Positions 1 through 64,000 of a DNA stretch of 64,000 nt are shown here, piece after piece. Location of the stretch: the NCBI RefSeq assembly GCF_054482595.1, contig NZ_CM137008.1; one strand, 5' to 3'. The notes under the pieces were generated by a model that saw only the letters and a list, made by a program, of their open reading frames with translations, ran no database searches and had not been told where the DNA came from. The position numbers were made by a program, and so were the translations under genes. How positions within the stretch are numbered: position 1 is the first letter of the stretch; the number at the start of each line of letters is the position of its first letter.

Positions 1-320
1 TACTGGAACAGACGGCCCAGGCTTACATTGAATCGCATGGTGCCATTGAACGTCATCTTGGGTGTAGTGACTTTTAACGTCAGGTGATGCATAAGGGCCT
101 TTCGCTGAGAGGCCCTGTTTACACAATTAAATAAATCGAGCCCGACCAACAATTTTGATGTTAACAGCAGGATTATTGAGGGGCAATCAATGTGTTCTTC
201 GGTAGCGATTACGGTAGTGAACGGACCTGCTGTCTGAATGGCATCGATCCGCAAGCGTATCGGCGCCATATTCTGAGCGTACTACTGAAATGGCTAATGG
301 CAGTAAAGAGAGACTTTACG
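1..320 (+). mobile_element. IS66-family element remnant: degraded 3' end of tnpC plus right terminus
   Basis: Translation of about 230-300 gives GIDPQAYRRHILSVL, resembling the IS66 TnpC C-terminal motif; upstream frames are broken; a terminal sequence similar to the other IS66 ends in the window lies near 314-322. Boundaries approximate. Confidence 0.5.
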
Positions 321-407
321 TATATTTGCATAAAGCAGGATTTTACGACTAGTCAACATTCTTTATAATTCTTCAGGTTCAGAGTATCTGACATATAGGG
401 TTATGTA

Positions 408-1124
408 TTGGGGAGACATTTAATGTTTGGCCATCTGTTACGATACTTTAGTTTCTGTAAAAAAGATTTATTAGTATTTCATCCTGAATCTGATTACTCA
501 GATAATTTACATAAAGCCTTCTCTTTTACAAAAAGGCTAGGATTTAATGAAGAATGGAATGGGGTCACAAAAAACAAAGAATATGATTATCAGGATGTCT
601 TCAGTCATGTCTGTCTGCAGTCTGGTGTGACAGACTTTTCCGCTTCAGCAGGACAATGCTTAAAGTGGAGTCATTATTTTCAGCCATATTTTGAGAATAT
701 CCTTGAATGTCGGGTATGGGTTACCGTTGGACAACTCTGGAAACAGGAACGATTTATTTACAATCCGTCAGTTGCGGATTTTCAGCGCTGGTCTGAAAAA
801 GGGATTCAGCCTGAAGATTTTAGACATCACTCGGGGTTTAACTTTCATGCGTGGTTGACGACGGAAAATGGTGTGATTGTGGATGTTTCCTTTATGAGTA
901 CGTTATCGCGGCGATTACCTGAACACCTGAGTGAAGTCAGTGGAAGTGTGATTATTGGCACGCCAGAGACGGTTCTTCCTGAGTATAAATATGTTCCCAT
1001 GATTGTCGGTCAGAGGATTGTTGAGAAAATAGAAAAACGCTCTTTCATTGGTTTTCTGGCGCACGACGATATTGATTTATATACAGTACCTGCAATCTTG
1101 GTTCCGGTATGGAAAGAATGTTAA
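408..1124 (+). CDS. hypothetical protein, 238 aa, no domain recognised
   Basis: Intact ORF preceded by an AT-rich region (about 320-407); no similarity to any family I can name; lies between an IS66 remnant and an IS21-like remnant. Confidence 0.4.
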   Translation: MGRHLMFGHLLRYFSFCKKDLLVFHPESDYSDNLHKAFSFTKRLGFNEEWNGVTKNKEYDYQDVFSHVCLQSGVTDFSASAGQCLKWSHYFQPYFENILECRVWVTVGQLWKQERFIYNPSVADFQRWSEKGIQPEDFRHHSGFNFHAWLTTENGVIVDVSFMSTLSRRLPEHLSEVSGSVIIGTPETVLPEYKYVPMIVGQRIVEKIEKRSFIGFLAHDDIDLYTVPAILVPVWKEC

Positions 1125-1443
1125 AGCACGGAATAACACTATGCACTTACCGCTTTCCGGAACTCAGCTTGTTACCTGAGCGGTCAACAGAGCAGTCTTT
1201 CAGTGTCTGCACTTGGTTGCCACTAAACCGGAGTCATTTATCAGAAGTATATGTTCATGGAAGGATATTGTCAGCGCCAGTGATATAAGACGGTAATGAG
1301 GATAGCCATCCCGCATGGGTTTCCTCAACACTGGTCACTGTGACAAGCGCACCATGATCGTCTTTGTATCGCTGATTGACTTTCGATAATAGAACATCTT
1401 CTGACATAAATTTTAGTACGGTAACAATTAACTAAATTTTCAT

Positions 1444-1800
1444 GTGGTAGCACTGAATCAGGAGACTGCGTTTCCTGATGTGTGCTTCTGCAGCCGTTAC
1501 CGGATACAGACTTCGATACCAGTTACTTCGACATCCGCCATGTGTCCTGGGACCCGCTATAACGAAGTTGGAGGTAATCAGTACAGCGTTCCCGAAATGC
1601 TGTGTGGTCAGCCAGTCTCGATACGAATATCGCTGAACGATGAGTTGCGGATCTACAGTAATGAGAAACTGGTGGCCTCACATCGCCTCTGCTCAGTGTC
1701 GTCTGGCTAGCAGATAGTACCGGAACCTCACGCCCCGCTCTGGCAGCAGATCAGTCAGGTGGAACATCGACCACTGAGTGCCTATGAGGAGCTGTTGTGA
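1444..1800 (+). pseudogene. IS21-family IstA transposase C-terminal fragment
   Basis: ORF 1444..1710 contains YSVP...RIYSNEKLVASH, typical of the IstA C-terminal region; downstream frame continues to ...RPLSAYEELL; N-terminal part absent. Confidence 0.4.
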
Positions 1801-1819
1801 TGCATGTGTCAACGACGGA

Positions 1820-3590
<1,771 letters not shown>

Positions 3591-3859
3591 TACACCAGCG
3601 AAACCACACAGGTAGCTATTACCATATGTGGTAATACACTAGTTACAGGAAAAACATGCAGGTTCCGCAATACGTTGTGTGTTGCTGCTTAGTCAGGATC
3701 TTTTCTTCCATGCGAGATACGACAACACTTTTGAGGAAAGATGTTCACAACTGGTGGGGCGATTGCAACAGGTTTGTGCAGAACTCCCCCCGGATGGCAA
3801 TGCAGGGGGGAAAGGATTTTTCAGGTTGACCGCCCAGGTACATCAAATCAGTATGCTGC

Positions 3860-4585
3860 TCACGCCTGACGGTGCGATGAGTAATGTATTTCATACTCTT
3901 CCCGGTAGAGAGTTTCCCCCCAAAGAACCGGTTTATTCTCAGCAGTCAAATAAGTATGTTGTCGTACCAGAATTGGGCGGGAACGCTTTATTTTCAGCTT
4001 CTGGGCCGCATCCCGGCTGGGCAGCGCCACATGAACCTGGTTGGCAATTGTCTGTATCTCTATGCGAAGTGCCTGCTCAAAAATGTTTTGCAACGCATGG
4101 ACTTCCAGTTCCTGCTTATCTATTTGCAGGGCAAGAATTGAAGGCATATAACGAATTTCGAATGCAATTGGCTGCTGATTTATCAAGCGCAACCTTAACA
4201 GCCGATGGATGCTCTCTTTGCCTGATAACATCAGTTTTGTCCGTAAGAGTTCTGACGTTGAGACAGGTGCGAATTCGACGAGTTGATATTCGAGGTGTTT
4301 GTCGACACCAACCAGATCTTTTTCAAAAAATCCAAGAGATTGCGTATCCATTACGGTGATAATGGAAGGTTTTTTAACGAAGGTTCCACGTCCCCGAATG
4401 CGTTCAATCAATCCATCCGTAAGAAGACCCTGCATCGCATGGACCACTGTCGCTCGGGTGGTATTAAATTGGGCTGCAAGTTCGTTTTCAGAAGGTAAGC
4501 GTTCGCCTTGTTTATATACATTTTGTGCTATTCCATTGCGTAATGCTTCTCTGATCTGCAGGTAAATTGGCAAATTGCGATGCAT
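3860..4585 (-). CDS. GntR family transcriptional regulator (HutC/FarR subfamily, UTRA effector domain)
   Basis: 241 aa; N-terminal winged HTH motif (LPSENELAAQFNTTRATVVHAMQGL) followed by a UTRA-like C-terminal domain; divergent from the downstream operon. Confidence 0.85.
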   Translation of the reverse strand: MHRNLPIYLQIREALRNGIAQNVYKQGERLPSENELAAQFNTTRATVVHAMQGLLTDGLIERIRGRGTFVKKPSIITVMDTQSLGFFEKDLVGVDKHLEYQLVEFAPVSTSELLRTKLMLSGKESIHRLLRLRLINQQPIAFEIRYMPSILALQIDKQELEVHALQNIFEQALRIEIQTIANQVHVALPSRDAAQKLKIKRSRPILVRQHTYLTAENKPVLWGETLYREEYEIHYSSHRQA

Positions 4586-4608
4586 GTCAAATTAATCCTT
4601 CATTCTAA

Positions 4609-4630
4609 GTTGCATAGTCAACTATACAAC
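4609..4630. promoter_or_regulatory. near-palindromic 22 bp candidate operator in the divergent promoter region
   Basis: gttgcatagtcaactatacaac is an imperfect palindrome in the 122 bp intergenic region between the GntR gene and the amidohydrolase gene. Coordinates approximate. Confidence 0.3.
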
Positions 4631-4707
4631 TTCAAGGGTGACGGTATGTCATTTTAGCAGATATCACCTTCAGGTGTGGTCAGTTAAACATAAATGAGTT
4701 AGAGAAA

Positions 4708-5505
4708 ATGATTTTTGATACGCATGCGCATGTTTTTGTTCGAGGATTACCATTAGCGGAACATTGCCGATATGTTCCTGATTACGACGCCACACCGGAG
4801 AGTTATCTGACTCACTTGGATCGGTTTGGCATTGATGTTGGTATTCTGGTGCAACCCAGTTTTCTGGGGACGGATAACCACTATATGCTTGAGGCTCTTC
4901 GCCGTTACCCTACCCGGTTTCGTGGTGTAGCCGTTGTGGATCCAAACATTACGCGCTGTAAACTGGATGAAATGGCAAAATTAGGGGTCACTGGTATCCG
5001 CTTAAATTTAGTCGGCGTGGAAATTCCCGATCTTACGCAACCTGCATGGCAACACCTGTTAGAACATATTAAAGCCCTGGGATGGCATGTTGAGCTACAC
5101 AGAGCTGCGCGCGACTTGCCAGCGTTAATTACGGTATTACTTAAATCCGGTGTAAAGATTGTCGTTGACCATTTCGCGTTGCCTTCTCAGGAAGAGAAAC
5201 AAAACGATCCCGGATTTCAGTTTCTCCTTGAGCATGCAGAAACGCAGCAAATCTGGTTGAAACTTTCTGGCGCCTATCGCAATGGCAGTACTGAAACTCT
5301 CAACGATAACGTGGCACCGTTAATTCCTCTCCTGCTGCAGCATTTTGGACCTGCACATTTATTGTGGGGTAGCGACTGGCCACATACTCGATACGAAAAT
5401 GTCGTCAATTATCAAAAAACGTTCGAGTTACTGACGCAGCAAATACCTGATAAAGAAATGAGAAATAAAATTTTATCGGTTAGTGCAGAATCACTTATCG
5501 ATTAG
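4708..5505 (+). CDS. Amidohydro_2 family metal-dependent hydrolase (lactonase/decarboxylase-type TIM barrel)
   Basis: 265 aa; N-terminal DTHAHVF metal-binding motif and C-terminal WGSDWPH motif characteristic of the amidohydrolase-2 (LigI-like) family. Confidence 0.8.
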   Translation: MIFDTHAHVFVRGLPLAEHCRYVPDYDATPESYLTHLDRFGIDVGILVQPSFLGTDNHYMLEALRRYPTRFRGVAVVDPNITRCKLDEMAKLGVTGIRLNLVGVEIPDLTQPAWQHLLEHIKALGWHVELHRAARDLPALITVLLKSGVKIVVDHFALPSQEEKQNDPGFQFLLEHAETQQIWLKLSGAYRNGSTETLNDNVAPLIPLLLQHFGPAHLLWGSDWPHTRYENVVNYQKTFELLTQQIPDKEMRNKILSVSAESLID

Positions 5506-5536
5506 TTGGATTGAGAATATAGTCGAAAGGTATATC

Positions 5537-6886
5537 ATGAGCATATTTTATAAAAAAAGCTGGTACAAGTGGATTGTATTGGTGGTTTGTATTCTTGCCT
5601 ATTCATCAGGAAACCTGGTGCGCTGGAATTATACGGGAATATCGCAATATCTTATTGGTGAATGGCACATTGGAAAAGAAGAATTGGGGATCCTTGGTTC
5701 CGCATTCTTTTATGCCTACGCGATTGGGCAAAGTCCCTGGGGAACACTTACCGATATATTAGGCGGACGCAGAGTTATTTCTATCGGTATTTTAATTACC
5801 GCTATTATGTTCTCTCTCTTTGCTTTTGCGGGTGGCTACCATGCCGCTATCATCATTCGAGTATTAATGGGATTTGTTGGGGCGGCAACATTTGTGCCTT
5901 GTATGGCGGTACTTTCTCGCTGGTTTAGTAAAAAGGAGCGAGGTATGGTGCTGAATATCTTCTCTGGCACAGGTGGTGGATTAGGTGAGCTGTGGTCCTT
6001 TTTATTAATGCCATTGATTTCATTATTTATGGTAGGCGGCGCTACCGTGCTTGGCCTGAGCTCCTGGCGTGCATCTACGCTAATTATGGCGTTTGTCACA
6101 CTGGCGATCATGATCCTCTGTTTTGTCGGTATGCGCTCCGACCCGTCGGAATTAGGTCTTCCGTCCGTTGTTGAACAGGAGACGCGTAAGCAGGCGAAAG
6201 AACATAGCTATGCCAGGACACTGCTTAATGCGTTGCGCGATCCGTGGTTCTGGGTCATTACATTCGCCTGGCAAGGTTTTACCGTTTCTCTGCGTCTGCT
6301 ACCGGCCTGGTTGCCTATCTATGCGGCAGCTTACTACAAACAGACACAGGGATTATCCAGCGTTGAGGCGATGGTCGCAGGAGGTATGATAGCATCAGTG
6401 TATGTTGCCGGACGTATTTTGGGAACGCCTGTCTTTGGCAAATTATCTGACTTTTTGCTTGTCAGTTATAACGTACCAAGAACATTGATTATTGCTTGCT
6501 TCCATATCTTTATTACCGTCTCAATGTTTGCTCTTAGCCATCAAATGCCTTCCACATTTTTATTTGCAGTTCTGGTTTTTGTGATTGGTGCCGCGATAAA
6601 TATGTTCCCTCTGGTTAATGCAGTCGTCGCAGAAATCTGGCCGGTTAAAACGGGGGGCGCGTTAATGGGGATGGTGAATACGGTTGGGCAGTTAATAGGT
6701 GCCTCAGCGTTGGCCTACAGTGGTTTTATGGCAGAAAAATTTTCCATAGCCGGAGCAGGATACAGTTTTGAGTATCGTGGCATTTGGTATTTGGCAATGA
6801 TATTCAGTTCAATATCTATCCTGGCGTCTCTGTTGGCGATGCATCGCGAAAAACAAAGTATTCGGGAAAATGCCTTGAGTCATTAA
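5537..6886 (+). CDS. MFS transporter
   Basis: About 449 aa from the ATG with upstream AAAGG RBS; roughly 12 predicted TM segments; the longer track ORF (5483) is an upstream extension. Stop is 5 bp before the citC ATG. Confidence 0.8.
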   Translation: MSIFYKKSWYKWIVLVVCILAYSSGNLVRWNYTGISQYLIGEWHIGKEELGILGSAFFYAYAIGQSPWGTLTDILGGRRVISIGILITAIMFSLFAFAGGYHAAIIIRVLMGFVGAATFVPCMAVLSRWFSKKERGMVLNIFSGTGGGLGELWSFLLMPLISLFMVGGATVLGLSSWRASTLIMAFVTLAIMILCFVGMRSDPSELGLPSVVEQETRKQAKEHSYARTLLNALRDPWFWVITFAWQGFTVSLRLLPAWLPIYAAAYYKQTQGLSSVEAMVAGGMIASVYVAGRILGTPVFGKLSDFLLVSYNVPRTLIIACFHIFITVSMFALSHQMPSTFLFAVLVFVIGAAINMFPLVNAVVAEIWPVKTGGALMGMVNTVGQLIGASALAYSGFMAEKFSIAGAGYSFEYRGIWYLAMIFSSISILASLLAMHREKQSIRENALSH

Positions 6887-6891
6887 GCATA

Positions 6892-7947
6892 ATGTTTAAT
6901 CATATATTTACCCAGGTCAAACGTTCAGAAAATAAAAAAATGGCGGAAATCGCCCAATTCCTGCATGAAAATGATTTGAGCGTTGACACCACTGTCGAAG
7001 TATTTATTACCGTAACCCGCGATGAAAAGCTTATCGCGTGCGGCGGAATTGCCGGAAATATTATTAAATGCGTTGCTATCAGTGAATCCGTTCGCGGTGA
7101 AGGACTGGCGCTGACATTAGCCACCGAACTGATAAACCTCGCCTATGAGCGGCACAGCACGCATCTGTTTATTTATACCAAAACCGAATACGAGGCGCTG
7201 TTCCGCCAGTGCGGTTTTTCCACGCTGACCAGCGTCCCCGGCGTGATGGTGCTGATGGAAAACAGCGCCACGCGACTGAAACGCTATGCCGAATCGCTGA
7301 AAAAATTTCGTCATCCAGGGAACAAGATTGGCTGCATTGTGATGAACGCCAATCCCTTTACGAATGGTCACCGTTATCTGATTCAACAGGCTGCGGCACA
7401 GTGCGACTGGTTGCATCTGTTTTTAGTCAAAGAAGATTCTTCACGCTTCCCCTATGAAGACCGGCTGGATCTGGTGTTAAAAGGCACCGCCGATATTCCA
7501 CGCCTGACCGTGCATCGCGGCTCCGAATACATCATCTCCCGCGCTACGTTCCCTTGCTACTTCATTAAAGAACAGAGCGTCATTAACCATTGTTACACCG
7601 AAATTGATCTGAAGATTTTCCGTCAGTACCTCGCTCCCGCGCTGGGTGTAACTCACCGCTTTGTCGGTACTGAACCCTTTTGTCGCGTTACCGCCCAGTA
7701 CAACCAGGATATGCGCTACTGGCTGGAAACGCCGACTATCTCCGCACCGCCCATCGAACTGGTTGAAATTGAGCGGCTGTGTTACCAGGAGATGCCGATA
7801 TCCGCTTCCCGGGTACGCCAACTGCTGGCGAAAAACGATCTCACGGCTATCGCGCCGCTGGTCCCTGCAGTCACGCTGCATTATTTGCAGAACCTGCTTG
7901 AGCACTCCCGCCAGGACGCGGCAGCTCGTCAAAAGACCCCCGCATGA
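6892..7947 (+). CDS. citC: [citrate (pro-3S)-lyase] ligase
   Basis: Sequence recognised as CitC (MFNHIFTQVKRSENKKMAEIAQFL..., NANPFTNGHRYL motif); the track ORF starting at 6784 is an in-frame extension overlapping the MFS gene. Confidence 0.9.
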   Translation: MFNHIFTQVKRSENKKMAEIAQFLHENDLSVDTTVEVFITVTRDEKLIACGGIAGNIIKCVAISESVRGEGLALTLATELINLAYERHSTHLFIYTKTEYEALFRQCGFSTLTSVPGVMVLMENSATRLKRYAESLKKFRHPGNKIGCIVMNANPFTNGHRYLIQQAAAQCDWLHLFLVKEDSSRFPYEDRLDLVLKGTADIPRLTVHRGSEYIISRATFPCYFIKEQSVINHCYTEIDLKIFRQYLAPALGVTHRFVGTEPFCRVTAQYNQDMRYWLETPTISAPPIELVEIERLCYQEMPISASRVRQLLAKNDLTAIAPLVPAVTLHYLQNLLEHSRQDAAARQKTPA

Positions 7948-7961
7948 GAAACAGGTGAAAA

Positions 7962-8258
7962 ATGAAAATAAACCAGCCCGCCGTTGCAGGCACCCTTGAG
8001 TCTGGGGATGTGATGATACGCATCGCCCCACTCGATACGCAGGATATCGACCTGCAAATCAACAGCAGCGTTGAGAAACAGTTTGGCGATGCCATTCGCA
8101 CCACCATTCTGGACGTTCTCGCCCGCTACAACGTGCGCGGCGTACAGCTGAATGTCGATGACAAAGGCGCACTGGACTGCATTTTACGTGCACGACTGGA
8201 AGCCCTGCTGGCACGCGCCAGCGGTATCCCGGCTCTGCCATGGGAGGATTGCCAATGA
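7962..8258 (+). CDS. citD: citrate lyase acyl carrier protein (gamma subunit)
   Basis: 98 aa, [24 protein letters not shown]...; operon position. Confidence 0.9.
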
Positions 8259-9163
8259 TTTCCGCTTCGCTGCAACAACGTAAAACTCGCACCCGCCGCA
8301 GTATGTTGTTTGTACCTGGTGCTAATGCCGCGATGGTCAGCAACTCCTTCATCTACCCGGCTGATGCCCTGATGTTTGACCTCGAAGACTCCGTTGCATT
8401 GCGTGAAAAAGACACCGCCCGCCGCATGGTTTACCACGCGCTGCAACATCCGCTTTATCGCGATATTGAAACCATTGTGCGTGTAAACGCGCTGGATTCC
8501 GAATGGGGTGTTAACGACCTGGAAGCCGTCGTTCGCGGTGGTGCGGACGTTGTGCGTCTGCCGAAAACCGATACCGCTCAGGATGTTCTGGATATCGAAA
8601 AAGAGATCCTGCGTATCGAAAAAGCCTGTGGTCGTGAACCCGGCAGTACCGGCCTGCTGGCGGCGATTGAATCTCCGCTGGGCATTACCCGCGCGGTAGA
8701 AATCGCTCACGCTTCCGAGCGTTTGATCGGTATCGCCCTCGGTGCAGAAGACTATGTGCGCAACCTGCGTACAGAACGCTCCCCGGAAGGAACTGAACTG
8801 CTGTTCGCTCGCTGCTCCATTTTGCAGGCCGCGCGTTCTGCGGGTATTCAGGCGTTCGATACCGTCTATTCCGACGCTAACAACGAAGCCGGATTCCTGC
8901 AAGAAGCCGCCCACATCAAACAGCTGGGCTTTGACGGCAAATCGCTGATCAACCCGCGTCAGATTGATCTGCTGCACAACCTCTACGCACCGACCCAGAA
9001 AGAAGTGGATCACGCCCGCCGCGTCGTAGAAGCCGCTGAAGCCGCCGCTCGCGAAGGCCTCGGCGTGGTTTCCCTGAACGGCAAGATGGTGGACGGTCCG
9101 GTTATCGATCGCGCCCGTCTGGTGCTCTCCCGCGCAGAACTTTCCGGCATCCGCGAAGAATAA
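8255..9163 (+). CDS. citE: citrate lyase beta subunit (citryl-ACP lyase)
   Basis: Starts at the [10 protein letters not shown] methionine, overlapping the citD stop (ATGA); HpcH/HpaI aldolase-type sequence. Confidence 0.9.
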
Positions 9164-9173
9164 GGCAATCAAA

Positions 9174-10706
9174 ATGACGCAGAAAATTGAACAATCTCAA
9201 CGACAAGAACGGGTAGCGGCCTGGAATCGTCGCGCTGAATGCGATCTTGCCGCTTTCCAGAACTCGCCAAAGCAAACCTACCAGGCTGAAAAAGCGCGCG
9301 ATCGCAAACTGTGCGCCAACCTGGAAGAAGCGATTCGTCGCTCTGGTTTACAGGACGGCATGACGGCTTCCTTCCATCACGCTTTCCGTGGCGGTGACCT
9401 GATCGTCAATATGGTGATGGACGTCATCGCGAAGATGGGCTTTAAAAACCTGACTCTGGCCTCCAGCTCCCTGAGTGATTGCCATGCGCCGCTGGTAGAA
9501 CACATTCGCCAGGGCGTGGTTACCCGCATTTATACCTCTGGCCTGCGCGGTCCACTGGCGGAAGAAATCTCCCGTGGTCTGCTGGCGGAACCGGTGCAAA
9601 TCCACTCTCACGGCGGACGTGTGCATCTGGTACAGAGCGGCGAACTGAATATCGATGTGGCTTTCCTCGGCGTCCCGTCCTGTGATGAATTCGGTAATGC
9701 CAACGGCTACTCCGGTAAAGCCTGCTGCGGCTCCCTCGGCTATGCAATGGTTGATGCCGACAACGCAAAACAGGTCGTGATGCTTACCGAAGAACTGCTG
9801 CCTTATCCGCATAATCCGGCAAGCATTGAGCAAGATCAGGTTGATCTGATCGTCAAAGTTGATCGCGTTGGCGATGCTGCAAAAATCGGCGCTGGTGCTA
9901 CCCGTATGACCACTAACCCGCGCGAACTGCTTATTGCCCGTAGCGCTGCGGATGTGATTGTTAACTCTGGCTACTTCAAAGAAGGTTTCTCTATGCAGAC
10001 CGGCACCGGCGGCGCTTCGCTGGCGGTAACCCGTTTCCTGGAAGACAAAATGCGTAGCCGCGATATTCGCGCCGACTTCGCCCTCGGCGGTATTACCGCA
10101 ACGATGGTTGATCTGCACGAAAAAGGTCTGATCCGCAAACTGCTGGATGTGCAGAGCTTTGACAGCCATGCTGCGCAATCGCTGGCCCGTAACCCCAATC
10201 ACATCGAAATCAGCGCCAACCAGTACGCTAACTGGGGGTCGAAAGGCGCATCGGTTGATCGTCTCGACGTGGTGGTACTGAGTGCGCTGGAAATTGACAC
10301 CCAGTTCAACGTTAACGTGCTGACCGGCTCTGACGGCGTACTGCGTGGTGCTTCCGGTGGTCACTGCGATACCGCAATTGCCTCTGCGCTTTCCATCATC
10401 GTCGCGCCGCTGGTACGCGGTCGTATTCCGACGCTGGTGGATAACGTGCTGACCTGCATCACCCCGGGCTCCAGTGTCGATATTCTGGTCACAGACCACG
10501 GCATCGCTGTTAACCCGGCACGTCCGGAGCTGGCAGAACGTCTGCAGGAAGCGGGGATCAAAGTGGTTTCTATTGAGTGGCTGCGTGAACGTGCGCGTCT
10601 GCTGACCGGTGAACCACAGCCGATTGAATTCACCGACCGCGTCGTTGCCGTTGTGCGTTACCGCGATGGCTCGGTGATCGATGTTGTGCATCAGGTGAAG
10701 GAATAA
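9174..10706 (+). CDS. citF: citrate lyase alpha subunit (citrate CoA-transferase)
   Basis: 510 aa, recognised as CitF. Confidence 0.95.
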   Translation: MTQKIEQSQRQERVAAWNRRAECDLAAFQNSPKQTYQAEKARDRKLCANLEEAIRRSGLQDGMTASFHHAFRGGDLIVNMVMDVIAKMGFKNLTLASSSLSDCHAPLVEHIRQGVVTRIYTSGLRGPLAEEISRGLLAEPVQIHSHGGRVHLVQSGELNIDVAFLGVPSCDEFGNANGYSGKACCGSLGYAMVDADNAKQVVMLTEELLPYPHNPASIEQDQVDLIVKVDRVGDAAKIGAGATRMTTNPRELLIARSAADVIVNSGYFKEGFSMQTGTGGASLAVTRFLEDKMRSRDIRADFALGGITATMVDLHEKGLIRKLLDVQSFDSHAAQSLARNPNHIEISANQYANWGSKGASVDRLDVVVLSALEIDTQFNVNVLTGSDGVLRGASGGHCDTAIASALSIIVAPLVRGRIPTLVDNVLTCITPGSSVDILVTDHGIAVNPARPELAERLQEAGIKVVSIEWLRERARLLTGEPQPIEFTDRVVAVVRYRDGSVIDVVHQVKE

Positions 10707-10709
10707 GTC

Positions 10710-12123
<1,414 letters not shown>

Positions 12124-12148
12124 ATCATTAATATATCCGGAGTTAACT

Positions 12149-24109: not shown

Positions 24110-24440
24110 CAAGCGCCACCCGGCAAAACCGGCAGCAGGGGCTTATTCCCCCTGCTTTTCCAGCGCATACTTATACAACGCATTCTTCTTCACTCCGTGG
24201 ATTTCTGCCGCCAACGCCGCCGCTTGCTTCAACGGCAGCTCAGCCTACAACAGCGCCAGCGTACGCAGCGCATTGGCGGGCAGTTCGTCATCCTGGGCTT
24301 TATGGCCTTCAATAATCAGCACCATCTCGCCTTTGCGAGGGTTTTTATCTTCTTTGATCCACGCCAGCAGTTCGCCGACCGACGTGCCGTGGATGGTTCC
24401 CAGGCGGGTGTTCATCACATAACGGTATAGGGCATCATTC
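24110..24440 (-). pseudogene. rsmI: 3' fragment of a 16S rRNA 2'-O-methyltransferase gene with an internal stop
   Basis: Minus-strand translation gives [83 protein letters not shown], matching the RsmI C-terminus with an in-frame TAG; the 5' part is replaced by IS66 sequence. Confidence 0.7.
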
Positions 24441-25191
24441 AGCGGAGCCATTAACTGGCAGCACGCGTCAACCCAGTTGGAGAGTAATGCACGGCTCAGC
24501 TCGACGCCCTAACGGGCAAAGATTTCACTCTGACGGTACAGTGGCAGATGTTCGCAGTATTTCCCGTTAACACACGGGCAAGCAAGCCGGGACCTGCGAT
24601 ACCACGCTCTATCGGACGGGACGGCGCCGGTGCTTCAACAATACAGTCACATTTTGTACAGGCTTTTTTTACCCGAACAGTGCGGATCACTTTCAGGGCA
24701 CTGCTCACCAGTTCCAGCTGCTCAGCACTGACTTCCCCCAGATAATCCAGCTCACTGCCACACTCCTGGCAACAACTTTCTTCAGGTTCCAGGCGGTGTA
24801 TTTCACGGGGAAGATGTGCCGGTAACGGACGACGATGACGTGACTGTCGCAACTGGCGGGGAACCTGCGGGTCATCCTCTCGCCCACTGTAACGATCGCT
24901 GTCCTGTTCTCGTTGTTTCAGTTGGGACTCAGCCTGTTCAACCTCACGCTGCAGTTTTTCAGAACGGGTACCGAACAGCATCCGGCGCAGTTTTTCTATC
25001 TGAGCCCGAAGATGTTCTATTTCCCGTTCCTCCTCTTCGATCTTTTCTTCGGCGCGGGCCAGCGCAGAGCGCAGGAAGGCCTCCGTCTCTTCAACCAGAC
25101 TCAGTTGCTGGTCTTTCTGACGGAGGGCTTCAGCCTGCTCAGAGAGCAACCTTTCCAGTTCTGCAATGCGAATGAGGTATTTCTGACTCAT
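24441..25191 (-). pseudogene. IS66 family transposase TnpC, frameshifted and 3'-truncated
   Basis: N-terminal coiled-coil and zinc-finger region intact (MSQKYLIRIAELERLLSEQ...); after GPGLLARVLT the frame shifts, and the sequence ends in a fusion with the rsmI fragment. Confidence 0.8.
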
Positions 25192-25221
25192 GACCGTTTT
25201 TATAATGCGGTCAGGAGTTTT

Positions 25222-25572
25222 TTACAACATTGTCAGTGAGTTAAGGCGGGATGTTTTTGGCTGACGCCAGTCCAGCTTATCGAGGAGCATTGCCAGTTGC
25301 GAGCGGGTAATGGATACCTTGCCGTCACGTACCGCAGGCCAGATAAACTGGCCTTCCTCCAGGTGTTTGGTGAACTGGCACAGACCATCAGAATCGGCCC
25401 AGAGTATTTTAACAGTGTCACACCGTCGGCCACGAAAGATAAACAGGTGACCTGAGAAGGGGTTCTCATCCAGCACATGTTGTACCTGTTCTCCCAGACC
25501 GTTGAAGGATTTACGCATATCGGTAACGCCGGCAACGAGCCAGATGCGGGTACCTGATGGGCGTGAGATCAT
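25222..25572 (-). CDS. IS66 family TnpB (Orf2)
   Basis: 116 aa, MISRPSGTRIWLVAGVTDMRKSFNGL...; overlaps the tnpA stop. Confidence 0.85.
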   Translation of the reverse strand: MISRPSGTRIWLVAGVTDMRKSFNGLGEQVQHVLDENPFSGHLFIFRGRRCDTVKILWADSDGLCQFTKHLEEGQFIWPAVRDGKVSITRSQLAMLLDKLDWRQPKTSRLNSLTML

Positions 25573-26006
25573 CTTCCCCTCCCGGTCAGTTCACGGATCA
25601 ACACAGTGAGCAGCTCTGGTGAAGGATTTTCCAGTGTCATTTTACCGTAATGGAATTCCACATGGCAGGAAGCCGCACAAGCAACTGATAATGCCTCCGG
25701 AGCAGGAGCATCTGTAGCACAGAGCGGGGTGTCGGTAAGTTCCACTGGAACCAGAGTCGGAGAGGCCGGAAAAGATTGTGGTACTGTAGGGCCTACAATA
25801 GTTGGAGGTATTCTACGAGAAATACGTATTTCTCTTTGCCAGAGGCGTAGCCATTTAAAAATCAGGTTGTTATCAACGCCATGTTCCCGGGCCAGTTGTG
25901 CAACATTGGCATTTGGTTTCGAAGCCAGTTCAACCATATGAAGCTTAAATTCATTAGAAAATATCCGGCGGGTCCCAGTGCGCCAGTCTGTAGATTTATC
26001 CATCAA
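25569..26006 (-). CDS. IS66 family accessory protein TnpA (Orf1)
   Basis: 145 aa with the N-terminal FSNEFKLHMVELA...AQLAREHGV HTH-like motif. Confidence 0.85.
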   Translation of the reverse strand: MMDKSTDWRTGTRRIFSNEFKLHMVELASKPNANVAQLAREHGVDNNLIFKWLRLWQREIRISRRIPPTIVGPTVPQSFPASPTLVPVELTDTPLCATDAPAPEALSVACAASCHVEFHYGKMTLENPSPELLTVLIRELTGRGR

Positions 26007-26348
26007 TAGAACTCCGTCTAATTTAGAAGGAGCTCTAATTTAGTCTGCAAGGATCAGGTGTTACAGACGGCACTGGCTTTACGTTTACAAACAGTACGTG
26101 ATGAGTATGAGGCTTTTTTATCTGTATATAATCCCTCATTCTGTAAATTGGGATAGGGCAATTTCACAATCATCCTCCTCCCATATCACCAGTATATACT
26201 GAGCCGTGTTTATCTATTTGGTTAAAATTCGCTACAATCCCATTTTCTCTTTTGGGAATATAACAGTCTCCATTGTCTCTTTATTGGTTAATGGAGACTG
26301 TGTTTAAAGGAAGAAATCAGGAGTGATTGACAGGGTACCTGTCAGCAA

Positions 26349-27659
26349 TCAATACAATTCAGATTCCAGTTTTCCGTTCCCTGCAATTTTATTTAGTCCG
26401 GGAGAGTTCAATCTCTCCAGACATAACGAAAACAGTTCAACACCTGTATCCAGCACATTTTCATCAAAATCAAAATCAACTTCGTGATGACCTGCTTTTA
26501 AATCACTGCCAAGTATTATATATGCAGCTTTTCCTCCTCTCTTCTGTACACGGCGAATAAGGATCGTTGCATCTTCACTGCCCCCAAATGATTTATCTGT
26601 CAAAGACATGTTCATATCTTCTTGTGCTATATAGTGTATCAGATTGACAAGTAAAGGGTCATTATGTAAATCCGTTGCTTCACCAACCACTTTGTACTCA
26701 AAACGTAAACCAAATATGGAAGAAATACCTTGTGCTATTTTTAGAGCATGTTCACGCATGTATTGATTTATTGTTTCCGTTTCTCCACGAACTTCAAGCT
26801 GCATCCTTGCAAAAGACGGGATTATGTTCCTTCCTTCACCTGCGTTTAGAGTGCCAATATTTATCCGGGACATACCTTCACCATGGCGTGGAATGGCAAG
26901 TAATTGCGTTGCACAGTGACAAGCTGCTGCCAGTGCATTATTTCCCAGGTGAGGATTTACACCAGCATGTGCCGGAGTACCATAGAAAAAGAAATCCATT
27001 TTTGTCGTACACAACAAATCTGTAGGTGAAGCGACAACATTTCCTGTAGGAACTCCCATACCAATATGTGCAGAAAGGAAGTAGTCGCAGTCATCAAGAA
27101 TACCACCTTCTGCAATAGGTTTTGCACCGCGAACGCCTTCTTCTGCAGCCTGAAAAATTAGCTTAATTTTCCCGCATAACTTATGGTTATTTTCAGATAC
27201 CCATTGTGCCAATCCTAAACCAATCGATATATGACCATCATGTCCACATGCATGCATTAAGCCAGAGTGTATGGATGCAAATCCCATTTTTTCAGGAATA
27301 TGATCTTTCGATTTTGATTCACTTACCTGTACACAATCAATGTCAAAACGAAACGCAGTGACAGCTCCATTTTTTCCTGTATCCCATAAAGCAACACACC
27401 CTGTAAAGCCATCCATTTCATCCAGCAATTCATGGGGAACGCCTGAATCAACTGCACGTTTTATACTATCTGCAACTTCAGTTGCATTACGGCCCATAAT
27501 ATATTCTATTGACAGGTATTTATTCCCCGTAATAACCTGCCATCCCATACCACGCAGAATAGTAATTATCTTTGACGTTGTGATAAATTCGCACCACCCA
27601 CTTTCCGGAATATGGTGAAATTCTCTCCGCCATTTTTGTAACTGATTCAGTTCAGACAT
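26349..27659 (-). CDS. M20D family amidohydrolase (AbgA/HipO-like)
   Basis: 436 aa; HACGHDGH and other M20 metal-binding motifs. Confidence 0.85.
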   Translation of the reverse strand: MSELNQLQKWRREFHHIPESGWCEFITTSKIITILRGMGWQVITGNKYLSIEYIMGRNATEVADSIKRAVDSGVPHELLDEMDGFTGCVALWDTGKNGAVTAFRFDIDCVQVSESKSKDHIPEKMGFASIHSGLMHACGHDGHISIGLGLAQWVSENNHKLCGKIKLIFQAAEEGVRGAKPIAEGGILDDCDYFLSAHIGMGVPTGNVVASPTDLLCTTKMDFFFYGTPAHAGVNPHLGNNALAAACHCATQLLAIPRHGEGMSRINIGTLNAGEGRNIIPSFARMQLEVRGETETINQYMREHALKIAQGISSIFGLRFEYKVVGEATDLHNDPLLVNLIHYIAQEDMNMSLTDKSFGGSEDATILIRRVQKRGGKAAYIILGSDLKAGHHEVDFDFDENVLDTGVELFSLCLERLNSPGLNKIAGNGKLESELY

Positions 27660-27671
27660 ATACGCCTCCTG

Positions 27672-28961
27672 TTAAAGGAATAATAATGCAATAAACAATA
27701 CCGTCACAATCATTCCGGGGGCAGTGCGTTTTGCAATTTCAACTGGATTAACTCCAGCCAGACCGGCACAGATAATAGTTGCACCAGCCAACGGAGACAT
27801 GTTTCTCCCCAGCGCAGAAGCCAGCATAACTGCAGCACCCAGAGTATTTGTATCGTAACCAAAATTGTTCGCATGTGGTGTGACAACTTCATTGAATGCG
27901 AATGCAGTCGCATCCCCTGTTCCGGTTATAAGTCCCATCAGGAATGGCCCCAATGTACCGCCCCAGCGGGCAAATTCTGGTGAGTCAATAAGAAATCTGA
28001 TAAACACATCAATGATACCAACAGATTTTAAACCTTCAATGAAAACAGCTGCGGCAATTATGATCCCAAGAATATTTGCATATGATGTCCCCATACCCTC
28101 AAAGAAGCTGGAAACTAATTCTTTGGGATTGGATTTACTGACAATCAGGGCATAAAGACAACCGAGAATCATTGCGGCTGGAACGGTTATTTTAGTCTCT
28201 CCAAGAAAACCAAATTCAGCCAGCATAAGTAATGCTATGGGAAGAAATGGTGCTACAGATTTCAGATAAAAACAGATACCACGGTCAGTGAACTCAACCT
28301 GTGTTTGTTCTGATATGTTTCCTGCAGAATCACATTTTGTTTCTTTTCTTACAATAGCAACAACTGTAAGAATAACAGCACATATTACACCACATGTTAT
28401 CGTAGTCGGAGTATGGAATACAACGAATTCCATTAATGGTGTTTGTGATATTTTAGATATAAATGCATTATGTGCAACACCGGGATTGAGGTAAGCACCT
28501 ATAGTTCCTGAAAGGATAGCTGCCCCGGCTATTGCAGGATGAATACGTGCTGAAATAAGTAATGGTATCAACGTTGCACCAACAGCAGCTGATGCGCCAG
28601 CAGCAGATGGAATCGCGATGCAAATAATAAAACTGACGGTAACCGCAGCAGGAATAAGAAAGATACCAAGACGAGATAATCCTTTCGTTAGAAAATGAAC
28701 CAGGCATGTATCACAACCAGTGAATTTCATAACACAGGCAAAGCCCATACTGGTACAAATAGCCTGAATAAGGCCGGACTCAGTCATTCTGCTTGCAAAT
28801 GCCGAAAATGCGTTTAAAGGTGACATGGCAACTATACATAGCAGAAGACCTGCACCAATTAGTGTCGTTCGTGTGTCGTATCTTTTTATCAAAAGCACAA
28901 CTGTGATTATCAGAATCACACATCCAGTTATCACGTTAAACATGAGATCCACCTCCTTCAA
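27672..28961 (-). CDS. DcuC-family anaerobic carrier-type membrane transporter
   Basis: 429 aa polytopic membrane protein with DcuC-like C-terminal pattern; forms an operon with the M20 gene (12 bp gap). Confidence 0.65.
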   Translation of the reverse strand: MKEVDLMFNVITGCVILIITVVLLIKRYDTRTTLIGAGLLLCIVAMSPLNAFSAFASRMTESGLIQAICTSMGFACVMKFTGCDTCLVHFLTKGLSRLGIFLIPAAVTVSFIICIAIPSAAGASAAVGATLIPLLISARIHPAIAGAAILSGTIGAYLNPGVAHNAFISKISQTPLMEFVVFHTPTTITCGVICAVILTVVAIVRKETKCDSAGNISEQTQVEFTDRGICFYLKSVAPFLPIALLMLAEFGFLGETKITVPAAMILGCLYALIVSKSNPKELVSSFFEGMGTSYANILGIIIAAAVFIEGLKSVGIIDVFIRFLIDSPEFARWGGTLGPFLMGLITGTGDATAFAFNEVVTPHANNFGYDTNTLGAAVMLASALGRNMSPLAGATIICAGLAGVNPVEIAKRTAPGMIVTVLFIALLFL

Positions 28962-29078
28962 AGATAGATAATCTTTACTTTATGTGATTTGCTCAAATAT
29001 TGATCATGAACAAAAAAAACAATTAACCGGGGATACTATTATGATGGAGGTGATAACAGAAAATTATCAGGCGAAAAA

Positions 29079-29996
29079 ATGAAACATATGCCTAAACTTC
29101 AACAAATTAAATTTTTTAATGAAATAGTCCTGTGCGGAAGTTTAAGATCTGCCGCCCGTAAAATGAATATATCTCAGCCAGCATTAAGCAGAACGATAAA
29201 AGAATTGGAGAATGTATTAGGATGTAACCTTCTGATTCGAACAAGGGATGGTATCGTTTTAACAGAAGCTGGAAAGATATTCTCGGTCCATTCACGTATG
29301 ATTCTTGAAGAGGTTGAAACTGCAGCTCTTGAAGTTGCGAAAGTAAATATAGATAACACAGGGAAAGTAGCTTTTGGAATTTCTTCGCTGTTTGGCGTAA
29401 CAATACTGAATAATGTACTTGATAACTTCCGGATGAAATATCCGAAAACGCGTGTGATGATAAGAGAGGGACAGTTGTCTTCCCTTATCCCTTACCTGAG
29501 AGAAGGTGTTCTGGATTTTGCAATGGGTACATTAACAAAAGACATGCCAGTTGGAGATTTTATTGCGGTTGAATTGTTTAACGCACCGTTCACTATAGTG
29601 GCAAGAAAACACCATCCTTTAAGGAACTGTACATCAATTGATGAACTTGCAACTGCAAGATGGGTATTCCCGGAAACTCAAATGGGATACTATCATTATA
29701 TATCCCGTCTTATTCCCTTTGGACATCCTGATGAACCATATGCTCCAATATTTACCGATTCGGTAGTTTGTATTATGAATCTTGTTCTCTATGATGACTA
29801 TATAACGGTTCTCTCCAGAGCAAGGTTACAGGAAGCAAGATTCAAAGAAATATTGTGTTCAATTCCTGTTAAGTATCAACTACCCGTTAGCCAGTACGGG
29901 CTTATTTATCCACGAAAAAGGTTAATGACGGCACCAGCACAAATAATGATTGAATATTTTCAACAAGAGATACAACGATATGACTGGAATGGATGA
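29079..29996 (+). CDS. LysR family transcriptional regulator
   Basis: 305 aa; N-terminal HTH (LRSAARKMNISQPALSRTIKELE) and LysR substrate-binding domain; divergent from the transporter/hydrolase operon. Confidence 0.85.
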   Translation: MKHMPKLQQIKFFNEIVLCGSLRSAARKMNISQPALSRTIKELENVLGCNLLIRTRDGIVLTEAGKIFSVHSRMILEEVETAALEVAKVNIDNTGKVAFGISSLFGVTILNNVLDNFRMKYPKTRVMIREGQLSSLIPYLREGVLDFAMGTLTKDMPVGDFIAVELFNAPFTIVARKHHPLRNCTSIDELATARWVFPETQMGYYHYISRLIPFGHPDEPYAPIFTDSVVCIMNLVLYDDYITVLSRARLQEARFKEILCSIPVKYQLPVSQYGLIYPRKRLMTAPAQIMIEYFQQEIQRYDWNG

Positions 29997-30049
29997 GCAA
30001 TACCCGGAATGATGGTGCCGTTACGGGGAAGTCATCTTCACAGAAATTT

Positions 30050-31801
30050 TCAGTCCATTAGCATTCCGGTATTCGTACAACTTCCTTTGGTGGAGAGTAA
30101 ACAATGACCAGGATGCGATGGACGCTTGACCAGAAAAAACATCACGTTGCTGCATGGCGTGCCAGTGGTCTTACACGCCAGCAATACTGTGAACTCAACG
30201 ATATTCCCTTCACATCACTTCGCGAATGGCCGCAGGATGTCGCAAAAGCTGAACGCCGGGCAAATGAACCGACCGTTCTTCCCGTTCATATTGCGCCACC
30301 ACTGCATGCTGATGTATCACAGCCCGTCACGAATGAGCCAGTCACGCTCTTCCTCCCCGGCGGAGTACGGATGTGCTGTCAGCCGTCACAACTTACCGAT
30401 GTCTTCAGGGCGCTCAAATGTGCTCAGTCCTGATAATGTCTTCATCGCGATTAAACCTGCTGATATGCGCCGGGGCATCGACACACTGACGCAGTATATA
30501 CAGGATGAACTCAGGTCGACATGGCATGAGGGAGCCGCCTTCGTCTTTGTTAACAAAGCCCGTTCGCGTATCAAAGTTCTGCGCTGGGATAAACACGGGG
30601 TGTGGTTGTGTACCCGTCGTCTGCATAAAGGCAGCTTCCGCTGGCCACGTACAAATGACGTTGCCTGGCACCTCACTCCCGACGAGTTTAATTGGCTTAT
30701 TGCCGGTGTTGCCTGGCAGCAAGTTAAGGGACATGACCTGACGAAATGGGTCTGGCTGAATGAAGCTGAACTGCGTGCTATGGCACTTGCCATGGTGCAA
30801 AAAGTCATGTCGGAGAATGCCGAAAAAGAGCGGGAATTACTGGAGAAAAGCCGGCGCATCCAGCTTCTGGACGAAATGCTGAAACTGGTTCGTCAACAGC
30901 GCTTCGGTAAAAATGTGAGACGCTGGCTGGTATGCAACGCTCCCTGTTCGAAGAGGATGTTGATGCCGATATCGCCGCGCTCACCGCACATCTGGATAAA
31001 CTGCTCCCGCAATCCCCTGAAGAAGACGAAAAAGCGCCCCGTTCATGCCCGATACGCAAACCCTTACCGGTCCATCTTCCACGGGTGGAAAAAATTATCC
31101 AGCCGGACACTGACCATTGCCCTGAATGTGACGAGCTGCTGCACTATATCCGTGATGCGGTGAGTGAAAAGCTGGAGTATATTCCCGCTCACTTCGTGGT
31201 GAACCGTTATGTCCGTCCGCAATACAGTTGTCCCTGTTGCCTGAAGGTGTTTAGCGGTGAAATGCCGGCACATATCCTCCCGAAAAGTGCCGTTGAGCCG
31301 TCAGTCATCGCACAGGTGATCATCAATAAATACAGTGACCACCAGCCTCTGTATCGCCAGCAACAGATCTTTGCCCGTTCAGATGTCGGGCTGCCCGTCA
31401 GTTCGATGGCTGATATGGTTGGCGCGTCGGGAGCCACATTATCCCCCCTGGCGGCGTTACTCCATCGCGAGTTGATAAGCCGTCAGGTGGTGCATGCAGA
31501 TGAGACTACCCTGAAGATCCTGAACACGAAGAAAGGCGGTAAATCCTGCTCCTGTTATCTGTGGGCATACGTCAGTGGAGAAAGGACAGGACCGTCAGTT
31601 GTGTGTTTCGACTGCCGGACCGGACGTAGCCATGAGTATCCTGAAAACTGGCTTCAGAGCTGGGTCGGGACACTGGTTGTTGACGGACATAAAGCTTACC
31701 GGACTCTGGCAAACAAAGTGCCGGAGATCACGCTGGCCGGATGCTGGGCCCATGTCAGTCATGCCAGTGAAACTGGTGATGTAGTTCATGTCGATCAGTA
31801 G
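30050..31801 (+). mobile_element. second IS66-family element of a different subtype, with frameshifted and 3'-truncated tnpC
   Basis: tnpA 30104..30433, tnpB frame about 30430..30770 (inside track ORF 30126..31163), tnpC pieces up to 31801 (coiled-coil then CPECDELL zinc finger, HADETTLKIL, AGCWAH), split over frames and ending prematurely. Ends approximate. Confidence 0.75.
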
Positions 31802-32419
31802 AGTGTTGGCACGCAGCAATACGCTGTCGTGGCTTGTTGTGGCCAACATGGTCAGAATGTCCTCTGTGAGATTTATGAAGGTTGTGCGAATGCGGGGGAA
31901 TCTGCTGAACGGTGCTTTCAGAGCTGGCCTGCTACGGGATACCCGGGATTACCTGCGAGGTAATGGGCTTCCGGATCGCACACCTCACGACGATCGCAGG
32001 CGAAATCACTGAATGCTCTTTGAGTATATCTTCGCTGTCAGGTAACCAATGAACCCGTTCCACATCCCGGGAGCTTCTGGTACTGCGCCGCTTCGTCCGG
32101 TGACACAAAGCTCTTACATTGCCCATGGCATCCATAATCAACTGCTCCAGAACAGGGGCATCGAAATACGCCTTTCGGGCACATCACACCACTTTATATT
32201 CCGGCATATCAGGAGCATAGTTCCGGGTCAGAAGTACCGGTCATCAGATCGAGCAGGATGTCAGTCAATGCTGCCCCCGGGATTAACTATGCAGAAACAG
32301 TCCTGAGACACAGACAAGATCAGAGACGACGCACGCGTGTGGTTGATTGACACCAACGTGCGGGTTCAGCGAATCAGCGATCACGGTGCGATTTCGCGCC
32401 ACAGTACACAATCAATAGT

Positions 32420-32710
32420 AAGCGTAAACTGACCGCCGTATGTAGCCATTAAGCCTGTATTGGTAACGTAGGTGCCCACTTTTTCAACTAGTGGACACCT
32501 GTTATGGAACAGAAAATATTATCCGCAGAACCCCGCAGAACATTTTCAAATGAGTTTAAACTTCAAATGGTTAAACTGGCTTCACAACCAGGAGCCTCTG
32601 TTGCCCGTATTGCCAGGGAACACGATATCAATGATAATCTTCTGCTCAAATGGCTCTGGCTGATCGGCCTTCCCCCACTTTTTACGCGAGGTGATTATGA
32701 AGATCAATGA
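32420..32710 (+). mobile_element. IS66-family left end with a 5' fragment of tnpA
   Basis: GTAAGCGTAAACTGACCGCC-type terminus near 32420, then ORF 32504.. encoding MEQKILSAEPRRTFSNEFKLQMVKLASQPGASVARIAREHDINDNLLLKWL, which then loses similarity. Confidence 0.5.
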
Positions 32711-32908
32711 CTAGCCGTCGAACCGTGTGCATGAACTGCTGCACTGAAACTTCTCAGCTGTAAAGTAATCCTTACGCTACGTACTTCTCGGAGCGCTTAC
32801 GATTAATCAGATGCAGTCCTGACTGGAAGAAAGAAAAATGGAAAAATAAGAGGAATTAATATATTCCACGTTCCTGAAATCCTGGAGGATATTAATGTCA
32901 TCAAAATA

Positions 32909-33860
32909 TTAGCGAACGATAATCCCTAACAAAATACCCAGTACGCCAAAGTCAGCATCACTGGAGGTGGTGTTAGCAAAACCAATATCATCCAGCACAG
33001 GCAATAAGAATACTGGCGGGAAGGTAATAGGCAAGCCTTGAGCGAAGGCACCCAAAATCGCACCACGACGTCCCCCCGTTGCATTACCGAATACCCCTGC
33101 AGTTGCACCTACGAAGAAGTGCGGCACCATACCAGGAATAATCACGATCATGTTCAGCAGATACAACGTGAACATACCGATTAAACCTGCAGCAAAGCTG
33201 CTCAGGAAACCAACCAGTATAGCGTTAGGTGCGTAAGGGAAGACGACCCGGGAATCGAGAGCTGGTCTGGCATTCGGAACCAGCTTGTCTGAAATACCTT
33301 TGAATGCCGGGACAATCTCCGCAATCACCATGCGCACACCCTGCAGAATGATGTAAACACCTGCTGCGAAGGTAATAGATTGCATGATGGAGAACATGAA
33401 CCAGTTTTTACCACCACTAAGCTCTTTCACCACATCTGCACGCGCAAACAGGCACGTCACCAGGAAAATTATGCTCATGGTAAAAGAGATAGCAACCGGC
33501 GTGTCGCGCAAGAACAGCAGACTTTTCGGCACATTCATGTCTTCAGTCGAGTGGTCTTTATTACCAAACTTGCTGCCGATGAAACCGGCCAATACATAAG
33601 ATAATGTTGAGAAGTGGCCGATGGCAACGTCATCAGAACCGGTCACTTTCTTCATGTACGGATGCGCAATAGCCGGGAAAAAGACCATTGCCACGCCAAC
33701 AACCAAAGAGCCAACGGCTATAAGCGTAATGCCGGTCATGCCTGCTGTTGCCAGAATTACCGCTACCATCATCGACATAAACAACGTGTGATGACCGGTC
33801 AGGAAGATAAATTTCCACGGTGTGAAACGGGCAATCAGAATGTTGATAACCATCAGAAAC
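32909..33860 (-). pseudogene. PTS EIIC (ascorbate-type, UlaA/SgaT/SgcC family) gene, N-terminally truncated
   Basis: About 315 aa of polytopic membrane protein with UlaA/SgaT-like C-terminal region; first about 20 codons of the track ORF are junk overlapping the sgcE fragment; opposite in orientation to the adjacent sgcE/sgcR. Confidence 0.65.
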
Positions 33861-33861
33861 G

Positions 33862-34221
33862 CTGGACTATCCCTCGGAAACGTTAGCTGAGATCCGCCAT
33901 ACCGGCGCACGAGCCGGGCTGGCATTTAATCCGGCGACCCCAATCGACGCCTGGCAATATCTGGCGTCTGAGCTGGACGGCGTGATGGTGATGACCTGTG
34001 AGCCCGATGGGCACGGACAGCGGTTTATTCCCTCTATGTGCGAGAAAATCCAAAAAGTACGCACGGCTTTTCCTCAGACCGAGTGCTGGGCCGACGGTGG
34101 AATTACGCTGGCGGCAGCACAGCAACTGGCTGCAGCCGGGGGGCAGCATATGGTGATTGGGCGCGTCTTGTTCTTTTCATCTGACTATCGCGCGACCTTA
34201 GTTCAATTCGCCACCCTGTAA
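33862..34221 (+). pseudogene. sgcE: pentulose-phosphate 3-epimerase gene, 3' fragment
   Basis: In-frame translation upstream of ORF 33982..34221 reads ...LALNPATPIDAWQYLASELDGVMVMTCEPDGHGQRFIPSMCEKIQKVRTAFPQTECWADGGITLAAAQQLAAAGG..., matching the SgcE C-terminal half; N-terminal half absent. Confidence 0.75.
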
Positions 34222-34237
34222 GAGGAGATTGTTTCTG

Positions 34238-35020
34238 ATGAGCCAACAGAGACCTGACCGTATCAAACAGATGCTGCACTACCTGTGGCAACATCGTCAC
34301 CTCTCCACACAGCAGGCCATGGAGCTTTTTGGCTATGCGGAGGCGACTGTCCGTCGTGATTTTCAGTATATTGCCAACCAGTACCCAGGCATGATCCGCG
34401 GTCACGGTTGTCTCGACTTCGACGACAGTACTGACGACAAAGAGTACGTTTTCGATGTGAAACGTACATTGCAATCTGTGGCGAAGAGAGAAATAGTCGC
34501 CCTTGCCCGAACGATGATCAAAGATGGCGACTGCTTTTTTCTCGACTCCGGCTCAACCTGCCTCGAACTGGCGAAATGCCTGGCCGATGCACGGGTGAAG
34601 GTCTCCTGCAACGACATTAAAATCGCCAATGAGCTGGGCTGTTTTCCCCATGTGGAAAGCTATATTATCGGTGGACTGATTCGCCCGGGGTATTTTTCGG
34701 TAGGAGAGAGTCTGGCGCTGGAGATGATCAATGCCTTTTCCGTAGAACGTGCGTTTATCTCCTGCGATGCGCTGTCGCTGGAGACGGGGATCACCAATGC
34801 CACCATGTTTGAGGTCCGGGTGAAAACACGGATTATTCAACGCTCGCGTGAAGTTATTCTCATGGCCGAACACTCAAAATTTGATGCCGTTGAGCCGCAT
34901 GCTGTAGCAACACTCTCATGTATTAAAACGATCATTAGTGACAGCGGGTTACCTGAGACTATTGCACAGCGTTATCAGCGAGCCGGATGTCAGTTGTTTT
35001 TACCTCATTCAATAAAGTGA
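34238..35020 (+). CDS. sgcR: DeoR family transcriptional regulator
   Basis: Recognised as SgcR starting at MSQQRPDRIKQMLHYLWQ... Confidence 0.85.
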   Translation: MSQQRPDRIKQMLHYLWQHRHLSTQQAMELFGYAEATVRRDFQYIANQYPGMIRGHGCLDFDDSTDDKEYVFDVKRTLQSVAKREIVALARTMIKDGDCFFLDSGSTCLELAKCLADARVKVSCNDIKIANELGCFPHVESYIIGGLIRPGYFSVGESLALEMINAFSVERAFISCDALSLETGITNATMFEVRVKTRIIQRSREVILMAEHSKFDAVEPHAVATLSCIKTIISDSGLPETIAQRYQRAGCQLFLPHSIK

Positions 35021-35392
35021 TAGGTAAGTTCGTTCGAGAGGGATTTCAAGCAAAAACAATCAATGGCACCCAATAGAAAATATTGGCGATGTGCTCGAAC
35101 GAATAAAGAAGCCCTATGCGCAATCCACACGCTACGATGTTGCAACAACACTCCATCTACTTTTTATTCTCATTCACTAAATGTGGCTGTTCTGGATTCA
35201 TTATTCAAAGTGTGTACAAGATCACATTTAATCACTTCATTACGGTTCAGCATGCTGAACAAAGCATATTTTCCACTATGTAATGCCGATACCATTTATT
35301 CCATGAGCAAGGAGGAGCCATTATGGTTCGCAAAGGGGGTGATGCTGCCAACTTACTGATTTAGTGTATGATGGTGTTTTTGAGGTGCTCCA

Positions 35393-35668
35393 GTGGCTTC
35401 TGTTTCTATCAGCTGTCCCTCCTGTTCAGCTACTGACGGGGTGGTGCGTAACGGCAAAAGCACCGCCGGACATCAGCGCTATCTCTGCTCTCACTGCCGT
35501 AAAACATGGCAACTGCAGTTCACTTACACCGCTTCTCAACCCGGTACGCACCAGAAAATCATTGATATGGCCATGAATGGCGTTGGATGCCGGGCAACAG
35601 CCCGCATTATGGGCGTTGGCCTCAACACGATTTTACGTCACTTAAAAAACTCAGGCCGCAGTCGGTAA
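35393..35668 (+). CDS. insA: IS1 InsA
   Basis: 91 aa [43 protein letters not shown]... Confidence 0.95.
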
Positions 35669-36090
35669 CCTCGCGCATACAACCGGGCAGTGACGTCATC
35701 GTCTGCGCGGAAATGGACGAACAGTGGGGCTATGTCGGGGCTAAATCGCGCCAGCGCTGGCTGTTTTACGCGTATGACAGGCTCCGGAAGACGGTTGTTG
35801 CGCACGTATTCGGTGAACGCACTATGGCGACGCTGGGGCGTCTTATGAGGCTGCTGTCACCCTTTGACGTGGTGATATGGATGACGGATGGCTGGCCGCT
35901 GTATGAATCCCGCCTGAAGGGAAAGCTGCACGTAATCAGCAAGCGATATACGCAGCGAATTGAGCGGCATAACCTGAATCTGAGGCAGCACCTGGCACGG
36001 CTGGGACGGAAGTCGCTGTCGTTCTCAAAATCGGTGGAGCTGCATGACAAAGTCATCGGGCATTATCTGAACATAAAACACTATCAATAA
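35587..36090 (+). CDS. insB: IS1 InsB frame (expressed as InsAB' by frameshifting)
   Basis: 167 aa track ORF containing the InsB sequence. Confidence 0.9.
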
Positions 36091-36319
36091 GTTGGAGTCA
36101 TTACCGAATCAACCTATGGTGCGGTATGTTTAAGTATGCCGGTATTCAATATGTATAACAGAGTTAACTATGCAATCTCACTTTCTGGCGATCCGGTAAT
36201 TTATTCAGGAAATAAGATAGACAGCTATCTGGAGTTGCTCCGGAAATGCACAGGGCAAATATCATATGGGCTGGGATACAGAAACGAAAATGAACATTTA
36301 CGAAAAGGAAACTGAGGTA

Positions 36320-37225
36320 ATGAAAAAATTCAGCGGCATTATTCCACCGGTATCCAGCACGTTTCATCGTGACGGAACCCTTGATAAAAAGGCAATGCGC
36401 GAAGTTGCCGACTTCCTGATTAATAAAGGGGTTGACGGGCTGTTTTATCTGGGTACCGGTGGTGAATTTAGCCAGATGAATACAGCCCAGCGCATGGCGC
36501 TCGCCGAAGAAGCTGTAACCATTGTCGACGGGCGAGTGCCGGTATTGATTGGCATCGGTTCCCCTTCCACTGACGAAGCGGTCAAACTGGCGCAGCATGC
36601 GCAAGCCTGCGGCGCTGATGGTATCGTCGCCATCAACCCCTACTACTGGAAAGTTGCGGCGCGGAATCTTGACGACTACTACCAGCAGATCGCCCGCAGC
36701 GTCACACTGCCGGTGATCCTGTACAACTTTCCGGATCTAACCGGTCAGGACTTAACCCCGGAGACCGTGAAACGTCTGGCACTGCAAAATGAAAATATCG
36801 TCGGCATCAAAGACACCATCGACAGCGTCGGCCATCTGCGCACGATGATCAACACCGTTAAGTCTGTACGTCCGTCATTTTCGGTATTCTGCGGCTTCGA
36901 CGACCATTTACTGAATACCCTGCTGCTGGGCGGCGATGGCGCGATATCCGCCAGCGCTAATTTTGCTCCGGAACTCTCTGTCGGTATCTACCGCGCCTGG
37001 CGCGAGGGCGATCTGGCAACTGCCGCCACCCTGAATAAAAAGCTCCTGCAACTGCCCGCGATTTACGGCCTTGAAACGCCGTTTGTCTCACTGATCAAAT
37101 ACAGCATGCAGTGCGTGGGGTTGCCGGTGGAGACATATTGCCTGCCGCCGATTCTTGACGTCTCAGAAGAAGCCAAAGAAAAAGTCCACGCACTGCTGGC
37201 CGCGCAGGGCATTTTATCGGACTGA
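36320..37225 (+). CDS. yjhH: DapA/NanA-family aldolase (2-dehydro-3-deoxy-D-pentonate aldolase type)
   Basis: Recognised as YjhH from MKKFSGIIPPVSSTFHRDGTLDKKAMREVADFL; the track ORF has an 18-codon upstream extension. Confidence 0.85.
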   Translation: MKKFSGIIPPVSSTFHRDGTLDKKAMREVADFLINKGVDGLFYLGTGGEFSQMNTAQRMALAEEAVTIVDGRVPVLIGIGSPSTDEAVKLAQHAQACGADGIVAINPYYWKVAARNLDDYYQQIARSVTLPVILYNFPDLTGQDLTPETVKRLALQNENIVGIKDTIDSVGHLRTMINTVKSVRPSFSVFCGFDDHLLNTLLLGGDGAISASANFAPELSVGIYRAWREGDLATAATLNKKLLQLPAIYGLETPFVSLIKYSMQCVGLPVETYCLPPILDVSEEAKEKVHALLAAQGILSD

Positions 37226-37235
37226 GGAGAAGATC

Positions 37236-39203
37236 ATGTCTGTTCGCCATATTTTTGCTGACGAAAGTCGCGATATCTACACCGTCAGAACCCACGCCGA
37301 TGGCCCTGACGGAGAACTGCCGCTTACGGCGGAAATGCTCATCAACCGCCCGAGCGGGGATCTGTTCGGGATGACCATGAATGCCGGAATGGGCTGGTCC
37401 CCAGACGAACTGGATCGGGACGGTATTCTACTGCTCAGCACGCTGGGAGGGTTACGCGGGGCAGACGGTAAGCCCATCGCGCTGGCGCTGCACCAGGGTC
37501 ACTACGAGCTGGATATCCAGATGAAAGCGGCCGCGGAGGTCATCAAAGCGAACCGTGTCCTGCCCTATGCCGTGTATGTTTCCGATCCGTGCGACGGACG
37601 AACTCAGGGTACGACGGGTATGTTTGACTCGCTACCGTACCGTAATGACGCCGCCATGGTGATGCGTCGTCTAATCCGCTCTCTGCCCGATGCGAAAGCC
37701 GTCATTGGCGTGGCGAGCTGCGACAAGGGACTTCCGGCCACCATGATGGCACTTGCCGCGCAGCATGACAAAGCGACGGTGCTGGTGCCCGGTGGCGCGA
37801 CGCTACCCGCAAGGGATGGGGAGGATAACGGCAAGGTGCAGACCATCGGCGCCCGCTTCGCCAATGGCGAGTTATCGCTACAGGATGCCCGCCGTGCGGG
37901 TTGTAAAGCCTGCGCCTCCTCCGGCGGCGGCTGTCAATTTCTGGGCACCGCCGGGACATCGCAGGTCGTAGCCGAAGGATTAGGACTGGCCATCCCGCAC
38001 TCAGCACTGGCCCCTTCCGGCGAACCGGTGTGGCAGGAGATAGCCAGAGCCTCCGCGAAGGCGGCGTTGAACTTATGTAAACAAGGCATCACCACCCGGG
38101 AAATACTCACCGATAAAGCGATTGAGAATGCGATGACGGTCCATGCGGCGTTCGGTGGTTCAACAAATCTGTTGCTGCATATTCCGGCGATTGCCCATCA
38201 GGCCGGCTGCCATATTCCAACCGTTGACGACTGGATCCGCATCAACAAGCGGGTGCCCCGACTGGTAAGCGTACTCCCCAATGGTCCGGTTTATCACCCG
38301 ACAGTGAATGCCTTCATGGCGGGAGGTGTGCCGGAGGTGATGCTGCATCTTCGTAGTCTGGGATTGCTGCATGAAGACGTGATGACGGTCACCGGCAGCA
38401 CGCTGAAAGAAAACCTGGACTGGTGGGAGCATTCCGAACGGCGTCAGCGGTTCAAACAGCTTCTGCGCGAACAGGAGCAGATCGATGCCGACGAGGTGAT
38501 CATGTCGCCACAGCGGGCACGGGAGCGCGGCCTGACCTCAACGATCACTTTCCCGGTGGGCAATATTGCCCCGGAAGGGTCGGTTATCAAATCCACCGCC
38601 ATCGATCCCTCGGTGATTGATGATCGGGGCATCTATTACCATAAAGGCGTGGCGAAGGTTTATCTGTCCGAGAAAAGCGCGATTTACGATATCAAGCACG
38701 AGAAGATTAAAGCGGGCGATATTCTGGTCATCATCGGCGTTGGCCCTTCCGGCACCGGGATGGAGGAAACCTACCAGGTCACCAGCGCCCTGAAACATCT
38801 GTCCTATGGCAAGCATGTTTCACTGATCACCGATGCGCGTTTCTCGGGTGTTTCCACGGGAGCCTGTATCGGCCACACAGGGCCAGAAGCACTGGCCGGA
38901 GGGCCAATCGGTAAATTACGCACCGGAGATATTATTGAAATTAAAATTGATTGTCGCGAGCTTCAGGGCGAAGTCAATTTCCTCGGAACCCGTAACGATG
39001 AAACATTACCCTCACGGGAGGAGGCCACCGCAATATTAAACGCCCGACCCAGTCATCAGGATTTACTTCCTGATCCTGAGCTGCCCGATGACACCCGACT
39101 CTGGGCGATGCTCCAGGCGGTAAGCGGCGGGACATGGACGGGTTGTATTTATGATGTAAATAAAATCGGCGCGGCCTTGCGCGATTATATGAATAAGAAC
39201 TGA
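37236..39203 (+). CDS. yjhG: IlvD/EDD-family dehydratase (D-xylonate dehydratase type)
   Basis: 655 aa from MSVRHIFADESRDIYTVRTH...; recognised as YjhG. Confidence 0.9.
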   Translation: MSVRHIFADESRDIYTVRTHADGPDGELPLTAEMLINRPSGDLFGMTMNAGMGWSPDELDRDGILLLSTLGGLRGADGKPIALALHQGHYELDIQMKAAAEVIKANRVLPYAVYVSDPCDGRTQGTTGMFDSLPYRNDAAMVMRRLIRSLPDAKAVIGVASCDKGLPATMMALAAQHDKATVLVPGGATLPARDGEDNGKVQTIGARFANGELSLQDARRAGCKACASSGGGCQFLGTAGTSQVVAEGLGLAIPHSALAPSGEPVWQEIARASAKAALNLCKQGITTREILTDKAIENAMTVHAAFGGSTNLLLHIPAIAHQAGCHIPTVDDWIRINKRVPRLVSVLPNGPVYHPTVNAFMAGGVPEVMLHLRSLGLLHEDVMTVTGSTLKENLDWWEHSERRQRFKQLLREQEQIDADEVIMSPQRARERGLTSTITFPVGNIAPEGSVIKSTAIDPSVIDDRGIYYHKGVAKVYLSEKSAIYDIKHEKIKAGDILVIIGVGPSGTGMEETYQVTSALKHLSYGKHVSLITDARFSGVSTGACIGHTGPEALAGGPIGKLRTGDIIEIKIDCRELQGEVNFLGTRNDETLPSREEATAILNARPSHQDLLPDPELPDDTRLWAMLQAVSGGTWTGCIYDVNKIGAALRDYMNKN

Positions 39204-39309
39204 AAGCAAAAATAAAAACATCCAGACACCTGAATTATCCGGTTACGCATTATTCATCCTGTGCGCAGCCGGATAATGACGGGTCGTTACCCTATGATGA
39301 GAGGACGTT

Positions 39310-40659
39310 ATGCCACTAATTATCGTTGTGGCAGGGATTGCTTTACTCCTGCTTTTAACCATAAAAATTAAGCTTAATACGTTTGTTTCGTTAATTATTG
39401 TCTCGATTGCTGTCGCCATCGCCAGTGGTATGGATTTGAGTAAAGTCGTCACCTCAGTCGAATCCGGACTTGGCGGTACGCTGGGCCATATTGGTTTGAT
39501 ATTTGGGTTCGGTGTTATGCTCGGTCGCTTGCTGGCCGATGCGGGGGGGGCGCAGCGAATAGCGCTGACCATGCTGAATTATTTCGGGAAAAATAAACTT
39601 GACTGGGCAGTGGTCTGTTCGGCGTTTATTGTCGGTATCGCACTTTTTTTCGAAGTCGGTTTAATTCTTCTGGTACCTATTTTATTCGCTATTGCCCGTG
39701 AAGCAAAAATATCACCGATGTTTATGTGTGTGCCGATGCTTTCCGGTTTGCTGGTCGCACACGGTTTTTTGCCGCCGCACCCCGGCCCGACAGTAATCGC
39801 CAGAGAATATGGTGCTGATGTAGGATTGGTACTGATATACGGTATCATTGTCGGCATTCCAACCTTTATTCTTTGCGGCCCGGTATTGAATAAATTCTGC
39901 CAGCGCATTATTCCGGAAGCCTTTAAAAAAGAGGGGAATATAGCCTCTCTCGGCGCGACCCGCCGGTTCAGCGAAAGCGAAATGCCTGGCTTTGGGATCA
40001 GTTTTCTCACGGCAATGCTGCCGGTGATCCTGATGGCGGTTGTCACCATCATCCAGATGACTCATGCCAAAAGTGCCGCGGATTCAGGCTTATTCTACAA
40101 CGTGCTACTGTTCTTAGGTAATTCGACGATCGCCATGCTGATTTCACTGCTGTTCGCGATCTATACCATGGGCCTGGGGCGCGGGAAAACAATCCCTGAC
40201 CTGATGGATTCTTGCGGAAAAGCTATCGCGGGTATTGCCGGTCTGCTGCTGATTATCGGTGGTGGTGGTGCATTCAAGCAAGTTCTCATCGACTCTGGCG
40301 TTGGTCAGTATATTTCCACCCTGGTTTCGGGTATGGATATTAACCCGATCCTGATGGCCTGGGGCGTGGCCGCATTCCTGCGTATTTGTCTGGGTTCAGC
40401 CACCGTCGCGGCGATCTCTACCGCCGGTCTGGTCATCCCATTGTTGGCAGTACATCCCAATACCAACCTGGCCTTGATTACGCTGGCTACCGGTGCCGGA
40501 TCCTGTATTTGTTCTCACGTTAACGATGCCAGTTTCTGGATGATTAAAGACTTTTTTGGCCTGACCACCAAAGAAACGCTGTTATCCTGGACGCTGATGT
40601 CCACACTCTTATCCATCAGTGGGCTGATTTTTATTCTGCTCGCCAGCTTAGTTTTATAA
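39310..40659 (+). CDS. yjhF: GntP-family permease
   Basis: 449 aa polytopic membrane protein, recognised as YjhF. Confidence 0.85.
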
Positions 40660-40809
40660 TCGGGTTCTTGCCAGTGAGCCAACCTGTTGTTCACTGTCCC
40701 CCATAATTTAGTGAGTGACGGCAACCGTCTGCACGGTGACGAATCGCTGGCGATCAAAAAGGGGCGATATTGAACCGTCGATTATGCTTGTTGAGTGTAC
40801 TCTCAGTAA

Positions 40810-40844
40810 TACTGTAAAGCCGGAGCATGTCTCCGGCTTTACAG
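40810..40844. repeat. perfect 15 bp-stem inverted repeat (actgtaaagccggag / ctccggctttacagt, 5 nt loop)
   Basis: Seen directly in the yjhF-yjhU intergenic region; no T-run follows on either strand. Coordinates approximate. Confidence 0.4.
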
Positions 40845-41005
40845 TATGGGGGAACAGCGGGAGATCGCTCAAATGGTATGCTGGTTTATTTCATGTAAAA
40901 GAATAAAATATCTGTATAAAATCATGCCACTGGCAATCTGCATCAACTCTCCGGGTAAACAGGGTTAAGATGAGCATTTCCCCGGTTTAATACAGGTATA
41001 CAAAA

Positions 41006-41992
41006 GTGGATAGAGATCAAACAAACAGCAGCCTGTTCAATGATGATCCCGTACTTCATGCAACATGGCTGTACTATCAGGAAGGCAAAAGCCAGACTGA
41101 AGTTGCAGCTATCATGGGGGTGTCCCGCGTCACGGTTGTCAAATACCTGCAAACAGCCCGGGAAAATGGACTGGTTCATATCAACCTGGATGTGAATGTC
41201 TTTGGCTCTATCGACGCTGCTTTGCAAATTCGCGATAAATTCAATCTCCTGAGAGTGATCATCGTGCCGGATGGCGAACATGCCGGAAAACGTGATGATA
41301 CAAAGCTGATGCGGACTCGCCTTTCACGTGCCGGTGGCATGTATCTGAATCAGGTGATTGAGAATGGTGATGTGCTGGGGGTTGCCTGGGGAAGAACAAT
41401 CCATCAGATGAGCAAAACCATGACGCCGAAGTCATGTAAAAATGTCACCGTTATACAGATGCTCGGTTCCATGCCATCTCAGCCAGACCTGACGATCATT
41501 GAATCCTCATCGCAAATCGCCTACAAGCTTTCAGGCCGTGTCGCTTCGCTGCACGTGCCCGCCGTGGTATCAAGCGCCAGACTGGCCATGGAGTTACAGG
41601 CAGAGCCTATTATTCGATCGAATTTTGACGTTCTGACTCGCTGTACGAAAGCCTTTTTTGTCGTGGGTAACACGCTTGATGAAAATCCCCTGATTCGGGT
41701 GGGCGTGCTGAATAAGAAGGAAATGCAGACGTATCGAGATTTAGGCGCAGTAGGTGTCATTTGTGGCCGCTTCTATGACAAGGAAGGGATGCCCGTCGTG
41801 GCTGATGTTGACCAGCGTATTCTGGGAATCAGTCTGGCTCAGTTAAGGCAGATTGAACGGAAGATCTTTCTTGCTGGTGGCGAAAGAGGCTATGACGCAA
41901 CGTTGGGTGCCTTGCTGGGAGGATATGTCACTGACCTGATTGTTGATGAAGGAACGGCAGAGTTTTTGCTGGCGTGTGAATTACCACACTAA
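41006..41992 (+). CDS. yjhU: SorC/DeoR-type sugar-binding transcriptional regulator
   Basis: 328 aa, N-terminal HTH (SQTEVAAIMGVSRVTVVKYL) and SorC-like sugar-binding domain; recognised as YjhU. Confidence 0.8.
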   Translation: MDRDQTNSSLFNDDPVLHATWLYYQEGKSQTEVAAIMGVSRVTVVKYLQTARENGLVHINLDVNVFGSIDAALQIRDKFNLLRVIIVPDGEHAGKRDDTKLMRTRLSRAGGMYLNQVIENGDVLGVAWGRTIHQMSKTMTPKSCKNVTVIQMLGSMPSQPDLTIIESSSQIAYKLSGRVASLHVPAVVSSARLAMELQAEPIIRSNFDVLTRCTKAFFVVGNTLDENPLIRVGVLNKKEMQTYRDLGAVGVICGRFYDKEGMPVVADVDQRILGISLAQLRQIERKIFLAGGERGYDATLGALLGGYVTDLIVDEGTAEFLLACELPH

Positions 41993-42032
41993 AAGAATGA
42001 ACAACTGCCCCATGTGGATATGGGGCAGGATT

Positions 42033-43037
42033 TTATTGATTAGCGGCGATAATAAGAACAATACCCACAATGTATGAAATAAACATAGTCAGCAGCAGTT
42101 TATTGGTTCCGGCTGGCGCACTGGCAAATTCTCTCCAGATGAAGACTCCCCAGATCACGGCAATCATTGTGGCACCCTGTCCCAGACCGTAGGAAATGGC
42201 ATAACCCGCCTGACCAGACGCAATCAAACTGAATGCCAGACCGACACACCAAATCATACCGCCCAGCCAGCCGCAAACATGATCCCGTAAACTCCCGGAA
42301 AAATACATTTTCCTGTAGACCGGTTCTCCTGAAATAGGCTTTTTCATGACCAGCGTGTTAAGGACAAAGTTCGACAAAAACAGCCCCACTGCAAACAGAA
42401 CAAGTGCTGAGTACGGCGTCATCAGACCGCTGGCAGGCTGGCTGAAATTGTCAGACATGGAGTCCGCCAGGAAGCGGAAAAACCATCCCATGATGATACC
42501 CGCAAGAATGGCAGTGATGAGGCCTTTGTTACGGCGAGATTTATCCGCCTCCTGCGTGACACGGCCATAGGCTATCGCGGTAAAAATAATGGCGATCACA
42601 ACGCAGGCGACACCGAGGAACAGAATGAGCGGATCGCCCTGCGGATTGCCGATATAGGTGGTGATCACACCCAGAGCCAGTGCCAGCCCCACCCCCACAG
42701 GAAAAGCTACCGCCATACCGGCAAGATTAATAGAAGCCACCAGAAGAATATTGGAAATATTGAAGATAATCCCTGCCAGTATTGCCGACATCAGACTACT
42801 GCTGCTCGCCTGCTGAATATCAGGTATAAAGCTGCGACCGGCTTCGCCCATAGAACCCAGAGTGAAGGCAAATAACAAAGAACACAGCAATAATCCAATT
42901 GAATAATCCCAATAGAATAGAGGGAACTCCCATTTTTTATTACTGACAAGTTTAGTTGTATTCGCCCATGAACCCCAGCAAATCATGGTAATAAAACACA
43001 TTATTATGGCGACAGCATACGATTCCACGATAAACAT
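42033..43037 (-). CDS. DMT-superfamily sugar transporter (glucose/ribose porter-like)
   Basis: 334 aa, about 10 TM segments, resembles GlcU/RbsU-type sugar uptake proteins; family call tentative. Confidence 0.55.
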   Translation of the reverse strand: MFIVESYAVAIIMCFITMICWGSWANTTKLVSNKKWEFPLFYWDYSIGLLLCSLLFAFTLGSMGEAGRSFIPDIQQASSSSLMSAILAGIIFNISNILLVASINLAGMAVAFPVGVGLALALGVITTYIGNPQGDPLILFLGVACVVIAIIFTAIAYGRVTQEADKSRRNKGLITAILAGIIMGWFFRFLADSMSDNFSQPASGLMTPYSALVLFAVGLFLSNFVLNTLVMKKPISGEPVYRKMYFSGSLRDHVCGWLGGMIWCVGLAFSLIASGQAGYAISYGLGQGATMIAVIWGVFIWREFASAPAGTNKLLLTMFISYIVGIVLIIAANQ

Positions 43038-43140
43038 AAATAACTCCTTGTGGTAGTTACAATCAATCGTTGTGGACAGAGGGCATAACAGCCATTCCTC
43101 GAATGGCTGTTATATGTTATTAATTAAAATAAAGCTGTAA

Positions 43141-43782
43141 TTACGCTTTCAAACCATACGTTTTGAATTTTTCAAGAACGATGGTCATTTCGGCTTCAGA
43201 CAGAACGGGAACATCGTGATGTAATCCGCCACATTTGATGTATAAATCAGCCAGCGTCTCAGTTTCACCCGCCAGCCACAACGTCTTTTCCAGCGTGACG
43301 TCCATGGCCAGCATACCGTGGTGCTGCATCAGTAAGGACTTACTTTCTCTGATTCCTTGAGATACACTGTCGGCCAGTTCAGGGCTGCCAAAGGTATAAT
43401 AGGGAATACAGGGAATATGATCCGTCCCCGATACCGCCACCATATAATGAATAGCCGGAATTGAATGATTATGTATTGCCACCGCCGTGGAATTCACCGC
43501 ATGCGTATGTATGACAGCATTCAATTCTGGTCTGGCTTTATAACACGCCAGATGAAATAGCCATTCACTTGATGGTATTTTACCCGCTTCAGGTATTCCC
43601 TTATCGTCTACAAAGACAATCATGTCCGGCGTCATCTTTGAATAAGCGATCCCACTCGGTGTAATCAACATGCCACCGGTATATCTGGCACTCACATTAC
43701 CTGATGTTCCTTGATTCAGACCTGACGCATTCATTTCCCGACAAATGGAAATGATATTTTCTGCTAACTTAATCCTTTCCAT
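43141..43782 (-). CDS. class II aldolase/adducin family protein (MtnB / L-fuculose-phosphate aldolase-like)
   Basis: 213 aa with conserved His-rich metal site (HTHAVNSTAVA, LMQHHGMLAMD). Confidence 0.8.
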   Translation of the reverse strand: MERIKLAENIISICREMNASGLNQGTSGNVSARYTGGMLITPSGIAYSKMTPDMIVFVDDKGIPEAGKIPSSEWLFHLACYKARPELNAVIHTHAVNSTAVAIHNHSIPAIHYMVAVSGTDHIPCIPYYTFGSPELADSVSQGIRESKSLLMQHHGMLAMDVTLEKTLWLAGETETLADLYIKCGGLHHDVPVLSEAEMTIVLEKFKTYGLKA

Positions 43783-43812
43783 TACTGCTCCTTAACAGAA
43801 GTGATCGTCGTT

Positions 43813-44928
43813 TTAATGCAGCTCGTCCTGGAGTGCTTTACTCTTCAGGTCAGCAAACATATCCGCCAGAGCTGACTTACTGGCAGCACAGACTCCCCGT
43901 TCAGTAATGAGGCCGGTAATGTATCGGGCAGGCGTGACGTCGAAAGCGTAGTTCCCACAACGGGTTCCTTCAGGGGCGGTATTGACCCAGCTCAATTCTC
44001 CCTGAGTATTTATCCCATAGACATGGGACTGCTCTTTTCCGTCACGTTGCTCAATCGGAATGGTTTTTCCGTCCTCGATAGTCCAGTCAATAGTGGGAGA
44101 AGGTAACGCGACGTAGAAGGGAACATGGTTATCATGGGCCGCCAGCGCCTTAAGATAGGTACCAATTTTATTACAGACATCCCCTCTGGCCGTGGTTCGA
44201 TCGGTCCCCACTATACAGAGATCAACGTCACCGTGTTGCATCAGGTGGCCACCCGCATTGTCGGCAATCAGGGTGTGAGGAATACCGTGTGAACCCAGTT
44301 CAAATGCCGTGAGTCCACCCTGATTACGTGGCCGCGTTTCATCCACCCAGACGTGAACAGGGATTCCGTTTTCATGCGCTTTATAGATGGGAGAAAGCGC
44401 GGTTCCCCAGTCTACAGTCGCCAGCCAGCCTGCGTTACAATGTGTCAGGATATTGACCACACTCCCGGCCGATTTTTTCTGGGCTATTTCGCGGATGACT
44501 TCTGCACCATGTAATCCAATTTGTTCACACAACGCGACATCTTCCTCGGCAATTTCTGCCGCCAGCGCCCAGGCCACATCCTTGCGCTCTGATACACAGA
44601 GATCCTTCAGTGTGGCTATCATCCTGTCGAGAGCCCATTTGAGGTTAATTGCAGTTGGTCGGGTTTTGATAAGAAGGTCATAGTAACGCTGCAGACCTAC
44701 GTCACTGGCATTGTGGTTCATTCCCAGTGCGATACCATATGCCGCAACGACACCAATAAGCGGGGCGCCACGAACCCACATCTCCTGAATAGCCGCAGCG
44801 GCCATTTCCGCAGAGGTAAGCGCCACCACTTCAAACTTAAAAGGCAGCTTAGTCTGATCGATGATCTCTACCGCTTTTCCATCCCCGGAAACCCAGACCG
44901 TTCGGTAGTGTTTACCTTTAATATTCAT
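43813..44928 (-). CDS. S-methyl-5-thioribose-1-phosphate isomerase family (MtnA/eIF-2B-like)
   Basis: 371 aa; MtnA-like sequence pattern throughout. Confidence 0.85.
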
Positions 44929-44937
44929 AATGACCTC

Positions 44938-46197
44938 TTACTTAACCTTCGCAGACTGGATGACGGAGTCCATATTTTTAAACTGGCGGGCATTGACAAT
45001 AAGATCGCGCGCCATGGTCAATGCACGTCGTTCACATTCTGCGCGAAGCTCTGTATTTTCAATCTGTTTCAGCTCGGCAACGCCAGCAAAACCAATGATC
45101 CGGCGATTCATTTCCATGCCGGCATTCACCAGGGAATCTTCAAGCAGCGTGGCAAAAAACTGATCCTGTGCGTCCTCAAGAGCGGCCCTGTTCTGTTGAT
45201 ACATTTCTGTCGGCCACGCGTCACCCTGTGTTTTGTTGTCCCAGAGCTGGCGGAACTCCCGGGTGAAAACTGACCAGGTGTGGACAATCTGCTGAAGTAG
45301 CCATTCCTGATAGTCAGCGCGACGTTGCTCATTTGCATCCCACCCAGGGCGTGAGAAGAACGCCAGCAGGAGGTTGCCAATATAGTTGCCGATATCAAAC
45401 GCCATTGGTCCCATGAAACCGAACTCCGGATCAATCACTTTGGTATCCGTGTCGGTCACCATGATTGAGCCTGAATGAAGGTCACCATGTAACAATGCCT
45501 GCGCTTCTGTCATAAATTTGTACTTATAACGCATGGCAACCTGGAGCATCTCTACATCAGCCCAGGCCTTATGGACGGCATCGTCCAGCTCAGGAGAAGT
45601 CCAGTTATTCCGTTCCGCGTTGTAATAGGGCTCTGTGAAGATCAGATCTTCCGTAATTTTGCACAGCTCATGATTTAACGCGAACTCAGCAGTAAGCGCT
45701 TTTTTCTGTTCTGCTGACATGCCAATGTCAGACGTATTAAAGAGAGTCTGTGCTAAAAATCTGCCGATATCTTCAGCTAGCTTAGGGAATTTTTTACCGT
45801 TAATCAGTCCCTTACGCAGAATTACGTGAGGCGTCAAATACTCCATGGCAAACAGTGCCATTTCCGGGTCATAAAAATAGACCTGGGGAATCAGTGTGTG
45901 ACCCGCGTACTTGGCTTCCTGACATAAGACGTTGTACTCAAAGCCCGCACGGCTCAGAGATAAAGGCCATCCTTCGCCCCCTGCACGAAGCCAGGGCAGA
46001 GCTTGTTTTACAATGATGGTTTTATGTGTCCCCTTAACGATAAACACCATGTTCAGGTTTCCGTCCCCCACTTCTGAAACTTTCCACTCTTCTGGTAACC
46101 CTCCCGGTTCGCATGAAGGGGTCAGTCTGGACGAGAGATAACCAGGCAGCGTGTCACATGTCAGCGGCTTGTAACCTGATGGAATTGAATCCGTCAT
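44938..46197 (-). CDS. S-methyl-5-thioribose kinase family (MtnK-like)
   Basis: 419 aa; aminoglycoside-phosphotransferase-like kinase with MtnK-type motifs (HGDLHSGSIMV, DPEFGFMGP). Confidence 0.85.
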   Translation of the reverse strand: MTDSIPSGYKPLTCDTLPGYLSSRLTPSCEPGGLPEEWKVSEVGDGNLNMVFIVKGTHKTIIVKQALPWLRAGGEGWPLSLSRAGFEYNVLCQEAKYAGHTLIPQVYFYDPEMALFAMEYLTPHVILRKGLINGKKFPKLAEDIGRFLAQTLFNTSDIGMSAEQKKALTAEFALNHELCKITEDLIFTEPYYNAERNNWTSPELDDAVHKAWADVEMLQVAMRYKYKFMTEAQALLHGDLHSGSIMVTDTDTKVIDPEFGFMGPMAFDIGNYIGNLLLAFFSRPGWDANEQRRADYQEWLLQQIVHTWSVFTREFRQLWDNKTQGDAWPTEMYQQNRAALEDAQDQFFATLLEDSLVNAGMEMNRRIIGFAGVAELKQIENTELRAECERRALTMARDLIVNARQFKNMDSVIQSAKVK

Positions 46198-46711
46198 AAC
46201 AGTTCTCCTTGTCTACACAGAATGATAACTGACTTATCATATGGCAACTATACTTTATCATGTGTAAAGTAATTTGTGATGCATGTAGATTTTTTGAACT
46301 GGAGAAAATTAAAAATAATGTTGTATGGAGTCATGATCTTTACAGGAATTAGTAGGGTGCATTCCTGTTATTTATATAAAATTCATTGTATTACATAAAA
46401 ATGACGGTGCTGCGCGGGGAATTGTCTCGGGCAATCTTAGACGAAAGGAAGTATTGAAGTGACAGAATAATCTACATTTTTTATACATGTGTATTTTTCT
46501 GTTGTCTTTTGTTTTTAGCGTATGGTGTTTTTATGCCGATGTCTAATAGACAGATAGATTCGAGGGCCAACAGCCCCATTATCATGATGGAGCAACAGAG
46601 GTGAGTCTAACGTTTCCGTACTTCTTATCGATCGGCACTAACAATCCTTTGTGATAACGGTATTCCCACACAGAGAAACCCACGTACCTGAATAAAAAAA
46701 AGATTACTGGT

Positions 46712-47130
46712 GTGGAAATGGGATTAACAGATTATGCCATCAAATCGGATGGTAATGAGGTCAATAATCCTCGTCATCTCATTAACGTCAACTGTAATCT
46801 GCGACGCAAATTAGCCAGCATGATGAATAACAAACACAATCTGGCAAGAGCGTTAGGTGATGCTGATTGGCACGGCTTTATCAACAAACTGGAGTACAAG
46901 GCAGCCGAAAAAGGCGTTCATCTGGTAAAAATCGACCAGTAGTTTGTCTGTTCGAAAAGCTGCTATTGTTGTGGTTACAAAATGTCGCTTCAAAAACGGA
47001 TCTGGCGATGCCCTGAATGCGGTGTTGAACATGACCGGGATATAAATGCGGCAATCAACATAAAACTTAAAGACATACAGGAATTAAAGGCGGCGGGCCC
47101 CGTCGTCTCTGTCTATGGAGGAGCTGCGTA
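46712..47130 (+). pseudogene. IS200/IS605-family TnpB (OrfB) C-terminal fragments
   Basis: ORF 46712..46942 then a frame encoding MSLQKRIWRCPECGVEHDRDINAAINIK (TnpB zinc-finger end); no N-terminal part. Confidence 0.6.
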
Positions 47131-47395
47131 AACCCGTCGTACAGACGGTTGCAGCCTGAAAAGTGGGAAGGCCTTGCCCGATTGGGCGGGGAGTAGTCAC
47201 CCTTGGAGTCATTTTTATCCGGTGTATTAATATGCTCCTAATAGTTAATCTGGTTATAATATTTTTTTTTTGATTATGATCACGAAAATATCTCGGTTTT
47301 TATTTGCAAAACTTGAAACGTGAATCCAAAAAAGATAAATATTTGTCCGCAGTGACTTCTTTTCTGTTGAAAAGTTCAATCTAAAGGGCAAAAAA

Positions 47396-48508
47396 ATGAA
47401 AAAAATTACAGTGGCACTTTCTGTGGTTGCGGCATCTGTTCTGATGGCAATGTCTGCACAAGCGGCAGAAATCTATAACAAAGACGGTAACAAACTGGAT
47501 CTGTACGGCAAAGTTAATGCAGAGCATTACTTCTCTTCTTCAGCTAGTGATGACGGGGATAAAACTTATGCTCGTATGGGTTTCAAAGGTGAAACTCAGA
47601 TTAATGACCAGTTAACCGGTTTTGGTCAGTGGGAGTACGAATTTAAAGGTAACCGTACTGAAACTGAAGGTTCTGATAAAGATAAAACTCGTCTTGCGTT
47701 TGCAGGGCTTCGCTTTGGCGATTATGGTTCGCTCGACTATGGTCGCAACTACGGTGTAGCTTATGATGTTGGCGCTTGGACTGACGTGCTGCCGGAGTTT
47801 GGTGGAGATACCTGGACTCAGACTGATGTATTTATGACCCAGCGTGCTACTGGCGTAGCGACCTATCGTAACAATGATTTCTTCGGCTTGGTTGATGGTC
47901 TGAACTTTGCTTTGCAGTATCAAGGTAAAAATGATAGTGCTGCAAAAGTGAATAACTGGAAAGGCCGTGACGAAGTTGAATCTAATGGTGATGGCTTTGG
48001 TCTGTCAGCTACTTACGATTATGAGGGATTTGGCGTTGCTGCAACCTATGCAAAATCTGACCGTACTGATGGGCAGGTATCCTATGCTAAAGACAGCCCT
48101 CTGAATGCCTCTGGTAAAACTGCTGAAGTATGGGCTACGGGCCTGAAATATGATGCAAACAACATTTACCTGGCTGCAACTTATTCTGAAACTCAGAATA
48201 TGACAGTCTTCGGTGATGACCATATCGCAAACAAAGCGAAAAACTTTGAAGCTGTTGCTCAATACCAGTTTGATTTCGGCTTGCGTCCGTCCATCGCTTA
48301 CCTACACTCTCGCGGTGAAAATATTGGTGCGTTCGGTAACCAGGATCTAGTTGAATACATCGACGTAGGTGCGACTTATTACTTCAACAAAAATATGTCC
48401 GCTTTCGTTGACTACAAGATCAACCTGATTGATGAAAGTGAATTTACCAAAGCATCTGAGGTTGCAACCGACAACATCGTTGCTGTTGGTATGACCTACC
48501 AATTCTAA
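47396..48508 (+). CDS. outer-membrane general porin (OmpC/OmpF/PhoE family)
   Basis: 370 aa; signal peptide [39 protein letters not shown] start and C-terminal ...VGMTYQF. Confidence 0.9.
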
Positions 48509-48664
48509 TTTTGGTAGGTAAGAATATGCGGGAAGGGAGTGATGTCACTGCCCGCATATAGGTGGCACCCTCATGCCACCTTTGAAGAGGCAATTTTATT
48601 GCCTCTTCTCAATTTAACTTCATGTTATTTATTACCCTTTTATTGATTTGAAACTCTATTGTTG

Positions 48665-48690
48665 GGGCGCTTTGTTGCGCCCATTTTTTT
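48665..48690 (+). terminator. rho-independent terminator-like hairpin downstream of the porin gene
   Basis: gggcgc-tttgtt-gcgccc followed by a T7 run; further hairpins at about 48530-48590. Coordinates approximate. Confidence 0.5.
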
Positions 48691-48761
48691 ACACCAATTA
48701 GGTAAAGTTATTTTTAAGTAATCGAGCAACTTGATCCTACCCACGTAATGTGGACACGGCC

Positions 48762-49616
48762 CTAAGCGAGATTATGGTTTTCAAATTGTTCCGGGCTGAG
48801 ACCGCCACAGGCACTGTGACGACGCCAGCGATTGTAATCACACTCGATATAATTAAACACCGTTGCCCGCATTATTTCCCGGCTGCTAAAGCGTTCCCCG
48901 TGGATACATTCCACCTTCAGCGAATGAAAGAAGCTTTCCACACAGGCATTGTCATAACAGTAGCCTTTCGCACTCATACTGCCACGCAGGTTGTGTCGCT
49001 TCAGCAGCGCCTGATAATCCCCTGAACAGTATTGACCACCACGGTCCGTATGAACAATGACGCTTTCCGGGCGTCTTCTCCGCCACAACGCCATTTGCAG
49101 TGCATCACAGGCCAGTTGTGCTGTCATTCGCGGTGACATCGACCAGCCAATGACGGCGCGTGACCACAGGTCGATGACTACTGCGAGATACAACCAGCCC
49201 TCATCGGTACGCAAGTACGTGATGTCACCCGCCCACTTCTGGTTCGGGCCACTGGCGCTGAAGTCCTGCTCCAGCAGATTCTCCAATACGGGCAGACCAT
49301 GTGCACGGTAGCTGACCGGGCTGAACTTCCGGCTGGCTTTCGCCCGCAGCCCCTGACGACGCAGGCTGGCGGCAATGGTTTTAATATTGAACTCCGGCAG
49401 TTCGTCAGCAAGGCGGGGATCACCGTATCGCTGCTTTGCCTCAAAGAATGCCTTATGGACAGCGGCATCGCAGGTGAGCCGAAACTGTTGGCGCAGGCTC
49501 ATCTGGTGACGACGCCTGAGCCAGACATACCAGCCGCTGCGGGCAACCCGAAGTACACGACACATCGCTTTGATGCTGAACTCTGCCCGATGATTTTCGA
49601 TGAAGACATACTTCAT
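48762..49616 (-). CDS. IS3 family transposase OrfB (DDE integrase domain)
   Basis: 284 aa with DDE region ([10 protein letters not shown]...HTDRGGQY...[11 protein letters not shown]). Confidence 0.9.
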
Positions 49617-49912
49617 TTCAGGCGCTTCGCGAAGTATGTCGCGGCCTTTTGGAGGATGGCCAGTTCCTCAGCCTGCTCCGCCAGTTGTCGTTTAAGGCGG
49701 ACATTTTCAGCGGCCAGTTCGCTTTCGCGCTCTGACGAACTCATTTGTTGCTGCTGTTTACTGCGCCAGGCATAAAGCTGAGATTCATACAGGCTGAGTT
49801 CACGGGCTGCGGCGGCCACACCGATGCGTTCAGCGAGTTTCAGGGCTTCGTTACGAAATTCAGGCGTATGTTGTTTACGGGGTTTCTTGCTGATTGATAC
49901 TGGTTTTGTCAT
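49613..49912 (-). CDS. IS3 family transposase OrfA
   Basis: 99 aa [47 protein letters not shown]... Confidence 0.9.
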
Positions 49913-50244
49913 GAGTCACCTCTGGTTGAGAGTTTACTCACTTAGTCCTGTGTCCACTATTGGTGGGTAAGATCACGGCGGGGTTAGGTGCGTGCGCTGA
50001 ACAAAATGACGAAGGTAGGAATGCCAGAAAGCGTGCGTATTGCCTGACGGTAGCAACCAGCTGAAGGGATGCTTATCCCCAAACCTGATTTATTCAACAA
50101 AGCCGCTATAGCCTTACCAGAACAATCACCACCTCCCCTGGAGGTGGTCAAGAATACAGCTCTGGCGAGCCGCATACCTTTAATTACCTGCTCTGATTAG
50201 ATAAATCAGATGCAGGTACATAAGTATGCCAGCATTATATGCAA

Positions 50245-51435
50245 TTAACGTTTCCGTCCTGGAAATACAAATAGTGCAATAACGGGAGATATTACCATCA
50301 GAACAAAAACATAGGTAAATCCAAGTGTAAATCCGCCTGTTAGATCGACCGACCAGCCAATTAACTGACTGTTTATCGTTGCCAAAATAAATGTACAAAC
50401 CCAGAAGGTGGACATTGAATAAGTAACAGTTTGGGTATTCGCATTTTTTTGTTCTTCTTTTGGAATGGAGAAGATGAATGCAAACCAGGTGGCAAAAATA
50501 GAACCCGTCAAAAACGAACAAACCAATATAACGATATCATTAGTGGCAAATAACATTGCAAAGGTTGTAATAGCCATAAAGATACTGGAAATAAATAGCC
50601 ATGATTTATAATTATACCCACGGTTTTTAAAGTACGGCCCCATCAATGCACCAAGTAAAATTCCCACCTGATTGACTGTGCCACTCAAGTGAGCACAGGA
50701 GTCAGGGGGAAGATTAGCATATTTTGCATAGTACAGAGGCAGAAATGTGAACATAAAAATCATCATGATCATTGCCCCAGCATACTGAATAATCATTCCC
50801 CAGACAATACGATTAAACAATACATCCTTTAATACAGATATTCGCTGTTCATAACTTATAGATATATGGCTATTCTGTTGTTGCTCTTCATCCGTGAAAC
50901 ATATTATCCAGACAACCCCCAATATTAACGTAATTATTCCATAGATAGCTAACAGATTACGCCACCCGTTGAACAGCAGTGATAAATAACCTGCCAATGT
51001 CAATGCAATAATTGTACCGATAATATTTGAAGTGCAATTTATACTATTTAATGTTGACGCCATTTTGTTATCGAAAAAGCGAGCAACCGTGGGCACCAGT
51101 GATACAAGGCAAATAGCCCCCCCCAGCCCACCAAGAAAACGAATAATCAATAACAAAGTAAAGTTATTAATAAATGGAATGAGCAAGGAGCTCCCAATCA
51201 TTATACATCCAAGAAAATAGGATTTTCGGGTGCCGAGCCGGGAAACAAAGACTGCAGTACAAACAGCTCCCACAATTTTAGCCCATAAAATTACATTTGA
51301 CATCAATGCAGCATGTGATACATCAACATTAAAATCACTCATAATTTGTGGCATTACGGCCCCTGTCGTAGCCCAGGCGGCACCAAATACCATATAAACG
51401 GTGTAAAGAATGAATTCAATGACCCATTTTTTCAT
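50245..51435 (-). CDS. MFS transporter
   Basis: 396 aa, about 12 TM segments; AT-rich gene; start overlaps the stop of the upstream pepT-like gene. Confidence 0.8.
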   Translation of the reverse strand: MKKWVIEFILYTVYMVFGAAWATTGAVMPQIMSDFNVDVSHAALMSNVILWAKIVGAVCTAVFVSRLGTRKSYFLGCIMIGSSLLIPFINNFTLLLIIRFLGGLGGAICLVSLVPTVARFFDNKMASTLNSINCTSNIIGTIIALTLAGYLSLLFNGWRNLLAIYGIITLILGVVWIICFTDEEQQQNSHISISYEQRISVLKDVLFNRIVWGMIIQYAGAMIMMIFMFTFLPLYYAKYANLPPDSCAHLSGTVNQVGILLGALMGPYFKNRGYNYKSWLFISSIFMAITTFAMLFATNDIVILVCSFLTGSIFATWFAFIFSIPKEEQKNANTQTVTYSMSTFWVCTFILATINSQLIGWSVDLTGGFTLGFTYVFVLMVISPVIALFVFPGRKR

Positions 51436-52685
51436 TTTTGTACCTCAGGGACACTTAGCTCAACCATTTCCAGCAGCATTTCACTGGCAAGACGCAGGGA
51501 TTCCACAGGCAAAAACTCTCTGGTTGAGTGAAAATTGTGCGCCCCTGTAAATATATTAATAGTAGGCAGCCCTTTTGGGGTGATGACGCTACCATCATAA
51601 CCACCGCGCATAATCAGTGGTTTTGGTGTAATGCCAAGGTTACGCATTGCCTTTCTAACGTTATCTAAGATTGCAGGTGTTTTATCAAGCGCTGGTTTGA
51701 CATTTTCATATATATCGGTTAACACTAATGTTATTCTTTCACTCTTCCAGCGCTGATTAATACTCTTAACAATGTTCTCGAGTACGGCTTTACGTTGTTT
51801 ATATCCTGTTAACTCAAAGTCCCGAATAGCAATATCAAGCGTGGCGCTGGCTGTATCACCATGGAGATTATGGACCCAATAATATCCTTCCCGTTTTTCA
51901 GTATGCTCAGGCCTTTCTTTTTCAGGTAATGCGGCGATAATTTCCGTTGCTATACACAACGCATTAACAAGCTTACCTTTAGCACTCATTGGATGTGCTG
52001 TAACACCACGAACTGTAATTCGTGCACTACCTGCATACCAGTTTTCAACAACATATTCTCCAATCTCACAACAGTCGAGACAGATACCAAAATCAGAATT
52101 CAGTTCACCAACATCAAGCGCTTTTGCCCCTCTGATACCGGTCTCCTCATCAGGCAAAAGAACAAGACGAATATCACCATGAGAAAAGGAGGGTGTATTA
52201 ATCATATATTTGAGAGCTTCAACACCTGCTGCAATGGCAGCTTTGTCGTCAGCCCCCAGCAAGCTGGTGCCATCAGTTACAATAATATCCTGACCGATAT
52301 AGTTGAGTAGTTCTGGATTATCCTGTGGGGATAGTTTTTCCACACTCCCTGCAAACGGTATAGCACCTCCGTTATACTTTTTCACTCGGAAAGCATGTGT
52401 ATCTGTACTGTGGTCCGGAGCTGTATCAAGGTGTGCAAAGAATACGATAGAAGGTGCATCAGGAATATTAGCGGGTAAATGAATTGTGGCAATAGCATTT
52501 TCTTTTATGCTTGTTTGTACCTCTGGAACATCAGAAAATTGATTTACAACATATTCTGCCAGTTTATATTGATTTTTACAGCTTGGAAGCTCCTTGCTAC
52601 CATCAACCGATGTCGTATTTATTTTTGTGTAATATAAAAAAGTCTCAATTATTTTCTCTAAGTCAATGCGTTTTTTCATGATCAT
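51432..52685 (-). CDS. peptidase T-like tripeptide aminopeptidase (M20B)
   Basis: 417 aa; PepT-like motifs (FFAHLDTAPD, GADDKAAIAAG, LLPDEETG); AT-rich, so likely a horizontally acquired paralogue. Confidence 0.85.
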   Translation of the reverse strand: MIMKKRIDLEKIIETFLYYTKINTTSVDGSKELPSCKNQYKLAEYVVNQFSDVPEVQTSIKENAIATIHLPANIPDAPSIVFFAHLDTAPDHSTDTHAFRVKKYNGGAIPFAGSVEKLSPQDNPELLNYIGQDIIVTDGTSLLGADDKAAIAAGVEALKYMINTPSFSHGDIRLVLLPDEETGIRGAKALDVGELNSDFGICLDCCEIGEYVVENWYAGSARITVRGVTAHPMSAKGKLVNALCIATEIIAALPEKERPEHTEKREGYYWVHNLHGDTASATLDIAIRDFELTGYKQRKAVLENIVKSINQRWKSERITLVLTDIYENVKPALDKTPAILDNVRKAMRNLGITPKPLIMRGGYDGSVITPKGLPTINIFTGAHNFHSTREFLPVESLRLASEMLLEMVELSVPEVQK

Positions 52686-53076
52686 ATACCTAATTGTTTA
52701 CTATCAATATCCTGACTATCTATATTTAGATAATATCCTGCAAAAATTAGTGAGTATAGAAAAGGTCGTCAGTTCCTGACTGGTAAATGTCCCTTCGAGA
52801 TTTATTAGAGTCATAATTTGCCTCATCCCAATACAAAAAACAATACGAAAGTATGAAAAAGTGTAGTGATCAACAAAATATTGCCACGTTTGTTTCGGTG
52901 TTATTGGAGAGGTTTTTGGTGTTTTGTCCTTACGAGCATCACGCAGTTGTTTGCCCCATCTTGTCATCGTGGAAAGGCGACATCAATAGCTTGGTGTAAC
53001 TCTGGTCAACAACCAGTTGCACGGAGTTGCATATGAATTCAGGAGCTTTTCACTGGTGCACCTATATTGGCATATC

Positions 53077-53196
53077 TGAACCGCCCCGGAAATCCTGGAG
53101 ACTAAACTCTCTGAGAAAGAGGCAAACAGGATGACTAAAAAAACACGTTTTTCCCCCGAAGTCCGTCAACGGGCAGTTCAATGCTTTGTCGAATAA
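53077..53196 (+). mobile_element. IS629/IS3411-like (IS3 family) left end with first about 20 codons of orfA
   Basis: TGAACCGCCCCGGAAATCCTGGAGACTAAACTCTCTGAGAAAGAGGCAAACAGG then ATG..MTKKTRFSPEVRQRAV, then a premature stop. Coordinates approximate. Confidence 0.6.
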
Positions 53197-53602
53197 ACAT
53201 TTACCTGAACGATTAACTGCAACGGCTATCCTTACCGACAATCAACGTCAATAAAAATCTGTACTGACTCGTCAGCACTGGGTTCGATCAGTAGGAACAT
53301 GAATTCAAAGGCCTCCTTGCTGAATCTCAAGACTCCTCCGATTCCAAAGATAAACCCCGTCTTAAGTTCGCTGGCCTGAAATTCGGTGACTATTGTCTAT
53401 ATCGGGATCACCACGGTTGTGTGATTAATCATCGTCGATCATAAAGCGTCTATGGATGTACTGCGGCGTTCCTGCTACTGGTGATCACCCTGTGGTTGTG
53501 CAATTCCAAACGGATGAAGCGAGAGTAACAGACATCACGCCGCAATCGGGGGCGGCGTGTAGACGTGGTTAATTACTATCAAATATATTAATCAGGCCGA
53601 TT

Positions 53603-55054
53603 CTATTTGCTTTCATTTATGGTTTCCATCATGAGCTGTTGCTGCTTTTCTTTGGACAGTCGAGCGATACCAAAGCCTGTGAACCCCCACAGCGTCGCAA
53701 AGAAAATGCCACTCCAGCAGAGAATAGCCCACGGAAGATAGCTTAATGTAGCAACGCCAAGTGTACCTGCCATGTAGGCACCCGCGGCAGTCCAGGGCAG
53801 AATTGGTTCAAATATGGTGGCAGAGTCTTCTACAGTCCTTGCCAGATTTTTTGGATGTAGGCCGCGCTCAATATAAGCACTTCGTAGCATTTCAATCGGA
53901 ATCAGGATTGATATCTGACCATTACAGGTCACGCTAATCATTGTTAAACCACAGGCAATAGTCGCAAGAATCATGGTTCCTGTGGAATGAACTAATTTGA
54001 GCAGATTATGGACGATGACTTCTAAAGCGCCGCTCAAGGCTAATGTTCCTGCAAATGAAAGGGCGCAGAAACAAATAAGCAACGTACTCATCATCGAGTT
54101 CATGCCACCGCGGTTTAACAAATTACCTAATAGCGGATTAACATCTTTATCGGTAAGCATTGAAACGTTAAATCCGTCTACTGCACTTTTAACAATGTCG
54201 TGTAGTGCGAACCCCTGAATAACGCTGGCGTTGATCATGGCTACCAGTGCCGAAACAAGCATAATTGGAATGGTTGGTTTCTTGGTAATCGAACCGTACA
54301 GGACAATGGCAATGGGTAGCAATAACAATAAATTAAAATGATAAATTCCTTTTAATCCTTCAGTGATTAGCTGAATTTTTTCGGGAATGGTTGAGCCGCC
54401 GAGCTCGCCATTCATCCCATAGAGCGTCATAACAAAGGCTGACAGTATCAATGAAGGAAGGGTTGTATAAAGTAAATGAGCGATGTGTTCATAGAGATCT
54501 ATCTGGGCTGCCATTGCGGCTAAGTTAGTATCACCAGAAAGGGGAGACAGTTTGTCCCCGAAGTAAGCCCCTGCCACAATAGCGCCTGCAGTTGCTGCCA
54601 GATTAGCCTCCATTCCGATAGCCACACCCATAAACGCAACACCGACGGTGCCTGCGGATCCCCAGGATGTCCCTGTGCATACAGAAACGACGGCAGTAAC
54701 GAGCAGGGCCGTCACATAGATCATGGAAGGATTTATCAGAATAAGGCCGTAATAAATCATCAGCGGAATAGTACCGCCTATCATCCATGTCCCAATCAGG
54801 AGGCCCACGCTGATCAAAATTAGCAGAGCAGGCATTGTTTTAGCGATTTTCTGCGATATTGATTCAAGGATTGCATTGTAGCCATACCCCAACCGCTTAA
54901 CTAACAGTGCAGCAATGACGGTTGAAAGAACCATTAATGGCTCAGGTGGCAGATCGAATGCCGCATAACCAAATCCCAGCAATAGTATCATCGCTAGTAT
55001 TGGTAATAATGATTCCACCAGAGTTGGGGATCTTGGAGTATTGTTATTATTCAT
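53603..55054 (-). CDS. NhaC-family (Na+/H+ antiporter-like) membrane transporter
   Basis: About 483 aa from MNNNNTPRSP; polytopic membrane protein with NhaC-family pattern; AT-rich. Confidence 0.75.
   Translation of the reverse strand: MNNNNTPRSPTLVESLLPILAMILLLGFGYAAFDLPPEPLMVLSTVIAALLVKRLGYGYNAILESISQKIAKTMPALLILISVGLLIGTWMIGGTIPLMIYYGLILINPSMIYVTALLVTAVVSVCTGTSWGSAGTVGVAFMGVAIGMEANLAATAGAIVAGAYFGDKLSPLSGDTNLAAMAAQIDLYEHIAHLLYTTLPSLILSAFVMTLYGMNGELGGSTIPEKIQLITEGLKGIYHFNLLLLLPIAIVLYGSITKKPTIPIMLVSALVAMINASVIQGFALHDIVKSAVDGFNVSMLTDKDVNPLLGNLLNRGGMNSMMSTLLICFCALSFAGTLALSGALEVIVHNLLKLVHSTGTMILATIACGLTMISVTCNGQISILIPIEMLRSAYIERGLHPKNLARTVEDSATIFEPILPWTAAGAYMAGTLGVATLSYLPWAILCWSGIFFATLWGFTGFGIARLSKEKQQQLMMETINESK

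Positions 55055-64000: not shown

What the first reader, a model, noticed from the sequence alone, without database searches (positions are those of the whole stretch)
408..1124. Orphan 238 aa ORF with no recognisable family, between IS remnants
Seen in sequence: intact ORF preceded by an AT-rich region, flanked by an IS66 terminus and an IS21 fragment. I could not match the protein to any family from motifs; it is not obviously membrane-bound or secreted.
Basis: seen in the sequence. Interest (0 to 1): 0.35.

Follow-up and report, generated by a model that had tools for sequence, protein, structure and literature searches.

The report
Uncharacterised thiol enzyme in defence islands
The "orphan" ORF is a real, horizontally acquired E. 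coli gene for a soluble 233-aa enzyme with a papain/transglutaminase-like Cys-His-Asp active site; it belongs to a widespread protein family that no database describes and that usually sits beside anti-phage defence genes on mobile elements, so it is a reasonable but unproven candidate for a role in phage or mobile-element conflict.

The parts
192..368 (+). Pseudogene remnant of the C-terminus of an IS66-family transposase (TnpC), directly upstream and always co-inherited with the gene in E. coli
   Evidence: Pfam DDE_Tnp_IS66_C E 7.9e-4. tblastn to TnpC aa 458-500/510 at 42% identity with a 9-aa deletion. PGAP pseudogene.
342..369 (+). Promoter-like site: -35 TTTACG (342-347), 16-nt spacer, -10 TATAAT (364-369)
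   Evidence: Consensus scan, 10/12 matches. The sequence is conserved in the second E. coli island type. Function not shown.
411..416 (+). Shine-Dalgarno-like GGGGAG, 6 nt before ATG 423
   Evidence: Read from the sequence. Orthologues also carry SD-like motifs before the aligned ATG.
423..1124 (+). CDS of a 233-aa soluble protein (27 kDa, pI 5.9): new family of papain/transglutaminase-like Cys-His-Asp enzymes
657..659 (+). Codon TGC for Cys79, the predicted nucleophile, within the SASAGQC motif
   Evidence: Invariant in 80/80 and in 38/38 full-length non-redundant locus groups. Lies at the N-terminus of helix 79-94 in the model.
846..848 (+). Codon CAT for His142, the predicted general base, within the NFHAWLT motif
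   Evidence: Invariant in 80/80, with W144 and T146 also invariant. First residue of strand 142-147.
882..884 (+). Codon GAT for Asp154, the predicted third triad residue
   Evidence: Asp in 71 and Glu in 9 of 80 sequences. Lies on strand 152-154, next to the His strand.
1258..1407 (-). Truncated DUF4222 gene, convergent with the CDS; intact in other E. coli islands, so not required to keep the CDS intact
   Evidence: Pfam DUF4222 E 2.7e-5. PGAP pseudogene here, intact in L002 and L003.
1444..1710 (+). IS21-type transposase fragment (Mu transposase C-terminal domain), the downstream IS remnant
   Evidence: Pfam Mu-transpos_C_2 E 4.4e-11. PGAP pseudogene 'Mu transposase domain-containing protein'.

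Best explanation
Window 423..1124 encodes a real, horizontally acquired, cytoplasmic 233-aa enzyme. It belongs to a previously undescribed family within the papain/transglutaminase-like (clan CA) thiol-enzyme superfamily. Proposed mechanism: Cys79, at the N-terminus of the core helix, is activated by His142, which Asp154 orients. The thiolate attacks an amide (or thioester) carbonyl of a substrate, most likely a protein, to form an acyl-enzyme. That intermediate is resolved by water (peptide or isopeptide cleavage, or Gln deamidation) or by an amine (transamidation). Biologically the gene is a self-contained cargo module of defence islands and mobile elements. It has its own promoter-like site and SD and no obligatory partner in E. 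coli. Its most likely role is in phage or mobile-element conflict, by covalently modifying a protein of the invader or of the host. SHOWN: the gene is real and under purifying selection; the family is large; the Cys/His/acidic residues are invariant; the predicted fold and the placement of these residues are canonical for the clan; the gene is repeatedly close to defence and MGE genes. INFERRED: catalytic activity, a protein substrate, the type of chemistry, and any role in conflict.
For: Real gene: dN/dS is 0.08 between the two E. coli alleles (12 synonymous vs 4 non-synonymous changes) and 0.08-0.18 between genera. Orthologues of 230-233 aa align end to end. The exact protein is seen on at least 1000 E. 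coli contigs.
Family: 387 clusters at E<=1e-3 and 114 at E<=1e-10.
Active site: C79, H142, W144, T146, G103 and P192 are invariant in 80 sequences with 18% mean column identity. Position 154 is D in 71 and E in 9. The triad is intact in 38/38 full-length non-redundant groups.
Fold: AF2 pLDDT 93.1, pTM 0.88, five concordant models. Cys lies at the N-terminus of helix 79-94; His and Asp lie on strands 142-147 and 152-154. That is the layout defining papain-like enzymes (PMC10318531).
Foreign origin and cytoplasmic location: GC 39.6% vs 49% for the window; no hydrophobic segment.
Context: Old adjacent in three genera; PrrC with type I R-M in the E. coli nfeF island; a complete type III CBASS (cyclase, TRIP13, NucC) ending 4-43 bp upstream in three lineage members and 567 bp in a fourth; AAA ATPase + S8 subtilase upstream in three deeply diverged loci; TIR, nSTAND3 and SLATT; Abi_C and Imm52; type I R-M with GmrSD, and a Gabija-like pair; ICE or plasmid settings. 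Of 34 non-redundant groups with at least 5 kb of flank, 15 have a panel defence gene within 6 kb and 22 have a defence, MGE or toxin marker.
Confidence: 0.6

Rival explanations
1. Counter-defence or element-benefit factor: the enzyme is carried by islands, ICEs and plasmids to inactivate (cleave, deamidate or cross-link) a host or competitor immunity protein, or another host factor. It would help the element establish itself rather than protect the cell from phage.
For: Found in ICE or conjugative settings: Serratia ICE next to TraG_N/TraU; between the TrwC relaxase and the TrwB coupling protein; conjugative Pantoea plasmids; MobI next door; 648 bp from the anti-restriction gene ArdA in Providencia. 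It evolves faster than adjacent defence genes: 75% vs 92-99% for Old, and 74-87% vs 93-99% for NucC. That pattern fits an arms-race interface.
Against: It is co-oriented with, and tightly spaced behind, chromosomal defence operons (CBASS, Old, AAA+S8), which is an odd position for an inhibitor of defence. No relative was found in 50,697 phage genomes. There is no similarity to any known anti-defence protein.
Confidence: 0.18
2. Accessory (regulatory, maturation or reset) subunit of neighbouring defence systems such as Old, CBASS-NucC or IetAS-like ATPase/subtilase pairs. The E. coli copy would be an orphaned remnant left after IS-mediated loss of its partner.
For: It is the last gene of a CBASS III cassette, starting 42 bp after the NucC stop in L027. 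Homology between the L027 and L028 loci ends 20 bp after its stop. The arrangement ATPase-subtilase-family gene is kept at deep divergence (ATPase 36%, subtilase 22-26%, family protein 25-28% identity). Old lies about 150 bp upstream in three genera. In E. coli an IS66 remnant sits exactly where an upstream partner would be. IetAS variants are known to recruit extra essential modules (PMC13069673).
Against: The partners are mechanistically unrelated systems, and no single partner is shared across the family. The CBASS and Old cases are each one closely related cassette lineage. The E. coli gene stays under strong purifying selection without any partner (dN/dS 0.08) and has its own promoter-like site and SD. 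Canonical CBASS III, Old and IetAS work without such a gene (established knowledge; PMC13069673 for IetAS).
Confidence: 0.12
3. Exported toxin or effector (SseI/PMT-like deamidase, T6SS or CDI cargo) acting on another cell.
For: The best structural match is the T3SS effector SseI, and PMT is also on the list. CdiA (PT-VENN) lies upstream in Providencia and Collimonas. T6SS genes are nearby in Kluyvera and Klebsiella. Imm52 is adjacent in one locus.
Against: There is no signal peptide, translocation domain, PT-VENN, PAAR or Rhs linkage; the protein is just the catalytic domain plus short tails. No conserved adjacent immunity gene exists. The family occurs in soil and marine Pseudomonas, Paraburkholderia and Duganella without secretion-system linkage. 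The CdiA-like sequence near the E. coli copy is only a haemagglutinin-repeat remnant.
Confidence: 0.05
4. Small-molecule acyltransferase or amidase (NAT-like) that modifies a xenobiotic or metabolite, unrelated to conflict.
Against: NATs are the weaker structural matches and have three domains of about 280 aa. No metabolic operon is conserved around the gene. The dominant contexts are defence and MGE genes.
Confidence: 0.04
5. Spurious ORF, or a decaying fragment of a larger gene.
For: It lies among IS debris. Its GC is low. One E. coli allele is altered at both ends, and single cases of IS1 insertion or truncation exist.
Against: dN/dS is 0.08-0.18. Full-length homologues of the same size occur in many genera. 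The model is confident. 65 of 66 E. coli genomes that carry it have at least 80% of the query.
Confidence: 0.01

Closest known systems
SseI (SrfH) / Pasteurella multocida toxin C3 domain: Tox-PLDMTX glutamine deamidases of clan CA
   Different: No detectable sequence similarity. Cys-His spacing is 63 residues against 38 in SseI. There is no N-terminal translocation or targeting domain and no T3SS linkage. The family lives in defence islands of free-living Proteobacteria. Its activity is unknown.
Bacterial transglutaminase-like cysteine proteases (Pfam Transglut_core PF01841, e.g. TgpA; LapG/BTLCP; lasso-peptide B proteins for which Atu2299 2hly has been used as a modelling template)
   Different: Not significant by sequence: no Pfam hit for any of 80 members, and hhalign E 0.21, probability 0.3%. 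The protein lacks the membrane or periplasmic context of TgpA and LapG. It has a different insert between the Cys helix and the His strand (a beta-hairpin plus two helices, residues 98-133).
Protein-glutaminase (Chryseobacterium) and microbial protein deamidases
   Different: Protein-glutaminase is secreted as a pro-enzyme, whereas this protein has no signal or pro-region. There is no sequence similarity.
Protease or isopeptidase components of bacterial immune systems (e.g. the IetS subtilase of IetAS; regulatory peptidases of CBASS)
   Same: Sits in the same operon-like arrays: downstream of ATPase+subtilase pairs and of a type III CBASS. It is a predicted amide-bond enzyme in a defence context.
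   Different: Unrelated fold and catalytic type (thiol papain-like, against serine subtilase or metallo-/JAB peptidases). Not part of the published definition of any of these systems (no PADLOC hit; PMC13069673 describes IetAS without it). It is solitary in E. coli.

Membership tests
Papain-like cysteine peptidase superfamily (clan CA; SCOP d.3 fold) | [quoted passage not shown] | tested here: met
   C79 is invariant in 80/80 and is the first residue of helix 79-94 in the pLDDT-93 model.
Papain-like cysteine peptidase superfamily (clan CA; SCOP d.3 fold) | His on the following beta-strand and a polar or acidic third residue on the next strand, in the order Cys...His...Asp/Asn | tested here: met
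   H142 is invariant and lies at the start of strand 142-147. Position 154 is D in 71 and E in 9 sequences and lies on strand 152-154.
Papain-like cysteine peptidase superfamily (clan CA; SCOP d.3 fold) | Structural superposition on solved members | tested here: met
Papain-like cysteine peptidase superfamily (clan CA; SCOP d.3 fold) | Triad residues within hydrogen-bonding geometry; thiol-dependent catalysis | not testable with these tools
No biochemistry is available.
Pfam Transglut_core (PF01841) / transglutaminase-like cysteine proteases | Significant match to the family profile | tested here: not met
   No Pfam hit at E<=10 for the query or at E<=1 for 80 members. hhalign A2 vs a 24-sequence PF01841 alignment gives E 0.21, although the catalytic Cys columns align.
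Tox-PLDMTX (SseI/PMT) deamidase toxins | Sequence relationship to SseI/PMT, and fusion to a delivery or translocation region | tested here: not met
   No hit to PDB sequences, including SseI and PMT. The protein is a stand-alone 233-aa domain with no signal or hydrophobic segment.
Known anti-phage defence systems (PADLOC-DB v2.0) | Match to a defence-protein model | tested here: not met
   0 of 9 members hit at E<=1.
Defence-island gene (guilt by association, as used to nominate candidate defence families) | Recurrent proximity to known defence genes in diverse genomes | tested here: inconclusive
   15 of 34 well-flanked non-redundant groups have a verified defence gene within 6 kb, covering at least 7 system types. 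There is no background control, and the panel was derived from the same loci.
Defence-island gene (guilt by association, as used to nominate candidate defence families) | Protection against phage when expressed | not testable with these tools
   Needs experiments.
Toxin-antitoxin or effector-immunity pair | Conserved adjacent partner gene | tested here: not met
   No neighbour is conserved across the E. coli clade. The convergent DUF4222 gene is truncated here while the CDS is intact. A divergent 91-aa partner exists only in one distant branch.

The most novel reading that the evidence does not exclude
The family is a new anti-phage immunity module based on a transglutaminase/papain-like thiol enzyme. 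It would work either as a single-gene defence system or as a portable add-on that plugs into unrelated effector systems (Old, CBASS-NucC, IetAS-like, Gabija-like). In either case it would act by covalently modifying (cleaving, deamidating or cross-linking) a phage or host protein.
Probability: 0.3. Interest if true: 0.7.

Novelty: new member of a known kind. Interest (0 to 1): 0.45.

Why it matters
A catalytically intact enzyme family with hundreds of sequence clusters has no entry in Pfam, NCBIfam, PADLOC or the PDB. It sits repeatedly beside Old, CBASS, IetAS-like, Gabija-like, R-M and TIR/STAND genes, which is the usual profile of an undiscovered conflict gene. It is small, soluble and solitary in E. 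coli, and three point mutants (C79A, H142A, D154A) are obvious. That makes it cheap to test against phage and conjugation panels. If it proves active, it would add thiol-amidase or transglutaminase chemistry to the known range of bacterial immunity or counter-immunity. It could also explain the extra gene at the end of a Pseudomonas type III CBASS cassette and of some ATPase-subtilase operons. If it proves inactive in such assays, it is still a new clan-CA family worth a database model.

Tried and rejected
- Curated libraries found nothing usable. Pfam, NCBIfam, PADLOC and PHROGs scans of the protein gave no credible hit, as did Pfam on 80 members and PADLOC and PHROGs on the 9-sequence alignment.
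- HMM searches of PDB sequences with 9- and 80-sequence profiles gave only chance hits.
- The afdb50 fold library was unavailable.
- BFVD viral structures gave nothing significant; the best hit was an unnamed phage protein at E 0.04.
- tblastn against 50,697 phage genomes found no match.
- hhalign against a single TgpA sequence, and then against a 24-sequence Transglut_core alignment, was not significant.
- The 80-sequence alignment was too divergent for the search for related loci, so I used the 9-sequence one.
- Toxin-immunity or TA pair: rejected. No neighbour is conserved, and the DUF4222 gene is truncated while the CDS is intact.
- CDI orphan module: rejected. The CdiA-like sequence in E. 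coli is only an FHA-repeat remnant, and the protein has no VENN or toxin-linker features.
- A common ~200-aa upstream partner: rejected. The upstream genes in different contexts are unrelated. One is a lipoprotein, judged from the LLTACS lipobox in its sequence.
- The Paraburkholderia divergent 91-aa ORF as a conserved partner: rejected as a spurious high-GC ORF.
- Fusion partners of longer members (P0113, P0166) gave no informative PDB hits.
- Literature searches for the WP accessions and for TglA returned nothing.

Full report
**1. The observation.** The window matches the chromosome of E. coli O157:H16 strain Santai and several other E. coli genomes at 100%. The ORF listing reports an ORF at 408..1124 (+), 238 aa from a TTG. 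RefSeq/PGAP annotates the same frame from ATG 423 as a 233-aa "hypothetical protein", WP_000466879.1. Orthologues from five other genera all begin at the Met aligned with 423, each preceded by an SD-like motif. Here that motif is GGGGAG at 411-416, 6 nt upstream. The CDS is therefore 423..1124.

A promoter-like TTTACG-16-TATAAT lies at 342-369, within an AT-rich stretch (GC 0.32 for 301-600). Window 192-368 is a remnant of the last ~50 residues of an IS66-family TnpC (Pfam DDE_Tnp_IS66_C E 8e-4; tblastn to TnpC residues 458-500 of 510). Window 1444-1707 carries the Mu-transposase C-terminal domain typical of IS21 IstA (E 4e-11). A truncated DUF4222 gene lies between them on the minus strand, and an intact ISEc38 follows at 1855-3474.

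**2. A real gene, not an orphan.** The gene is present in 66 of 5,426 complete E. coli genomes, always on the chromosome, as two alleles (at least 99% and about 97.6% nucleotide identity). The two alleles sit in different island types. One is the large mosaic island of this window. The other is an integrase-bounded island next to nfeF that carries a type I R-M locus with PrrC. The two island types share only a block of about 1.25-1.5 kb: IS66 remnant, gene, DUF4222.

Between the alleles there are 12 synonymous and 4 non-synonymous differences (dN/dS 0.08). Against Kluyvera, Klebsiella aerogenes and Providencia orthologues (62-69% amino-acid identity), dN/dS is 0.09-0.15; across all pairs between these genera it is 0.08-0.18. 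The exact protein occurs on at least 1000 contigs in public assemblies and is always named "hypothetical". Its GC is 39.6% (GC3 35.5%), against 49% for the window and 56% for neighbouring core-like genes. It has no hydrophobic segment. So it is a horizontally acquired, soluble, cytoplasmic protein.

An exhaustive profile search of 1.84 billion cluster representatives found 387 related clusters (E<=1e-3; 114 at E<=1e-10). Most are 180-250 aa. Targeted scans located members in Erwinia, Pluralibacter, Pseudomonas, Paraburkholderia, Duganella, Collimonas, Acinetobacter, Serratia and Pantoea plasmids, and in soil and marine metagenomes.

**3. What the protein is.** No curated library recognises it. 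Pfam and NCBIfam give nothing at E<=10. None of 80 diverse members has a credible Pfam hit. PADLOC and PHROGs are negative, and so are profile searches of all PDB sequences.

The family alignment is nevertheless informative. At 18% mean column identity, C79, G103, H142, W144, T146 and P192 are invariant, and position 154 is Asp in 71 and Glu in 9 of 80 sequences. The triad is intact in all 38 full-length non-redundant locus groups.

With 9 sequences AlphaFold2 gave only pLDDT 71. With the 80-sequence alignment all five models converged at pLDDT about 93 and pTM 0.88. In that model C79 is the first residue of a long helix (79-94), H142 opens strand 142-147, and D154 lies on the adjacent strand 152-154. 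This is the layout that defines papain-like thiol enzymes: Cys at the helix N-terminus, His on beta-2, a polar residue on beta-3 (PMC10318531).

The motifs GQC and NFHAW, followed by an acidic residue about 12 positions later, resemble the transglutaminase core. A profile-profile comparison with a real PF01841 alignment was not significant (E 0.21). Its one local alignment did put C79 on the transglutaminase catalytic Cys and G103 on the invariant V-x-G-Y glycine. I therefore place the protein in the papain/transglutaminase-like clan at the fold level, as a new family, and not in any existing Pfam family.

**4. Genomic context.** I assembled 86 loci, which collapse to 45 non-redundant groups at 90% identity. 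No neighbour is conserved across the family or across the E. coli clade. A divergent 91-aa gene accompanies only one distant branch. What recurs is the type of neighbourhood:
- **Old:** a P2-type Old nuclease lies about 150 bp upstream in Kluyvera and K. aerogenes and 431 bp upstream in Erwinia psidii, next to an integrase (PADLOC Old 3.6e-77).
- **Type III CBASS:** a complete operon (cyclase 3.9e-144, HORMA-sized gene, TRIP13 6e-136, NucC 1.8e-96) ends 4-43 bp upstream in three of its lineage members and 567 bp upstream in the marine one. In two Pseudomonas strains (L027, L028) the 92.7%-identical block stops 20 bp after the family gene's stop codon.
- **AAA ATPase + S8 subtilase:** this pair lies directly upstream in three loci. 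The arrangement persists although the ATPases are only 36%, the subtilases 22-26% and the family proteins 25-28% identical. It is the architecture of IetAS, a serine-protease toxin with an ATPase antitoxin and an unknown anti-phage mechanism (PMC13069673).
- **Other defence genes:** TIR, nSTAND3, DUF4062-TPR and SLATT in Paraburkholderia; Abi_C; type I R-M with GmrSD and an AAA_15/21 ATPase; a Gabija-like ATPase and UvrD-helicase pair; type I R-M with PrrC in the E. coli nfeF island.
- **MGE and toxin settings:** a Serratia ICE; the region between a TrwC relaxase and a TrwB coupling protein; MobI; conjugative Pantoea plasmids; UmuC/UmuD; ArdA and CdiA in Providencia; CdiA in Collimonas; Imm52.

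In a tally of the 34 groups with at least 5 kb of flank, 15 have a verified defence gene within 6 kb and 22 have a defence, MGE or toxin marker. This is a count, not a test: the panel came from these same loci and no background was computed. The CBASS and Old associations are each a single closely related cassette lineage. In both, the family gene is the fastest-diverging member: 74-87% against 93-99% for NucC, and 75% against 92-99% for Old.

**5. How it most likely works.** Shown: the gene is real, conserved, cytoplasmic and foreign; the Cys/His/acidic residues are invariant; the predicted fold places them as in clan-CA enzymes; and the gene travels with defence and mobile-element genes.

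Inferred: Cys79, activated by His142 (oriented by Asp154), attacks an amide carbonyl to form a thioester intermediate. Water then resolves it (proteolysis, isopeptide cleavage or Gln deamidation), or an amine does (transamidation). The nearest structural neighbours are protein-directed deamidases and proteases, so a protein substrate is the best guess. Acyl transfer of the NAT type is less likely.

The gene is solitary in E. coli, has its own promoter-like site and SD, and stays under purifying selection without a partner. I therefore read it as a self-contained module. Its neighbourhoods make a role in phage or mobile-element conflict the most likely biology. I give about 0.85 to the enzyme-class assignment, about 0.55 to a conflict role, and 0.6 to the composite statement.

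The rivals are a counter-defence factor (0.18), an accessory subunit of the adjacent systems that became orphaned in E. coli (0.12), an exported toxin (0.05), a small-molecule acyltransferase (0.04) and a spurious ORF (0.01).

**6. Comparison with the known, and novelty.** It works like a clan-CA thiol amidase or transferase. It is not a member of Transglut_core, Tox-PLDMTX, BTLCP or any PADLOC family, because the sequence-membership tests were run and not met. No paper mentions its accessions, and the 2023 census of papain-like families was built on Pfam families, which do not include it (PMC10318531). I rate it a new member (a new family) of a known kind.

Interest is moderate at 0.45. Uncharacterised defence-island families are common. 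This one, however, is large, catalytically intact, linked to several well-studied systems, and very easy to test.

Noticed in passing
L003 8656-9890 (equivalent to window ~361-366); L003 10048-10722: In one common E. coli allele (WP_000233940.1, 224 aa, seen on 854 contigs) an IS3-family element is inserted between the IS66 remnant and the gene, at or in the -10 TATAAT of the promoter-like site. That allele also has a different N-terminus and a shortened C-terminus (indels), and dN/dS rises to about 0.4. This may be the beginning of decay, or a change of promoter.
   Followed up: partly
L027 1275-6656 and L028 1271-6656 (also L053, L054, L060, L064): A Pseudomonas-type type III CBASS cassette (two divergent upstream genes of 296 and 107 aa that look like CapP/CapH by size and position, then CD-NTase, HORMA, TRIP13, NucC) carries the family gene as a fifth co-oriented gene. 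It starts 42 bp after NucC, and inter-strain homology ends 20 bp after its stop. The CapP/CapH identity was not tested.
   Followed up: partly
L066 100-5001; L084, L085, L086: A four-gene cluster: S8 subtilase (~742 aa), a 294-aa gene, a 314-aa gene, then the family gene. On the short contigs L084-L086 the subtilase-sized gene appears both before and after the family gene, which suggests a tandem or circular arrangement. The 294- and 314-aa proteins have no Pfam hit on record.
   Followed up: no
L017 7607-7882 (-) and L020 7622-7900 (-): A divergently transcribed ~91-aa gene (faint MogR-like DNA-binding hit) is conserved upstream of the short-form family members in Acinetobacter gyllenbergii and in a metagenomic phage-like block (phmmer about 1e-16). 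It is absent from every other locus examined. It may be a dedicated regulator in that branch.
   Followed up: partly
L004/L009/L030 and L027/L028/L053/L060: In both the Old and the CBASS cassettes the family gene diverges much faster than its neighbours (75% vs 92-99% for Old; 74-87% vs 93-99% for NucC). This could reflect an arms-race interface, gene replacement within the cassette, or weaker constraint.
   Followed up: partly
L002 12842-13153; L006 1-9555; L032 161-3028: CdiA/filamentous-haemagglutinin sequence recurs near the gene. There is a full CdiA with PT-VENN upstream in Providencia and in Collimonas, and an FHA-repeat remnant 1.8 kb downstream in the E. coli ST131 nfeF island. This is probably co-residence in variable islands, but it occurs in three separate lineages.
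   Followed up: partly
L022 2833-9494: A 497-aa family member with a ~300-aa C-terminal extension of unknown nature lies directly after three tandem tyrosine-recombinase genes (a recombinase-in-trio-like element). The contig comes from a highly fragmented assembly.
   Followed up: no
window ~22187-24076; ~57944-59209; ~59673-60259; ~61979-62731: The rest of the window is a large mosaic island. It carries a citrate-lyase/acnB block, many IS66, IS3 and ISL3 remnants, a 630-aa gene annotated 'enterotoxin', a second tyrosine integrase, a ParE/ParD pair, and a CbtA/CbeA-RadC-antirestriction module near the far end (coordinates converted from RefSeq annotation).
   Followed up: no
L033 (IMG/VR UViG_2724679140_000011) 5579-6964: The E. 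coli block holding the gene (98% protein identity) is included in a 52-kb contig that IMG/VR classifies as viral, although no relative was found in 50,697 curated phage genomes. It is probably an integrated island scored as a provirus.
   Followed up: no

Follow-up and report, generated by a model that had tools for sequence, protein, structure and literature searches.

Organization of the locus

The 122-bp intergenic region considered here (positions 4586-4707 of the 64-kb stretch of DNA analysed, hereafter the window) separates a leftward gene for a GntR-family regulator from a rightward series of nine closely packed genes (Table 1). The identical RefSeq locus of strain O157:H16 Santai reads ISL3 transposase, leftward GntR regulator, rightward operon and then an IS66 remnant, the operon being ordered amidohydrolase, MFS, citC, citD, citE, citF, citX, citG and acnB; Pfam concurs with this order, and the placement of acnB after citCDEFXG is supported by both the RefSeq annotation and NCBIfam. 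The identities that an initial annotation had given to the regulator, amidohydrolase and cit-acnB genes are right. The Amidohydro_2 gene, which together with the MFS gene occupies 4708-6886, is LigI/COG3618-like, with matches to PDB 2ffi (1e-67) and to LigI (4.5e-24).

The region belongs to an accessory island of E. coli: a 1.8-kb query across the feature was found at at least 99% identity in 32 of 5426 complete E. coli genomes, chromosomally in every case, and the same query had no match among PLSDB plasmids. The citC-citE DNA of the island has ~98.6% identity with the native cit locus that essentially every E. coli carries, and since this homology begins at 6898, six bases into citC (codon 3), the native citC promoter is absent from the island. 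The island acnB is 96.5-96.9% identical to the native acnB, over the ORF alone. Island-bearing strains carry second copies of the cit and acnB genes that are joined at gene boundaries to a foreign regulator-hydrolase-MFS module, an arrangement that suggests a mosaic origin or gene conversion.

Table 1. Coordinates of genes, predicted control elements and comparison regions. Positions are those of the window unless a locus number (L) is given.
Feature	Position	Strand	Basis or remark
Regulator gene, HutC subfamily, 241 aa	3860..4585	-	Pfam GntR 1.6e-18 (PF00392), UTRA 8.3e-23 (PF07702)
Shine-Dalgarno of regulator gene, AAGGA	4596..4600	-	TAATCCTT conserved in close loci; between ATG and operator
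Full near-palindrome AAGTTGCATAGT-CA-ACTATACAACTT, 26 bp	4607..4632	.	Repeat search; 11/12 pairs, 2-nt centre (E. coli)
Core operator (predicted), site 1: GTTGCATAGTCAAC, 14-bp pseudo-palindrome, GTTG/CAAC boxes 6 nt apart	4609..4622	.	Central T and A at 4615/4616
16 invariant columns (33-48 of alignment A2)	4609..4624	.	Six enterobacterial orthologous regions
Low-confidence candidate operon promoter, TTGCAT (4610-4615), 18-nt spacer, AAGGGT (4634-4639)	4610..4639	+	Weight-matrix scan, alignment A2
10-mer TAGTCAACTA: right half of site 1 plus the TA centring the overlapping second register	4615..4624	.	k-mer count
Third half-site TATACAAC, right arm of the 22-mer	4623..4630	.	Direct repeat of TAGTCAAC, 8-bp period
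Predicted extended -10 of regulator gene, TGCTAAAAT	4651..4659	-	Start inferred near 4644
Perfect inverted repeat CACCT-TC-AGGTG	4665-4676		E. coli only
Amidohydrolase (Amidohydro_2)	4708-5505	+	Pfam, RefSeq annotation of identical locus
MFS	5537-6886	+	RefSeq annotation, Pfam
citC	6892-7947	+	RefSeq annotation, Pfam
citD	7962-8258	+	RefSeq annotation, Pfam
citE	8255-9163	+	RefSeq annotation, Pfam
citF	9174-10706	+	RefSeq annotation, Pfam
citX	10710-11261	+	RefSeq annotation, Pfam
citG	11236-12123	+	RefSeq annotation, Pfam
acnB	12149-14746	+	RefSeq annotation, Pfam, NCBIfam
Putative regulated operon, nine genes	4708..14746	+	Intergenic gaps -26 to +31 bp
Operator cores (predicted) in paralogue loci	L010 3917-3932, 3980-3995; L011 3992-4007; L134 upstream region		Bordetella and relatives
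acnB-context regions	L005 4628-8464; L006 4825-7422		

Position and symmetry of the palindrome

The 22-bp near-palindrome that had been noted at about 4609..4630, gttgcatagtcaactatacaac, lies at exactly 4609-4630, with 9 of its 11 mirrored pairs complementary and mismatches at C4613/A4626 and at the central C4619/A4620. It had been described as centred between the two genes; its centre, however, is at 4619.5 and the midpoint of the intergenic region is at 4646.5, so that it sits nearer the regulator gene, whose ATG is 34 nt away, than the amidohydrolase gene, whose ATG is 88 nt away. Stretches of 22 bp in which 9 or more of 11 pairs match number 14 in the window and 9.6 +/- 3.2 in dinucleotide shuffles, and the symmetry of the 22-mer by itself does not exceed what chance would give in 64 kb. 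For the form with 12-nt arms (11 or more of 12 pairs) the expectation is 0.8 per 64 kb and ~0.0015 per 122-bp intergenic region. The near-palindrome at 4607-4632 is present in a single copy in the window with up to three mismatches allowed (0 expected).

Conservation upstream of regulator relatives

Relatives of the regulator ranging from 99% down to ~30% identity were collected by protein search, from which 14 loci were retrieved, orthologues being obtained through the protein search together with exact-protein contig look-ups; two further loci came from a DNA-pattern scan of metagenomes. Scanning genome contigs with the regulator protein gave one close relative only, that of Intestinirhabdus alba. 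The motif is conserved at 15 loci whose regulators are 36-88% identical to the one here, a set that extends from E. coli as far as Bordetella and a soil contig of 66% GC. An unbiased k-mer count placed the 10-mer TAGTCAACTA in 13/13 upstream regions, and in 9/9 of those that are mutually unalignable, while any 8-mer was common to at most 4 loci in shuffled controls. The upstream regions nearly always have GTTG[C/T]ATAGTCAACTA, and GTTG[C/T/A]ATAGTCAAC is found in nearly all. The 14-mer GTTGCATAGTCAAC, exact or with one or two changes, stands upstream of the regulator relative in 14 of the 15 loci, the fifteenth (L133) having AATGACTAGTCAACTA in its place. The exact 14-mer occurs in Bordetella and on the 66%-GC contig as well, and on the latter (L012, L041) the motif persists though the regulator is 36-40% identical. 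Flanking DNA is unalignable and the neighbouring operon differs in some loci. The site is conserved upstream of orthologous regulators amid diverging non-coding DNA. Some loci vary the layout, e.g., L010 has a perfect palindrome, GTTGACTAGTCAAC, Citrobacter amalonaticus (L008, L132) has two direct copies of the 14-mer, and E. fergusonii (L009) has two inverted copies. The called start codon of the regulator overlaps the motif in L011 and L133, where the starts have probably been called too far upstream.

In the alignment of six enterobacterial orthologous regions (A2), 4609-4624 is the longest invariant run of the intergenic part, with eight columns to its left and two to its right varying freely. 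By these comparisons the palindrome region is the best-conserved non-coding element upstream of the regulator orthologues and paralogues.

The genes beside the regulator are less constant. At every enterobacterial locus (52-88% identity) the regulator gene diverges from an Amidohydro_2 gene that is followed by a transporter gene (MFS or CitMHS), and citC and its companions and/or acnB are often close by. In Chitinasiproducens (47% identity) the operon is MFS-amidohydrolase-aconitase, the aconitase being of the AcnA type, and at three beta-proteobacterial loci (L010, L011, L134; 42-49% identity) the divergent operon encodes methylaspartate ammonia-lyase (MAAL), TctC and PrpD. The motif stays with the regulator where the divergent operon becomes MAAL-TctC-PrpD. 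It tracks the regulator lineage, not the structural genes, and therefore carries the signature expected of the regulator's own binding site.

Half-sites and the selected unit

A position table of 16 sites showed the left box GTTG (4609-4612) to be kept in 13-16 of them, and in the right outer arm C4627 alone to be well kept (13/16). The CAAC/CAAT of the third half-site is retained in the six close loci, the two nucleotides preceding it varying (TA, TG, AT, CA, GT); the varying right-arm positions 4625-4626 have no compensating change in the left arm of the six-locus alignment, where covariation equals that of shuffled controls. The third half-site is conserved only in close relatives, and weakly. 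Because the left box and TAGTCAACTA are kept and the right arm is not compensated, we take the selected unit to be GTTG-N6-CAAC, centred between T4615 and A4616, together with the next TA. This predicted unit, GTTGYATAGTCAAC(TA), is 14-16 bp long, as opposed to a 22-bp palindrome centred between C4619 and A4620. The initial annotation was correct that a near-palindromic element lies here, and what it delimited as the element is to be shortened and its centre moved 4 bp leftward.

The best reading of the E. coli sequence is as a set of three half-sites, each 8 nt long and of the form TA-nn-CAAC, namely an inverted GTTGCATA, then TAGTCAAC, then TATACAAC as a direct repeat. TAGTCAAC shares its TA with the inverted GTTGCATA, and TATACAAC follows 8 bp further on; the outer two half-sites are mutually inverted, hence the longer palindrome visible in E. 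coli. Together with 4617-4622 the third half-site makes up a weaker second register, GTCAACTATACAAC, and the middle segment, being common to both registers, may owe its top conservation to this.

The regulator and its fit to the GntR/HutC family

The regulator has an N-terminal GntR winged helix-turn-helix (wHTH) and a C-terminal UTRA domain, as expected of the cognate regulator of such a site. Its closest solved structures are NagR/YvoA (phmmer 1.4e-24 over 224 residues, at low overall identity) and DasR, and it scores below every NCBIfam equivalog cut-off (for the HutC equivalog, 95.8 vs 220 bits). The NagR-DNA crystal structure contains a 14-bp palindrome, GTGGTCTAGACCAC, with boxes at -7..-4 and +4..+7 that are 6 nt apart, in which Arg38 reads G-5, Arg48 reads G-4 and the wing residue Gly69 reads G-7; native NagR sites are imperfect palindromes in which T is frequent at -5 (PMC4333415). 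The site here likewise has two 4-nt boxes ~6 nt apart around a TA (GTTG-CATAGT-CAAC, 4609-4622). In the phmmer alignment Arg44 corresponds to NagR Arg48, Gly65 to Gly69 and Asn34 to Arg38, so that, as far as contacts can be inferred by alignment, the DNA-reading residues of the wHTH suit the bases of the site, with Arg44 and Gly65 kept and with Asn34 matching a site that has T at -5. Of 35 homologues none has Arg at position 34, the residue being Asn or Thr in all, and a preference of Asn for A has been reported by Suvorova et al. Homologues as distant as 42% identity keep the recognition helix TTRATVVHA almost unchanged, and this conservation runs parallel to that of the DNA motif.

The site does not match the strict subfamily consensus GT-M-TA-K-AC, the agreement being 5/8 for GCATAGTC in E. 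coli and 6/8 for GTATAGTC in L007 and L009. Within the central 8 nt, G-4, C+4 and the TA centre are kept and +3 is T instead of A, a deviation from the consensus logo and not from the geometry. HutC proper binds TGTA-N2-TACA, and its Phut site has three half-sites with dimer-to-hexamer binding (PMC12977541); extra half-sites beside GntR-family palindromes are also on record (PMC4494728). The examined part of the HutC site tables of PMC4494728 does not contain this regulator group, and our literature search found nothing specific to this gene cluster or motif.

We consider it likely, from comparative and structural sequence evidence, that the element is the operator of the adjacent HutC-subfamily regulator, which would repress its own gene and probably the amidohydrolase-cit-acnB transcript until an effector binds. 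What the comparisons show is that the site exists, that it is conserved and goes with the regulator lineage, and that both its geometry and the regulator's contact residues suit the family.

Promoters and the reach of control

In nine loci 23 nt separate the regulator ATG from the start of the 14-mer, and the structural gene is 71 to 208 nt away; in E. coli the amidohydrolase start is 86 nt downstream of the site. The six close loci share a minus-strand extended -10, TGnTA(G/A)AAT, whose offset from the operator is constant (n = C, C, C, T, T, A), and this is the only promoter-like element conserved at a fixed offset. With this element at 4659 to 4651 in E. coli, leftward transcription would start near 4644 and the operator would occupy about +15 to +36 of the regulator transcript. 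Shine-Dalgarno sequences at other loci are AAGGA, GAGGA, GGGAG or CAGGA, 9-11 nt ahead of the regulator ATG. As the operator lies ~15-36 nt downstream of the conserved -10 of the regulator gene, bound regulator should throttle its own synthesis, and autoregulation is the best-supported effect, given that the site keeps its position relative to the regulator gene and that no promoter element is conserved other than the one on the regulator strand.

Other elements in the region were considered and set aside. A minus-strand promoter using the invariant TTGACT within the operator as its -35 would have as downstream hexamers only the Shine-Dalgarno region or ones at 19-nt spacers, and a minus-strand TTGTAT-16-TAGAAT (score 9.2) is specific to E. 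coli and would start so as to remove the Shine-Dalgarno. A CRP-like TGTGG-N6-AAACA seen by eye at 4675-4690 has a poor right half, is not kept in orthologues and is ~3 bp off a class II position. The TGTGG block itself (4675-4679) is conserved in 5/6 of the close orthologous regions and overlaps the CACCT-TC-AGGTG inverted repeat.

On the plus strand, neither the promoter scan of the locus nor the weight-matrix scan of the six orthologues found a consensus-like or consistent promoter. In the low-confidence candidate (Table 1) the E. coli hexamer AAGGGT matches TATAAT at 2/6, and of 4634-4639 only A4635 and T4639 (positions 2 and 6) are invariant in A2, the orthologues having GAGAAT, GAAAGT or GAGAGT. 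Were this TTGCAT-18-AAGGGT promoter real, the operator would lie over its -35 and spacer, with the two promoters overlapping back to back. Promoter-like hits at 5511-5538 and 6363-6390 occur at chance frequency, and such hits in the region as a whole are no more frequent than chance predicts; the operon may have internal promoters.

Control of the nine-gene cit-acnB operon by the site appears likely. Dependence of the cit genes on this control region is favoured because gaps between genes are at most 31 bp, the native citC promoter is absent and orthologous Citrobacter loci run from MFS directly into citC. Published single-site HutC divergons, against this, tend to place the site mid-region or nearer the structural operon. 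The earlier proposal that the site governs the whole operon, the citrate lyase genes included, thus draws strength from the tight packing and the missing native promoter, and loses some from the failure of our scans to find an operon promoter and from the anchoring of the site to the regulator gene. Where acnB is a separate unit (L005, L006) no site of 9 bits or more precedes it, and the aconitase is therefore not always in the predicted regulon. In L005 (C. werkmanii) the regulator-hydrolase module stands beside an apparent housekeeping acnB with a DUF3300 gene beyond it, an acnB-DUF3300 order that we take to resemble yacH-acnB of E. coli K-12. In the metagenome contig L006 acnB is likewise convergent with the regulator, and no DUF3300 gene was seen there.

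Proposed mechanism and alternatives

In the mechanism that we propose, a regulator dimer would recognise the 14-bp pseudo-palindrome GTTGCATAGTCAAC (4609-4622), with Arg44 contacting G at -4, Asn34 the T:A pair at -5 and the wing residue Gly65 G at -7, an arrangement that would be that of NagR and HutC on their own sites. The 22-26-bp symmetry of the E. coli sequence comes from the third half-site TATACAAC (4623-4630), which may permit higher-order binding or a second register. A weak operon promoter probably has its -35 and spacer under the site, in which case the regulator bound there would also repress the amidohydrolase-MFS-citCDEFXG-acnB transcript. A small-molecule effector would bind the UTRA domain and lower DNA affinity, leading to derepression, and this effector may be a lactone or tricarboxylate of the pathway.

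Two alternatives are live. The site could be a true operator that serves autoregulation only, the operon being transcribed from a promoter further right or internal to it and outside the site's control. The fixed distance to the regulator ATG and variable distance to the structural gene, the restriction of conserved promoter elements to the regulator strand and the want of a good plus-strand promoter overlapping the site are all in keeping with this. We nevertheless regard it as unlikely: catabolic operons divergent from the gene of a HutC-family regulator are normally under its control, a lone site in a divergon is taken to serve both sides, no second site lies nearer the amidohydrolase gene, positions 2 and 6 of the -10-like hexamer to the right of the site are invariant, and L009 has a TATGAT hexamer directly after its second site.

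That the bound regulator instead activates the operon from an upstream position seems to us quite improbable. An operon promoter to the right of ~4650 would put the site at about -40 to -70, an activator-type position, and the weak plus-strand promoter elements are typical of activated promoters; yet the characterised HutC-subfamily members NagR, DasR and HutC are repressors released by an effector, and we found no conserved spacing to any plus-strand -35.

It is very improbable that the palindrome functions at the RNA level, as a 5'-leader hairpin that affects the stability or translation of the regulator mRNA, and not as protein-binding DNA. The E. coli minus-strand leader does fold with the palindrome as a hairpin (MFE -16.9 kcal/mol, z = -3.4 vs shuffles), but pairs 37-50 and 38-49 are broken in 5/6 and 4/6 sequences, respectively, and one double-change cell was seen, the same as in shuffles; covariation at the level of shuffled controls led us to reject a structured RNA element on compensatory change. 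Further, distant loci lose the right arm and retain the 14-16-mer, the copies in L008 and L132 are direct and not inverted, and no Rfam family matched.

A chance palindrome, a mobile-element remnant or a site for an unrelated factor is hardly credible and already largely refuted by the comparative data: 22-bp palindromes with 9/11 pairs do occur at chance rate in the window, IS elements do flank the island and the 16-mer alone is found in many unrelated metagenomic contigs, mostly within coding DNA, but the motif is linked to the regulator lineage in 15 loci that include non-island chromosomal contexts, is unique in the window and is absent from the IS copies.

Further sites in the window and in metagenomes

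Pattern and position weight matrix (PWM) scans of the window found no credible additional site. The second-best match, ATTGCATAGTTAACTC at 36161-36176 (16 of 28.3 bits), has one CAAC box broken and was judged to be chance; it lies between an IS1 transposase gene and a gene of the DHDPS family, adjoining the IS1 end. An exact scan of metagenome contigs for GTTGYATAGTCAACTA gave 120 loci, 67 of them inside stretches of 150 aa or more that have no stop, for the most part in AT-rich DNA; a HutC-type gene is present only in L012, L041 and L111. Most of the 120 matches are chance, and therefore the 16-mer alone is not diagnostic at that database size. On a 12-kb metagenomic contig (L071), a 36-bp perfect palindrome GTTGCATAGTCAACTAATATTAGTTGACTATGCAAC at 1387-1422 consists of two copies of the 16-mer; it is intergenic, and no HutC-type gene was detected on that contig. 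In L111 (60%-GC contig), GTTGTATAGTCAACTA at 426-441 lies ~60 nt upstream of a HutC-like gene on the same strand whose product is 29% identical, and is adjoined by a dre-like TGGTCTAGGAC at 449-460; these could be either a related motif or chance.

Pathway and wider reading

The combination of Amidohydro_2, transporter (MFS or CitMHS) and aconitase is conserved in L005, L006, L007, L008, L009, L132 and L133. At Amidohydro_2 loci enterics have AcnB as the aconitase and Chitinasiproducens an AcnA-type enzyme, and some of these loci include citrate lyase genes. The product of the Amidohydro_2 hydrolase is probably a substrate of aconitase; our literature search found no paper describing a hydrolase-transporter-aconitase pathway.

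We tentatively suggest that GTTGYATAGTCAACTA and the regulator lineage define an undescribed HutC-subfamily regulon in gamma- and beta-proteobacteria and a high-GC soil bacterium, with a lactonase-transporter-aconitase branch, a MAAL/TctC/PrpD sister branch and a register-choice layout, a proposal that we hold to be plausible and somewhat short of probable. If it is true, the lineage would be marked by the helix TTRATVVHA and by Asn or Thr replacing NagR Arg38. In one branch a lactonase-transporter-aconitase route for a tricarboxylate lactone would be induced, citrate lyase being included or not, and a methylaspartate-lyase/TctC/PrpD route would be under the control of the sister branch. The asymmetric layout of three half-sites, in which two overlapping registers 8 bp apart share TAGTCAACTA, would then reflect register choice or higher-order binding and not a simple dimer on a palindrome.

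For practical purposes, the operator offers a precise handle on a rare island that pairs a LigI-like hydrolase and transporter with a second citrate lyase and aconitase B. Its consensus could be used in an effector screen (release from a 14-26-bp duplex) leading to the pathway substrate, to predict regulon members elsewhere and to build a reporter.

Comparison with known systems

NagR (YvoA) with dre in B. subtilis and DasR with dre in Streptomyces have the same GntR wHTH and UTRA architecture as the regulator here. The NagR dre site GTGG-TCTAGA-CCAC and the present GTTG-CATAGT-CAAC share 14-bp geometry and a central TA, and the equivalents of NagR Arg48 and Gly69 are conserved (Arg44, Gly65). 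The system here differs in having Asn34 in place of Arg38, T at -5 in both half-sites, a different central 6 nt and a third half-site, and its effector would not be an amino-sugar phosphate.

The claim of the initial annotation that the palindrome is of the HutC/FarR type divides along its two names. For HutC, there is the subfamily of the regulator and a half-site geometry like that of solved or footprinted HutC-family operators; for FarR, the expected repeats are absent. FarR binds direct repeats of TGTATTAWTT, which does not occur in 4586-4707, and with the main element an inverted pair we rejected an operator of the FarR/MngR direct-repeat type. FarR/MngR regulators do belong to the same subfamily, and a direct-repeat component is present here (TAGTCAAC then TATACAAC, 8-bp period).

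The resemblance to HutC at Phut of Pseudomonas extends to the half-site TTGTAT (L007, L009) or TTGCAT (E. coli), which is a HutC-type half-site, and to the HutC core TGTATATACA, matched at 8/10 by TGTATAGTCA (L007, L009). HutC of Pseudomonas is moreover a repressor released by a pathway intermediate, and in the part of the site tables of PMC4494728 consulted, the HutC-group protein HutC_RET2 has PSEN at the position of NagR Arg38, as does the regulator here. Unlike Phut, the site here has AGTCAAC and not ATACAAG as its right half, an asymmetry retained all the way from E. coli to Bordetella; its target genes have nothing to do with histidine use, and the regulator scores far under the HutC equivalog cut-off. 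Suvorova, Korostelev and Gelfand 2015 (PMC4494728) found a weaker, one-sided extra box ~11-13 nt from the centre of the main palindrome, as is seen here, their extra boxes being a statistical trend without a mechanism. With extra GntR-family half-sites and the three-half-site Phut on record (PMC4494728, PMC12977541), the three-half-site architecture has precedent. As regulation, then, this would be an ordinary bacterial switch that should not surprise specialists, a conventional HutC-family repressor acting at what, on the comparisons made here, is almost certainly its own site.

Follow-up and report, generated by a model that had tools for sequence, protein, structure and literature searches.

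A horizontally acquired cassette in Escherichia coli that pairs a DcuC-family carrier with an AbgA-subfamily hydrolase

What is imported and split by a three-gene cassette that resembles the abgR/abgA-abgB-abgT system of E. coli in layout but differs from it in its parts? The cassette occupies positions 26349 to 29996 of the window (the whole 64-kb stretch of DNA analyzed here), where the original prediction had placed a LysR-type regulator divergent from a two-gene operon of carrier and then hydrolase, and all three reading frames are present and intact at the predicted positions. They encode an M20D hydrolase of the AbgA subfamily (26349 to 27659, minus strand, 436 aa), a divergent, predicted elevator-type carrier of the DcuC family and IT superfamily (27672 to 28943, minus strand, 423 aa), and a LysR-type regulator of the TdcA/AbgR/PcaQ subgroup (29079 to 29996, plus strand, 305 aa), with a 135-bp divergent control region (28944 to 29078) between the carrier and lysR genes. 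The carrier frame as a whole spans 27672 to 28961 on the minus strand; translation probably begins at the ATG at 28943, just after a GGAGG, which gives the same 423 aa as in its RefSeq twins. Twelve nucleotides separate the carrier stop codon from the hydrolase ATG.

Extent and foreign origin of the cassette

The cassette is foreign to E. coli and was acquired horizontally. Genome comparison and composition place the transferred DNA at 26089 to 30017, and the minimal unit common to the window and a 90%-identical E. coli variant is 26257 to 30007; the GC content of the cassette is 0.38 to 0.42 (0.28 to 0.30 at third codon positions), versus 0.49 for the window. Homology to strains lacking the module breaks off at about 26088, at the edge of a decayed IS66-family element (24496 to 26088, minus strand; tnpA, tnpB, and a truncated tnpC), and the right flank is a second decayed IS66-family element (30018 to 31801, plus strand; tnpA, with tnpB and tnpC as pseudogenes). 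The two elements differ from each other, and we rejected a composite transposon because these unlike, decayed flanks have no terminal inverted or direct repeats in common. The original prediction did not mention the foreign, IS66-flanked, low-GC nature of the module or its rarity in E. coli.

Among 5,426 complete E. coli genomes, 14 carry the cassette, which has moved as a unit into at least three E. coli contexts. Unrelated human, duck, mink, and chicken strains carry identical copies, and the hydrolase cluster is found on hundreds of E. coli contigs. A search of E. coli plasmids found the cassette on none of them; homologues with 66 to 67% DNA identity turned up on megaplasmids of Plesiomonas and in records from Proteus and Providencia. 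Purifying selection acts on each of the three genes: comparison of two E. coli-borne variants gives dN/dS values of 0.11, 0.14, and 0.07. It is therefore highly improbable that the cassette is decaying cargo, now functionless in E. coli: its position between pseudogenized IS66 elements on a mosaic island, its rarity, an altered hydrolase C terminus (a lineage-specific tail of 13 aa), and an IS inside the control region of one variant would suit such a fate, but the intact reading frames, the low dN/dS values, the identical copies in unrelated strains, and the many contigs bearing the hydrolase cluster all speak against it.

Palindromic hairpins had been predicted downstream of the hydrolase gene (at about 26262 to 26305), and a perfect 12-bp stem with a 15-nt loop does lie there, on the minus strand at 26263 to 26301 (arms at 26263 to 26274 and 26290 to 26301), about 48 nt past the hydrolase stop. 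It is unique within the window, and the 131-nt 3′ region folds with a z score of −4.1. The 90%-identical variant has the very same stems amid a diverged loop and diverged flanks, and its homology to the window stops just beyond the hairpin, where the conserved cassette ends. There is no U-tract (four of the next eight nucleotides are U), and a terminator scan did not call the structure, which is probably an atypical terminator or an RNA-stabilizing stem. A second, weaker hairpin of 7 bp directly after the hydrolase stop (about 26328 to 26346) is not kept in the variant.

Regulator and divergent control region

The regulator contains the Pfam domains HTH_1 and LysR_substrate and is oriented divergently to the operon. 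Its two best NCBIfam models are those of TdcA (233.7 bits; cut-off, 308) and AbgR (NF007307; 200.7 bits, with a cut-off of 336 and a score of 629 for K-12 AbgR itself), and orthology to either was rejected, as both scores fall below the equivalog cut-offs. TdcA, the activator of the tdc operon, belongs to the same LysR subgroup and provides the best-scoring model (234 bits), but has a different target operon. Orthologues of the regulator that are 45 to 65% identical to it are divergently placed in Plesiomonas, Edwardsiella, E. lignolyticus, and Photobacterium.

Two candidate sites stand out in the control region. The first is the dyad GATAA-N7-TTATC at 29052 to 29068, a predicted T-N11-A LysR-type box that lies 11 nt upstream of the lysR ATG; Plesiomonas has a perfect dyad (TATCA-N7-TGATA) at the equivalent position, and the control regions of Edwardsiella and E. 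lignolyticus carry related TATCA/T-rich motifs. The second, TTGATCATGAACAA at 29000 to 29013, is an FNR/CRP-type palindrome (9 of 10 consensus bases) centered 63.5 nt upstream of the carrier ATG, which could alternatively be a LysR-type activation site; in its place, Edwardsiella and E. lignolyticus have TTGCGTTAAATCAA. Scanned for FNR-like sites with at most one mismatch, 3 of the 10 upstream regions of orthologues contain one, versus 0.22 expected, for a pattern picked after it had been sighted in the window. This site, the one pointer to anaerobic control of the cassette, hints at it weakly. A consensus scan of the 135-bp region found no strong sigma-70 promoter, as would be expected of an activator-dependent promoter, and an Rfam scan of the cassette returned no match and, hence, no known riboswitch or sRNA.

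We propose that the regulator recognizes the T-N11-A dyad next to the lysR start and that, by sensing the substrate or product, it would activate the divergent two-gene operon, to which the FNR-like site may add oxygen-dependent control.

Relatives of the hydrolase and the carrier

The prediction of an M20D hydrolase holds and can be sharpened to the AbgA subfamily. Both the catalytic (Peptidase_M20) and the dimerization (M20_dimer) Pfam domains are present, and the protein scores 261 bits against the M20D profile TIGR01891 (cut-off, 153.75). Aligned along its entire length, it has 42% identity to K-12 AbgA, versus 26% over part of AbgB, and its best solved relative is PDB 3IO1 (E = 2.7e-109, residues 7 to 421), presumably from Klebsiella. 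Residues C138, H140, E173/E174, H198, and H391/H392 are invariant in the homologue alignment, and these motifs align with those of 3IO1 and of 1YSJ; they correspond to what we take, from the structures of ILL2, YxeP, and HmrA, to be the M20D ligand set (Cys-x-His, a Glu-Glu pair, His, and His). The hydrolase thus appears to conserve its metal ligands and catalytic base, which argues against the catalytically dead enzyme that would have undone the original proposal. While 3IO1 has all catalytic motifs in common with the hydrolase, it resembles the true AbgA branch and is a structural-genomics entry without an assigned substrate. The fold and metal-binding motifs are also found in YxeP of B. subtilis (1YSJ), plant ILL2 (1XMB), an N-acyl-glutamine aminoacylase (6SLF), and HmrA (3RAM), all of which cleave N-acyl amino acids; these enzymes are far more remote relatives (E = 1e-27 to 1e-12) without the N-terminal insert region specific to AbgA. 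Elsewhere in the M20 enzymes, Sapep is a PepV-like M20A enzyme (PMC2937973). The UniRef entry for the Edwardsiella hoshinae orthologue is labeled “Indole-3-acetyl-aspartic acid hydrolase,” which is a name only and serves as a lead.

In a neighbor-joining tree, which is rough and carries no support values, the hydrolase falls within a gammaproteobacterial clade linked to DcuC-like carriers that is sister to true AbgA. Orthology to AbgA was rejected based on the 42% identity and on this separation from the K-12 and Photorhabdus AbgA proteins in a tree without support values. A partner AbgB, with which AbgA forms the A2B2 enzyme PGH (p-aminobenzoyl-glutamate hydrolase; PMC5082436), is missing from the window and from every DcuC-linked locus examined. 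The observation that there is only one M20 subunit gene, with nothing AbgB-like, extends throughout the 64 kb, although the host may carry abgAB elsewhere, as do 77% of E. coli genomes.

The carrier is DcuC-like and not of the AbgT family, as originally predicted. It matches Pfam DcuC (PF03606, E = 1e-25), TIGR00771 (210.6 bits; cut-off, 187), and the family-wide NF037994 (444 bits; cut-off, 100), and through the last of these PGAP labels it DcuC. Membership in the AbgT family was rejected, with a BLASTP E value of 0.074 against K-12 AbgT and no AbgT Pfam match. Like DcuC and DcuD (TC 2.A.61), the carrier matches PF03606 and TIGR00771 and has a similar length and predicted topology; however, its identity to them is 24 to 26%, and it scores 100.7 bits against the DcuC equivalog PRK10654 (cut-off, 513; genuine DcuC, 890) and 66.5 bits against the DcuD equivalog PRK09804 (cut-off, 623; genuine DcuD, 1,030), so orthology to either was rejected. 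The BLASTP and HMM classification proposed for the carrier thus places it inside the DcuC family and outside both equivalogs. A PDB sequence search gave no meaningful match. The AF2 model (pLDDT, 80) is matched by Foldseek to TRAP-M, VcINDY, ArsB, and the AbgT-family proteins YdaH (TM, 0.66) and MtrF (TM, 0.56), values that denote fold likeness only; the matches take in dicarboxylate and sialate elevator carriers besides the AbgT family, and the predicted fold is of the same elevator type as that of AbgT, without sequence similarity.

An ordinary carrier of C4-dicarboxylates (succinate, fumarate, or aspartate), with a hydrolase that is functionally unrelated or only supplies its product, would account for the family membership, the PGAP name, the modeled likeness to dicarboxylate carriers such as VcINDY, and the FNR-like site upstream. 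We regard it as quite unlikely in view of the low identity to DcuC and DcuD, the distance from both equivalog cut-offs, the hydrolase gene 12 nt away, and the transfer of the cassette as a unit into several E. coli contexts. Moreover, unlike dcuC and dcuD, genes for carriers of this type are always linked to amidohydrolase or peptidase genes, a pairing kept across two phyla, with peptidases in the same operon. The same linkage across taxa, together with the missed equivalogs, removes the objection that the carrier might prove to be firmly a C4-dicarboxylate exchanger with no tie to amides.

Recurrent pairing and the probable substrate

The carrier-then-hydrolase pair recurs in 13 of the 14 non-E. 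coli loci examined and is therefore not a chance arrangement. It is kept in more than 10 gammaproteobacterial genera and also in Negativicutes: the genes lie side by side in Plesiomonas, Edwardsiella, E. lignolyticus, Basfia, Providencia, Photobacterium, Limnobaculum, Mannheimia, and Lonepinella, as well as in three Negativicutes loci (42 to 46% identity). A profile search of genome contigs with the hydrolase alignment (motif, MHACGHD) also returned distant AbgA-like loci among the matches listed, and in five of these (L007 to L010 and L014) the AbgA-like gene partners AbgT, which makes AbgT and DcuC-like carriers interchangeable partners.

The neighbors of the pair bear on its substrate. In a Pasteurellaceae cluster (Mannheimia, Lonepinella, and Basfia), carrier and hydrolase orthologues that are 50 to 54% identical occur in the same order, but the cluster adds PepE (324 bits; cut-off, 156; operon order pepE-carrier-hydrolase) and a divergent carbamoylase-type M20 and lacks the divergent LysR gene; the window cassette is a minimal, LysR-controlled version of it. 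Carbamoylase-family M20 genes adjoin the pair in five loci from three lineages, and PepE cleaves Asp-X dipeptides (PMC11078827). Together, these neighbors point to Asp/Glu-containing amides or dipeptides, a clue that is borrowed from distant loci, since the window cassette has neither pepE nor the carbamoylase. The literature search found no experimental work on the pair, only the in silico annotation of HI0585/HI0586, the H. influenzae genes of the Pasteurellaceae cluster (PMC3877243).

The likeness to abg, which the original prediction drew from layout, is backed by the AbgA-subfamily hydrolase and the AbgR-related regulator. Both systems have a divergent LysR gene (products 31% identical), an AbgA-type M20D enzyme, and a secondary carrier with the IT-superfamily elevator fold (by model for the cassette) that transports or, in the cassette, would transport an anionic amide. 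In contrast to abg, the cassette lacks AbgB, has a DcuC-family carrier whose gene comes first rather than last, and encodes a hydrolase from a separate clade and a regulator below the AbgR cut-off. AbgT imports PABA-Glu, which AbgA2B2 cleaves with Mn2+, and the physiological substrate of abg is not established (PMC5082436). Could the cassette be an abg equivalent that salvages PABA and Glu, with a DcuC-type carrier for AbgT and a homomer for AbgA2B2? AbgA is the closest characterized relative of the hydrolase, 3IO1 was named “aminobenzoyl-glutamate utilization protein” by its depositors, the regulator is related to AbgR, AbgA-like genes alternate between the two carrier types, and PABA-Glu is itself a dicarboxylate amide. 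Nevertheless, we judge this unlikely: identity to AbgA is just 42% and the clade is separate, the AbgB that PGH needs (PMC5082436) is missing at every DcuC-linked locus examined, a duplicate of abgAB gains little where 77% of genomes already have it, and the pepE and carbamoylase neighbors indicate Asp-type peptides or amides.

A detoxifying role, in which the toxic amide that the hydrolase inactivates would be an antimetabolite or a peptide-like antibiotic and a product would leave through the carrier, is very unlikely. The modeled carrier does resemble YdaH and MtrF, exporters of sulfonamide and PABA-type compounds, and the cassette is mobile, IS-flanked cargo. E. coli DcuC is mainly an efflux or exchange carrier, which fits export and makes import by the cassette carrier less than certain. 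Furthermore, S51 PepE-like peptidases are able to confer protection from peptidyl-nucleotide antibiotics (PMC9239234). However, in most taxa the pair is chromosomal, stable, and beside catabolic genes; a LysR-type regulator with a permease and hydrolase is a typical catabolic layout; and no resistance context was seen, nor any E. coli plasmid bearing the cassette.

Our favored reading, which we hold to be probable though well short of certain, is a self-contained, horizontally acquired catabolic or salvage cassette that imports and splits an anionic Asp/Glu amide or dipeptide. The carrier would bring in an N-acyl- or N-carbamoyl-Asp/Glu or an Asp/Glu-containing dipeptide, and the hydrolase, presumably a homodimer without AbgB, would split this substrate in the cytoplasm at its amide bond, yielding Asp or Glu and an acyl or amino-acid moiety. 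In E. coli, PGH depends on AbgB, and the dipeptides with which it was assayed were left uncleaved (PMC5082436); that an AbgA-type protein is active on its own is thus an assumption.

A broader proposal, possible but distinctly more tentative, is that this carrier branch is a dedicated importer of Asp/Glu dipeptides or N-blocked Asp/Glu (N-acetyl-, N-carbamoyl-, or aroyl-Asp/Glu from host, diet, or microbiota are candidates) that works with a homomeric AbgA-type M20D enzyme lacking AbgB in a widespread salvage pathway. If so, the pathway would span Enterobacterales, Pasteurellaceae, Vibrionaceae, and Negativicutes, AbgA-type hydrolases could work without AbgB, and anionic amides or acidic dipeptides would be a new substrate class for a branch of the DcuC family that pipelines uniformly name “C4-dicarboxylate transporter DcuC.” Such a pathway would also give a hint of what the abg operon does in the cell. 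The cassette is a widespread cousin of the abg folate-catabolite operon rather than a novel type of system. In E. coli, it is neither a virulence nor a resistance determinant and would be a rare, mechanistically conventional accessory trait for nutrient acquisition on a mosaic island; with just three genes and its own regulator as a biosensor, it would also give tractable access to what abg-type systems do physiologically.

Protein families of the cassette

The cassette consists of three intact ORFs arranged as the original prediction had described them: a LysR-type regulator gene (29079–29996, + strand; 305 aa) is divergent from a two-gene operon containing a carrier gene (ORF 27672–28961, − strand; 423 aa from a likely ATG at 28943 behind a GGAGG) and a hydrolase gene (26349–27659, − strand; 436 aa). 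The carrier gene is separated from the hydrolase gene by 12 nt and from the regulator gene by a divergent intergenic region of 135 bp. RefSeq names the three products, respectively, "LysR substrate-binding domain-containing protein," "C4-dicarboxylate transporter DcuC," and "amidohydrolase."

The hydrolase contains the Pfam domains Peptidase_M20 and M20_dimer and scores 261 bits on TIGR01891 (cut-off, 154). Its best solved relative is 3IO1, an "aminobenzoyl-glutamate utilization protein" (E value of 2.7e-109, residues 7–421), with far weaker matches to the structures of YxeP, ILL2, acyl-glutamine aminoacylase, and HmrA; identity to K-12 AbgA is 42% from end to end, but to AbgB it is only 26% and covers 186 residues. 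An inactive enzyme would have spoken against the abg-like reading, and we checked for one: on sequence grounds the hydrolase is not catalytically dead, since C138/H140 (within MHACGHD), E173/E174, H198, and H391/H392, which correspond to the metal ligands and catalytic base of solved M20D enzymes, are invariant across the hydrolase family and AbgA. The window protein carries a 13-aa C-terminal tail (…NKIAGNGKLESELY; 26349–26390) that is missing from all its relatives (about 422 aa) and arises from a one-base frame difference from a second, 90%-identical E. coli variant (423 aa). Among the homologues, Leminorella grimontii has two paralogues (P0036 and P0040), one of which its source calls AbgA, on one 4.3-Mb contig, and a 51%-identical protein (P0095) deposited as Dictyostelium dimigraforme, on a 1.4-Mb contig, is probably a bacterial sequence inside a eukaryotic assembly.

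The carrier belongs to Pfam DcuC (TIGR00771, 211 bits versus a cut-off of 187) and, as predicted, to a family other than AbgT, to which it has no similarity by sequence comparison. On the models for E. coli DcuC and for DcuD it reaches only 101 and 67 bits, against cut-offs of 513 and 623; the genuine proteins score 890 and 1030, respectively. Its identity to both is 24 to 26%. The PGAP name comes from NF037994, a model that covers the whole family (DcuC scores 404 on it and DcuD 436), so the name says nothing about substrate. A sequence search against PDB chains found no similarity; the AF2 model (pLDDT of 80, pTM of 0.79) matches elevator-type carriers of the IT superfamily, including TRAP M subunits (TM of 0.66 to 0.67), VcINDY and other DASS dicarboxylate carriers, ArsB, and the AbgT-family proteins YdaH (TM of 0.66) and MtrF. 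Unlike AbgT in sequence and like it in predicted fold, the carrier thus represents a different family of the same architecture that fills the carrier position of abg.

The regulator (HTH_1 plus LysR_substrate) scores best among NCBIfam models on TdcA (234 bits; cut-off, 308) and on NF007307 (201 bits; cut-off, 336), the latter being the AbgR model, as K-12 AbgR scores 629 on it. At 31% identity to AbgR, the protein falls within the TdcA/AbgR subgroup as an orthologue of neither. With an AbgA-type hydrolase and an AbgR-related regulator, the abg-like reading gains support. The cassette differs from abg in three ways: its single M20 subunit, as originally noted, stands alone without an AbgB partner; a divergent DcuC-family carrier takes the place of AbgT; and its LysR protein is a relative of AbgR rather than its orthologue.

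Control region and 3′ end

A perfect GATAA-N7-TTATC dyad (a T-N11-A box; 29052–29068) adjoins the lysR start and is a putative LysR-type box; Plesiomonas has a perfect dyad at the equivalent position, and Edwardsiella and "Enterobacter" lignolyticus have related motifs. The FNR-like site TTGATCATGAACAA (29000–29013), centred 63.5 nt before the carrier ATG, carries 9 of 10 FNR consensus bases, and Edwardsiella and E. lignolyticus read TTGCGTTAAATCAA at the aligned positions. Of 10 loci, 3 have such a site, at one mismatch or fewer, ahead of the carrier gene, versus 0.22 expected from shuffles (P of about 0.001, or about 0.02 by a rough estimate that leaves out the window, where the pattern was first seen). 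Over the whole window the pattern is unremarkable (9 matches versus 3.4 expected); taken with the three upstream occurrences, this makes anaerobic control of the cassette possible, if faintly indicated. In E. coli E7-1N7, which bears the 90% variant (locus L093), a decayed DDE transposase gene (8960–9750 of that locus) sits between the carrier gene and lysR, presumably uncoupling regulation.

The palindromic hairpin that had been noticed after the hydrolase gene was recovered as 12 perfect pairs (arms 26263–26274 and 26290–26301) around a 15-nt loop, with no second copy in the window; folding of the 3′ region gives a z of −4.1. Both arms are unchanged in the 90% variant, with the loop and flanks diverged, and homology between the two variants stops just beyond the hairpin. 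A terminator scan did not call it, and a U-tract is absent. From this conservation and the missing U-tract, we take the hairpin to be the conserved 3′ boundary of the cassette and probably a terminator, if an atypical one. A smaller stem just past the hydrolase stop codon is not conserved, and an Rfam scan of the cassette returned no match.

Acquisition by E. coli and the surrounding island

In E. coli, to whose chromosome the window belongs, the cassette is rare, horizontally acquired cargo. Segment 26000–30100 occurs in 14 of 5426 complete genomes; ten complete RefSeq genomes, among them O157:H16 Santai and SCEC020001, match it at 100% identity. By comparison, abgAB is present in 4201 of the 5426 E. 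coli genomes. GC content of the three genes is 0.38 to 0.42 (GC3, 0.28 to 0.30), against 0.49 for the window. The nearest named relative is Plesiomonas shigelloides (67% DNA and 65 to 74% protein identity), and the true donor lies outside the sampled sequences. All three genes are under purifying selection: comparison of the 100% variant with the 90% variant gives dN/dS values of 0.11 (hydrolase), 0.14 (carrier), and 0.07 (regulator).

The cassette DNA (26089–30017) lies between two different, pseudogenised IS66-family elements (24496–26088, − strand; 30018–31801, + strand) whose tnpA-proximal ends face it. Comparison of the two elements revealed no shared terminal repeats and no target duplication, which rules out an intact composite transposon. 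The surrounding island is a mosaic, cut by IS100 at that IS66 in a cassette-less strain. The three genes also occur in other settings: alongside iol genes, with the right-hand IS66 missing (98% identity); adjacent to other mobile elements (99.6%); and, as the 90% variant, where the control region contains an IS remnant.

Elsewhere in the window, positions 19196–24076 hold a malX-like PTS IIBC gene, a MalY/PatB-like gene, and then a gene for a 637-aa secreted-looking protein, which RefSeq twins label "enterotoxin," "alpha-galactosidase," or hypothetical. At about 8240–14746, the ORFs agree in size with citE/citF/citX/citG/acnB as strain 746 (L092) carries them on the same island; by size correspondence only, the island would thus bear a second citrate-lyase/aconitase cluster. 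Positions 32909–33925 contain a truncated PTS ascorbate-type IIC gene and a fragment of an epimerase gene; further downstream, identical RefSeq genomes annotate sgcR and yjhIHGF. Together these look like the remnant of a KpLE2-like region fused to the island.

Conserved linkage and candidate substrates

Homologues of the hydrolase (51 to 70% identity) and carrier (50 to 74%) share a taxonomic range: Plesiomonas, Edwardsiella, Salmonella, Serratia, Brenneria, Budviciaceae, Proteus/Providencia, Aeromonas, Photobacterium, and Pasteurellaceae. For about twenty pairs of hydrolase and carrier clusters, the longest contigs are of equal size. The carrier gene directly precedes the hydrolase gene in Plesiomonas (L098), a Plesiomonas-like contig (L003/L004), Edwardsiella (L005), E. 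lignolyticus (L087), Basfia (L088), Providencia (L089), Photobacterium (L090), Limnobaculum (L100), Mannheimia (L101), and Lonepinella (L102), and the same order recurs, at 42 to 46% identity for both proteins, in Succiniclasticum and two Selenomonadales loci (L011, L013, and L015). The sole exception among the loci inspected is Pasteurella multocida (L099), with pepE and the carrier gene but no adjacent hydrolase gene. In Plesiomonas, Edwardsiella, E. lignolyticus, and Photobacterium, the pair comes with a divergent LysR gene (45 to 65% identical).

Among the matches listed, other AbgA-like genes (40 to 50% identical) are linked to AbgT instead, either with AbgB (Photorhabdus abgRABT, L014, as well as L007 and L020) or without it (L008 to L010). 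A rough neighbor-joining tree resolves three clades inside one AbgA-like superclade: a gammaproteobacterial DcuC-linked clade that holds the window protein, a Negativicutes DcuC-linked clade, and true AbgA. In L008 to L010, which are Clostridia and Evansella loci, a 24%-identical second M20D paralogue adjoins the AbgA-like gene, suggesting that some abg-type systems can do without AbgB or have a substitute for it.

Clues to the substrate come from neighbouring genes. Mannheimia and Lonepinella have the operon order pepE–carrier–hydrolase, with a divergent gene for a 411-aa M20 protein of the hydantoinase/carbamoylase family. PepE, an Asp-X dipeptidase (PMC11078827), is called above cut-off (324 bits versus 156). 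Basfia, Providencia, and Succiniclasticum likewise have the carbamoylase-type M20 next to the pair; this protein exceeds the PRK09290.1-5 cut-off, with N-carbamyl-L-glutamate amidohydrolase as its second-best model. A beta-aspartyl peptidase homologue is encoded 3 kb from the pair in Plesiomonas. The Pasteurellaceae cluster of divergent carbamoylase-type M20, pepE, DcuC-like carrier, and AbgA-like hydrolase (L101, 3945–8614; L102, 2650–8702; L088, 1729–6269) is conserved and appears uncharacterised; in Lonepinella it adds two "Gate"-domain membrane proteins.

These neighbouring genes, the relationship to AbgA, which is linked to the hydrolysis of N-aroyl-glutamate (PMC5082436), and the bias of the DcuC family towards dicarboxylates would be explained most economically by an anionic amide substrate built from Asp or Glu; candidates are N-acyl- or N-carbamoyl-Asp/Glu and acidic dipeptides. 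The argument is one of guilt by association, as the window cassette itself contains only three genes. Mechanistically, the cassette is a conventional regulator–permease–hydrolase module, and its carrier–hydrolase pair, on which literature searches found no experimental work, is uncharacterised yet widespread and conserved. Its interest lies in the DcuC branch, which as a whole is probably mis-annotated, and in a possible substrate class of acidic amides or dipeptides.

Follow-up and report, generated by a model that had tools for sequence, protein, structure and literature searches.

In the 64-kb stretch of DNA analysed here (the window), the island at the tRNA-Phe gene pheV carries a module of 12.8 kb (33854-46646). 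Its homologous counterpart is the tRNA-distal part of leuX (KpLE2-type) islands, and most of its regulator gene yjhI has been replaced by an IS1 element. We put the probability of the whole account, that of a mosaic module at pheV with a recombinant yjhH-yjhG patch, a recent IS1 deletion of yjhI and yjhH and yjhG genes that can no longer be induced, at roughly three in four. Gene names were taken from the PGAP annotation of 100% identical DNA in strains Santai and GTEN_97, with which the NCBIfam profiles were concordant, and rarity counts were drawn from 5,426 complete E. coli genomes.

The module and its place in the pheV island

The pheV island is a large mosaic whose sgc/yjh block (33854-41992) lies 17.6 kb from pheV. 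The location of the block in a Phe-tRNA island, as given in the earlier note, was borne out. A tRNA-Phe gene was identified by ARAGORN and Rfam at 59626-59701 on the minus strand, and since it is flanked by yqgA-speC-nupG, with a 98.4% match to the K-12 pheV-yqgA-speC-nupG region, the gene is pheV and anchors the island. The intact tyrosine integrase of the island, seen both as an open reading frame and in the annotation, was mapped to 58163-59428 (minus strand) and is 97.2% identical to the Phe-island integrase of strain 10. The leuX-like homology extends past yjhU as far as 46646 and takes in the DHAP-shunt operon, and the module may be read as four units, namely an sgc remnant (truncated sgcE with sgcR), the xylonate operon yjhI-yjhH-yjhG, the permease gene yjhF, and mtnR (yjhU) facing mtnK-mtnA-ald2-transporter.

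The left end of the module is a 5'-truncated sgcE (33854-34221, plus strand) that keeps its C-terminal ~121 codons (NF005944 profile positions 90-210 of 210). It is followed by sgcR (34238-35020, plus strand), an intact DeoR-family regulator gene of 260 codons with no internal stop and 96.6% identity to K-12 sgcR; the rest of the sgc operon is gone. Abutting sgcE head to head at 33853/33854 is a PTS ascorbate-type EIIC gene (32909-33853, minus strand) which also lacks its 5' end, keeps its C-terminal ~314 codons (NCBIfam NF006919 profile positions 101-414 of 415) and was called a pseudogene by PGAP in identical DNA; the mechanical open reading frame 32909-33925 overruns the junction by 72 nt into antisense sgcE. 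The junction has about 1 bp of microhomology, no IS end was found at it, and it occurs in 11 of the 5,426 genomes. Intact EIIC homologues (96-98%) are present within the EIICBA-LacI module of other islands, and the sgc-yjh module was probably joined to EIIC, as a gene already present in the island, by illegitimate recombination. The truncation of EIIC and its orientation against the sgcE fragment are thus as first described, 'inverted' being a term for their relative orientation only.

In K-12 MG1655 the gene order is yjhU-yjhF-yjhG-yjhH-yjhI-sgcR-sgcE-sgcA..., all on a single strand, and the window has the same order on the opposite strand. Blastn against K-12 was collinear over window positions 33854-35343 and 36106-42090 and agrees with the MG1655 annotation, confirming that sgcE, sgcR, yjhH, yjhG, yjhF and yjhU stand in KpLE2 order and orientation. 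It was also proposed that the block had been relocated, and in gene order the likeness to KpLE2 is real, but this reading is too simple. A recent transfer within the lineage, with the leuX island as source and the pheV island as destination, would explain the retained gene order and the lack of a leuX copy in the block-bearing strains, yet we regard it as very improbable. Identity to leuX copies is patchy, from 86.5% (yjhG) up to 99% (yjhU), the EIIC-sgcE junction recurs in 11 genomes whose sources, on several continents, were ducks, mink, chickens and humans, and another Phe-tRNA island contains a full sgc-yjh cluster with the divergent allele. The genome comparisons revealed no leuX island in which a module above 99% identity, with the divergent yjhG allele in it, occurred together with an empty scar. 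As the block is common to 10-11 other genomes, all without a leuX copy, and stands at only these levels of identity to leuX copies, the sequence comparisons indicate that it is an old, separately evolving lineage that has not recently moved.

The yjhU gene (41006-41992, plus strand), intact with 328 codons and 99% identical to K-12, is mtnR, which encodes the repressor of the neighbouring DHAP-shunt operon (PMC12632272); because of this it belongs with that operon and not with the xylonate genes. The operon and its upstream promoter region form the right-hand part of the leuX-like module (42033-46646, minus strand) and are collinear with leuX islands to 46646. All four minus-strand genes are intact, namely those for the transporter (42033-43037), ald2 (43141-43782), mtnA (43813-44928) and mtnK (44938-46197), with matches in the operon to the fuculose-P aldolase and MTRK models, and mtnR is convergent with them. 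Upstream of mtnK 449 bp are kept, ended by an IS200/IS605-type remnant, compared with the 799 bp reported for leuX islands and with a promoter region requirement of at least ~250 bp (PMC12632272). The position of the DHAP shunt at the end of the leuX island has been described in the literature as invariable. Here it lies in the pheV island, and the same arrangement up to the tRNA was found in at least 8 of the 5,426 complete genomes, in a small set of non-K-12 lineages; the DHAP shunt and MtnR are not confined to leuX islands, which corrects the literature on this point.

The divergent yjhH-yjhG allele

Three plus-strand genes of the module are intact downstream of IS1 and upstream of mtnR. 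These are yjhH (36320-37225), encoding a 2-keto-3-deoxy-pentonate aldolase of 301 codons with no internal stop and a DapA-family match, yjhG (37236-39203), encoding a D-xylonate dehydratase (TIGR03432, 1208 bits against a cutoff of 808), and yjhF (39310-40659), encoding a GntP-family permease (TIGR00791, 653 bits) with 98.9% identity to K-12. The module does not match the common E. coli allele closely along its whole length, as yjhG is only 86.5% and yjhH 91% identical to K-12 while the flanks reach 96-99%. The yjhG allele is rare: the yjhH-yjhG allele was found at 95% identity or above in 22 genomes and at 80-90% in 1,597.

A complete sgc-yjh cluster is carried in a Phe-tRNA island by strain 10 (NZ_CP048330.1) and about 10 genomes like it, so that both this cluster and that of the window lie in islands next to tRNA-Phe. 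Besides the related integrase, strain 10 shares with the window a yjhG of 98.6% and a yjhH of 96% identity. Unlike the window, it has the whole sgc operon and is without yjhU and the DHAP shunt, and its yjhI (88.7%), sgcR-yjhI spacer (83.8%) and yjhF (90.7%) stand apart from those of the window, which in these parts is of K-12 type. When Santai, K-12 and strain 10 were compared at informative sites in a three-way scan, a yjhH-yjhG patch of about 2.7 kb (36655-39296, plus strand) was of the Phe-island type within a K-12/leuX-type backbone, with breakpoints within 36631-36655 and 39296-39375. Conversion by yagEF was rejected as a source of the patch, with yagEF only 64% identical. A second, rare lineage of sgc-yjh, found in another Phe-tRNA island, is the likely donor from which the module later gained the patch by homologous recombination. 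The earlier suggestion that the block shows exchange between tRNA-associated islands is upheld by the scan, and the block illustrates clearly how two diverged copies of a single metabolic module, sitting in different tRNA islands, can undergo homologous recombination.

IS1 and the deletion of yjhI

The sgcR-yjhI spacer (35021-35322, plus strand), which contains the yjhI promoter region, is intact, AT-rich (39% GC; 39-40% for yjhI and spacer) and 100% identical to Santai and GTEN_97. It leads into codons 1-5 of yjhI (MVRKG, 15 bp, 35323-35337, plus strand), recognised by alignment to the undeleted allele, then into IS1 (35338-36105), and then into yjhI codons 194-262 with the stop codon (210 bp, 36106-36315, plus strand; 100% identity by tblastn over residues 194-262). 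The IS1 element, the only copy in the window, is full-length (768 bp), IS1A-like and 99.6% identical to the annotated IS1A of E. coli B. It lies on the plus strand in the same direction as yjhH and has imperfect terminal inverted repeats and intact insA (35393-35668) and insB' (35587-36090) frames with the A-run frameshift site, as is typical of the family. No target duplication, of the 8-9 bp expected for a simple insertion, was found at its ends (left flank cgcaaaggg, right flank gaatcaacc), which points to a secondary rearrangement and is no argument against the identity of IS1. Against the undeleted allele, IS1 stands in for a contiguous 564 bp of yjhI (codons 6-193; Santai L001 8430-8993), including the helix-turn-helix and most of the effector domain, with both junctions exactly at the IS1 termini. 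The earlier note was right that a duplication is missing and that a deletion associated with IS1, rather than a simple insertion, had occurred, as the 564 bp are gone in comparison with near-identical genomes; its statement that yjhI is missing exactly where IS1 sits goes too far, as both ends of the gene persist and yjhI is gutted. Tblastn of the 64-kb window found no second yjhI-like sequence elsewhere in it, and the 11 related genomes have yjhI in single copy.

Among complete genomes the nearest is GTEN_97, with about 2 SNPs in 48 kb (1 + 1 mismatches in aligned stretches of 35,337 and 12,685 bases); its yjhI is nevertheless intact, so that the event is, as judged from this alignment, recent; it is the only strain-specific change in the region. 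Among the 5,426 complete genomes, none had both IS1 junctions, and none had IS1 as a simple insertion at either junction, which would be the precursor allele, although the precursor may be unsampled. The spacer was also hit by IS1 in strain SW070910, isolate AHB24 and E. coli B, and other strains have independent IS1 copies in or near the spacer and elsewhere in the module.

IS1 makes adjacent deletions, and it is suggested that here the element inserted in the AT-rich yjhI and that an adjacent deletion by intramolecular transposition then removed codons 6-193, which would leave one IS1 and no duplication. The identical end product, one IS1 with unlike flanks and an internal deletion, would result from two IS1 insertions of the same orientation in yjhI and homologous recombination removing the 564-bp interval and one copy, and the sequence cannot tell this from an adjacent deletion. 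That the neighbourhood is a repeated IS1 target and that related genomes hold many IS1 copies would suit such a route, but it needs two hits within 564 bp where an adjacent deletion needs one, and the 5,426 genomes included no relative whose yjhI, in this allelic form, carried one or two IS1 copies; we therefore consider it unlikely. An assembly artefact might be suspected, given that IS copies are common misassembly sites and that the allele is unique. It is barely credible in view of junctions that coincide to the base with the IS1 termini and of flanks perfectly collinear with relatives, as a collapsed repeat would not cut unique sequence precisely at IS ends.

Expected regulation and comparison with known systems

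In K-12 reporter work YjhI was identified as an auto-induced activator of yjhIHG that responds to 2-keto-3-deoxy-xylonate; XynR did not substitute for it, with no crosstalk, and a yjhI-promoter reporter was uninduced in a strain without xynR and yjhI (PMC13279387). By ChIP-exo, YjhI was located at yjhG, yjhH and yjhI (PMC8464067). The activator role was established with the K-12 allele, at 97.6% DNA identity, and mostly with plasmid reporters. Since yjhI and yjhH are 4 bp apart, they are co-transcribed, and IS1 now separates yjhH from the yjhI promoter. The polar effect of IS1 is exerted in either orientation. With only codons 1-5 and 194-262 of yjhI left, no functional IclR-type activator gene stands upstream of yjhH-yjhG, and because YjhI is an activator and IS1 is polar, the two genes are predicted to be uninducible by xylonate or 2-keto-3-deoxy-xylonate. 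The deregulation of yjhHG proposed in the earlier note therefore runs in the wrong direction; with induction lost and polarity added, yjhH and yjhG are more likely switched off. Silencing of this kind may represent a first step of operon decay, in which mtnR and the DHAP shunt are untouched.

Derepressed or constitutive expression of yjhH-yjhG, perhaps aided by read-through from IS1 or a hybrid promoter, would be in keeping with the IclR family, whose members are often repressors, as is the paralogue XynR, and with the orientation of IS1, which faces yjhH and has its own promoter, detected at 35345-35372. Against the activator role of YjhI, the uninduced reporter and the classical polarity of IS1, we consider it improbable; neither an outward promoter at the right end of IS1 nor a plus-strand promoter-like site in the yjhI remnant was found. 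Some activator-independent transcription could nevertheless come from IS1 promoter read-through or from an unrecognised promoter in the 210-bp remnant. Regulatory rewiring in which IS1 or a cryptic remnant promoter drives yjhH-yjhG, so that the lower Dahms pathway would run at a low constitutive level without its activator, seems slightly less probable still; if true, a niche that offers pentonates or related 2-keto-3-deoxy acids might favour its selection.

The silenced state being preferred, the practical value of the region lies mainly in annotation and strain phenotype: with the activator gone, yjhH-yjhG, intact as they look, should not be taken for a xylonate pathway that can be induced. 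The region is a known kind of island decay and mosaicism, and current understanding of IS1, tRNA islands and these pathways is unchanged.

The closest known system is the KpLE2/leuX segment sgcXBCQAER-yjhIHGF-yjhU of K-12, accompanied by the DHAP-shunt operon in ExPEC such as ATCC 25922, with which the window shares genes, order and orientation from mid-sgcE to 449 bp upstream of mtnK, the YjhI and MtnR regulator genes occupying the same positions. It differs in lying at pheV and not at tRNA-Leu (leuX), in being without sgcXBCQA and half of sgcE, in its ~14% divergent yjhH-yjhG allele and in its destroyed yjhI. The classical gal and lac deletions, reportedly described by Reif and Saedler in 1975, are likewise IS1-mediated adjacent deletions in which an intact IS1 is kept, the deletion begins exactly at the IS1 end and no flanking duplication is present; here, in contrast, the simple-insertion ancestor is unobserved and would have to be assumed. 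A paralogous pathway is encoded by the XynR-yagEFG xylonate operon of the CP4-6 prophage, which, like the yjh genes, combines a dehydratase and an aldolase with a transporter and an IclR-type regulator. This operon is only 64% identical in DNA and is absent from the window, and its regulator XynR, which shows no crosstalk with YjhI, is a repressor where YjhI is an activator.

The sgc-yjh block and its place beside pheV

The block was mapped from the list of open reading frames, the annotation of the 100% identical stretch in the O157:H16 strain Santai and in GTEN_97, two strains with near-identical islands in which yjhI is intact, and NCBIfam models. It begins with an ascorbate-type PTS EIIC gene that lacks about its first 100 codons (32909-33853, minus strand) and abuts, head to head, the last 121 codons of sgcE (33854-34221). 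The sgcE fragment and all that follows lie on the plus strand, namely sgcR (34238-35020), an AT-rich spacer of 302 bp (35021-35322), the first 15 bp of yjhI (35323-35337), an IS1 element (35338-36105), the last 210 bp of yjhI (36106-36315), yjhH (36320-37225), yjhG (37236-39203), yjhF (39310-40659) and yjhU (41006-41992). Translation revealed no internal stop in any complete gene of the block, and an Rfam search of the region for structured RNAs gave tRNA only. In KpLE2, the segment of the leuX (tRNA-Leu) island of K-12 MG1655 that holds the sgc and yjh genes, the matching gene set has this relative order and orientation, with yjhI between sgcR and yjhH. The KpLE2-like anatomy described in the earlier note was thus borne out by the MG1655 annotation and by collinear blastn matches.

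The tRNA gene at 59626-59701 is pheV, its flank matching the K-12 order pheV-yqgA-speC-nupG, and an intact integrase gene (58163-59428) adjoins it. By blastn, homology to the leuX island spans 33854-46646, overshooting the right limit previously drawn to take in a transporter gene, ald2, mtnA, mtnK and 449 bp upstream of mtnK, i.e. the DHAP-shunt operon. The repressor of this operon, MtnR, is YjhU (PMC12632272), and yjhU therefore groups functionally with the genes on its right. In recent papers the operon is said to sit "invariably" where the leuX island ends (PMC12632272), whereas here operon and mtnR are complete in the pheV island (42033-46646 plus yjhU), and the same arrangement up to the tRNA was found in at least 8 complete genomes besides the window. 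Upstream of mtnK the region is cut to its present length by a remnant of an IS200/IS605-type TnpB gene, and the approximately 250 bp upstream of the operon that were reported to be essential (PMC12632272) are kept.

At the other end of the block, the boundary between EIIC and sgcE (33853/33854) shows about one base of microhomology and lacks an IS end; this junction was found in only 11 of 5,426 complete genomes. Since intact EIIC homologues (96-98% identical) sit in a separate EIICBA-LacI module found in various islands, the junction most plausibly reflects the illegitimate joining of two island modules, or a deletion between them. A translocatable unit, circularly permuted by closure of a circle within EIIC and sgcE, would also explain it, and in isolate F1022 an intact EIIC does follow yjhU, in the same orientation. 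This explanation was dropped, as the EIICBA-LacI genes form a separate module beside ribokinase, permease and mutarotase genes in unrelated contexts, the proximity of EIIC to yjhU in F1022 is the result of IS1 and IS2 events, and the junction is accounted for equally well by a simple illegitimate join or by a deletion. The truncated EIIC frame (32909-33925, minus strand) runs 72 nt past the junction into antisense sgcE, where it reaches an ATG; the result is a purely formal, putative chimeric ORF of 338 codons.

A module assembled from two lineages

Identity to the K-12/leuX copies is uneven along the module, being 96.6% for sgcR, 97% for the sgcR-yjhI spacer, 91% for yjhH, 86.5% for yjhG, 98.9% for yjhF, 99% for yjhU and 96-98% for the DHAP-shunt genes. 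The paralogues yagE-yagF were ruled out as the source of a gene conversion of yjhH-yjhG, the identity to these being 64% throughout. When 5,426 complete E. coli genomes were screened, the yjhH-yjhG allele of the window was found at 99% identity or more in 10, at 95-99% in 12 and at 90-95% in 4, while 1,597 carried the common class, at 80-90%. E. coli holds two deeply diverged yjhH-yjhG allele classes, about 14% apart, the rare one occurring in about 26 of the 5,426 genomes and being tied to Phe-tRNA islands in the cases examined. One carrier, strain 10 (98.9% identical in yjhH-yjhG), carries the entire sgcXBCQAER-yjhIHGF cluster in an island adjoining tRNA-Phe, with an integrase 97.2% identical to that of the window.

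A three-way comparison of Santai, K-12 and strain 10 at 700 informative sites assigned the stretch from sgcR to yjhI mainly to the K-12 type, up to about 36631, with the short sgcE fragment mixed; the strain-10 type extends from about 36655 to 39296, and the K-12 type resumes at about 39375. The module is thus a recombinant of two old lineages of one gene set. The exchange of modules between tRNA islands put forward in the earlier note is supported by this K-12-type backbone with its strain-10-type insert. Relocation from leuX, if meant as a recent move within one genome, is ruled out by the descent from two old lineages and the uneven leuX identity.

Deletion of yjhI by IS1 and its expected effect

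Alignment with Santai gave 100% identity over 26909-35337 and one mismatch over 36106-47992, and it was found that 564 bp of the Santai locus (8430-8993), inside yjhI (8415-9203), are replaced by IS1. Codons 1-5 and 194-262 of yjhI survive, and codons 6-193, which encode the DNA-binding domain and the larger part of the effector domain, are lost; yjhI, previously held to be missing exactly where IS1 sits, is thus gutted at that position rather than wholly absent. The element, the only IS1 copy in the window, is 768 bp long, has normal ends, keeps both the insA and the insB' frame intact, and is 99.6% identical to the annotated IS1A of E. coli B. The nine bases on either side (cgcaaaggg and gaatcaacc) are unrelated, which confirms the lack of a target duplication. 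An adjacent deletion mediated by IS1 classically leaves an intact IS, no duplication, and ancestral DNA missing exactly from the IS end. The IS1-mediated deletion proposed earlier therefore held, as the element is intact, no duplication is present and the loss starts exactly at the IS end. Recombination between two IS1 copies would yield an identical product and is considered an unlikely origin.

One mismatch in 35.3 kb and one in 12.7 kb separate GTEN_97, which keeps yjhI intact, from the window, and the IS1 event is therefore recent. An IS1 with both junctions of the window was found in none of the 5,426 complete E. coli genomes, and within that set the yjhI::IS1 deletion allele is private to the window strain. 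IS1 prefers AT-rich DNA, and yjhI and the spacer, with a GC content of 39-40%, fit this preference. Independent IS1 copies have also entered the sgcR-yjhI spacer in strain SW070910, isolate AHB24 and E. coli B, and other sites of the module in ET490, EC5931, F1022 and K-12 (IS1F).

It was suggested in the earlier note that loss of yjhI could deregulate yjhH and yjhG. This is contradicted by published reporter work, which gives YjhI an activator role (PMC13279387), and by ChIP-exo the protein was bound at yjhG, yjhH and yjhI (PMC8464067). In the reporter study yjhI regulation followed an "activated-activator" design, with 2-keto-3-deoxy-D-xylonate as the effector; activity of the yjhI promoter rose about 50-fold with extra yjhI, the yjhI-promoter reporter was not induced in a strain without xynR and yjhI, and no cross-regulation by XynR was seen (PMC13279387). 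These activator data refer to the K-12 allele, 97.6% identical to that of the window. Since the yjhI-yjhH gap is only 4 bp, the two genes would share one transcript, and IS1 now lies between the intact yjhI promoter region and yjhH. IS1 is polar in both orientations. A consensus scan, a weak test, recovered the element's own promoter and gave no outward (hybrid) promoter at its right end, and this candidate was dropped. No second yjhI lies elsewhere in the 64-kb window, and the gene is single-copy in each of the 11 genomes carrying the window allele. Thus, yjhH and yjhG are predicted to have lost induction, not to be derepressed, and of the earlier interpretation, deletion through IS1 and exchange between islands stand while deregulation does not.

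The wider island and known systems

The island also bears a second ompC-like porin gene (47396-48508), immediately to the right of the leuX-like module and beside a copy of ISEc16; it is kept in all island relatives examined. In the tRNA-distal part (1-32900) are a cluster of citrate-lyase genes (citCDEFXG) together with an acnB-like gene, a malX/malY-like pair with an 'enterotoxin' gene after it, and several degenerate IS66 copies. The 3' end of tRNA-Phe is not duplicated within the window, and the far end of the island must therefore lie beyond position 1. A phosphoethanolamine-transferase pseudogene (56653-58100) adjoins the integrase in both pheV and leuX islands at 88-93% identity (compared with 31172-33245 of an ET490 locus), while the integrases have diverged much further and align only in part, at about 75%; an ancestral tRNA-proximal arm is probably common to both kinds of island.

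In GTEN_97 (NZ_CP113493.1, 812000-924000) the near-identical island is adjacent to a tRNA-Phe gene bearing the upstream flank of pheU (dicD-dsbD-cutA-aspA), and on the island's far side are the kps capsule locus and yghD/gspL, the pheV downstream flank. Since one flank belongs to pheU and the other to pheV, this indicates a chromosomal pheV/pheU inversion with its breakpoint at the tRNA gene; hopping of the island between pheU and pheV was rejected for GTEN_97 on account of the yghD/gsp flank. SM107 likewise has the pheU flank, and the normal yqgA-pheV-island order is found in the window and in strain 4FM. A plasmid origin was also rejected, two of the five matched records (4.9 Mb and 0.83 Mb) being too large for ordinary plasmids. 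A 53 kb Citrobacter freundii plasmid (NZ_CP099223.1) carries a K-12-like yjhI-yjhH-yjhG-yjhF, about 93% identical to the window, and the xylonate module is therefore also mobile on plasmids outside Escherichia.

Mosaic tRNA islands, IS1 adjacent deletions and inactivated regulators are all of kinds already known. The new details are the yjhI::IS1 deletion allele itself, the position of the DHAP-shunt operon away from leuX, and the finding that the Phe-island copy of the module is a mosaic.

Follow-up and report, generated by a model that had tools for sequence, protein, structure and literature searches.

A perfect 17-bp palindrome ahead of mtnR (yjhU) in Escherichia coli: a possible transcript-end hairpin insulating the regulator gene

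The spacer between yjhF and yjhU contains a long perfect palindrome, and the question is what kind of element this is and whether it acts as DNA or as RNA. YjhU was renamed MtnR in 2025 (PMC12632272); neither the mtnR promoter nor the palindrome is described in that work. In the window (the whole stretch of DNA that was analysed, 64 kb), the spacer holds a perfect inverted repeat with 17-nt arms that spans 39 bases (40809-40847; Table 1). The 15 bp stem with a catgt loop reported in a preliminary description of this DNA is real (40811-40845) and lies nested in the longer repeat. The naming of the flanking genes as yjhF (GntP permease) and yjhU (PF04198, SorC-type) is correct as well; RefSeq gives both the same names on identical DNA. 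The hairpin is built from a GC core (GCCGGAG/CTCCGGC) with AAA/TTT flanks, followed outwards by an ACTGT/ACAGT extension, and in the right arm the core runs into a weak T-tract and tail, TTTACAGTAT (40838-40847).

The window has seven perfect hairpins with stems of 10 bp or more, the longest being the yjhF-yjhU palindrome. The longest perfect stems in block-shuffled copies of the window are 8-11 bp and never exceed 11 bp, so a stem of 17 bp is far beyond chance. Further perfect hairpins without T-runs are located at 14816-14846, 17854-17884 and 59592-59615 (stems of 14, 12 and 10 bp respectively). As RNA, the palindrome alone is predicted to fold with approximately -27 to -28 kcal/mol whichever strand is transcribed (-27.4 kcal/mol for the full 17-bp stem), and the GC core with its CATGT loop folds with -11.7 kcal/mol. 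In a 101-nt context the predicted energies are -45.9 kcal/mol (z = -6.7) for the plus strand and -36.3 kcal/mol (z = -6.6) for the minus strand. The element thus has the GC-rich stem-loop that is characteristic of intrinsic terminators (stem of approximately 5-14 bp, loop of 3-8 nt).

The palindrome is real, being neither an assembly artefact nor a dispersed repeat. It is present in 1,602 of 5,426 complete E. coli genomes, in each of them at one locus that is always chromosomal and free of annotated features; the two BLAST hits obtained per genome are this one locus, matched once on each strand as expected for a palindrome. The preliminary description had left room for an assembly artefact, which the identical palindrome in some 1,600 independent complete genomes disposes of, and had asked for a comparison with the K-12 spacer: the same palindrome is found in MG1655 at 4,520,485-4,520,519. 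It is invariant across these genomes, which are closely related. A full-text search of the literature for the core sequence found no paper.

The stop codon of yjhF lies 150 nt upstream of the hairpin, which accordingly follows a gene end in the sense orientation, as intrinsic terminators do. On the other side, the mtnR promoter region is generally at least as similar between E. coli and Citrobacter as the neighbouring coding sequence (approximately 94% identity). An RpoD-holoenzyme site listed for the yjhF-yjhU spacer as TTAAGA-15-TTTAAT (Shimada et al., 2014; PMC3946193) maps to 40965-40991, downstream of the hairpin. The DHAP-shunt operon (mtnK-mtnA-ald2-transporter; by Pfam an APH-type kinase, IF-2B, class II aldolase and permease) runs from 46197 down to 42033, convergent with mtnR; in K-12, IS1F and fec genes are found in its place. 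In the strain analysed, the 5' two-thirds of yjhI, which encodes the IclR-type regulator of the xylonate operon, are replaced by IS1-like sequence (approximately 35480-36108) and approximately 225 bp of its 3' end are left before yjhH, so that the xylonate genes upstream of the hairpin have lost their own regulator and native promoter.

A scan of a genome collection, together with exact-protein look-ups, finds the mtnR module behind three different upstream neighbours (Table 1). All three contexts include the hairpin, ahead of the mtnR promoter, together with the mtnR upstream region; in C. amalonaticus the hairpin is located approximately 115 nt after an 88-aa gene. Judged from these comparisons, the hairpin travels with mtnR rather than with yjhF in the E. 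coli, Citrobacter and L032 contexts. It is missing upstream of mtnR in Providencia (whose protein is 89% identical), in the uncultured relatives L051 and L052, and in Vibrio, Photobacterium and Morganella. Providencia (L033) has a non-homologous 9-bp hairpin at approximately 7613-7640, with two G.U pairs and valid on the plus strand only; it starts approximately 10 nt past the stop codon of the upstream TPP-enzyme gene and, as in the E. coli hairpin, TTTACA follows.

Table 1. Features of the yjhF-mtnR spacer, its genomic contexts and candidate MtnR operators. Positions refer to the window.
Feature	Position	Strand	Sequence, context or source
yjhF, GntP-family permease, last gene of the xylonate cluster (yjhHGF)	39310..40659	+	Gene calls/RefSeq
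Palindrome, left arm	40809..40825	.	ATACTGTAAAGCCGGAG; includes AAA (40816-40818) and GC-core half GCCGGAG (40819-40825)
Palindrome, loop	40826..40830	.	CATGT; CATGC in both Citrobacter alleles
Palindrome, right arm	40831..40847	.	CTCCGGCTTTACAGTAT; GC-core half CTCCGGC (40831-40837)
yjhU/mtnR promoter region	40870..41005	+	90-100% identical between E. coli and two Citrobacter lineages
yjhU/mtnR, PF04198 sugar-binding, SorC-type regulator	41006..41992	+	Pfam/RefSeq
Candidate MtnR operator, E. coli mtnK P1	46251-46269	-	ACTTTACACATGATAAAGT
Candidate MtnR operator, Providencia (L033)			ATACTTTGCATATGTAAAGTAT
Candidate MtnR operator upstream of mtnR, L052 (uncultured relative)			GGTTTGCACCTGTAAAGT
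Candidate MtnR operator upstream of mtnR, L051 (uncultured relative)			GATTTACAGCTGTAGAGT
Candidate MtnR operators, Morganella			Two TACATATGTA palindromes
Candidate site, Vibrio and Photobacterium			CCTTTGT-N13-ACAAAAGT; divergent mtnR/operon spacer
Upstream neighbour yjhF			E. coli and C. freundii-type Citrobacter; co-oriented with mtnR
Upstream neighbour, AlpA/YfjJ-type island genes			L032, Klebsiella-labelled contig; co-oriented with mtnR
Upstream neighbour, T6SS Hcp/Tlde1 cassette			C. amalonaticus; co-oriented with mtnR

Three alleles of the hairpin are found, and all of them keep a stem. The E. coli allele, CTG-TAAAGCCGGAG CATGT CTCCGGCTTTA-CAG with an AT/AT extension, forms 17 perfect pairs. 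That of C. amalonaticus (CTGATAAAGTCGGAG CATGC CTCCGGCTTTATCAG) forms 15 pairs, one of them U.G on the plus strand, and has one extra base pair. The C. freundii-type allele (AAAGCCGGAG CATGC CTCCGGCTTT, then TTAGCAT) was seen in On2M and in ten further contigs (L041-L050) encoding the same protein; its 10-bp stem has TTTTT after the GC core, and beyond the ten pairs there is a bulge and then four more pairs, one of them G.U. The two alleles other than that of E. coli have predicted fold energies of -18.4 and -23.2 kcal/mol. The arms are 9/9 in C. amalonaticus (CTGATAAAG/CTTTATCAG), 9/8 with a bulge in Citrobacter On2M and 8/8 and perfect in E. coli, a series that reads as a deletion in one arm that would have been followed by the matching deletion in the other. 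As for substitutions in stem pairs, C-G is changed to U.G in C. amalonaticus, and in On2M C-G is changed to U.G when read on the minus strand; both stem-altering substitutions leave a G.U pair on the plus strand.

Between E. coli and C. amalonaticus the surrounding stretch (40757-40906) has 66-84% identity, compared with approximately 94% for coding sequence, and the flanks of the hairpin drift at about the neutral rate. The comparison is suggestive of a structure kept through matched changes in both arms inside a drifting stretch, the covariation evidence being thin with three alleles only. The same stem-keeping pattern could also come from hairpin-templated mutation or mutation bias without selection. 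The best-conserved part of the hairpin is the GC core and not the AT-rich arms.

The lack of a T-run on either side had led the preliminary description to set an intrinsic terminator aside. Outside the full stem that lack is confirmed; inside it, AAA precedes the GC core and TTTACAGTAT follows it directly, and a GC core with AAA/TTT flanks is the build of a weak two-way intrinsic terminator. The dismissal was premature, given the A3/T3-flanked core, the T5 allele of Citrobacter and the position of the hairpin. In the E. coli allele, GGGGGAAC follows the full stem and the tail after the GC core has a score of 2.57; the U-tract of approximately 7-8 nt directly 3' of the stem that marks intrinsic terminators is absent. 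The d'Aubenton-Carafa discriminant (our own implementation) gives -10.7 on the plus and -5.7 on the minus strand for E. coli, -17 for C. amalonaticus and +11.8 for the C. freundii-type, T5-bearing allele, the only one with a positive score. A simple consensus terminator scan is negative for all three alleles, the T5 allele included; the same scan flags the mtnR/transporter hairpin at 42005-42028 in both directions. On an unrelated metagenomic contig the same core, AAAGCCGGAG-N5-CTCCGGCTTT, begins 22 nt after a stop codon; a metagenome scan for the Citrobacter-type arm returned one unrelated terminator and nothing else.

The hairpin at 42005-42028 (CTGCCCCAT...ATGGGGCAG) separates the convergent ends of mtnR and the transporter gene and is terminator-like in both directions. 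On the minus strand its tail (TTGTTCATT) is a weak one, and transcripts might read through antisense to mtnR.

Published maps of transcript ends were consulted for the K-12 locus. The Term-seq supplements of Adams et al. (2021; PMC7815308) contain no 3' end at 4,520,4xx-4,520,5xx on either strand; yjhF and the xylonate operon were probably silent in the media used, so this absence neither supports nor refutes the terminator model. The same data contain a 3' end inside yjhU, at MG1655 4,520,003 (minus strand, 321 nt in), that is scored as not Rho-dependent. The SMRT-Cappable-seq tables have no entry for yjhF or yjhU.

In E. coli, Rho-dependent transcripts are known to have their 3' ends set and protected by stable stem-loops lacking a U-tract, and terminator types interconvert by the U content that follows an otherwise identical stem-loop [Dar & Sorek, 2018 (PMC6061677)]. 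The palindrome agrees with the protective class in being a stable stem-loop without a U-rich tail. The rut-like excess of C over G downstream is not seen on the plus strand, where the first 50 nt contain 7 C vs 17 G; over 150 nt, C/G is 0.75 on the plus strand and 1.14 on the minus strand. By analogy, the pair of E. coli and Citrobacter alleles fits the picture of interconversion between U-rich and U-poor terminators. A processing site, one of the possibilities raised in the preliminary description, is compatible with this evidence in so far as it implies a role at the RNA level.

A second perfect palindrome without a T-run (43085-43113; 13-bp arms, loop of 3) is located in the DHAP-shunt operon between ald2 and the transporter gene, and is likely to be an intercistronic mRNA stem-loop. 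The stem-loop is kept in Citrobacter and in Providencia; in the latter a C-G pair is replaced by U-A, a compensatory change, and a further pair is G.U when read on the operon-sense (minus) strand. This compensatory change suggests that hairpins of this type in the module behave as RNA structures.

With the stem structure, the single-copy conservation, the position, the three stem-keeping alleles and the linkage to mtnR observed, the reading that we favour, at a probability of about one half, is that the hairpin is a weak, strand-symmetric terminator and a stem-loop protecting 3' ends, by which mtnR is insulated from upstream transcription. The palindrome would act in the RNA, forming transcript ends where the xylonate cluster (yjhHGF) and the DHAP-shunt module adjoin. 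Transcription of either strand would produce a very stable stem-loop, in which the extra ACTGT/ACAGT pairing would let the stem zip through the poor U-tract; the stem, once formed, would block 3'-to-5' exonucleases. Upstream transcription would end, or be trimmed, approximately 120 bp before the mtnR promoter, and the level of the MtnR repressor would then be set by mtnR's own promoter. We infer termination or stabilization of RNA by the hairpin, and with it the strand, the efficiency and any contribution of Rho. No other terminator-like site was found by the scan between the yjhF stop codon and mtnR, and the mtnR promoter is downstream, so the hairpin sits where a barrier to read-through would be expected.

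If the insulating role is correct, the level of MtnR, the repressor of 5'-deoxynucleoside/DHAP-shunt catabolism in extraintestinal pathogenic E. coli, would be independent of the xylonate operon, a small, useful detail for work on mtnR regulation or for promoter cloning. One stem-loop would exist in a U-rich (Citrobacter) and a U-poor (E. coli) form, which would match the proposed switching between intrinsic and Rho-assisted termination. The hairpin is most likely of the ordinary transcript-end kind and not a new type of element, and it opens no new question.

The stem-keeping changes could also belong to a relic without present function, either a former terminator or a chance quasi-palindrome perfected by intra-strand template switching and not by selection. 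In E. coli, mutation by quasipalindrome correction is well established. The stem is perfect over 17 bp in E. coli and imperfect in Citrobacter, and the difference is a matched one-base deletion per arm, as template switching yields; the near-neutral evolution of the surrounding stretch and the degenerate U-tract of the E. coli allele point the same way. However, three alleles and no fewer than three upstream contexts retain the GC core and its place before the mtnR promoter, and the palindrome is invariant in approximately 1,600 (closely related) E. coli genomes. We regard a relic as fairly unlikely.

The preliminary description had also suggested a binding site for the downstream SorC-type regulator. 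The recognition sequence of MtnR is stated as unknown in PMC12632272, where a 5-N9-5 semi-palindrome is proposed over the P1 -10 element of mtnK. Comparison of promoters across genera gives a candidate MtnR operator, ACTTTACA-NN-TGTAAAGT (Table 1), and its E. coli mtnK instance is taken to be this semi-palindrome. In relatives, candidate operators of the mtnK P1 type are located at approximately 13280-13300 (L033) and 12600-12650 (L036). The arms of the palindrome hold exact CTTTACA/TGTAAAG, the half-site 7-mer of the candidate mtnK operator, and the Citrobacter arms hold CTTTATCA, the variant that makes up the second half-site at E. coli mtnK. CTTTACA occurs nine times in the window, four of them in DHAP-shunt regulatory DNA, and in shuffled sequence the mtnR upstream region contains one or more copies with P = 0.044. 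The arms might accordingly be everted MtnR half-sites that form an auxiliary operator for a multimeric SorC-type regulator, serving autoregulation or acting as a roadblock.

Of this suggestion the shared CTTTACA stands, but the arrangement does not: the half-sites are everted (TGTAAAG-N17-CTTTACA around the GC core), whereas those of the candidate operators read CTTTACA-N2-TGTAAAG. Neither arm has an adjacent partner half-site, and ACTTTACANNTGTAAAGT is unmatched in the spacer at up to three mismatches. Conservation is best in the GC core and not in the arms, and the right arm of the C. freundii-type allele is degraded (CTTTTTAG). Outside E. coli and Citrobacter the palindrome is not co-conserved with the regulator, as the Providencia, L051/L052, Vibrio, Photobacterium and Morganella loci demonstrate, and no YjhU peaks were obtained by ChIP-exo in K-12, a strain with the palindrome, under the conditions used (bioRxiv 10.1101/343913). 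The motif match is moreover post hoc, a one-mismatch 8-mer being expected by chance in approximately 20-30% of such regions. An MtnR site in the palindrome is therefore rather improbable.

Within the mtnR promoter region, at 40883-40902, there is an operator-like GGTTTATTTCATGTAAAAG that resembles the palindromes upstream of mtnR in L051 and L052; its presence hints at autoregulation.

A role at the DNA level, as a recombination or breakage hotspot or as an end-marker of a mobile DHAP-shunt/mtnR module in the leuX island, is still harder to credit. Clear homology between the contexts does begin a short way upstream of the hairpin (L032, from 40772; C. amalonaticus, from 40757 or further upstream), and in E. 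coli 2452 (L054, NZ_CP031833.1, 3494-3510) a rearrangement junction falls exactly at the 3' base of the hairpin (40846/40847). Beyond this junction, strain 2452 carries an unrelated GTPase/YfjI-type island segment of a kind often found elsewhere in E. coli. The junction is unique among the 5,426 genomes; a single exact junction in one strain is possibly a coincidence, at approximately 1% per event. There is, however, no fixed left boundary, as other junctions lie 36 to >70 bp upstream and degenerate similarity extends to approximately 40668. The far end of the module has no matching terminal repeat beyond chance level, the hairpin is not accompanied by a recombinase or transposase, and each genome has a single copy. 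A search for terminal inverted repeats of a mobile module (40600-47600) gave chance-level pairs only, and this candidate was rejected.

The hairpin could also serve several purposes at once, as a terminator core between everted MtnR half-sites, with the repressor bridging to 40883-40902 for insulation and mtnR autoregulation, and in addition as a recombination-prone left edge of the mobile DHAP-shunt module. Such a combination would couple insulation from the xylonate operon to the autoregulation of mtnR, and we give it a similarly low likelihood. Finally, the small repeat element of the preliminary description, here taken as a dispersed palindromic repeat of REP/BIME-like or MITE-like type, has the palindromic shape and the intergenic position in its favour and is refuted within the collections searched: the palindrome is a single copy in the window (up to three mismatches allowed), has one locus per genome in the 1,602 E. 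coli genomes and no match in the phage collection, occurs in three records of the plasmid collection that all represent the same locus and no independent copy, matches no family among the Rfam 15 covariance models (the hairpin's top hit, a microRNA model matched by chance, has 16.2 bits vs a gathering score of 71.8), and has outer flanks that form no significant larger inverted repeat or structure (z = -0.35), so that the repeat reading has virtually no probability left.

Several further candidates at the locus were rejected. The flanks at 40772-40808 and 40848-40893 pair with each other on the plus strand in minimum-energy and consensus folds; a larger structured RNA was nevertheless discarded, as exchanging the central hairpin for a neutral cap gives the above z of -0.35 against shuffles. 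A 63-aa ORF (40715-40906), called as a 67-aa gene in L032, is not kept in frame: C. amalonaticus has a 13-nt insertion in it and L032 a 2-nt change of a G-run. Two ORFs of 40 aa and 31 aa, starting at 40846 and 40873, lose the start codon or gain an early stop in Citrobacter. A minus-strand small RNA that would run from a promoter-like sequence at 40936-40907 and end at the hairpin was also set aside, since shuffled sequence has as many such sites and conservation is poor between the site and the hairpin.

Known systems offer several points of comparison for the palindrome. With the candidate MtnR operator at mtnK P1 (PMC12632272) it shares CTTTACA/TGTAAAG, and its Citrobacter alleles share CTTTATCA, but its half-sites are everted and 17 bp apart whereas those of the operator face each other at 2-3 bp. 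Like the U-less protective 3' stem-loops (PMC6061677), it is stable, located in a 3' UTR, without a U-rich tail and of terminator-like energy; unlike them it has an upstream A-tract, which is absent from that class, and its plus strand is G-rich and not C-rich downstream. The resemblance to bidirectional intrinsic terminators lies in the 7-bp GC core, the 5-nt loop, the symmetric AAA/TTT and the location 150 nt past a stop codon, as well as in the U5 tract of the Citrobacter allele. In contrast to intrinsic terminators, the E. coli hairpin has only UUU and then ACAGUAU, with seven more perfect pairs past the A/U flanks; it falls below the classical discriminant and fails the consensus scan, and its neighbouring genes are co-directional and not convergent. 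A further parallel is the left end of IS200, where a palindrome upstream of the promoter of the element is reported (Beuzon and Casadesus) to act as a terminator against transcription entering from outside. No transposase is found at the present hairpin, the module is a metabolic operon with its regulator, and the shielding role is putative here; like the IS200 palindrome, however, it is perfect, stands just before the promoter of a gene, borders a module that moves horizontally and would shield against transcription from either direction.

Follow-up and report, generated by a model that had tools for sequence, protein, structure and literature searches.

An intact, rarer allele of the published Escherichia coli DHAP-shunt operon mtnK-mtnA-ald2-permease, with the convergent regulator gene yjhU (mtnR)

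Introduction

Through the DHAP shunt, universal by-products of SAM chemistry become a carbon source, and the pathway is enriched among extraintestinal pathogenic E. coli. The pathway was published in 2020, its physiology in 2024 and its regulation in 2025; the enzymology of the cluster (North 2020) is used here as it is reported in PMC10986504 and PMC12632272. E. coli ATCC 25922 grows on exogenous 5dAdo, MTA and 5dR by means of mtnK-mtnA-ald2, an ability that is lost on deletion of these genes and can be transferred to K-12, and MtnK prefers 5dR to MTR 10-fold in kcat/KM (PMC10986504). The sulphur of MTA accumulates as 2-methylthioethanol and is not recycled to methionine; deletion of mtnK-mtnA-ald2 left sensitivity to MTA, 5dAdo and 5dR unchanged, and only Pfs mattered (PMC10986504). 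What has been published for E. coli is a role in carbon-source use and neither in sulphur salvage nor in detoxification. All four genes make up a single operon, which 5dR induces, YjhU/MtnR represses and CRP activates; it lies where the leuX island ends, adjoining yjhU (PMC12632272).

Other systems are close. DrdK/DrdI/DrdA of Bacillus thuringiensis (aldolase PDB 6btd/6btg) likewise uses a kinase, an isomerase and a class II aldolase to form DHAP and acetaldehyde, but its role is detoxification, whereas the E. coli pathway serves carbon-source use (PMC10986504). The MtnP-MtnA-Ald2 shunt of Rhodospirillum rubrum and Rhodopseudomonas palustris also ends with an isomerase and a class II aldolase, giving DHAP and 2-(methylthio)acetaldehyde; it differs in that the phosphorylase MtnP replaces nucleosidase and kinase, and in serving sulphur salvage under constitutive low-level expression. 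We know of no GRP permease or SorC regulator linked to the Bacillus genes. E. coli FucA follows an analogous logic, cleaving a deoxy-ketose-1-phosphate to DHAP and an aldehyde.

Results and Discussion

Gene content and identity of the operon

The whole stretch of DNA that was analysed (64 kb, hereafter the window) contains four intact, co-directional minus-strand ORFs at 42033-46197, with limits exactly as given in the first-pass annotation. Their order in the operon is mtnK-mtnA-ald2-permease, the permease gene being last. The features are as follows.

44938..46197, minus strand: mtnK, MtnK-family 5-methylthioribose/5-deoxyribose kinase, 419 aa (ORF, profile, PDB, motifs)
43813..44928, minus strand: mtnA, isomerase of 5-methylthioribose-1-phosphate and 5-deoxyribose-1-phosphate, 371 aa (ORF, profile, PDB, motifs)
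43141..43782, minus strand: ald2, FucA-like class II aldolase, 213 aa (ORF, profile, FucA alignment)
42033..43037, minus strand: GRP/DMT-family permease, putative 5-deoxyribose or methylthioribose uptake, 334 aa (ORF, weak profile matches, RefSeq name)
41006..41992, plus strand: yjhU = mtnR, SorC family, convergent to the operon, 328 aa (PF04198; repressor role from PMC12632272)
42005..42028, both strands: hairpin rich in G+C, in the gap that separates mtnR from the convergent permease gene, 9-10 pairs, 6 of them G-C
43085..43113, no strand assigned: hairpin with a 13-bp stem in the ald2-permease spacer; a predicted stem after it covers the permease Shine-Dalgarno

Kinase, isomerase and aldolase profiles were all matched above cut-off. 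MtnK scored 521 bits against TIGR01767 (NCBIfam; cut-off 275) over profile positions 1-400 of 401, matched the MTR kinase structures 2pyw and 2olc in the PDB, and carries HGDLH at residue 237 and DPEF at residue 256. MtnA scored 411 bits against TIGR00512 (NCBIfam; cut-off 279); its best PDB matches were the solved MtnA structures 1t9k and 2yvk, and the motifs THCN and GTDR are present. Codon differences from the ST131 allele comprised 87 synonymous and 25 non-synonymous changes, which indicates that the coding sequences are under purifying selection. Because of this synonymous excess and the retained catalytic motifs, we regard the four genes as real and intact.

The region is very probably the DHAP-shunt operon of E. 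coli, mtnK-mtnA-ald2-permease, accompanied by mtnR (yjhU), which encodes its repressor and lies convergent to it. It is an already published system, of which the window carries an intact, rarer allele, and not a new one. A DHAP shunt for 5-methylthioribose/5-deoxyribose, probably already known from extraintestinal E. coli, had been proposed at first pass, and both points agree with the operon characterised in ATCC 25922 (PMC10986504, PMC12632272).

The window is 100% identical to E. coli O157:H16 strain Santai, and the cluster is 100% identical to the mtnK, mtnA, aldolase, GRP transporter and yjhU genes annotated in that strain. Of 5426 complete E. coli genomes, 1078 carried the cluster, and only 13-17 had the Santai-type allele at an identity of at least 99%. 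Strain PA45B (ST131) served as proxy for ATCC 25922; its arrangement is that of ATCC 25922, and it has the upstream ORF WP_000788354 named for ATCC 25922 (PMC12632272). Amino-acid identity to PA45B was 97.0-99.4% over the four operon proteins (MtnK 98.6%, MtnA 97.0%, Ald2 98.1%), with 23 residue differences in the four operon proteins and 2 in YjhU. The two loci have the same five genes in the same order and orientation, the same neighbours (yjhU, yjhF-I and sgc; the adjacency to the sgc/yjh block had been remarked on earlier) and a common 5' region of about 460 bp that includes a CRP-like site. They differ by about 3% nucleotide divergence and by several substitutions in the P1 core. Farther than about 460 bp 5' of mtnK the window has a TnpB remnant, an OmpC-like porin gene and ISEc16, whereas the reference has a 799-bp spacer and WP_000788354; the nearest tRNA/integrase pair is at tRNA-Phe in the window, not at leuX as in the reference. 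Biochemistry, physiology and regulation have been demonstrated for the 97-99% identical ATCC 25922-type allele, and we infer that the window allele behaves in the same way.

A plasmid search revealed no convincing carriage: full-length matches lay in records of 0.8-4.9 Mb that resemble mislabelled chromosomes, and partial matches lay at record edges. The source strain is a duck commensal and the pathway has mainly been reported from ExPEC, an observation that counts against the identification given above, as do the residue and promoter differences from the characterised allele and the growth of K-12 on 5 mM 5dR when it lacks the permease (PMC10986504).

Promoter region and candidate operator

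Similarity to PA45B begins at the mtnK start and continues to about 46657, where a TnpB pseudogene remnant ends it; all operon-bearing strains are described as having at least about 250 bp of 5' region in common (PMC12632272). A sigma-70 scan of 41900-46700 gave no minus-strand promoter upstream of mtnK at the scan thresholds, and promoter elements were therefore placed by means of PMC12632272 and conservation.

46198..46657, minus strand: 5' region common to the ATCC 25922/ST131-type allele, with published promoters P1 and P2 (comparison with PA45B)
46272..46293, minus strand: CRP-like site AAAATCTACATGCATCACAAAT (read from sequence and conservation)
46234..46264, minus strand: direct repeats, candidate MtnR operator (CACATGATAA at 46255-46264, CATATGATAA at 46234-46243)

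The right half-site TCACA (46275-46279) of the CRP-like site is near-invariant, with TCAnA in all nine of nine sequences. The position of the CRP-like site, 35.5 nt upstream of 46247, agrees with the published CRP site "centred at -35.5", and CRP binding was seen by EMSA with the reference allele (PMC12632272). With a transcription start near 46247, 50 nt upstream of mtnK, the TCACA site would fall exactly at -35.5, and GATAAT/GATAAA would occupy -12 to -7. The start given as "72 bp upstream of mtnK" (PMC12632272) corresponds to 46269, which no plausible -10 hexamer precedes. For P2 there are two published values, 188 bp in the text of PMC12632272 and 218 bp in one of its legends.

MtnR represses P1 (PMC12632272). 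The published candidate for its operator, the semi-palindrome CAAAT..ATTTG, was not conserved among the modules compared. Two direct repeats with the consensus CAyWTGnnAA, spaced by 21 nt, span the -10 hexamer and the early transcribed region, and in seven lineages neither copy varies at its C, A, T, G, A and A positions. The pair occurs at one locus in the 64-kb window against an expected 0.05, a figure that is circular, the pattern having been derived from the same locus. These comparisons suggest the CAyWTGnnAA repeats as a candidate MtnR operator and more generally yield operator candidates that can be tested. The gene efeU is upregulated in an mtnR deletion strain and hence MtnR-repressed (PMC12632272). 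The operator motif had no match upstream of efeU in K-12 or upstream of yjhU, which lends no support to direct control at either gene; nor is this evidence against the candidate operator at mtnK.

Of the alternative readings, the one that survives best accepts the enzymes as intact and holds that the Santai-type operon is poorly expressed or differently regulated. The -10 hexamer is GATAAA in the window versus GATAAT in the reference, the published semi-palindrome has a right half that reads ACATG versus ATTTG, and the allele is rare, as the genome counts above show. However, the positions of these substitutions are variable in Klebsiella, Providencia and two metagenomic modules as well, the window keeps every invariant position (TCAnA, TTTnCAnnTGnnAAnnTAT and CnnnTGnnAnG), and the coding sequences are under purifying selection. 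We therefore consider altered expression unlikely.

Proposed pathway and nature of the aldolase

Under the preferred reading, a DHAP shunt used for carbon, Pfs, a housekeeping nucleosidase encoded elsewhere, would convert 5'-deoxyadenosine and 5'-methylthioadenosine to 5-deoxyribose and 5-methylthioribose. MtnK would phosphorylate both sugars at C1, MtnA would convert the 1-phosphates to ribulose-1-phosphates, and Ald2 would cleave 5-deoxy- and 5-methylthio-ribulose-1-phosphate to DHAP plus either acetaldehyde or 2-(methylthio)acetaldehyde. Exogenous 5'-deoxynucleosides and 5-deoxypentoses would thereby serve E. coli as carbon and energy sources. Transcription would start upstream of mtnK and require cAMP-CRP, and MtnR would repress it until a pathway substrate is present, the signal probably being a phosphorylated pathway intermediate. 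The permease is most likely an importer of free 5-deoxypentoses. Pfs/MtnN is conserved throughout E. coli (PMC10986504), and its locus lies outside the window.

The same biochemistry could in principle dispose of endogenous 5-deoxyribose and 5dAdo, as DrdK/DrdI/DrdA does in B. thuringiensis. The kinase-isomerase-aldolase logic is common to both systems, and between Ald2 and the aldolase 6btd of B. thuringiensis there is a match of 118 bits, but Ald2 scores 270 bits to FucA, and the DrdA-type enzyme is thus distant. Detoxification as the role is very improbable given the unchanged sensitivity of the mtnK-mtnA-ald2 deletion to MTA, 5dAdo and 5dR (PMC10986504), the catabolite repression and 5dR induction, which resemble those of a catabolic operon (PMC12632272), and the co-transcribed uptake-type permease, which fits import.

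Ald2 scored 361 bits against the FucA subfamily model PRK08087 (NCBIfam; cut-off 264), 315 bits against the fucA equivalog, under its cut-off of 400, and 66 bits against the MtnB model TIGR03328, under its cut-off of 137. It is 58% identical to E. coli FucA (PDB 1FUA) over 212 ungapped residues and retains E73, H92, H94, H155, Y113, F131, F206 and Y209, among them the Zn ligands, the catalytic residue Glu73 and those of the hydrophobic wall. Ald2 differs from FucA in the T43 to S replacement, the sub-threshold equivalog score and its setting in an operon with mtnK and mtnA; its published substrates, unlike those of FucA, are 5-deoxy- and 5-methylthio-ribulose-1-phosphate. Model scores and catalytic residues together indicate that Ald2 is a class II aldolase rather than an MtnB dehydratase. 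Genes of the mtnB, mtnC or mtnD type (MtnB, enolase-phosphatase, dioxygenase), and also mtnW and mtnX, were absent from the RefSeq annotation across the 64-kb window (identical Santai record); for enolase-phosphatase and dioxygenase genes this had been noted before. The notion that the locus encodes the first steps of canonical (universal) methionine salvage, with the aldolase-fold protein as MtnB and later steps elsewhere, can draw on the MtnK and MtnA families, which are the same in that pathway, and on the weak MtnB match, but is scarcely tenable and was rejected on the model scores and the lack of annotated mtnC and mtnD in the window, to which the missing mtnW, the complete set of aldolase catalytic residues and the fate of MTA sulphur in ATCC 25922 as 2-methylthioethanol, not methionine (PMC10986504), can be added.

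MtnR and the five-gene module

MtnR matched PF04198 (Sugar-bind) with an E-value of 1e-78 at residues 64-323 and HTH-type models at residues 21-57; neither HTH_DeoR (PF08220) nor DeoRC (PF00455) was found in the Pfam scan. It scored 209 bits against the B. subtilis-type DeoR model and also matched the LsrR model, in both cases under the equivalog cut-off (NCBIfam). The combination of PF04198 with an N-terminal HTH is that of the SorC repressors (B. subtilis DeoR, CggR, E. coli LsrR), and MtnR represses a catabolic operon; the sub-threshold scores set it apart from B. subtilis DeoR and E. coli LsrR themselves. These domain matches place MtnR in the SorC family, not in the E. coli DeoR/GlpR family. 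We take E. coli DeoR, GlpR and FucR to belong to a different family from MtnR (PF08220/PF00455), and Bacillus-type DeoR to be a SorC-family protein. MtnR has been described as DeoR/GlpR-like, with analogies to E. coli DeoR, GlpR and FucR (PMC12632272).

The five-gene module, that is the operon with convergent yjhU, also occurs in Citrobacter, Klebsiella and Providencia. MtnR is 88-92% identical across the other modules and is the most conserved of the five proteins. K-12 lacks the operon, as the first-pass annotation had stated, and all that it retains of the permease gene is the final 58 nt, truncated by IS1F; yjhU is therefore an orphan there. The comparative data offer a simpler explanation for the persistence of yjhU in strains without the operon.

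The permease

Profile matches of the permease were weak: 30 bits against RhaT over the full model length (NCBIfam) and, in Pfam, Ureide_permease (40 and 36 bits), Sugar_transport (28 bits) and RhaT, all of which we take to be DMT-type families. The RefSeq name is "GRP family sugar transporter", and a crude hydropathy scan gave 8-10 hydrophobic segments in the 334 aa, compared with the roughly 10 in about 330 aa that typify the GRP family. Membership of the DMT superfamily, assigned at first pass, is supported by these matches. In five other lineages the permease, at 85-88% identity, accompanies mtnK-mtnA-ald2, and more distant homologues adjoin PfkB ribokinase-like kinases. The earlier suggestion that the transporter points to scavenging holds in so far as exogenous 5dAdo, MTA and 5dR support growth (PMC10986504); the permease itself remains putative, since 5 mM 5dR supports growth of K-12 that has been given mtnK-mtnA-ald2 and nothing else of the operon (PMC10986504).

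Tentatively, and with some doubt, the comparisons can be joined in one reading. The CAyWTGnnAA direct repeats, not CAAAT..ATTTG, would be the MtnR operator; mtnR would be integral to a horizontally exchanged five-gene module, so that yjhU of K-12 and about 520 other complete genomes would be an orphan left after IS-mediated truncation of the operon; and the permease would have arisen from a ribose-type GRP lineage as a high-affinity importer dedicated to 5-deoxyribose/methylthioribose.

Hairpins

The structure in the ald2-permease spacer is partly conserved across genera, with only one compensatory pair, and might, at most, hint at a conserved RNA structure. The hairpin at 42005..42028 is probably a bidirectional terminator, and it is kept in K-12.

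Gene content of the operon

The region 42033-46197 contains four minus-strand open reading frames, and their limits match exactly the four co-directional genes that the first-pass annotation had placed there. The regulator gene mtnR (yjhU) converges on them from the plus strand.

Genes of the operon and its regulator
44938-46197, minus strand, mtnK, 419-aa ORF
43813-44928, minus strand, mtnA, 371-aa ORF
43141-43782, minus strand, ald2, 213-aa ORF
42033-43037, minus strand, permease gene, 334-aa ORF
41006-41992, plus strand, mtnR/yjhU, 328-aa ORF, convergent with the operon

NCBIfam models and PDB matches agreed on the kinase, MtnA-type isomerase and class II aldolase identities first proposed from the sequence, and catalytic motifs were present. 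The mtnK product matched S-methyl-5-thioribose kinase over its full length (TIGR01767, 521 bits against a cut-off of 275), had methylthioribose kinases as top PDB matches and carried the HGDLH and DPEF motifs. The mtnA product matched S-methyl-5-thioribose-1-phosphate isomerase (TIGR00512, 411 bits against 279), with MtnA structures as top PDB matches and the THCN and GTDR motifs in place. The top PDB match of Ald2 was E. coli FucA (58% identity), relative to which all Zn ligands and catalytic residues were kept with the sole exception of T43S. The permease gave a weak RhaT match in NCBIfam and weak Ureide_permease, Sugar_transport and RhaT matches in Pfam, families which we take to be DMT-type; RefSeq labels it 'GRP family sugar transporter'.

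By its Pfam match (PF04198, E 1e-78) MtnR is a SorC-family protein, a family it shares with B. subtilis DeoR, CggR and LsrR. The Pfam scan of MtnR found neither PF08220 nor PF00455, the defining domains of the E. coli DeoR/GlpR family. That family is the analogy used for MtnR in PMC12632272.

Function of the pathway

The E. coli DHAP-shunt system is the subject of three papers, one of them by North et al. The published pathway uses Pfs, MtnK, MtnA and Ald2 to convert 5'-deoxyadenosine (5dAdo)/methylthioadenosine (MTA) or 5-deoxyribose (5dR)/5-methylthioribose (MTR) to DHAP plus acetaldehyde or 2-(methylthio)acetaldehyde; it allows E. coli to grow with 5dAdo, MTA or 5dR as its only source of carbon, either aerobically or with TMAO, and expression of mtnK-mtnA-ald2 suffices for growth of K-12 on 5dR (PMC10986504). 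All four genes belong to a single operon, which 5dR induces approximately 7.5 log2-fold (PMC12632272). These two studies bear out the shunt on 5dR and MTR that had been proposed for the locus, and also the guess that extraintestinal E. coli were already known to have such a system, which is published in detail. The earlier interpretation is therefore supported and the finding of a DHAP-shunt operon is already known: what the window carries is one of its minor alleles, set in another island. By orthology, MtnK would phosphorylate 5dR or MTR, whether exogenous or Pfs-derived, MtnA would isomerise the product to the corresponding ribulose-1-phosphate, and Ald2 would convert this to DHAP and an aldehyde.

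A detoxification role for the shunt is contradicted by published deletion phenotypes, and in E. coli the shunt makes no significant contribution to either detoxification or the salvage of sulphur (PMC10986504). That the genes belong to a canonical methionine-salvage pathway is rejected. Ald2 scored above the cut-off of the FucA subfamily of class II aldolases (PRK08087, 361 bits against 264), under that of the fucA equivalog (315 against 400) and far under that of the MtnB dehydratase (66 against 137), and the scores for the FucA subfamily and MtnB argue against an MtnB reading, as does the published sulphur fate (PMC10986504). The RefSeq annotation of the whole 64-kb window lists no enolase-phosphatase, dioxygenase or MtnB gene, in line with the absence of the first two noted earlier for the vicinity of the operon.

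Alleles and distribution in E. coli

The window is E. coli DNA: 41000-46500 is 100% identical to O157:H16 strain Santai, annotated there as mtnK, mtnA, L-fuculose-phosphate aldolase, GRP family sugar transporter and yjhU, and to several other genomes. Of 5426 complete E. coli genomes, 1078 carried the operon in essentially complete form (80% or more of 42033-46197). The window allele, at 99% identity or more, was present in only 13; the other carriers were approximately 97% identical. ST131 strain PA45B, taken to represent the common allele, has its genes in the same order, and its upstream ORF WP_000788354 is the one that PMC12632272 names for ATCC 25922. Protein identity between window and PA45B was 99.4% for the permease, 98.1% for Ald2, 97.0% for MtnA, 98.6% for MtnK and 99.4% for YjhU. 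Synonymous codon differences numbered 87 versus 25 non-synonymous, which indicates purifying selection.

Promoter and intergenic elements

Approximately 460 bp upstream of mtnK (46198-46657) are common to the window and the reference (ATCC 25922/ST131-type) allele, and similarity ends at a TnpB pseudogene remnant. The proximal promoter P1 is the main operon promoter and is repressed by YjhU, renamed MtnR; CRP is needed for expression and binds the promoter region (PMC12632272).

Most CRP-like sequence
46272-46293, upstream of mtnK, AAAATCTACATGCATCACAAAT

The TCACA half of this site was near-invariant, with TCAnA in 9/9 sequences compared and TCATA in one locus (L014). Its centre lies 35.5 nt upstream of 46247, in agreement with the published CRP site at -35.5 (PMC12632272). 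If transcription starts near 46247, GATAAA (GATAAT in the reference) would be the -10 hexamer. PMC12632272 also puts the start '72 bp upstream of mtnK', a position (46269) that has no plausible -10 hexamer and disagrees with a start at 46247; the P2 distance in that paper is 188 bp in the text versus 218 bp in a legend.

The published candidate MtnR operator is CAAAT..ATTTG (PMC12632272). This element was not found in the window allele, where the right half is ACATG, nor in K. oxytoca, P. rettgeri, both metagenomic modules and one C. amalonaticus, although MtnR is approximately 90% conserved in lineages where compared. Invariant across nine sequences was the stretch TTTnCAnnTGnnAAnnTATnnT followed by CnnnTGnnAnG; four of the nine were fetched with a pattern from these columns, and only the first five are independent lineages. 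The invariant columns describe a direct repeat of CAyWTGnnAA with 21-nt spacing (46255-46264 and 46234-46243), which spans the -10 hexamer and positions from roughly +5 to +14. We infer that this repeat pair is a candidate MtnR operator. Searches of the regions preceding efeU and yjhU gave no match to the motif. Two Citrobacter amalonaticus genomes yielded the promoter core only, on loci of approximately 1 kb. A promoter weakened or rewired in the rarer window allele is still conceivable, but every cross-genus invariant promoter position is intact in the window.

Intergenic hairpins
42005-42028, both strands, G+C-rich hairpin between the convergent permease gene and mtnR
43085-43113, hairpin with a 13-bp stem in the ald2-permease spacer (43038-43140)

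The first hairpin probably terminates both the permease gene and mtnR. Just 5' of the permease start, the strongly conserved stretch TAACTnCC...GGAGTTA is predicted to fold into a stem over the Shine-Dalgarno sequence. This spacer structure, behind which there is only one compensatory pair, may tune permease translation.

Island context

The published location of the operon is the end of the leuX island (PMC12632272); leuX was not found in the 64-kb window. The region appears to combine more than one island.

Features upstream of the operon
46641-47159, plus strand, TnpB/InsQ pseudogene remnant
47396-48508, plus strand, intact OmpC-like porin gene (PRK10554, 532 bits)
48762-49912, minus strand, ISEc16, IS3 family
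58148-59413, minus strand, tyrosine integrase
59626-59701, minus strand, tRNA-Phe(GAA) gene

The first three lie immediately upstream of the shared promoter region, in place of the 799-bp spacer and of the McrBC and restriction-system genes that ST131 has there. The tRNA-Phe gene, approximately 13 kb upstream of mtnK, is complete and canonical and is missing from the RefSeq feature table; the integrase adjoins it. Past it lie further island genes (parDE, cbtA/cbeA, radC and antirestriction). On the other side of the operon, the sgc cluster beside yjhI is degraded (33113-35224): only PTS IIC and epimerase gene fragments are left, sgcR is intact, and IS66 remnants flank the cluster.

Two E. coli records labelled plasmid (CP088711.1 and NZ_CP126938.1, 156-166 kb) start or end within the operon, giving partial matches at position 1. 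They could be assembly artefacts or a real plasmid capture of the locus.

The module in other genera and orphan yjhU

The five genes recur as a unit, with order and orientation unchanged and flanks unrelated, in Providencia rettgeri, Klebsiella oxytoca and two metagenomic assemblies, an arrangement by which the regulator gene mtnR belongs to the module. Across these four modules conservation was highest for MtnR (88-92%), lower for the permease (85-88%) and lowest for the enzymes (74-85%). The same five-gene module, likewise with unrelated flanks, occurs in Citrobacter sp. On2M (L021 2572-11612), where genes the size of yjhF and yjhG come next, as they do in E. coli. Its nucleotide identity to the E. 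coli module is approximately 93%. Because this is well above the typical inter-genus value, it suggests that Citrobacter and Escherichia recently exchanged a block extending beyond these five genes.

The operon is missing from K-12, as had been proposed: MG1655 (L017 11241-11338; window 42033-42090) keeps the yjhU stop, the terminator hairpin and just the final 58 nt of the permease gene, cut by IS1F. Judged from this junction, K-12 yjhU is an orphan. Among the 5426 complete E. coli genomes, yjhU was found in 1601, and 1596 of these had an operon remnant or more, so that the regulator hardly ever occurs where nothing of the operon is left. This pattern suggests that yjhU persists as a deletion leftover, contrary to the proposal that it is kept for regulation of other genes (PMC12632272). 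In other genomes the operon is truncated at operon position 1417 or 2531.

The permease and its distant relatives

The permease is called 'putative' in published work (PMC12632272). Homologues at 59-72% identity adjoin PfkB ribokinase-like kinases in Aeromonas, a KSB1 genome (L009), a Salmonella contig (L016) and two further assemblies. Three loci (L007, L012 and L016) hold a DeoR-HTH/PfkB fusion, permease and PfkB kinase; L009 and L013 showed just the permease and a PfkB kinase. The homologues and their kinase look like an uncharacterised ribose-like uptake/kinase unit. These neighbourhoods fit a ribose-type pentose importer and support, but do not prove, uptake of 5dR or MTR by the permease. 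An inosine-uridine nucleoside hydrolase lies approximately 0.9 kb beyond the kinase in the Salmonella contig, and ADP-ribosylglycohydrolase genes lie upstream in KSB1.

Follow-up and report, generated by a model that had tools for sequence, protein, structure and literature searches.

A predicted mobile cassette with a phage P7 NmpC-type porin gene and an ipeX-like 3′ untranslated region in the tRNA-leuX island of Escherichia coli

The 64,000-nucleotide stretch of DNA that we analyzed (the window) carried an intact porin gene that is probably part of a mobile, phage-type porin cassette ending in an ipeX-like tail. As a whole, the locus would be a self-contained cassette for a porin of the phage NmpC/Lc type, capable of horizontal movement, within a tRNA-leuX island. 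It looks largely ordinary: porin-swap cassettes of this kind are known, and only the chromosomal place is unusual. We infer both expression and the swap effect. A sequence-only reading had placed an additional, island-borne general porin at positions 47130 to 48700, and these coordinates and the description given with them were accurate.

The porin gene occupied positions 47396 to 48508 on the plus strand (stop codon included), with an uninterrupted reading frame for 370 amino acids of the NmpC/Lc/OmpD lineage and P7 nmpC type. The earlier claim of a complete OmpC/OmpF/PhoE-family gene was borne out by a full-length match to Porin_1 (Pfam PF00267), in which residues 29 to 370 covered model positions 1 to 337 of 337 with an E value of 6.6e-148. 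The solved porins OmpK37, OmpC, and OmpK36 aligned to residues 24 to 370 (E ~1e-135). The translation contained a signal peptide (encoded at 47396 to 47464, plus strand, as read from the translation), the loop-3 motif PEFGGD, and a C-terminal YQF, and the columns of all three were invariant in a 22-sequence porin alignment. An AlphaFold model based on a 22-sequence alignment was mediocre (mean pLDDT of 64, with loop 3 unresolved), so the fold assignment rests on sequence homology. The gene is predicted to encode an intact 16-stranded general-diffusion porin, the trimer being predicted from the solved trimeric porins. The dN/dS of the coding sequence was 0.06 to 0.12, and this low ratio shows that the gene has been under purifying selection and that the lineage was functional until recently. 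The frequency of optimal codons (Fop) was 0.71 versus 0.38 to 0.52 in neighboring genes. Nine chromosomal copies were 100% identical, and selection inside the chromosomal lineage is therefore not measurable. Additionally, codons 5 to 7 contained CAGTGGC (47409 to 47415, plus strand), a 7-nt match to the 5′ seed of the RybB small RNA. The predicted pairing at this site (−13.9 kcal/mol) was equalled by 8 of 500 shuffles and counts as weak evidence. nmpC has been reported among the RybB targets (PMC3333887).

The sequence-only reading had left the identity of the paralogue to a comparison with OmpC, OmpF, PhoE, NmpC, OmpN, and OmpD, in which P7 NmpC turned out to be the closest relative (97.6% amino acid identity). 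DLP12 NmpC and PA-2 Lc followed with 80.8% and Salmonella OmpD with 78.7%, and identities to OmpC, OmpF, PhoE, and OmpN were 59 to 63%. In a neighbor-joining tree, the island porin grouped with P7 NmpC, then with NmpC/Lc, and then with OmpD, outside the OmpC/OmpN and PhoE branches. The same chromosome carried an intact 375-amino-acid ompC at its normal locus, apbE(ftp)-ompC-micF/rcsD, and an intact ompF at its normal locus, aspC-ompF-asnS. The products of these resident genes were 62.5% (OmpC) and 60.6% (OmpF) identical to the island porin, which is thus additional to the canonical pair, as first claimed, and not the ordinary orthologue of either in its usual context. The gene exceeded the cutoff of the NCBIfam OmpC model (532 versus 484 bits), which is a subfamily model that captures NmpC and OmpD too; this score, the ompC name given by RefSeq, and a homologue labeled PhoE in one plasmid record would fit a divergent ompC allele, a duplicate of the ordinary ompC, or a phosphate-starvation porin of the PhoE type. 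Such an origin is extremely improbable, given an identity of 61 to 63% to OmpC and PhoE versus 98% to P7 NmpC, the position in the tree, the true ompC at its own locus, and scores below the equivalog cutoffs for PhoE (494.7 versus 599) and OmpF (453.7 versus 583). An identity as ompC orthologue or PhoE was refuted by the tree, the identities, and the true ompC locus. At the level of sequence, these comparisons confirm the island gene as an additional porin of the phage NmpC/Lc/OmpD lineage, P7 nmpC type. The name "porin OmpC," which RefSeq gives to the island gene and to its copies on more than 100 plasmids, masks the P7 NmpC-type identity and the presence of an extra porin in the carriers.

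The locus is a 100% match to E. coli O157:H16 Santai, and the porin sits in the tRNA-leuX island of this strain. It has IS debris on both sides, in an island with many pseudogenes. The position between an IS605 tnpB remnant and an IS3 copy, as originally described, held up. On the left is a TnpB (InsQ, IS200/IS605 family) pseudogene at 46641 to 47159 on the plus strand, as annotated by RefSeq in the identical Santai locus; its reading frame is broken by a frameshift and an internal stop, and the N-terminal part is missing, with an open reading frame fragment (46712 to 46942) and a zinc-ribbon-like stretch still visible. The right boundary is formed by ISEc16 (IS3 family; 48733 to 49975, minus strand), with orfA at 49613 to 49912 and orfB at 48762 to 49616. 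The ISEc16 ends were taken from the sequence by reading, the inverted-repeat finder having given none, and a 3-bp target duplication was not found at them (CTT versus CGG). Between the porin terminator and the IS lay a 42-bp segment (48691 to 48732, plus strand) that was identical to the P7 cargo, abutted the IS exactly, and was not common to the other island modules.

Overall, the 1.52-kb module from 47211 to 48732 shared 95.3% nucleotide identity with the P7 cargo segment. More than 100 P1-like phage-plasmids carried a P7-type module, in every case between hxr/odaA and ssb, and the chromosomal version was found in only 12 of 5,426 complete E. coli genomes; the carriers include Santai, Rb-50, and SM107. 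Modules at 79% identity occurred in other IS-rich chromosomal islands, and more distant relatives were located between Q and the holin gene in lambdoid prophages. The module has the character of mobile-element cargo (a phage moron) known from the NmpC/Lc/OmpD lineage, being carried by P7 and P1-like plasmids and flanked by IS remnants here. No P1 backbone DNA was found beside the chromosomal copy. P1 homology starts at the ssb stop codon, 7 to 10 bp past the shared segment, and for this reason the donor of the transfer is not nameable. The cassette was probably put in place or trimmed by IS activity rather than by phage integration.

The upstream regulatory region (47211 to 47395, plus strand) comprised 185 bp with 27.6% G+C, in agreement with the claim that the gene has its own AT-rich promoter region. 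Identity to P7 was just 67 to 70% from 47211 to 47298 and 87 to 95% in the rest of the region. The alignment points to a CRP-type TGTGA-N6-TCACA site as the conserved regulatory motif of this porin family, and this site is degraded in the island copy. The motif is present in P7, the other island modules, and E. fergusonii, and the homologous island sequence is TTTGA-N6-TCACG (47269 to 47284, plus strand), with two core mismatches; one half-site has changed from TGTGA to TTTGA, and one good half-site is left. The site is centered ~72 bp upstream of where transcription is inferred to start, and the stretch upstream of the site was only 53 to 70% like other family members. A role for CRP is suggested by the CRP consensus and by the cAMP-CRP control reported for ompD (Santiviago 2003, as cited in PMC3333887).

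The same region contains TGAAAC (47314 to 47319), which had been taken as reminiscent of OmpR-type sites. This hexamer occurred 51 times in the window versus 41 expected, is not enriched, and is uninformative alone; OmpR-regulated porin promoters have tandem boxes of the F1-F3/C1-C3 type upstream of the −35, and the one copy present here overlaps the likely −35. It is most simply read as a −35 element, because the alignment of 7 homologous promoters showed no variation in CTTGAAA, 17 bp before TAAATA. The candidate −35 would be TTGAAA (47313 to 47318, plus strand) and the candidate −10, from the alignment, TAAATA (47336 to 47341, plus strand). An OmpR site here has nothing behind it except this one common hexamer. 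A consensus promoter scan returned no plus-strand promoter and missed the candidate −10 too.

With two core mismatches in the CRP-type site and no plus-strand promoter in the scan, the cassette may be poorly expressed or silent, like nmpC and ompN in laboratory strains; both have been described as quiescent porins (PMC3333887). In the extreme case, the gene would be a quiescent relic, its intact reading frame silent in the chromosomal context and without contribution to the envelope under normal conditions. We consider this unlikely, with an appreciable chance of being right. The degraded activator site (TTTGA), the 53 to 70% similarity of the upstream stretch, the absence of a promoter past the consensus scan, the quiescence of nmpC and ompN (PMC3333887), and the position amid IS debris in a pseudogene-rich island are what a relic would predict, and H-NS coating of AT-rich foreign DNA is probable at 27.6% G+C upstream. 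The identity of the nine chromosomal copies, which leaves selection in this lineage unmeasurable, is equally compatible with it. However, the reading frame, the Shine-Dalgarno sequence, the −35/−10 candidates, and the entire 3′ untranslated region (3′UTR) are intact, one good CRP half-site is retained, codon bias is high, and the low dN/dS indicates a lineage that was functional until recently.

The mobile cassette that we favor includes the 3′UTR, a stretch of 182 nt that begins after the stop codon and ends with the terminator (48509 to 48690, plus strand). The K-12 (DLP12) ipeX gave a single nhmmer match in the 64-kb window (48527 to 48641; E value, 3.1e-7), with an overall identity to the 3′UTR of just ~50%. 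Four plus-strand hairpins were found in the fold: H1 (48524 to 48559), H2 (48561 to 48580), H3 (48584 to 48608), and the terminator hairpin H4 (48665 to 48682), which with its T run to 48690 forms a canonical intrinsic terminator. The terminator hairpins of the sequence-only reading were thus real, as a terminator plus three further hairpins, but they amount to more than terminators, being part of an ipeX homologue. All members shared the H1 to H4 architecture, with minimum free energy z scores of −6 to −9, and RNAalifold gave 23 pairs, 8 of them with compensatory changes; H3 differed in sequence among members, yet it folded in every one. The 3′UTR was 88 to 97% identical to that of modules whose coding sequences had a dS of ~1.8. 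It was more conserved than the coding sequence, and its most conserved block was the unpaired core. This high conservation could in part be due to recombination rather than selection. The element lies, like ipeX, between the porin stop codon and the intrinsic terminator. By homology and position, then, the 3′UTR is a homologue of ipeX, the 3′UTR RNA of nmpC/lc. ipeX is reported to repress OmpC and OmpF and to be coexpressed with the phage porin (PMC3333887 and PMC12197685).

The sole Rfam match was to GcvB (28.4 bits versus a gathering threshold of 42); the 3′UTR has no counterpart of the G/U-rich R1 of GcvB, and we rejected the match as a chance architectural one. An Rfam search of the homologous K-12 ipeX region gave no match, and Rfam appears to be without an IpeX family. 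A scan of 298 Gb of genome contigs with the 17-mer GTTATWTATTACCNTTT found at least 120 loci, among which, for those listed, an nhmmer profile recognized a real ipeX-like element in the E. albertii locus only; the scan is uninformative on taxonomic spread because the pattern is too short for 298 Gb.

The single-stranded core, AACTTCATGTTATTTATTACCCTTTT (48616 to 48641, plus strand), was antisense to ompF and ompC around their Shine-Dalgarno sequences and start codons. Pairing was computed with RNAduplex for the core only, as runs of the full-length 3′UTR with leaders of 125 nt paired the molecules along their whole lengths, which is not meaningful. The core reached −26 to −30 kcal/mol with the ompF initiation region and −20 to −23 kcal/mol with that of ompC, duplex energies that leave out the accessibility of target and small RNA (sRNA), and the next best of 130 background initiation regions reached −15.5. 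At most 5 of 500 shuffles attained the values observed for ompF and ompC. Pairing of the core with phoE, ompN, and the cassette's own mRNA gave no signal. The stretch of the ompF leader that would face the core is GGGTAATAAATAA.

The hairpins might instead be stacked terminators or REP-like stabilizers of the porin mRNA that regulate no other gene. The final hairpin is a classic intrinsic terminator, mRNAs are commonly protected by several hairpins at the 3′ end, and no Rfam family scored above threshold. However, the most conserved block is the unpaired core and not the stems alone, the antisense match of the core is specific to the initiation regions of ompF and ompC and far above background, the element is homologous to the experimentally defined DLP12 ipeX region, and Salmonella ompD, the chromosomal relative, has just a simple terminator. 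On this balance, we regard hairpins of purely local function as quite improbable. Castillo-Keller et al. 2006 (J Bacteriol 188:576) reportedly saw no ipeX-ompC complementarity. PMC12197685 describes the action of ipeX on ompC as not based on complementarity alone. We propose tentatively, at a little less than an even chance, that the P7/island-type 3′UTR represents an IpeX variant of its own and that this variant pairs directly, as an antisense RNA, with the ribosome-binding sites of ompF and ompC. If true, the porin gene and its tail would make a portable unit for swapping porins, and this unit would have spread across lambdoid prophages, P1-like phage-plasmids, IS-rich chromosomal islands, and the E. 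fergusonii yedS locus. The two IpeX lineages would each be adapted to a different host porin, ompC for the lambdoid type and ompF for the P7 type, and the published view that IpeX acts on ompC without simple complementarity would need revision. The mode of action of this sRNA has been described as unclear, and the predicted direct pairing between the tail and the start regions of ompF and ompC offers a mechanism for it that is simple and can be tested.

In the cassette that we propose, the porin gene would be transcribed from a sigma-70 promoter (TTGAAA-17-TAAATA), aided in the family by a class I CRP site that is probably weakened in the island copy. The preprotein would be exported by Sec, cut after AQA, and inserted as a trimer by BAM. 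The tail of the mRNA, either as such or after processing into an sRNA, would pair with the ribosome-binding sites of ompF and ompC to reduce their translation, and switching on the cassette would replace the cell's own major porins with the phage-type porin. This replacement could change the phage and colicin receptor profile and the permeability to solutes or antibiotics. Such changes have been described for Lc/ipeX of phage PA-2. Expression together with an IpeX-like tail would replace OmpC and OmpF, alter sensitivity to phages and colicins that depend on them, and possibly alter beta-lactam permeability. Porin replacement is of relevance because P1-like phage-plasmids are widespread in livestock and clinical E. 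coli.

Among known systems, P7 NmpC (AF503408, AAQ07495.1) was the most similar: the promoter, the 3′UTR, and the 42 bp past the terminator all fall within the 95.3% nucleotide match, the signal peptide is the same, and the lengths are nearly equal (370 versus 371 amino acids in P7). However, the P7 module lies between odaA/hxr and ssb, at the site of IS1 in P1, whereas the island copy is chromosomal, in the leuX island between the TnpB remnant and ISEc16. The two proteins differ at 10 amino acids, mostly near residues 193, 214 to 215, and 232 to 235, and P7 has an intact CRP-type site where that of the island copy is degraded. NmpC of DLP12/qsr′ and Lc of PA-2 belong to the same porin clade (81% amino acid identity) and likewise combine the gene with a structured 3′UTR, with homologous H1 to H4 and a TGTTAT(A/T)TATTACC core. 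In contrast, these lambdoid copies are flanked by the genes for the Q antiterminator and the holin, and the 3′UTRs are ~50% identical overall and differ by 20 nt in length ("20 nt shorter"). Additionally, the lambdoid core paired best with the ompC leader (−26 kcal/mol), whereas the P7/island core paired best with ompF (−26 to −30 kcal/mol). OmpD of Salmonella enterica, a general porin with reported cAMP-CRP activation and a reported RybB target, is of the same clade (79% amino acid identity) but is encoded by a core chromosomal gene (yddG-ompD) with a simple 3′ terminator and no ipeX-like element. Finally, OmpC, OmpF, PhoE, and OmpN of E. coli share the Pfam family and fold with the island porin, which also passes the NCBIfam OmpC subfamily model, while their 59 to 63% identity, tree branch, and loci set them apart, as does the micF/OmpR-site promoter architecture, which is not recognizable in the island module.

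The leuX island carries one further porin gene, which is intact, belongs to the phage NmpC/Lc type and is followed by an IpeX-like tail. The gene (47396-48508, plus strand) is an uninterrupted reading frame of 370 codons, and its product has what is expected of a general porin: a signal peptide, PEFGGD in loop 3 and YQF at the C-terminus. The Pfam Porin_1 domain was full-length (E = 6.6e-148), and the whole mature part aligned with the solved OmpK37, OmpC and OmpK36 structures (E of about 1e-135). To its left lies a frameshifted, N-terminally truncated InsQ/TnpB pseudogene (46641-47159) and to its right a copy of the IS3-family element ISEc16 (48733-49975, ends read from the sequence), which agrees with the sequence-only reading of a complete porin gene between a tnpB remnant and an IS3 copy. 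The chromosome of the E. coli O157:H16 strain Santai was 100% identical to the window over the 1,571 bases tested, and the reading frames listed in the window agreed with the genes annotated in the Santai record.

The island porin passed the NCBIfam OmpC model, which is a subfamily-level model, and scored below the NCBIfam equivalog cutoffs for PhoE and OmpF. When aligned with the K-12 porins and with relatives from databases, it showed amino acid identities of 61% to OmpC, 59% to OmpF, 63% to PhoE and 61% to OmpN, while the values were 79% for Salmonella OmpD, 81% for DLP12 NmpC and Lc, 88% for a chromosomal E. fergusonii porin, 95 to 97% for Escherichia plasmid copies and 97.6% for the phage P7 NmpC precursor. 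The comparison of paralogues suggested in the sequence-only reading thus identified P7 NmpC as the nearest relative, and a neighbor-joining tree placed the island porin next to it within the NmpC/Lc/OmpD clade. Both ordinary genes are intact on the Santai chromosome: ompC (375 amino acids), flanked by apbE and rcsD, shares 62.5% identity with the island porin, and ompF, flanked by aspC and asnS, shares 60.6%. The island gene is therefore an additional paralogue and, as had been supposed, not the ordinary ompC or ompF.

The porin module is mobile. The segment shared with P7 (47211-48732, 95.3% nucleotide identity) comprises the promoter, the gene, the 3' untranslated region (3'UTR) and 42 bp past the terminator, and it ends exactly where ISEc16 begins. 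In P7, where nmpC has already been annotated (GenBank AF503408; PMC6906374), and in P1-like phage-plasmids, the module is located between odaA/hxr and ssb. Homology to the P1 backbone is not seen until the ssb stop codon, which lies a few bases past the shared segment, and ISEc16 lacks a 3-bp target-site duplication (CTT versus CGG; 48730-48735 and 49973-49978). Thus, the flanks were joined through rearrangement and not by simple insertion, and the chromosomal copy was delimited by an IS-mediated event. The chromosomal version, at no less than 99% identity, was present in 12 of 5,426 complete E. coli genomes, about 100 of which had a plasmid-borne P7-type copy; in PLSDB, 113 plasmid records carried the P7-type copy, mostly from Escherichia with a few from Klebsiella and Salmonella. 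Relatives with 79% identity occur in other IS-rich islands, as 365-amino-acid porin modules on two other E. coli chromosomes (L017, 5985-7398; L018, 6001-7414) adjacent to IS66 and IS3 debris or to cdiA and fec, and relatives are also found in lambdoid prophages between Q and the holin gene. At the E. fergusonii yedS locus (drpB to hchA; yedS is a pseudogene in K-12), there are two tandem porins (chromosome L013, 6369-7424 and 8001-9113), the second of which shares 88% identity with the window porin and is followed by an ipeX-like 3'UTR. The porin lineage may have originated at this chromosomal locus.

Directly left of the module, a minus-strand block (42033-46197) contains genes for a GRP-family sugar transporter and a class II aldolase (annotated as L-fuculose-phosphate aldolase), mtnA and mtnK, beside which the porin is a rare addition. 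Elsewhere in the island, a complete citCDEFXG citrate lyase cluster followed by an acnB-type aconitase gene (7096-14950, plus strand) lies between IS elements and is preceded by genes for a GntR regulator, an amidohydrolase and an MFS transporter. A 629-amino-acid "enterotoxin" gene (RefSeq annotation; 22391-24280, plus strand) directly follows a malX/MalY-PatB pair. Between the porin region and the tyrosine integrase gene (58148-59413), RefSeq marks a phosphoethanolamine transferase gene and psiE as pseudogene fragments (56619-57839 and approximately 53395-53528; converted from the Santai record, L001), and beyond the integrase RefSeq annotates a CP4-type cbtA/cbeA toxin-antitoxin block.

Promoter features were derived by aligning seven homologous upstream regions. 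The block CTTGAAA was invariant in all seven, a TAAATA-like box 17 bp downstream was conserved, and GCAGTGAC (47349-47356) was invariant in all seven leaders. The TGAAAC stretch previously likened to an OmpR-type site is better read in another way: it falls in the invariant CTTGAAA, which is more probably a -35 element than an OmpR box, and the hexamer is common in the window (51 occurrences versus 41 expected). Farther upstream, P7, other islands and E. fergusonii have a perfect TGTGA-N6-TCACA palindrome, a candidate class I CRP site at about -72, in agreement with the cAMP-CRP control reported for ompD (Santiviago 2003, cited in PMC3333887). The island porin may depend on CRP as well. The window copy reads TTTGA-N6-TCACG, and the sequence upstream of it is only 53 to 70% like that of other members; with both changes, activation may be weakened. 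A consensus scan found no plus-strand promoter. Codons 5 to 7 contain CAGTGGC (47409-47415), which matches the RybB 5' seed (-13.9 kcal/mol; 8 of 500 shuffles). PMC3333887 reports nmpC as a RybB target.

Against the island modules with 79% identity, the dS of the coding sequence was about 1.8, with synonymous sites saturated, yet the 180 nucleotides past the stop codon were 88 to 97% identical. For the L017 and L018 modules, the identity of the 3'UTR to that of the window was 90%. The terminator hairpins described earlier proved to include an intrinsic terminator, preceded by three further hairpins and an unpaired A/U-rich core that are ipeX-like. This architecture is common to DLP12 nmpC, lambdoid porins and the E. 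fergusonii porin (minimum free energy z scores of -6 to -9). RNAalifold found compensatory changes at eight pairs (as in GGTGGCA/TGCCACC, GGTAGCA/TGCTACC and AGTGACT/AGTCACT), and hairpin 3 had three unrelated stem sequences, each able to fold. The DLP12 segment, which is the published ipeX locus, was used as the sole nhmmer query and had a single match in the window (48527-48641; E = 3e-7). Among 26 loci compared, the core TGTTAT(A/T)TATTACC (one occurrence in the window versus 0.02 expected by chance) was confined to the 3' flanks of NmpC-clade porins and was not found at ompC, ompF, phoE, ompN, yedS or Salmonella ompD. These comparisons establish the homology of the 3'UTR with ipeX. No feature is annotated on the corresponding P7 segment (AF503408.1, 25347-25530) in the records of P7, JL22 and phi456.

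According to PMC12197685, PMC5069750 and PMC3333887, IpeX arises from within the transcript of the phage porin and represses OmpC and OmpF. The island core AACTTCATGTTATTTATTACCCTTTT is complementary to the ompF initiation region, with 13 contiguous pairs to GGGTAATAAATAA and six more to ATGAAG. Predicted pairing was -26 to -30 kcal/mol with Santai or K-12 ompF and -20 to -23 kcal/mol with the ompC Shine-Dalgarno/AUG region; among 130 putative initiation regions taken from 214 kb of the same genome, the strongest remaining one reached -15.5 kcal/mol, and at most 5 of 500 shuffles attained the observed energies. No pairing was found with phoE, ompN or the cassette's own leader. The island 3'UTR would thus be expected to repress OmpC and OmpF. 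The DLP12-type core (K-12 ipeX region L009, 1866-2029, minus strand) paired best with the K-12 ompC leader (ompC locus L004, -32 to -6), covering the Shine-Dalgarno sequence through two stretches of 15 bp (including one G-U pair) and 9 bp, at -26.4 kcal/mol, a value that none of 300 shuffles reached. This result sits uneasily with a review (PMC12197685) according to which ipeX acts on ompC by more than complementarity alone. That IpeX acts through direct pairing, with variants tuned lineage by lineage, is a defensible reading.

The dN/dS of the island porin against its P7, island, E. fergusonii and lambdoid relatives was 0.06 to 0.12, and its fraction of optimal codons was 0.71, compared with 0.80 to 0.89 for major porins, 0.54 to 0.66 for quiescent porins and 0.38 to 0.52 for neighboring island genes. 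The low dN/dS and the codon usage are evidence that the gene probably is, or recently was, functional. It is presumably expressed in Santai, and an essentially silent island copy appears rather unlikely. Overall, this is a putative porin-swap cassette of an already known kind, in a rare chromosomal and IS-bounded setting beside the DHAP-shunt genes where the leuX island ends.
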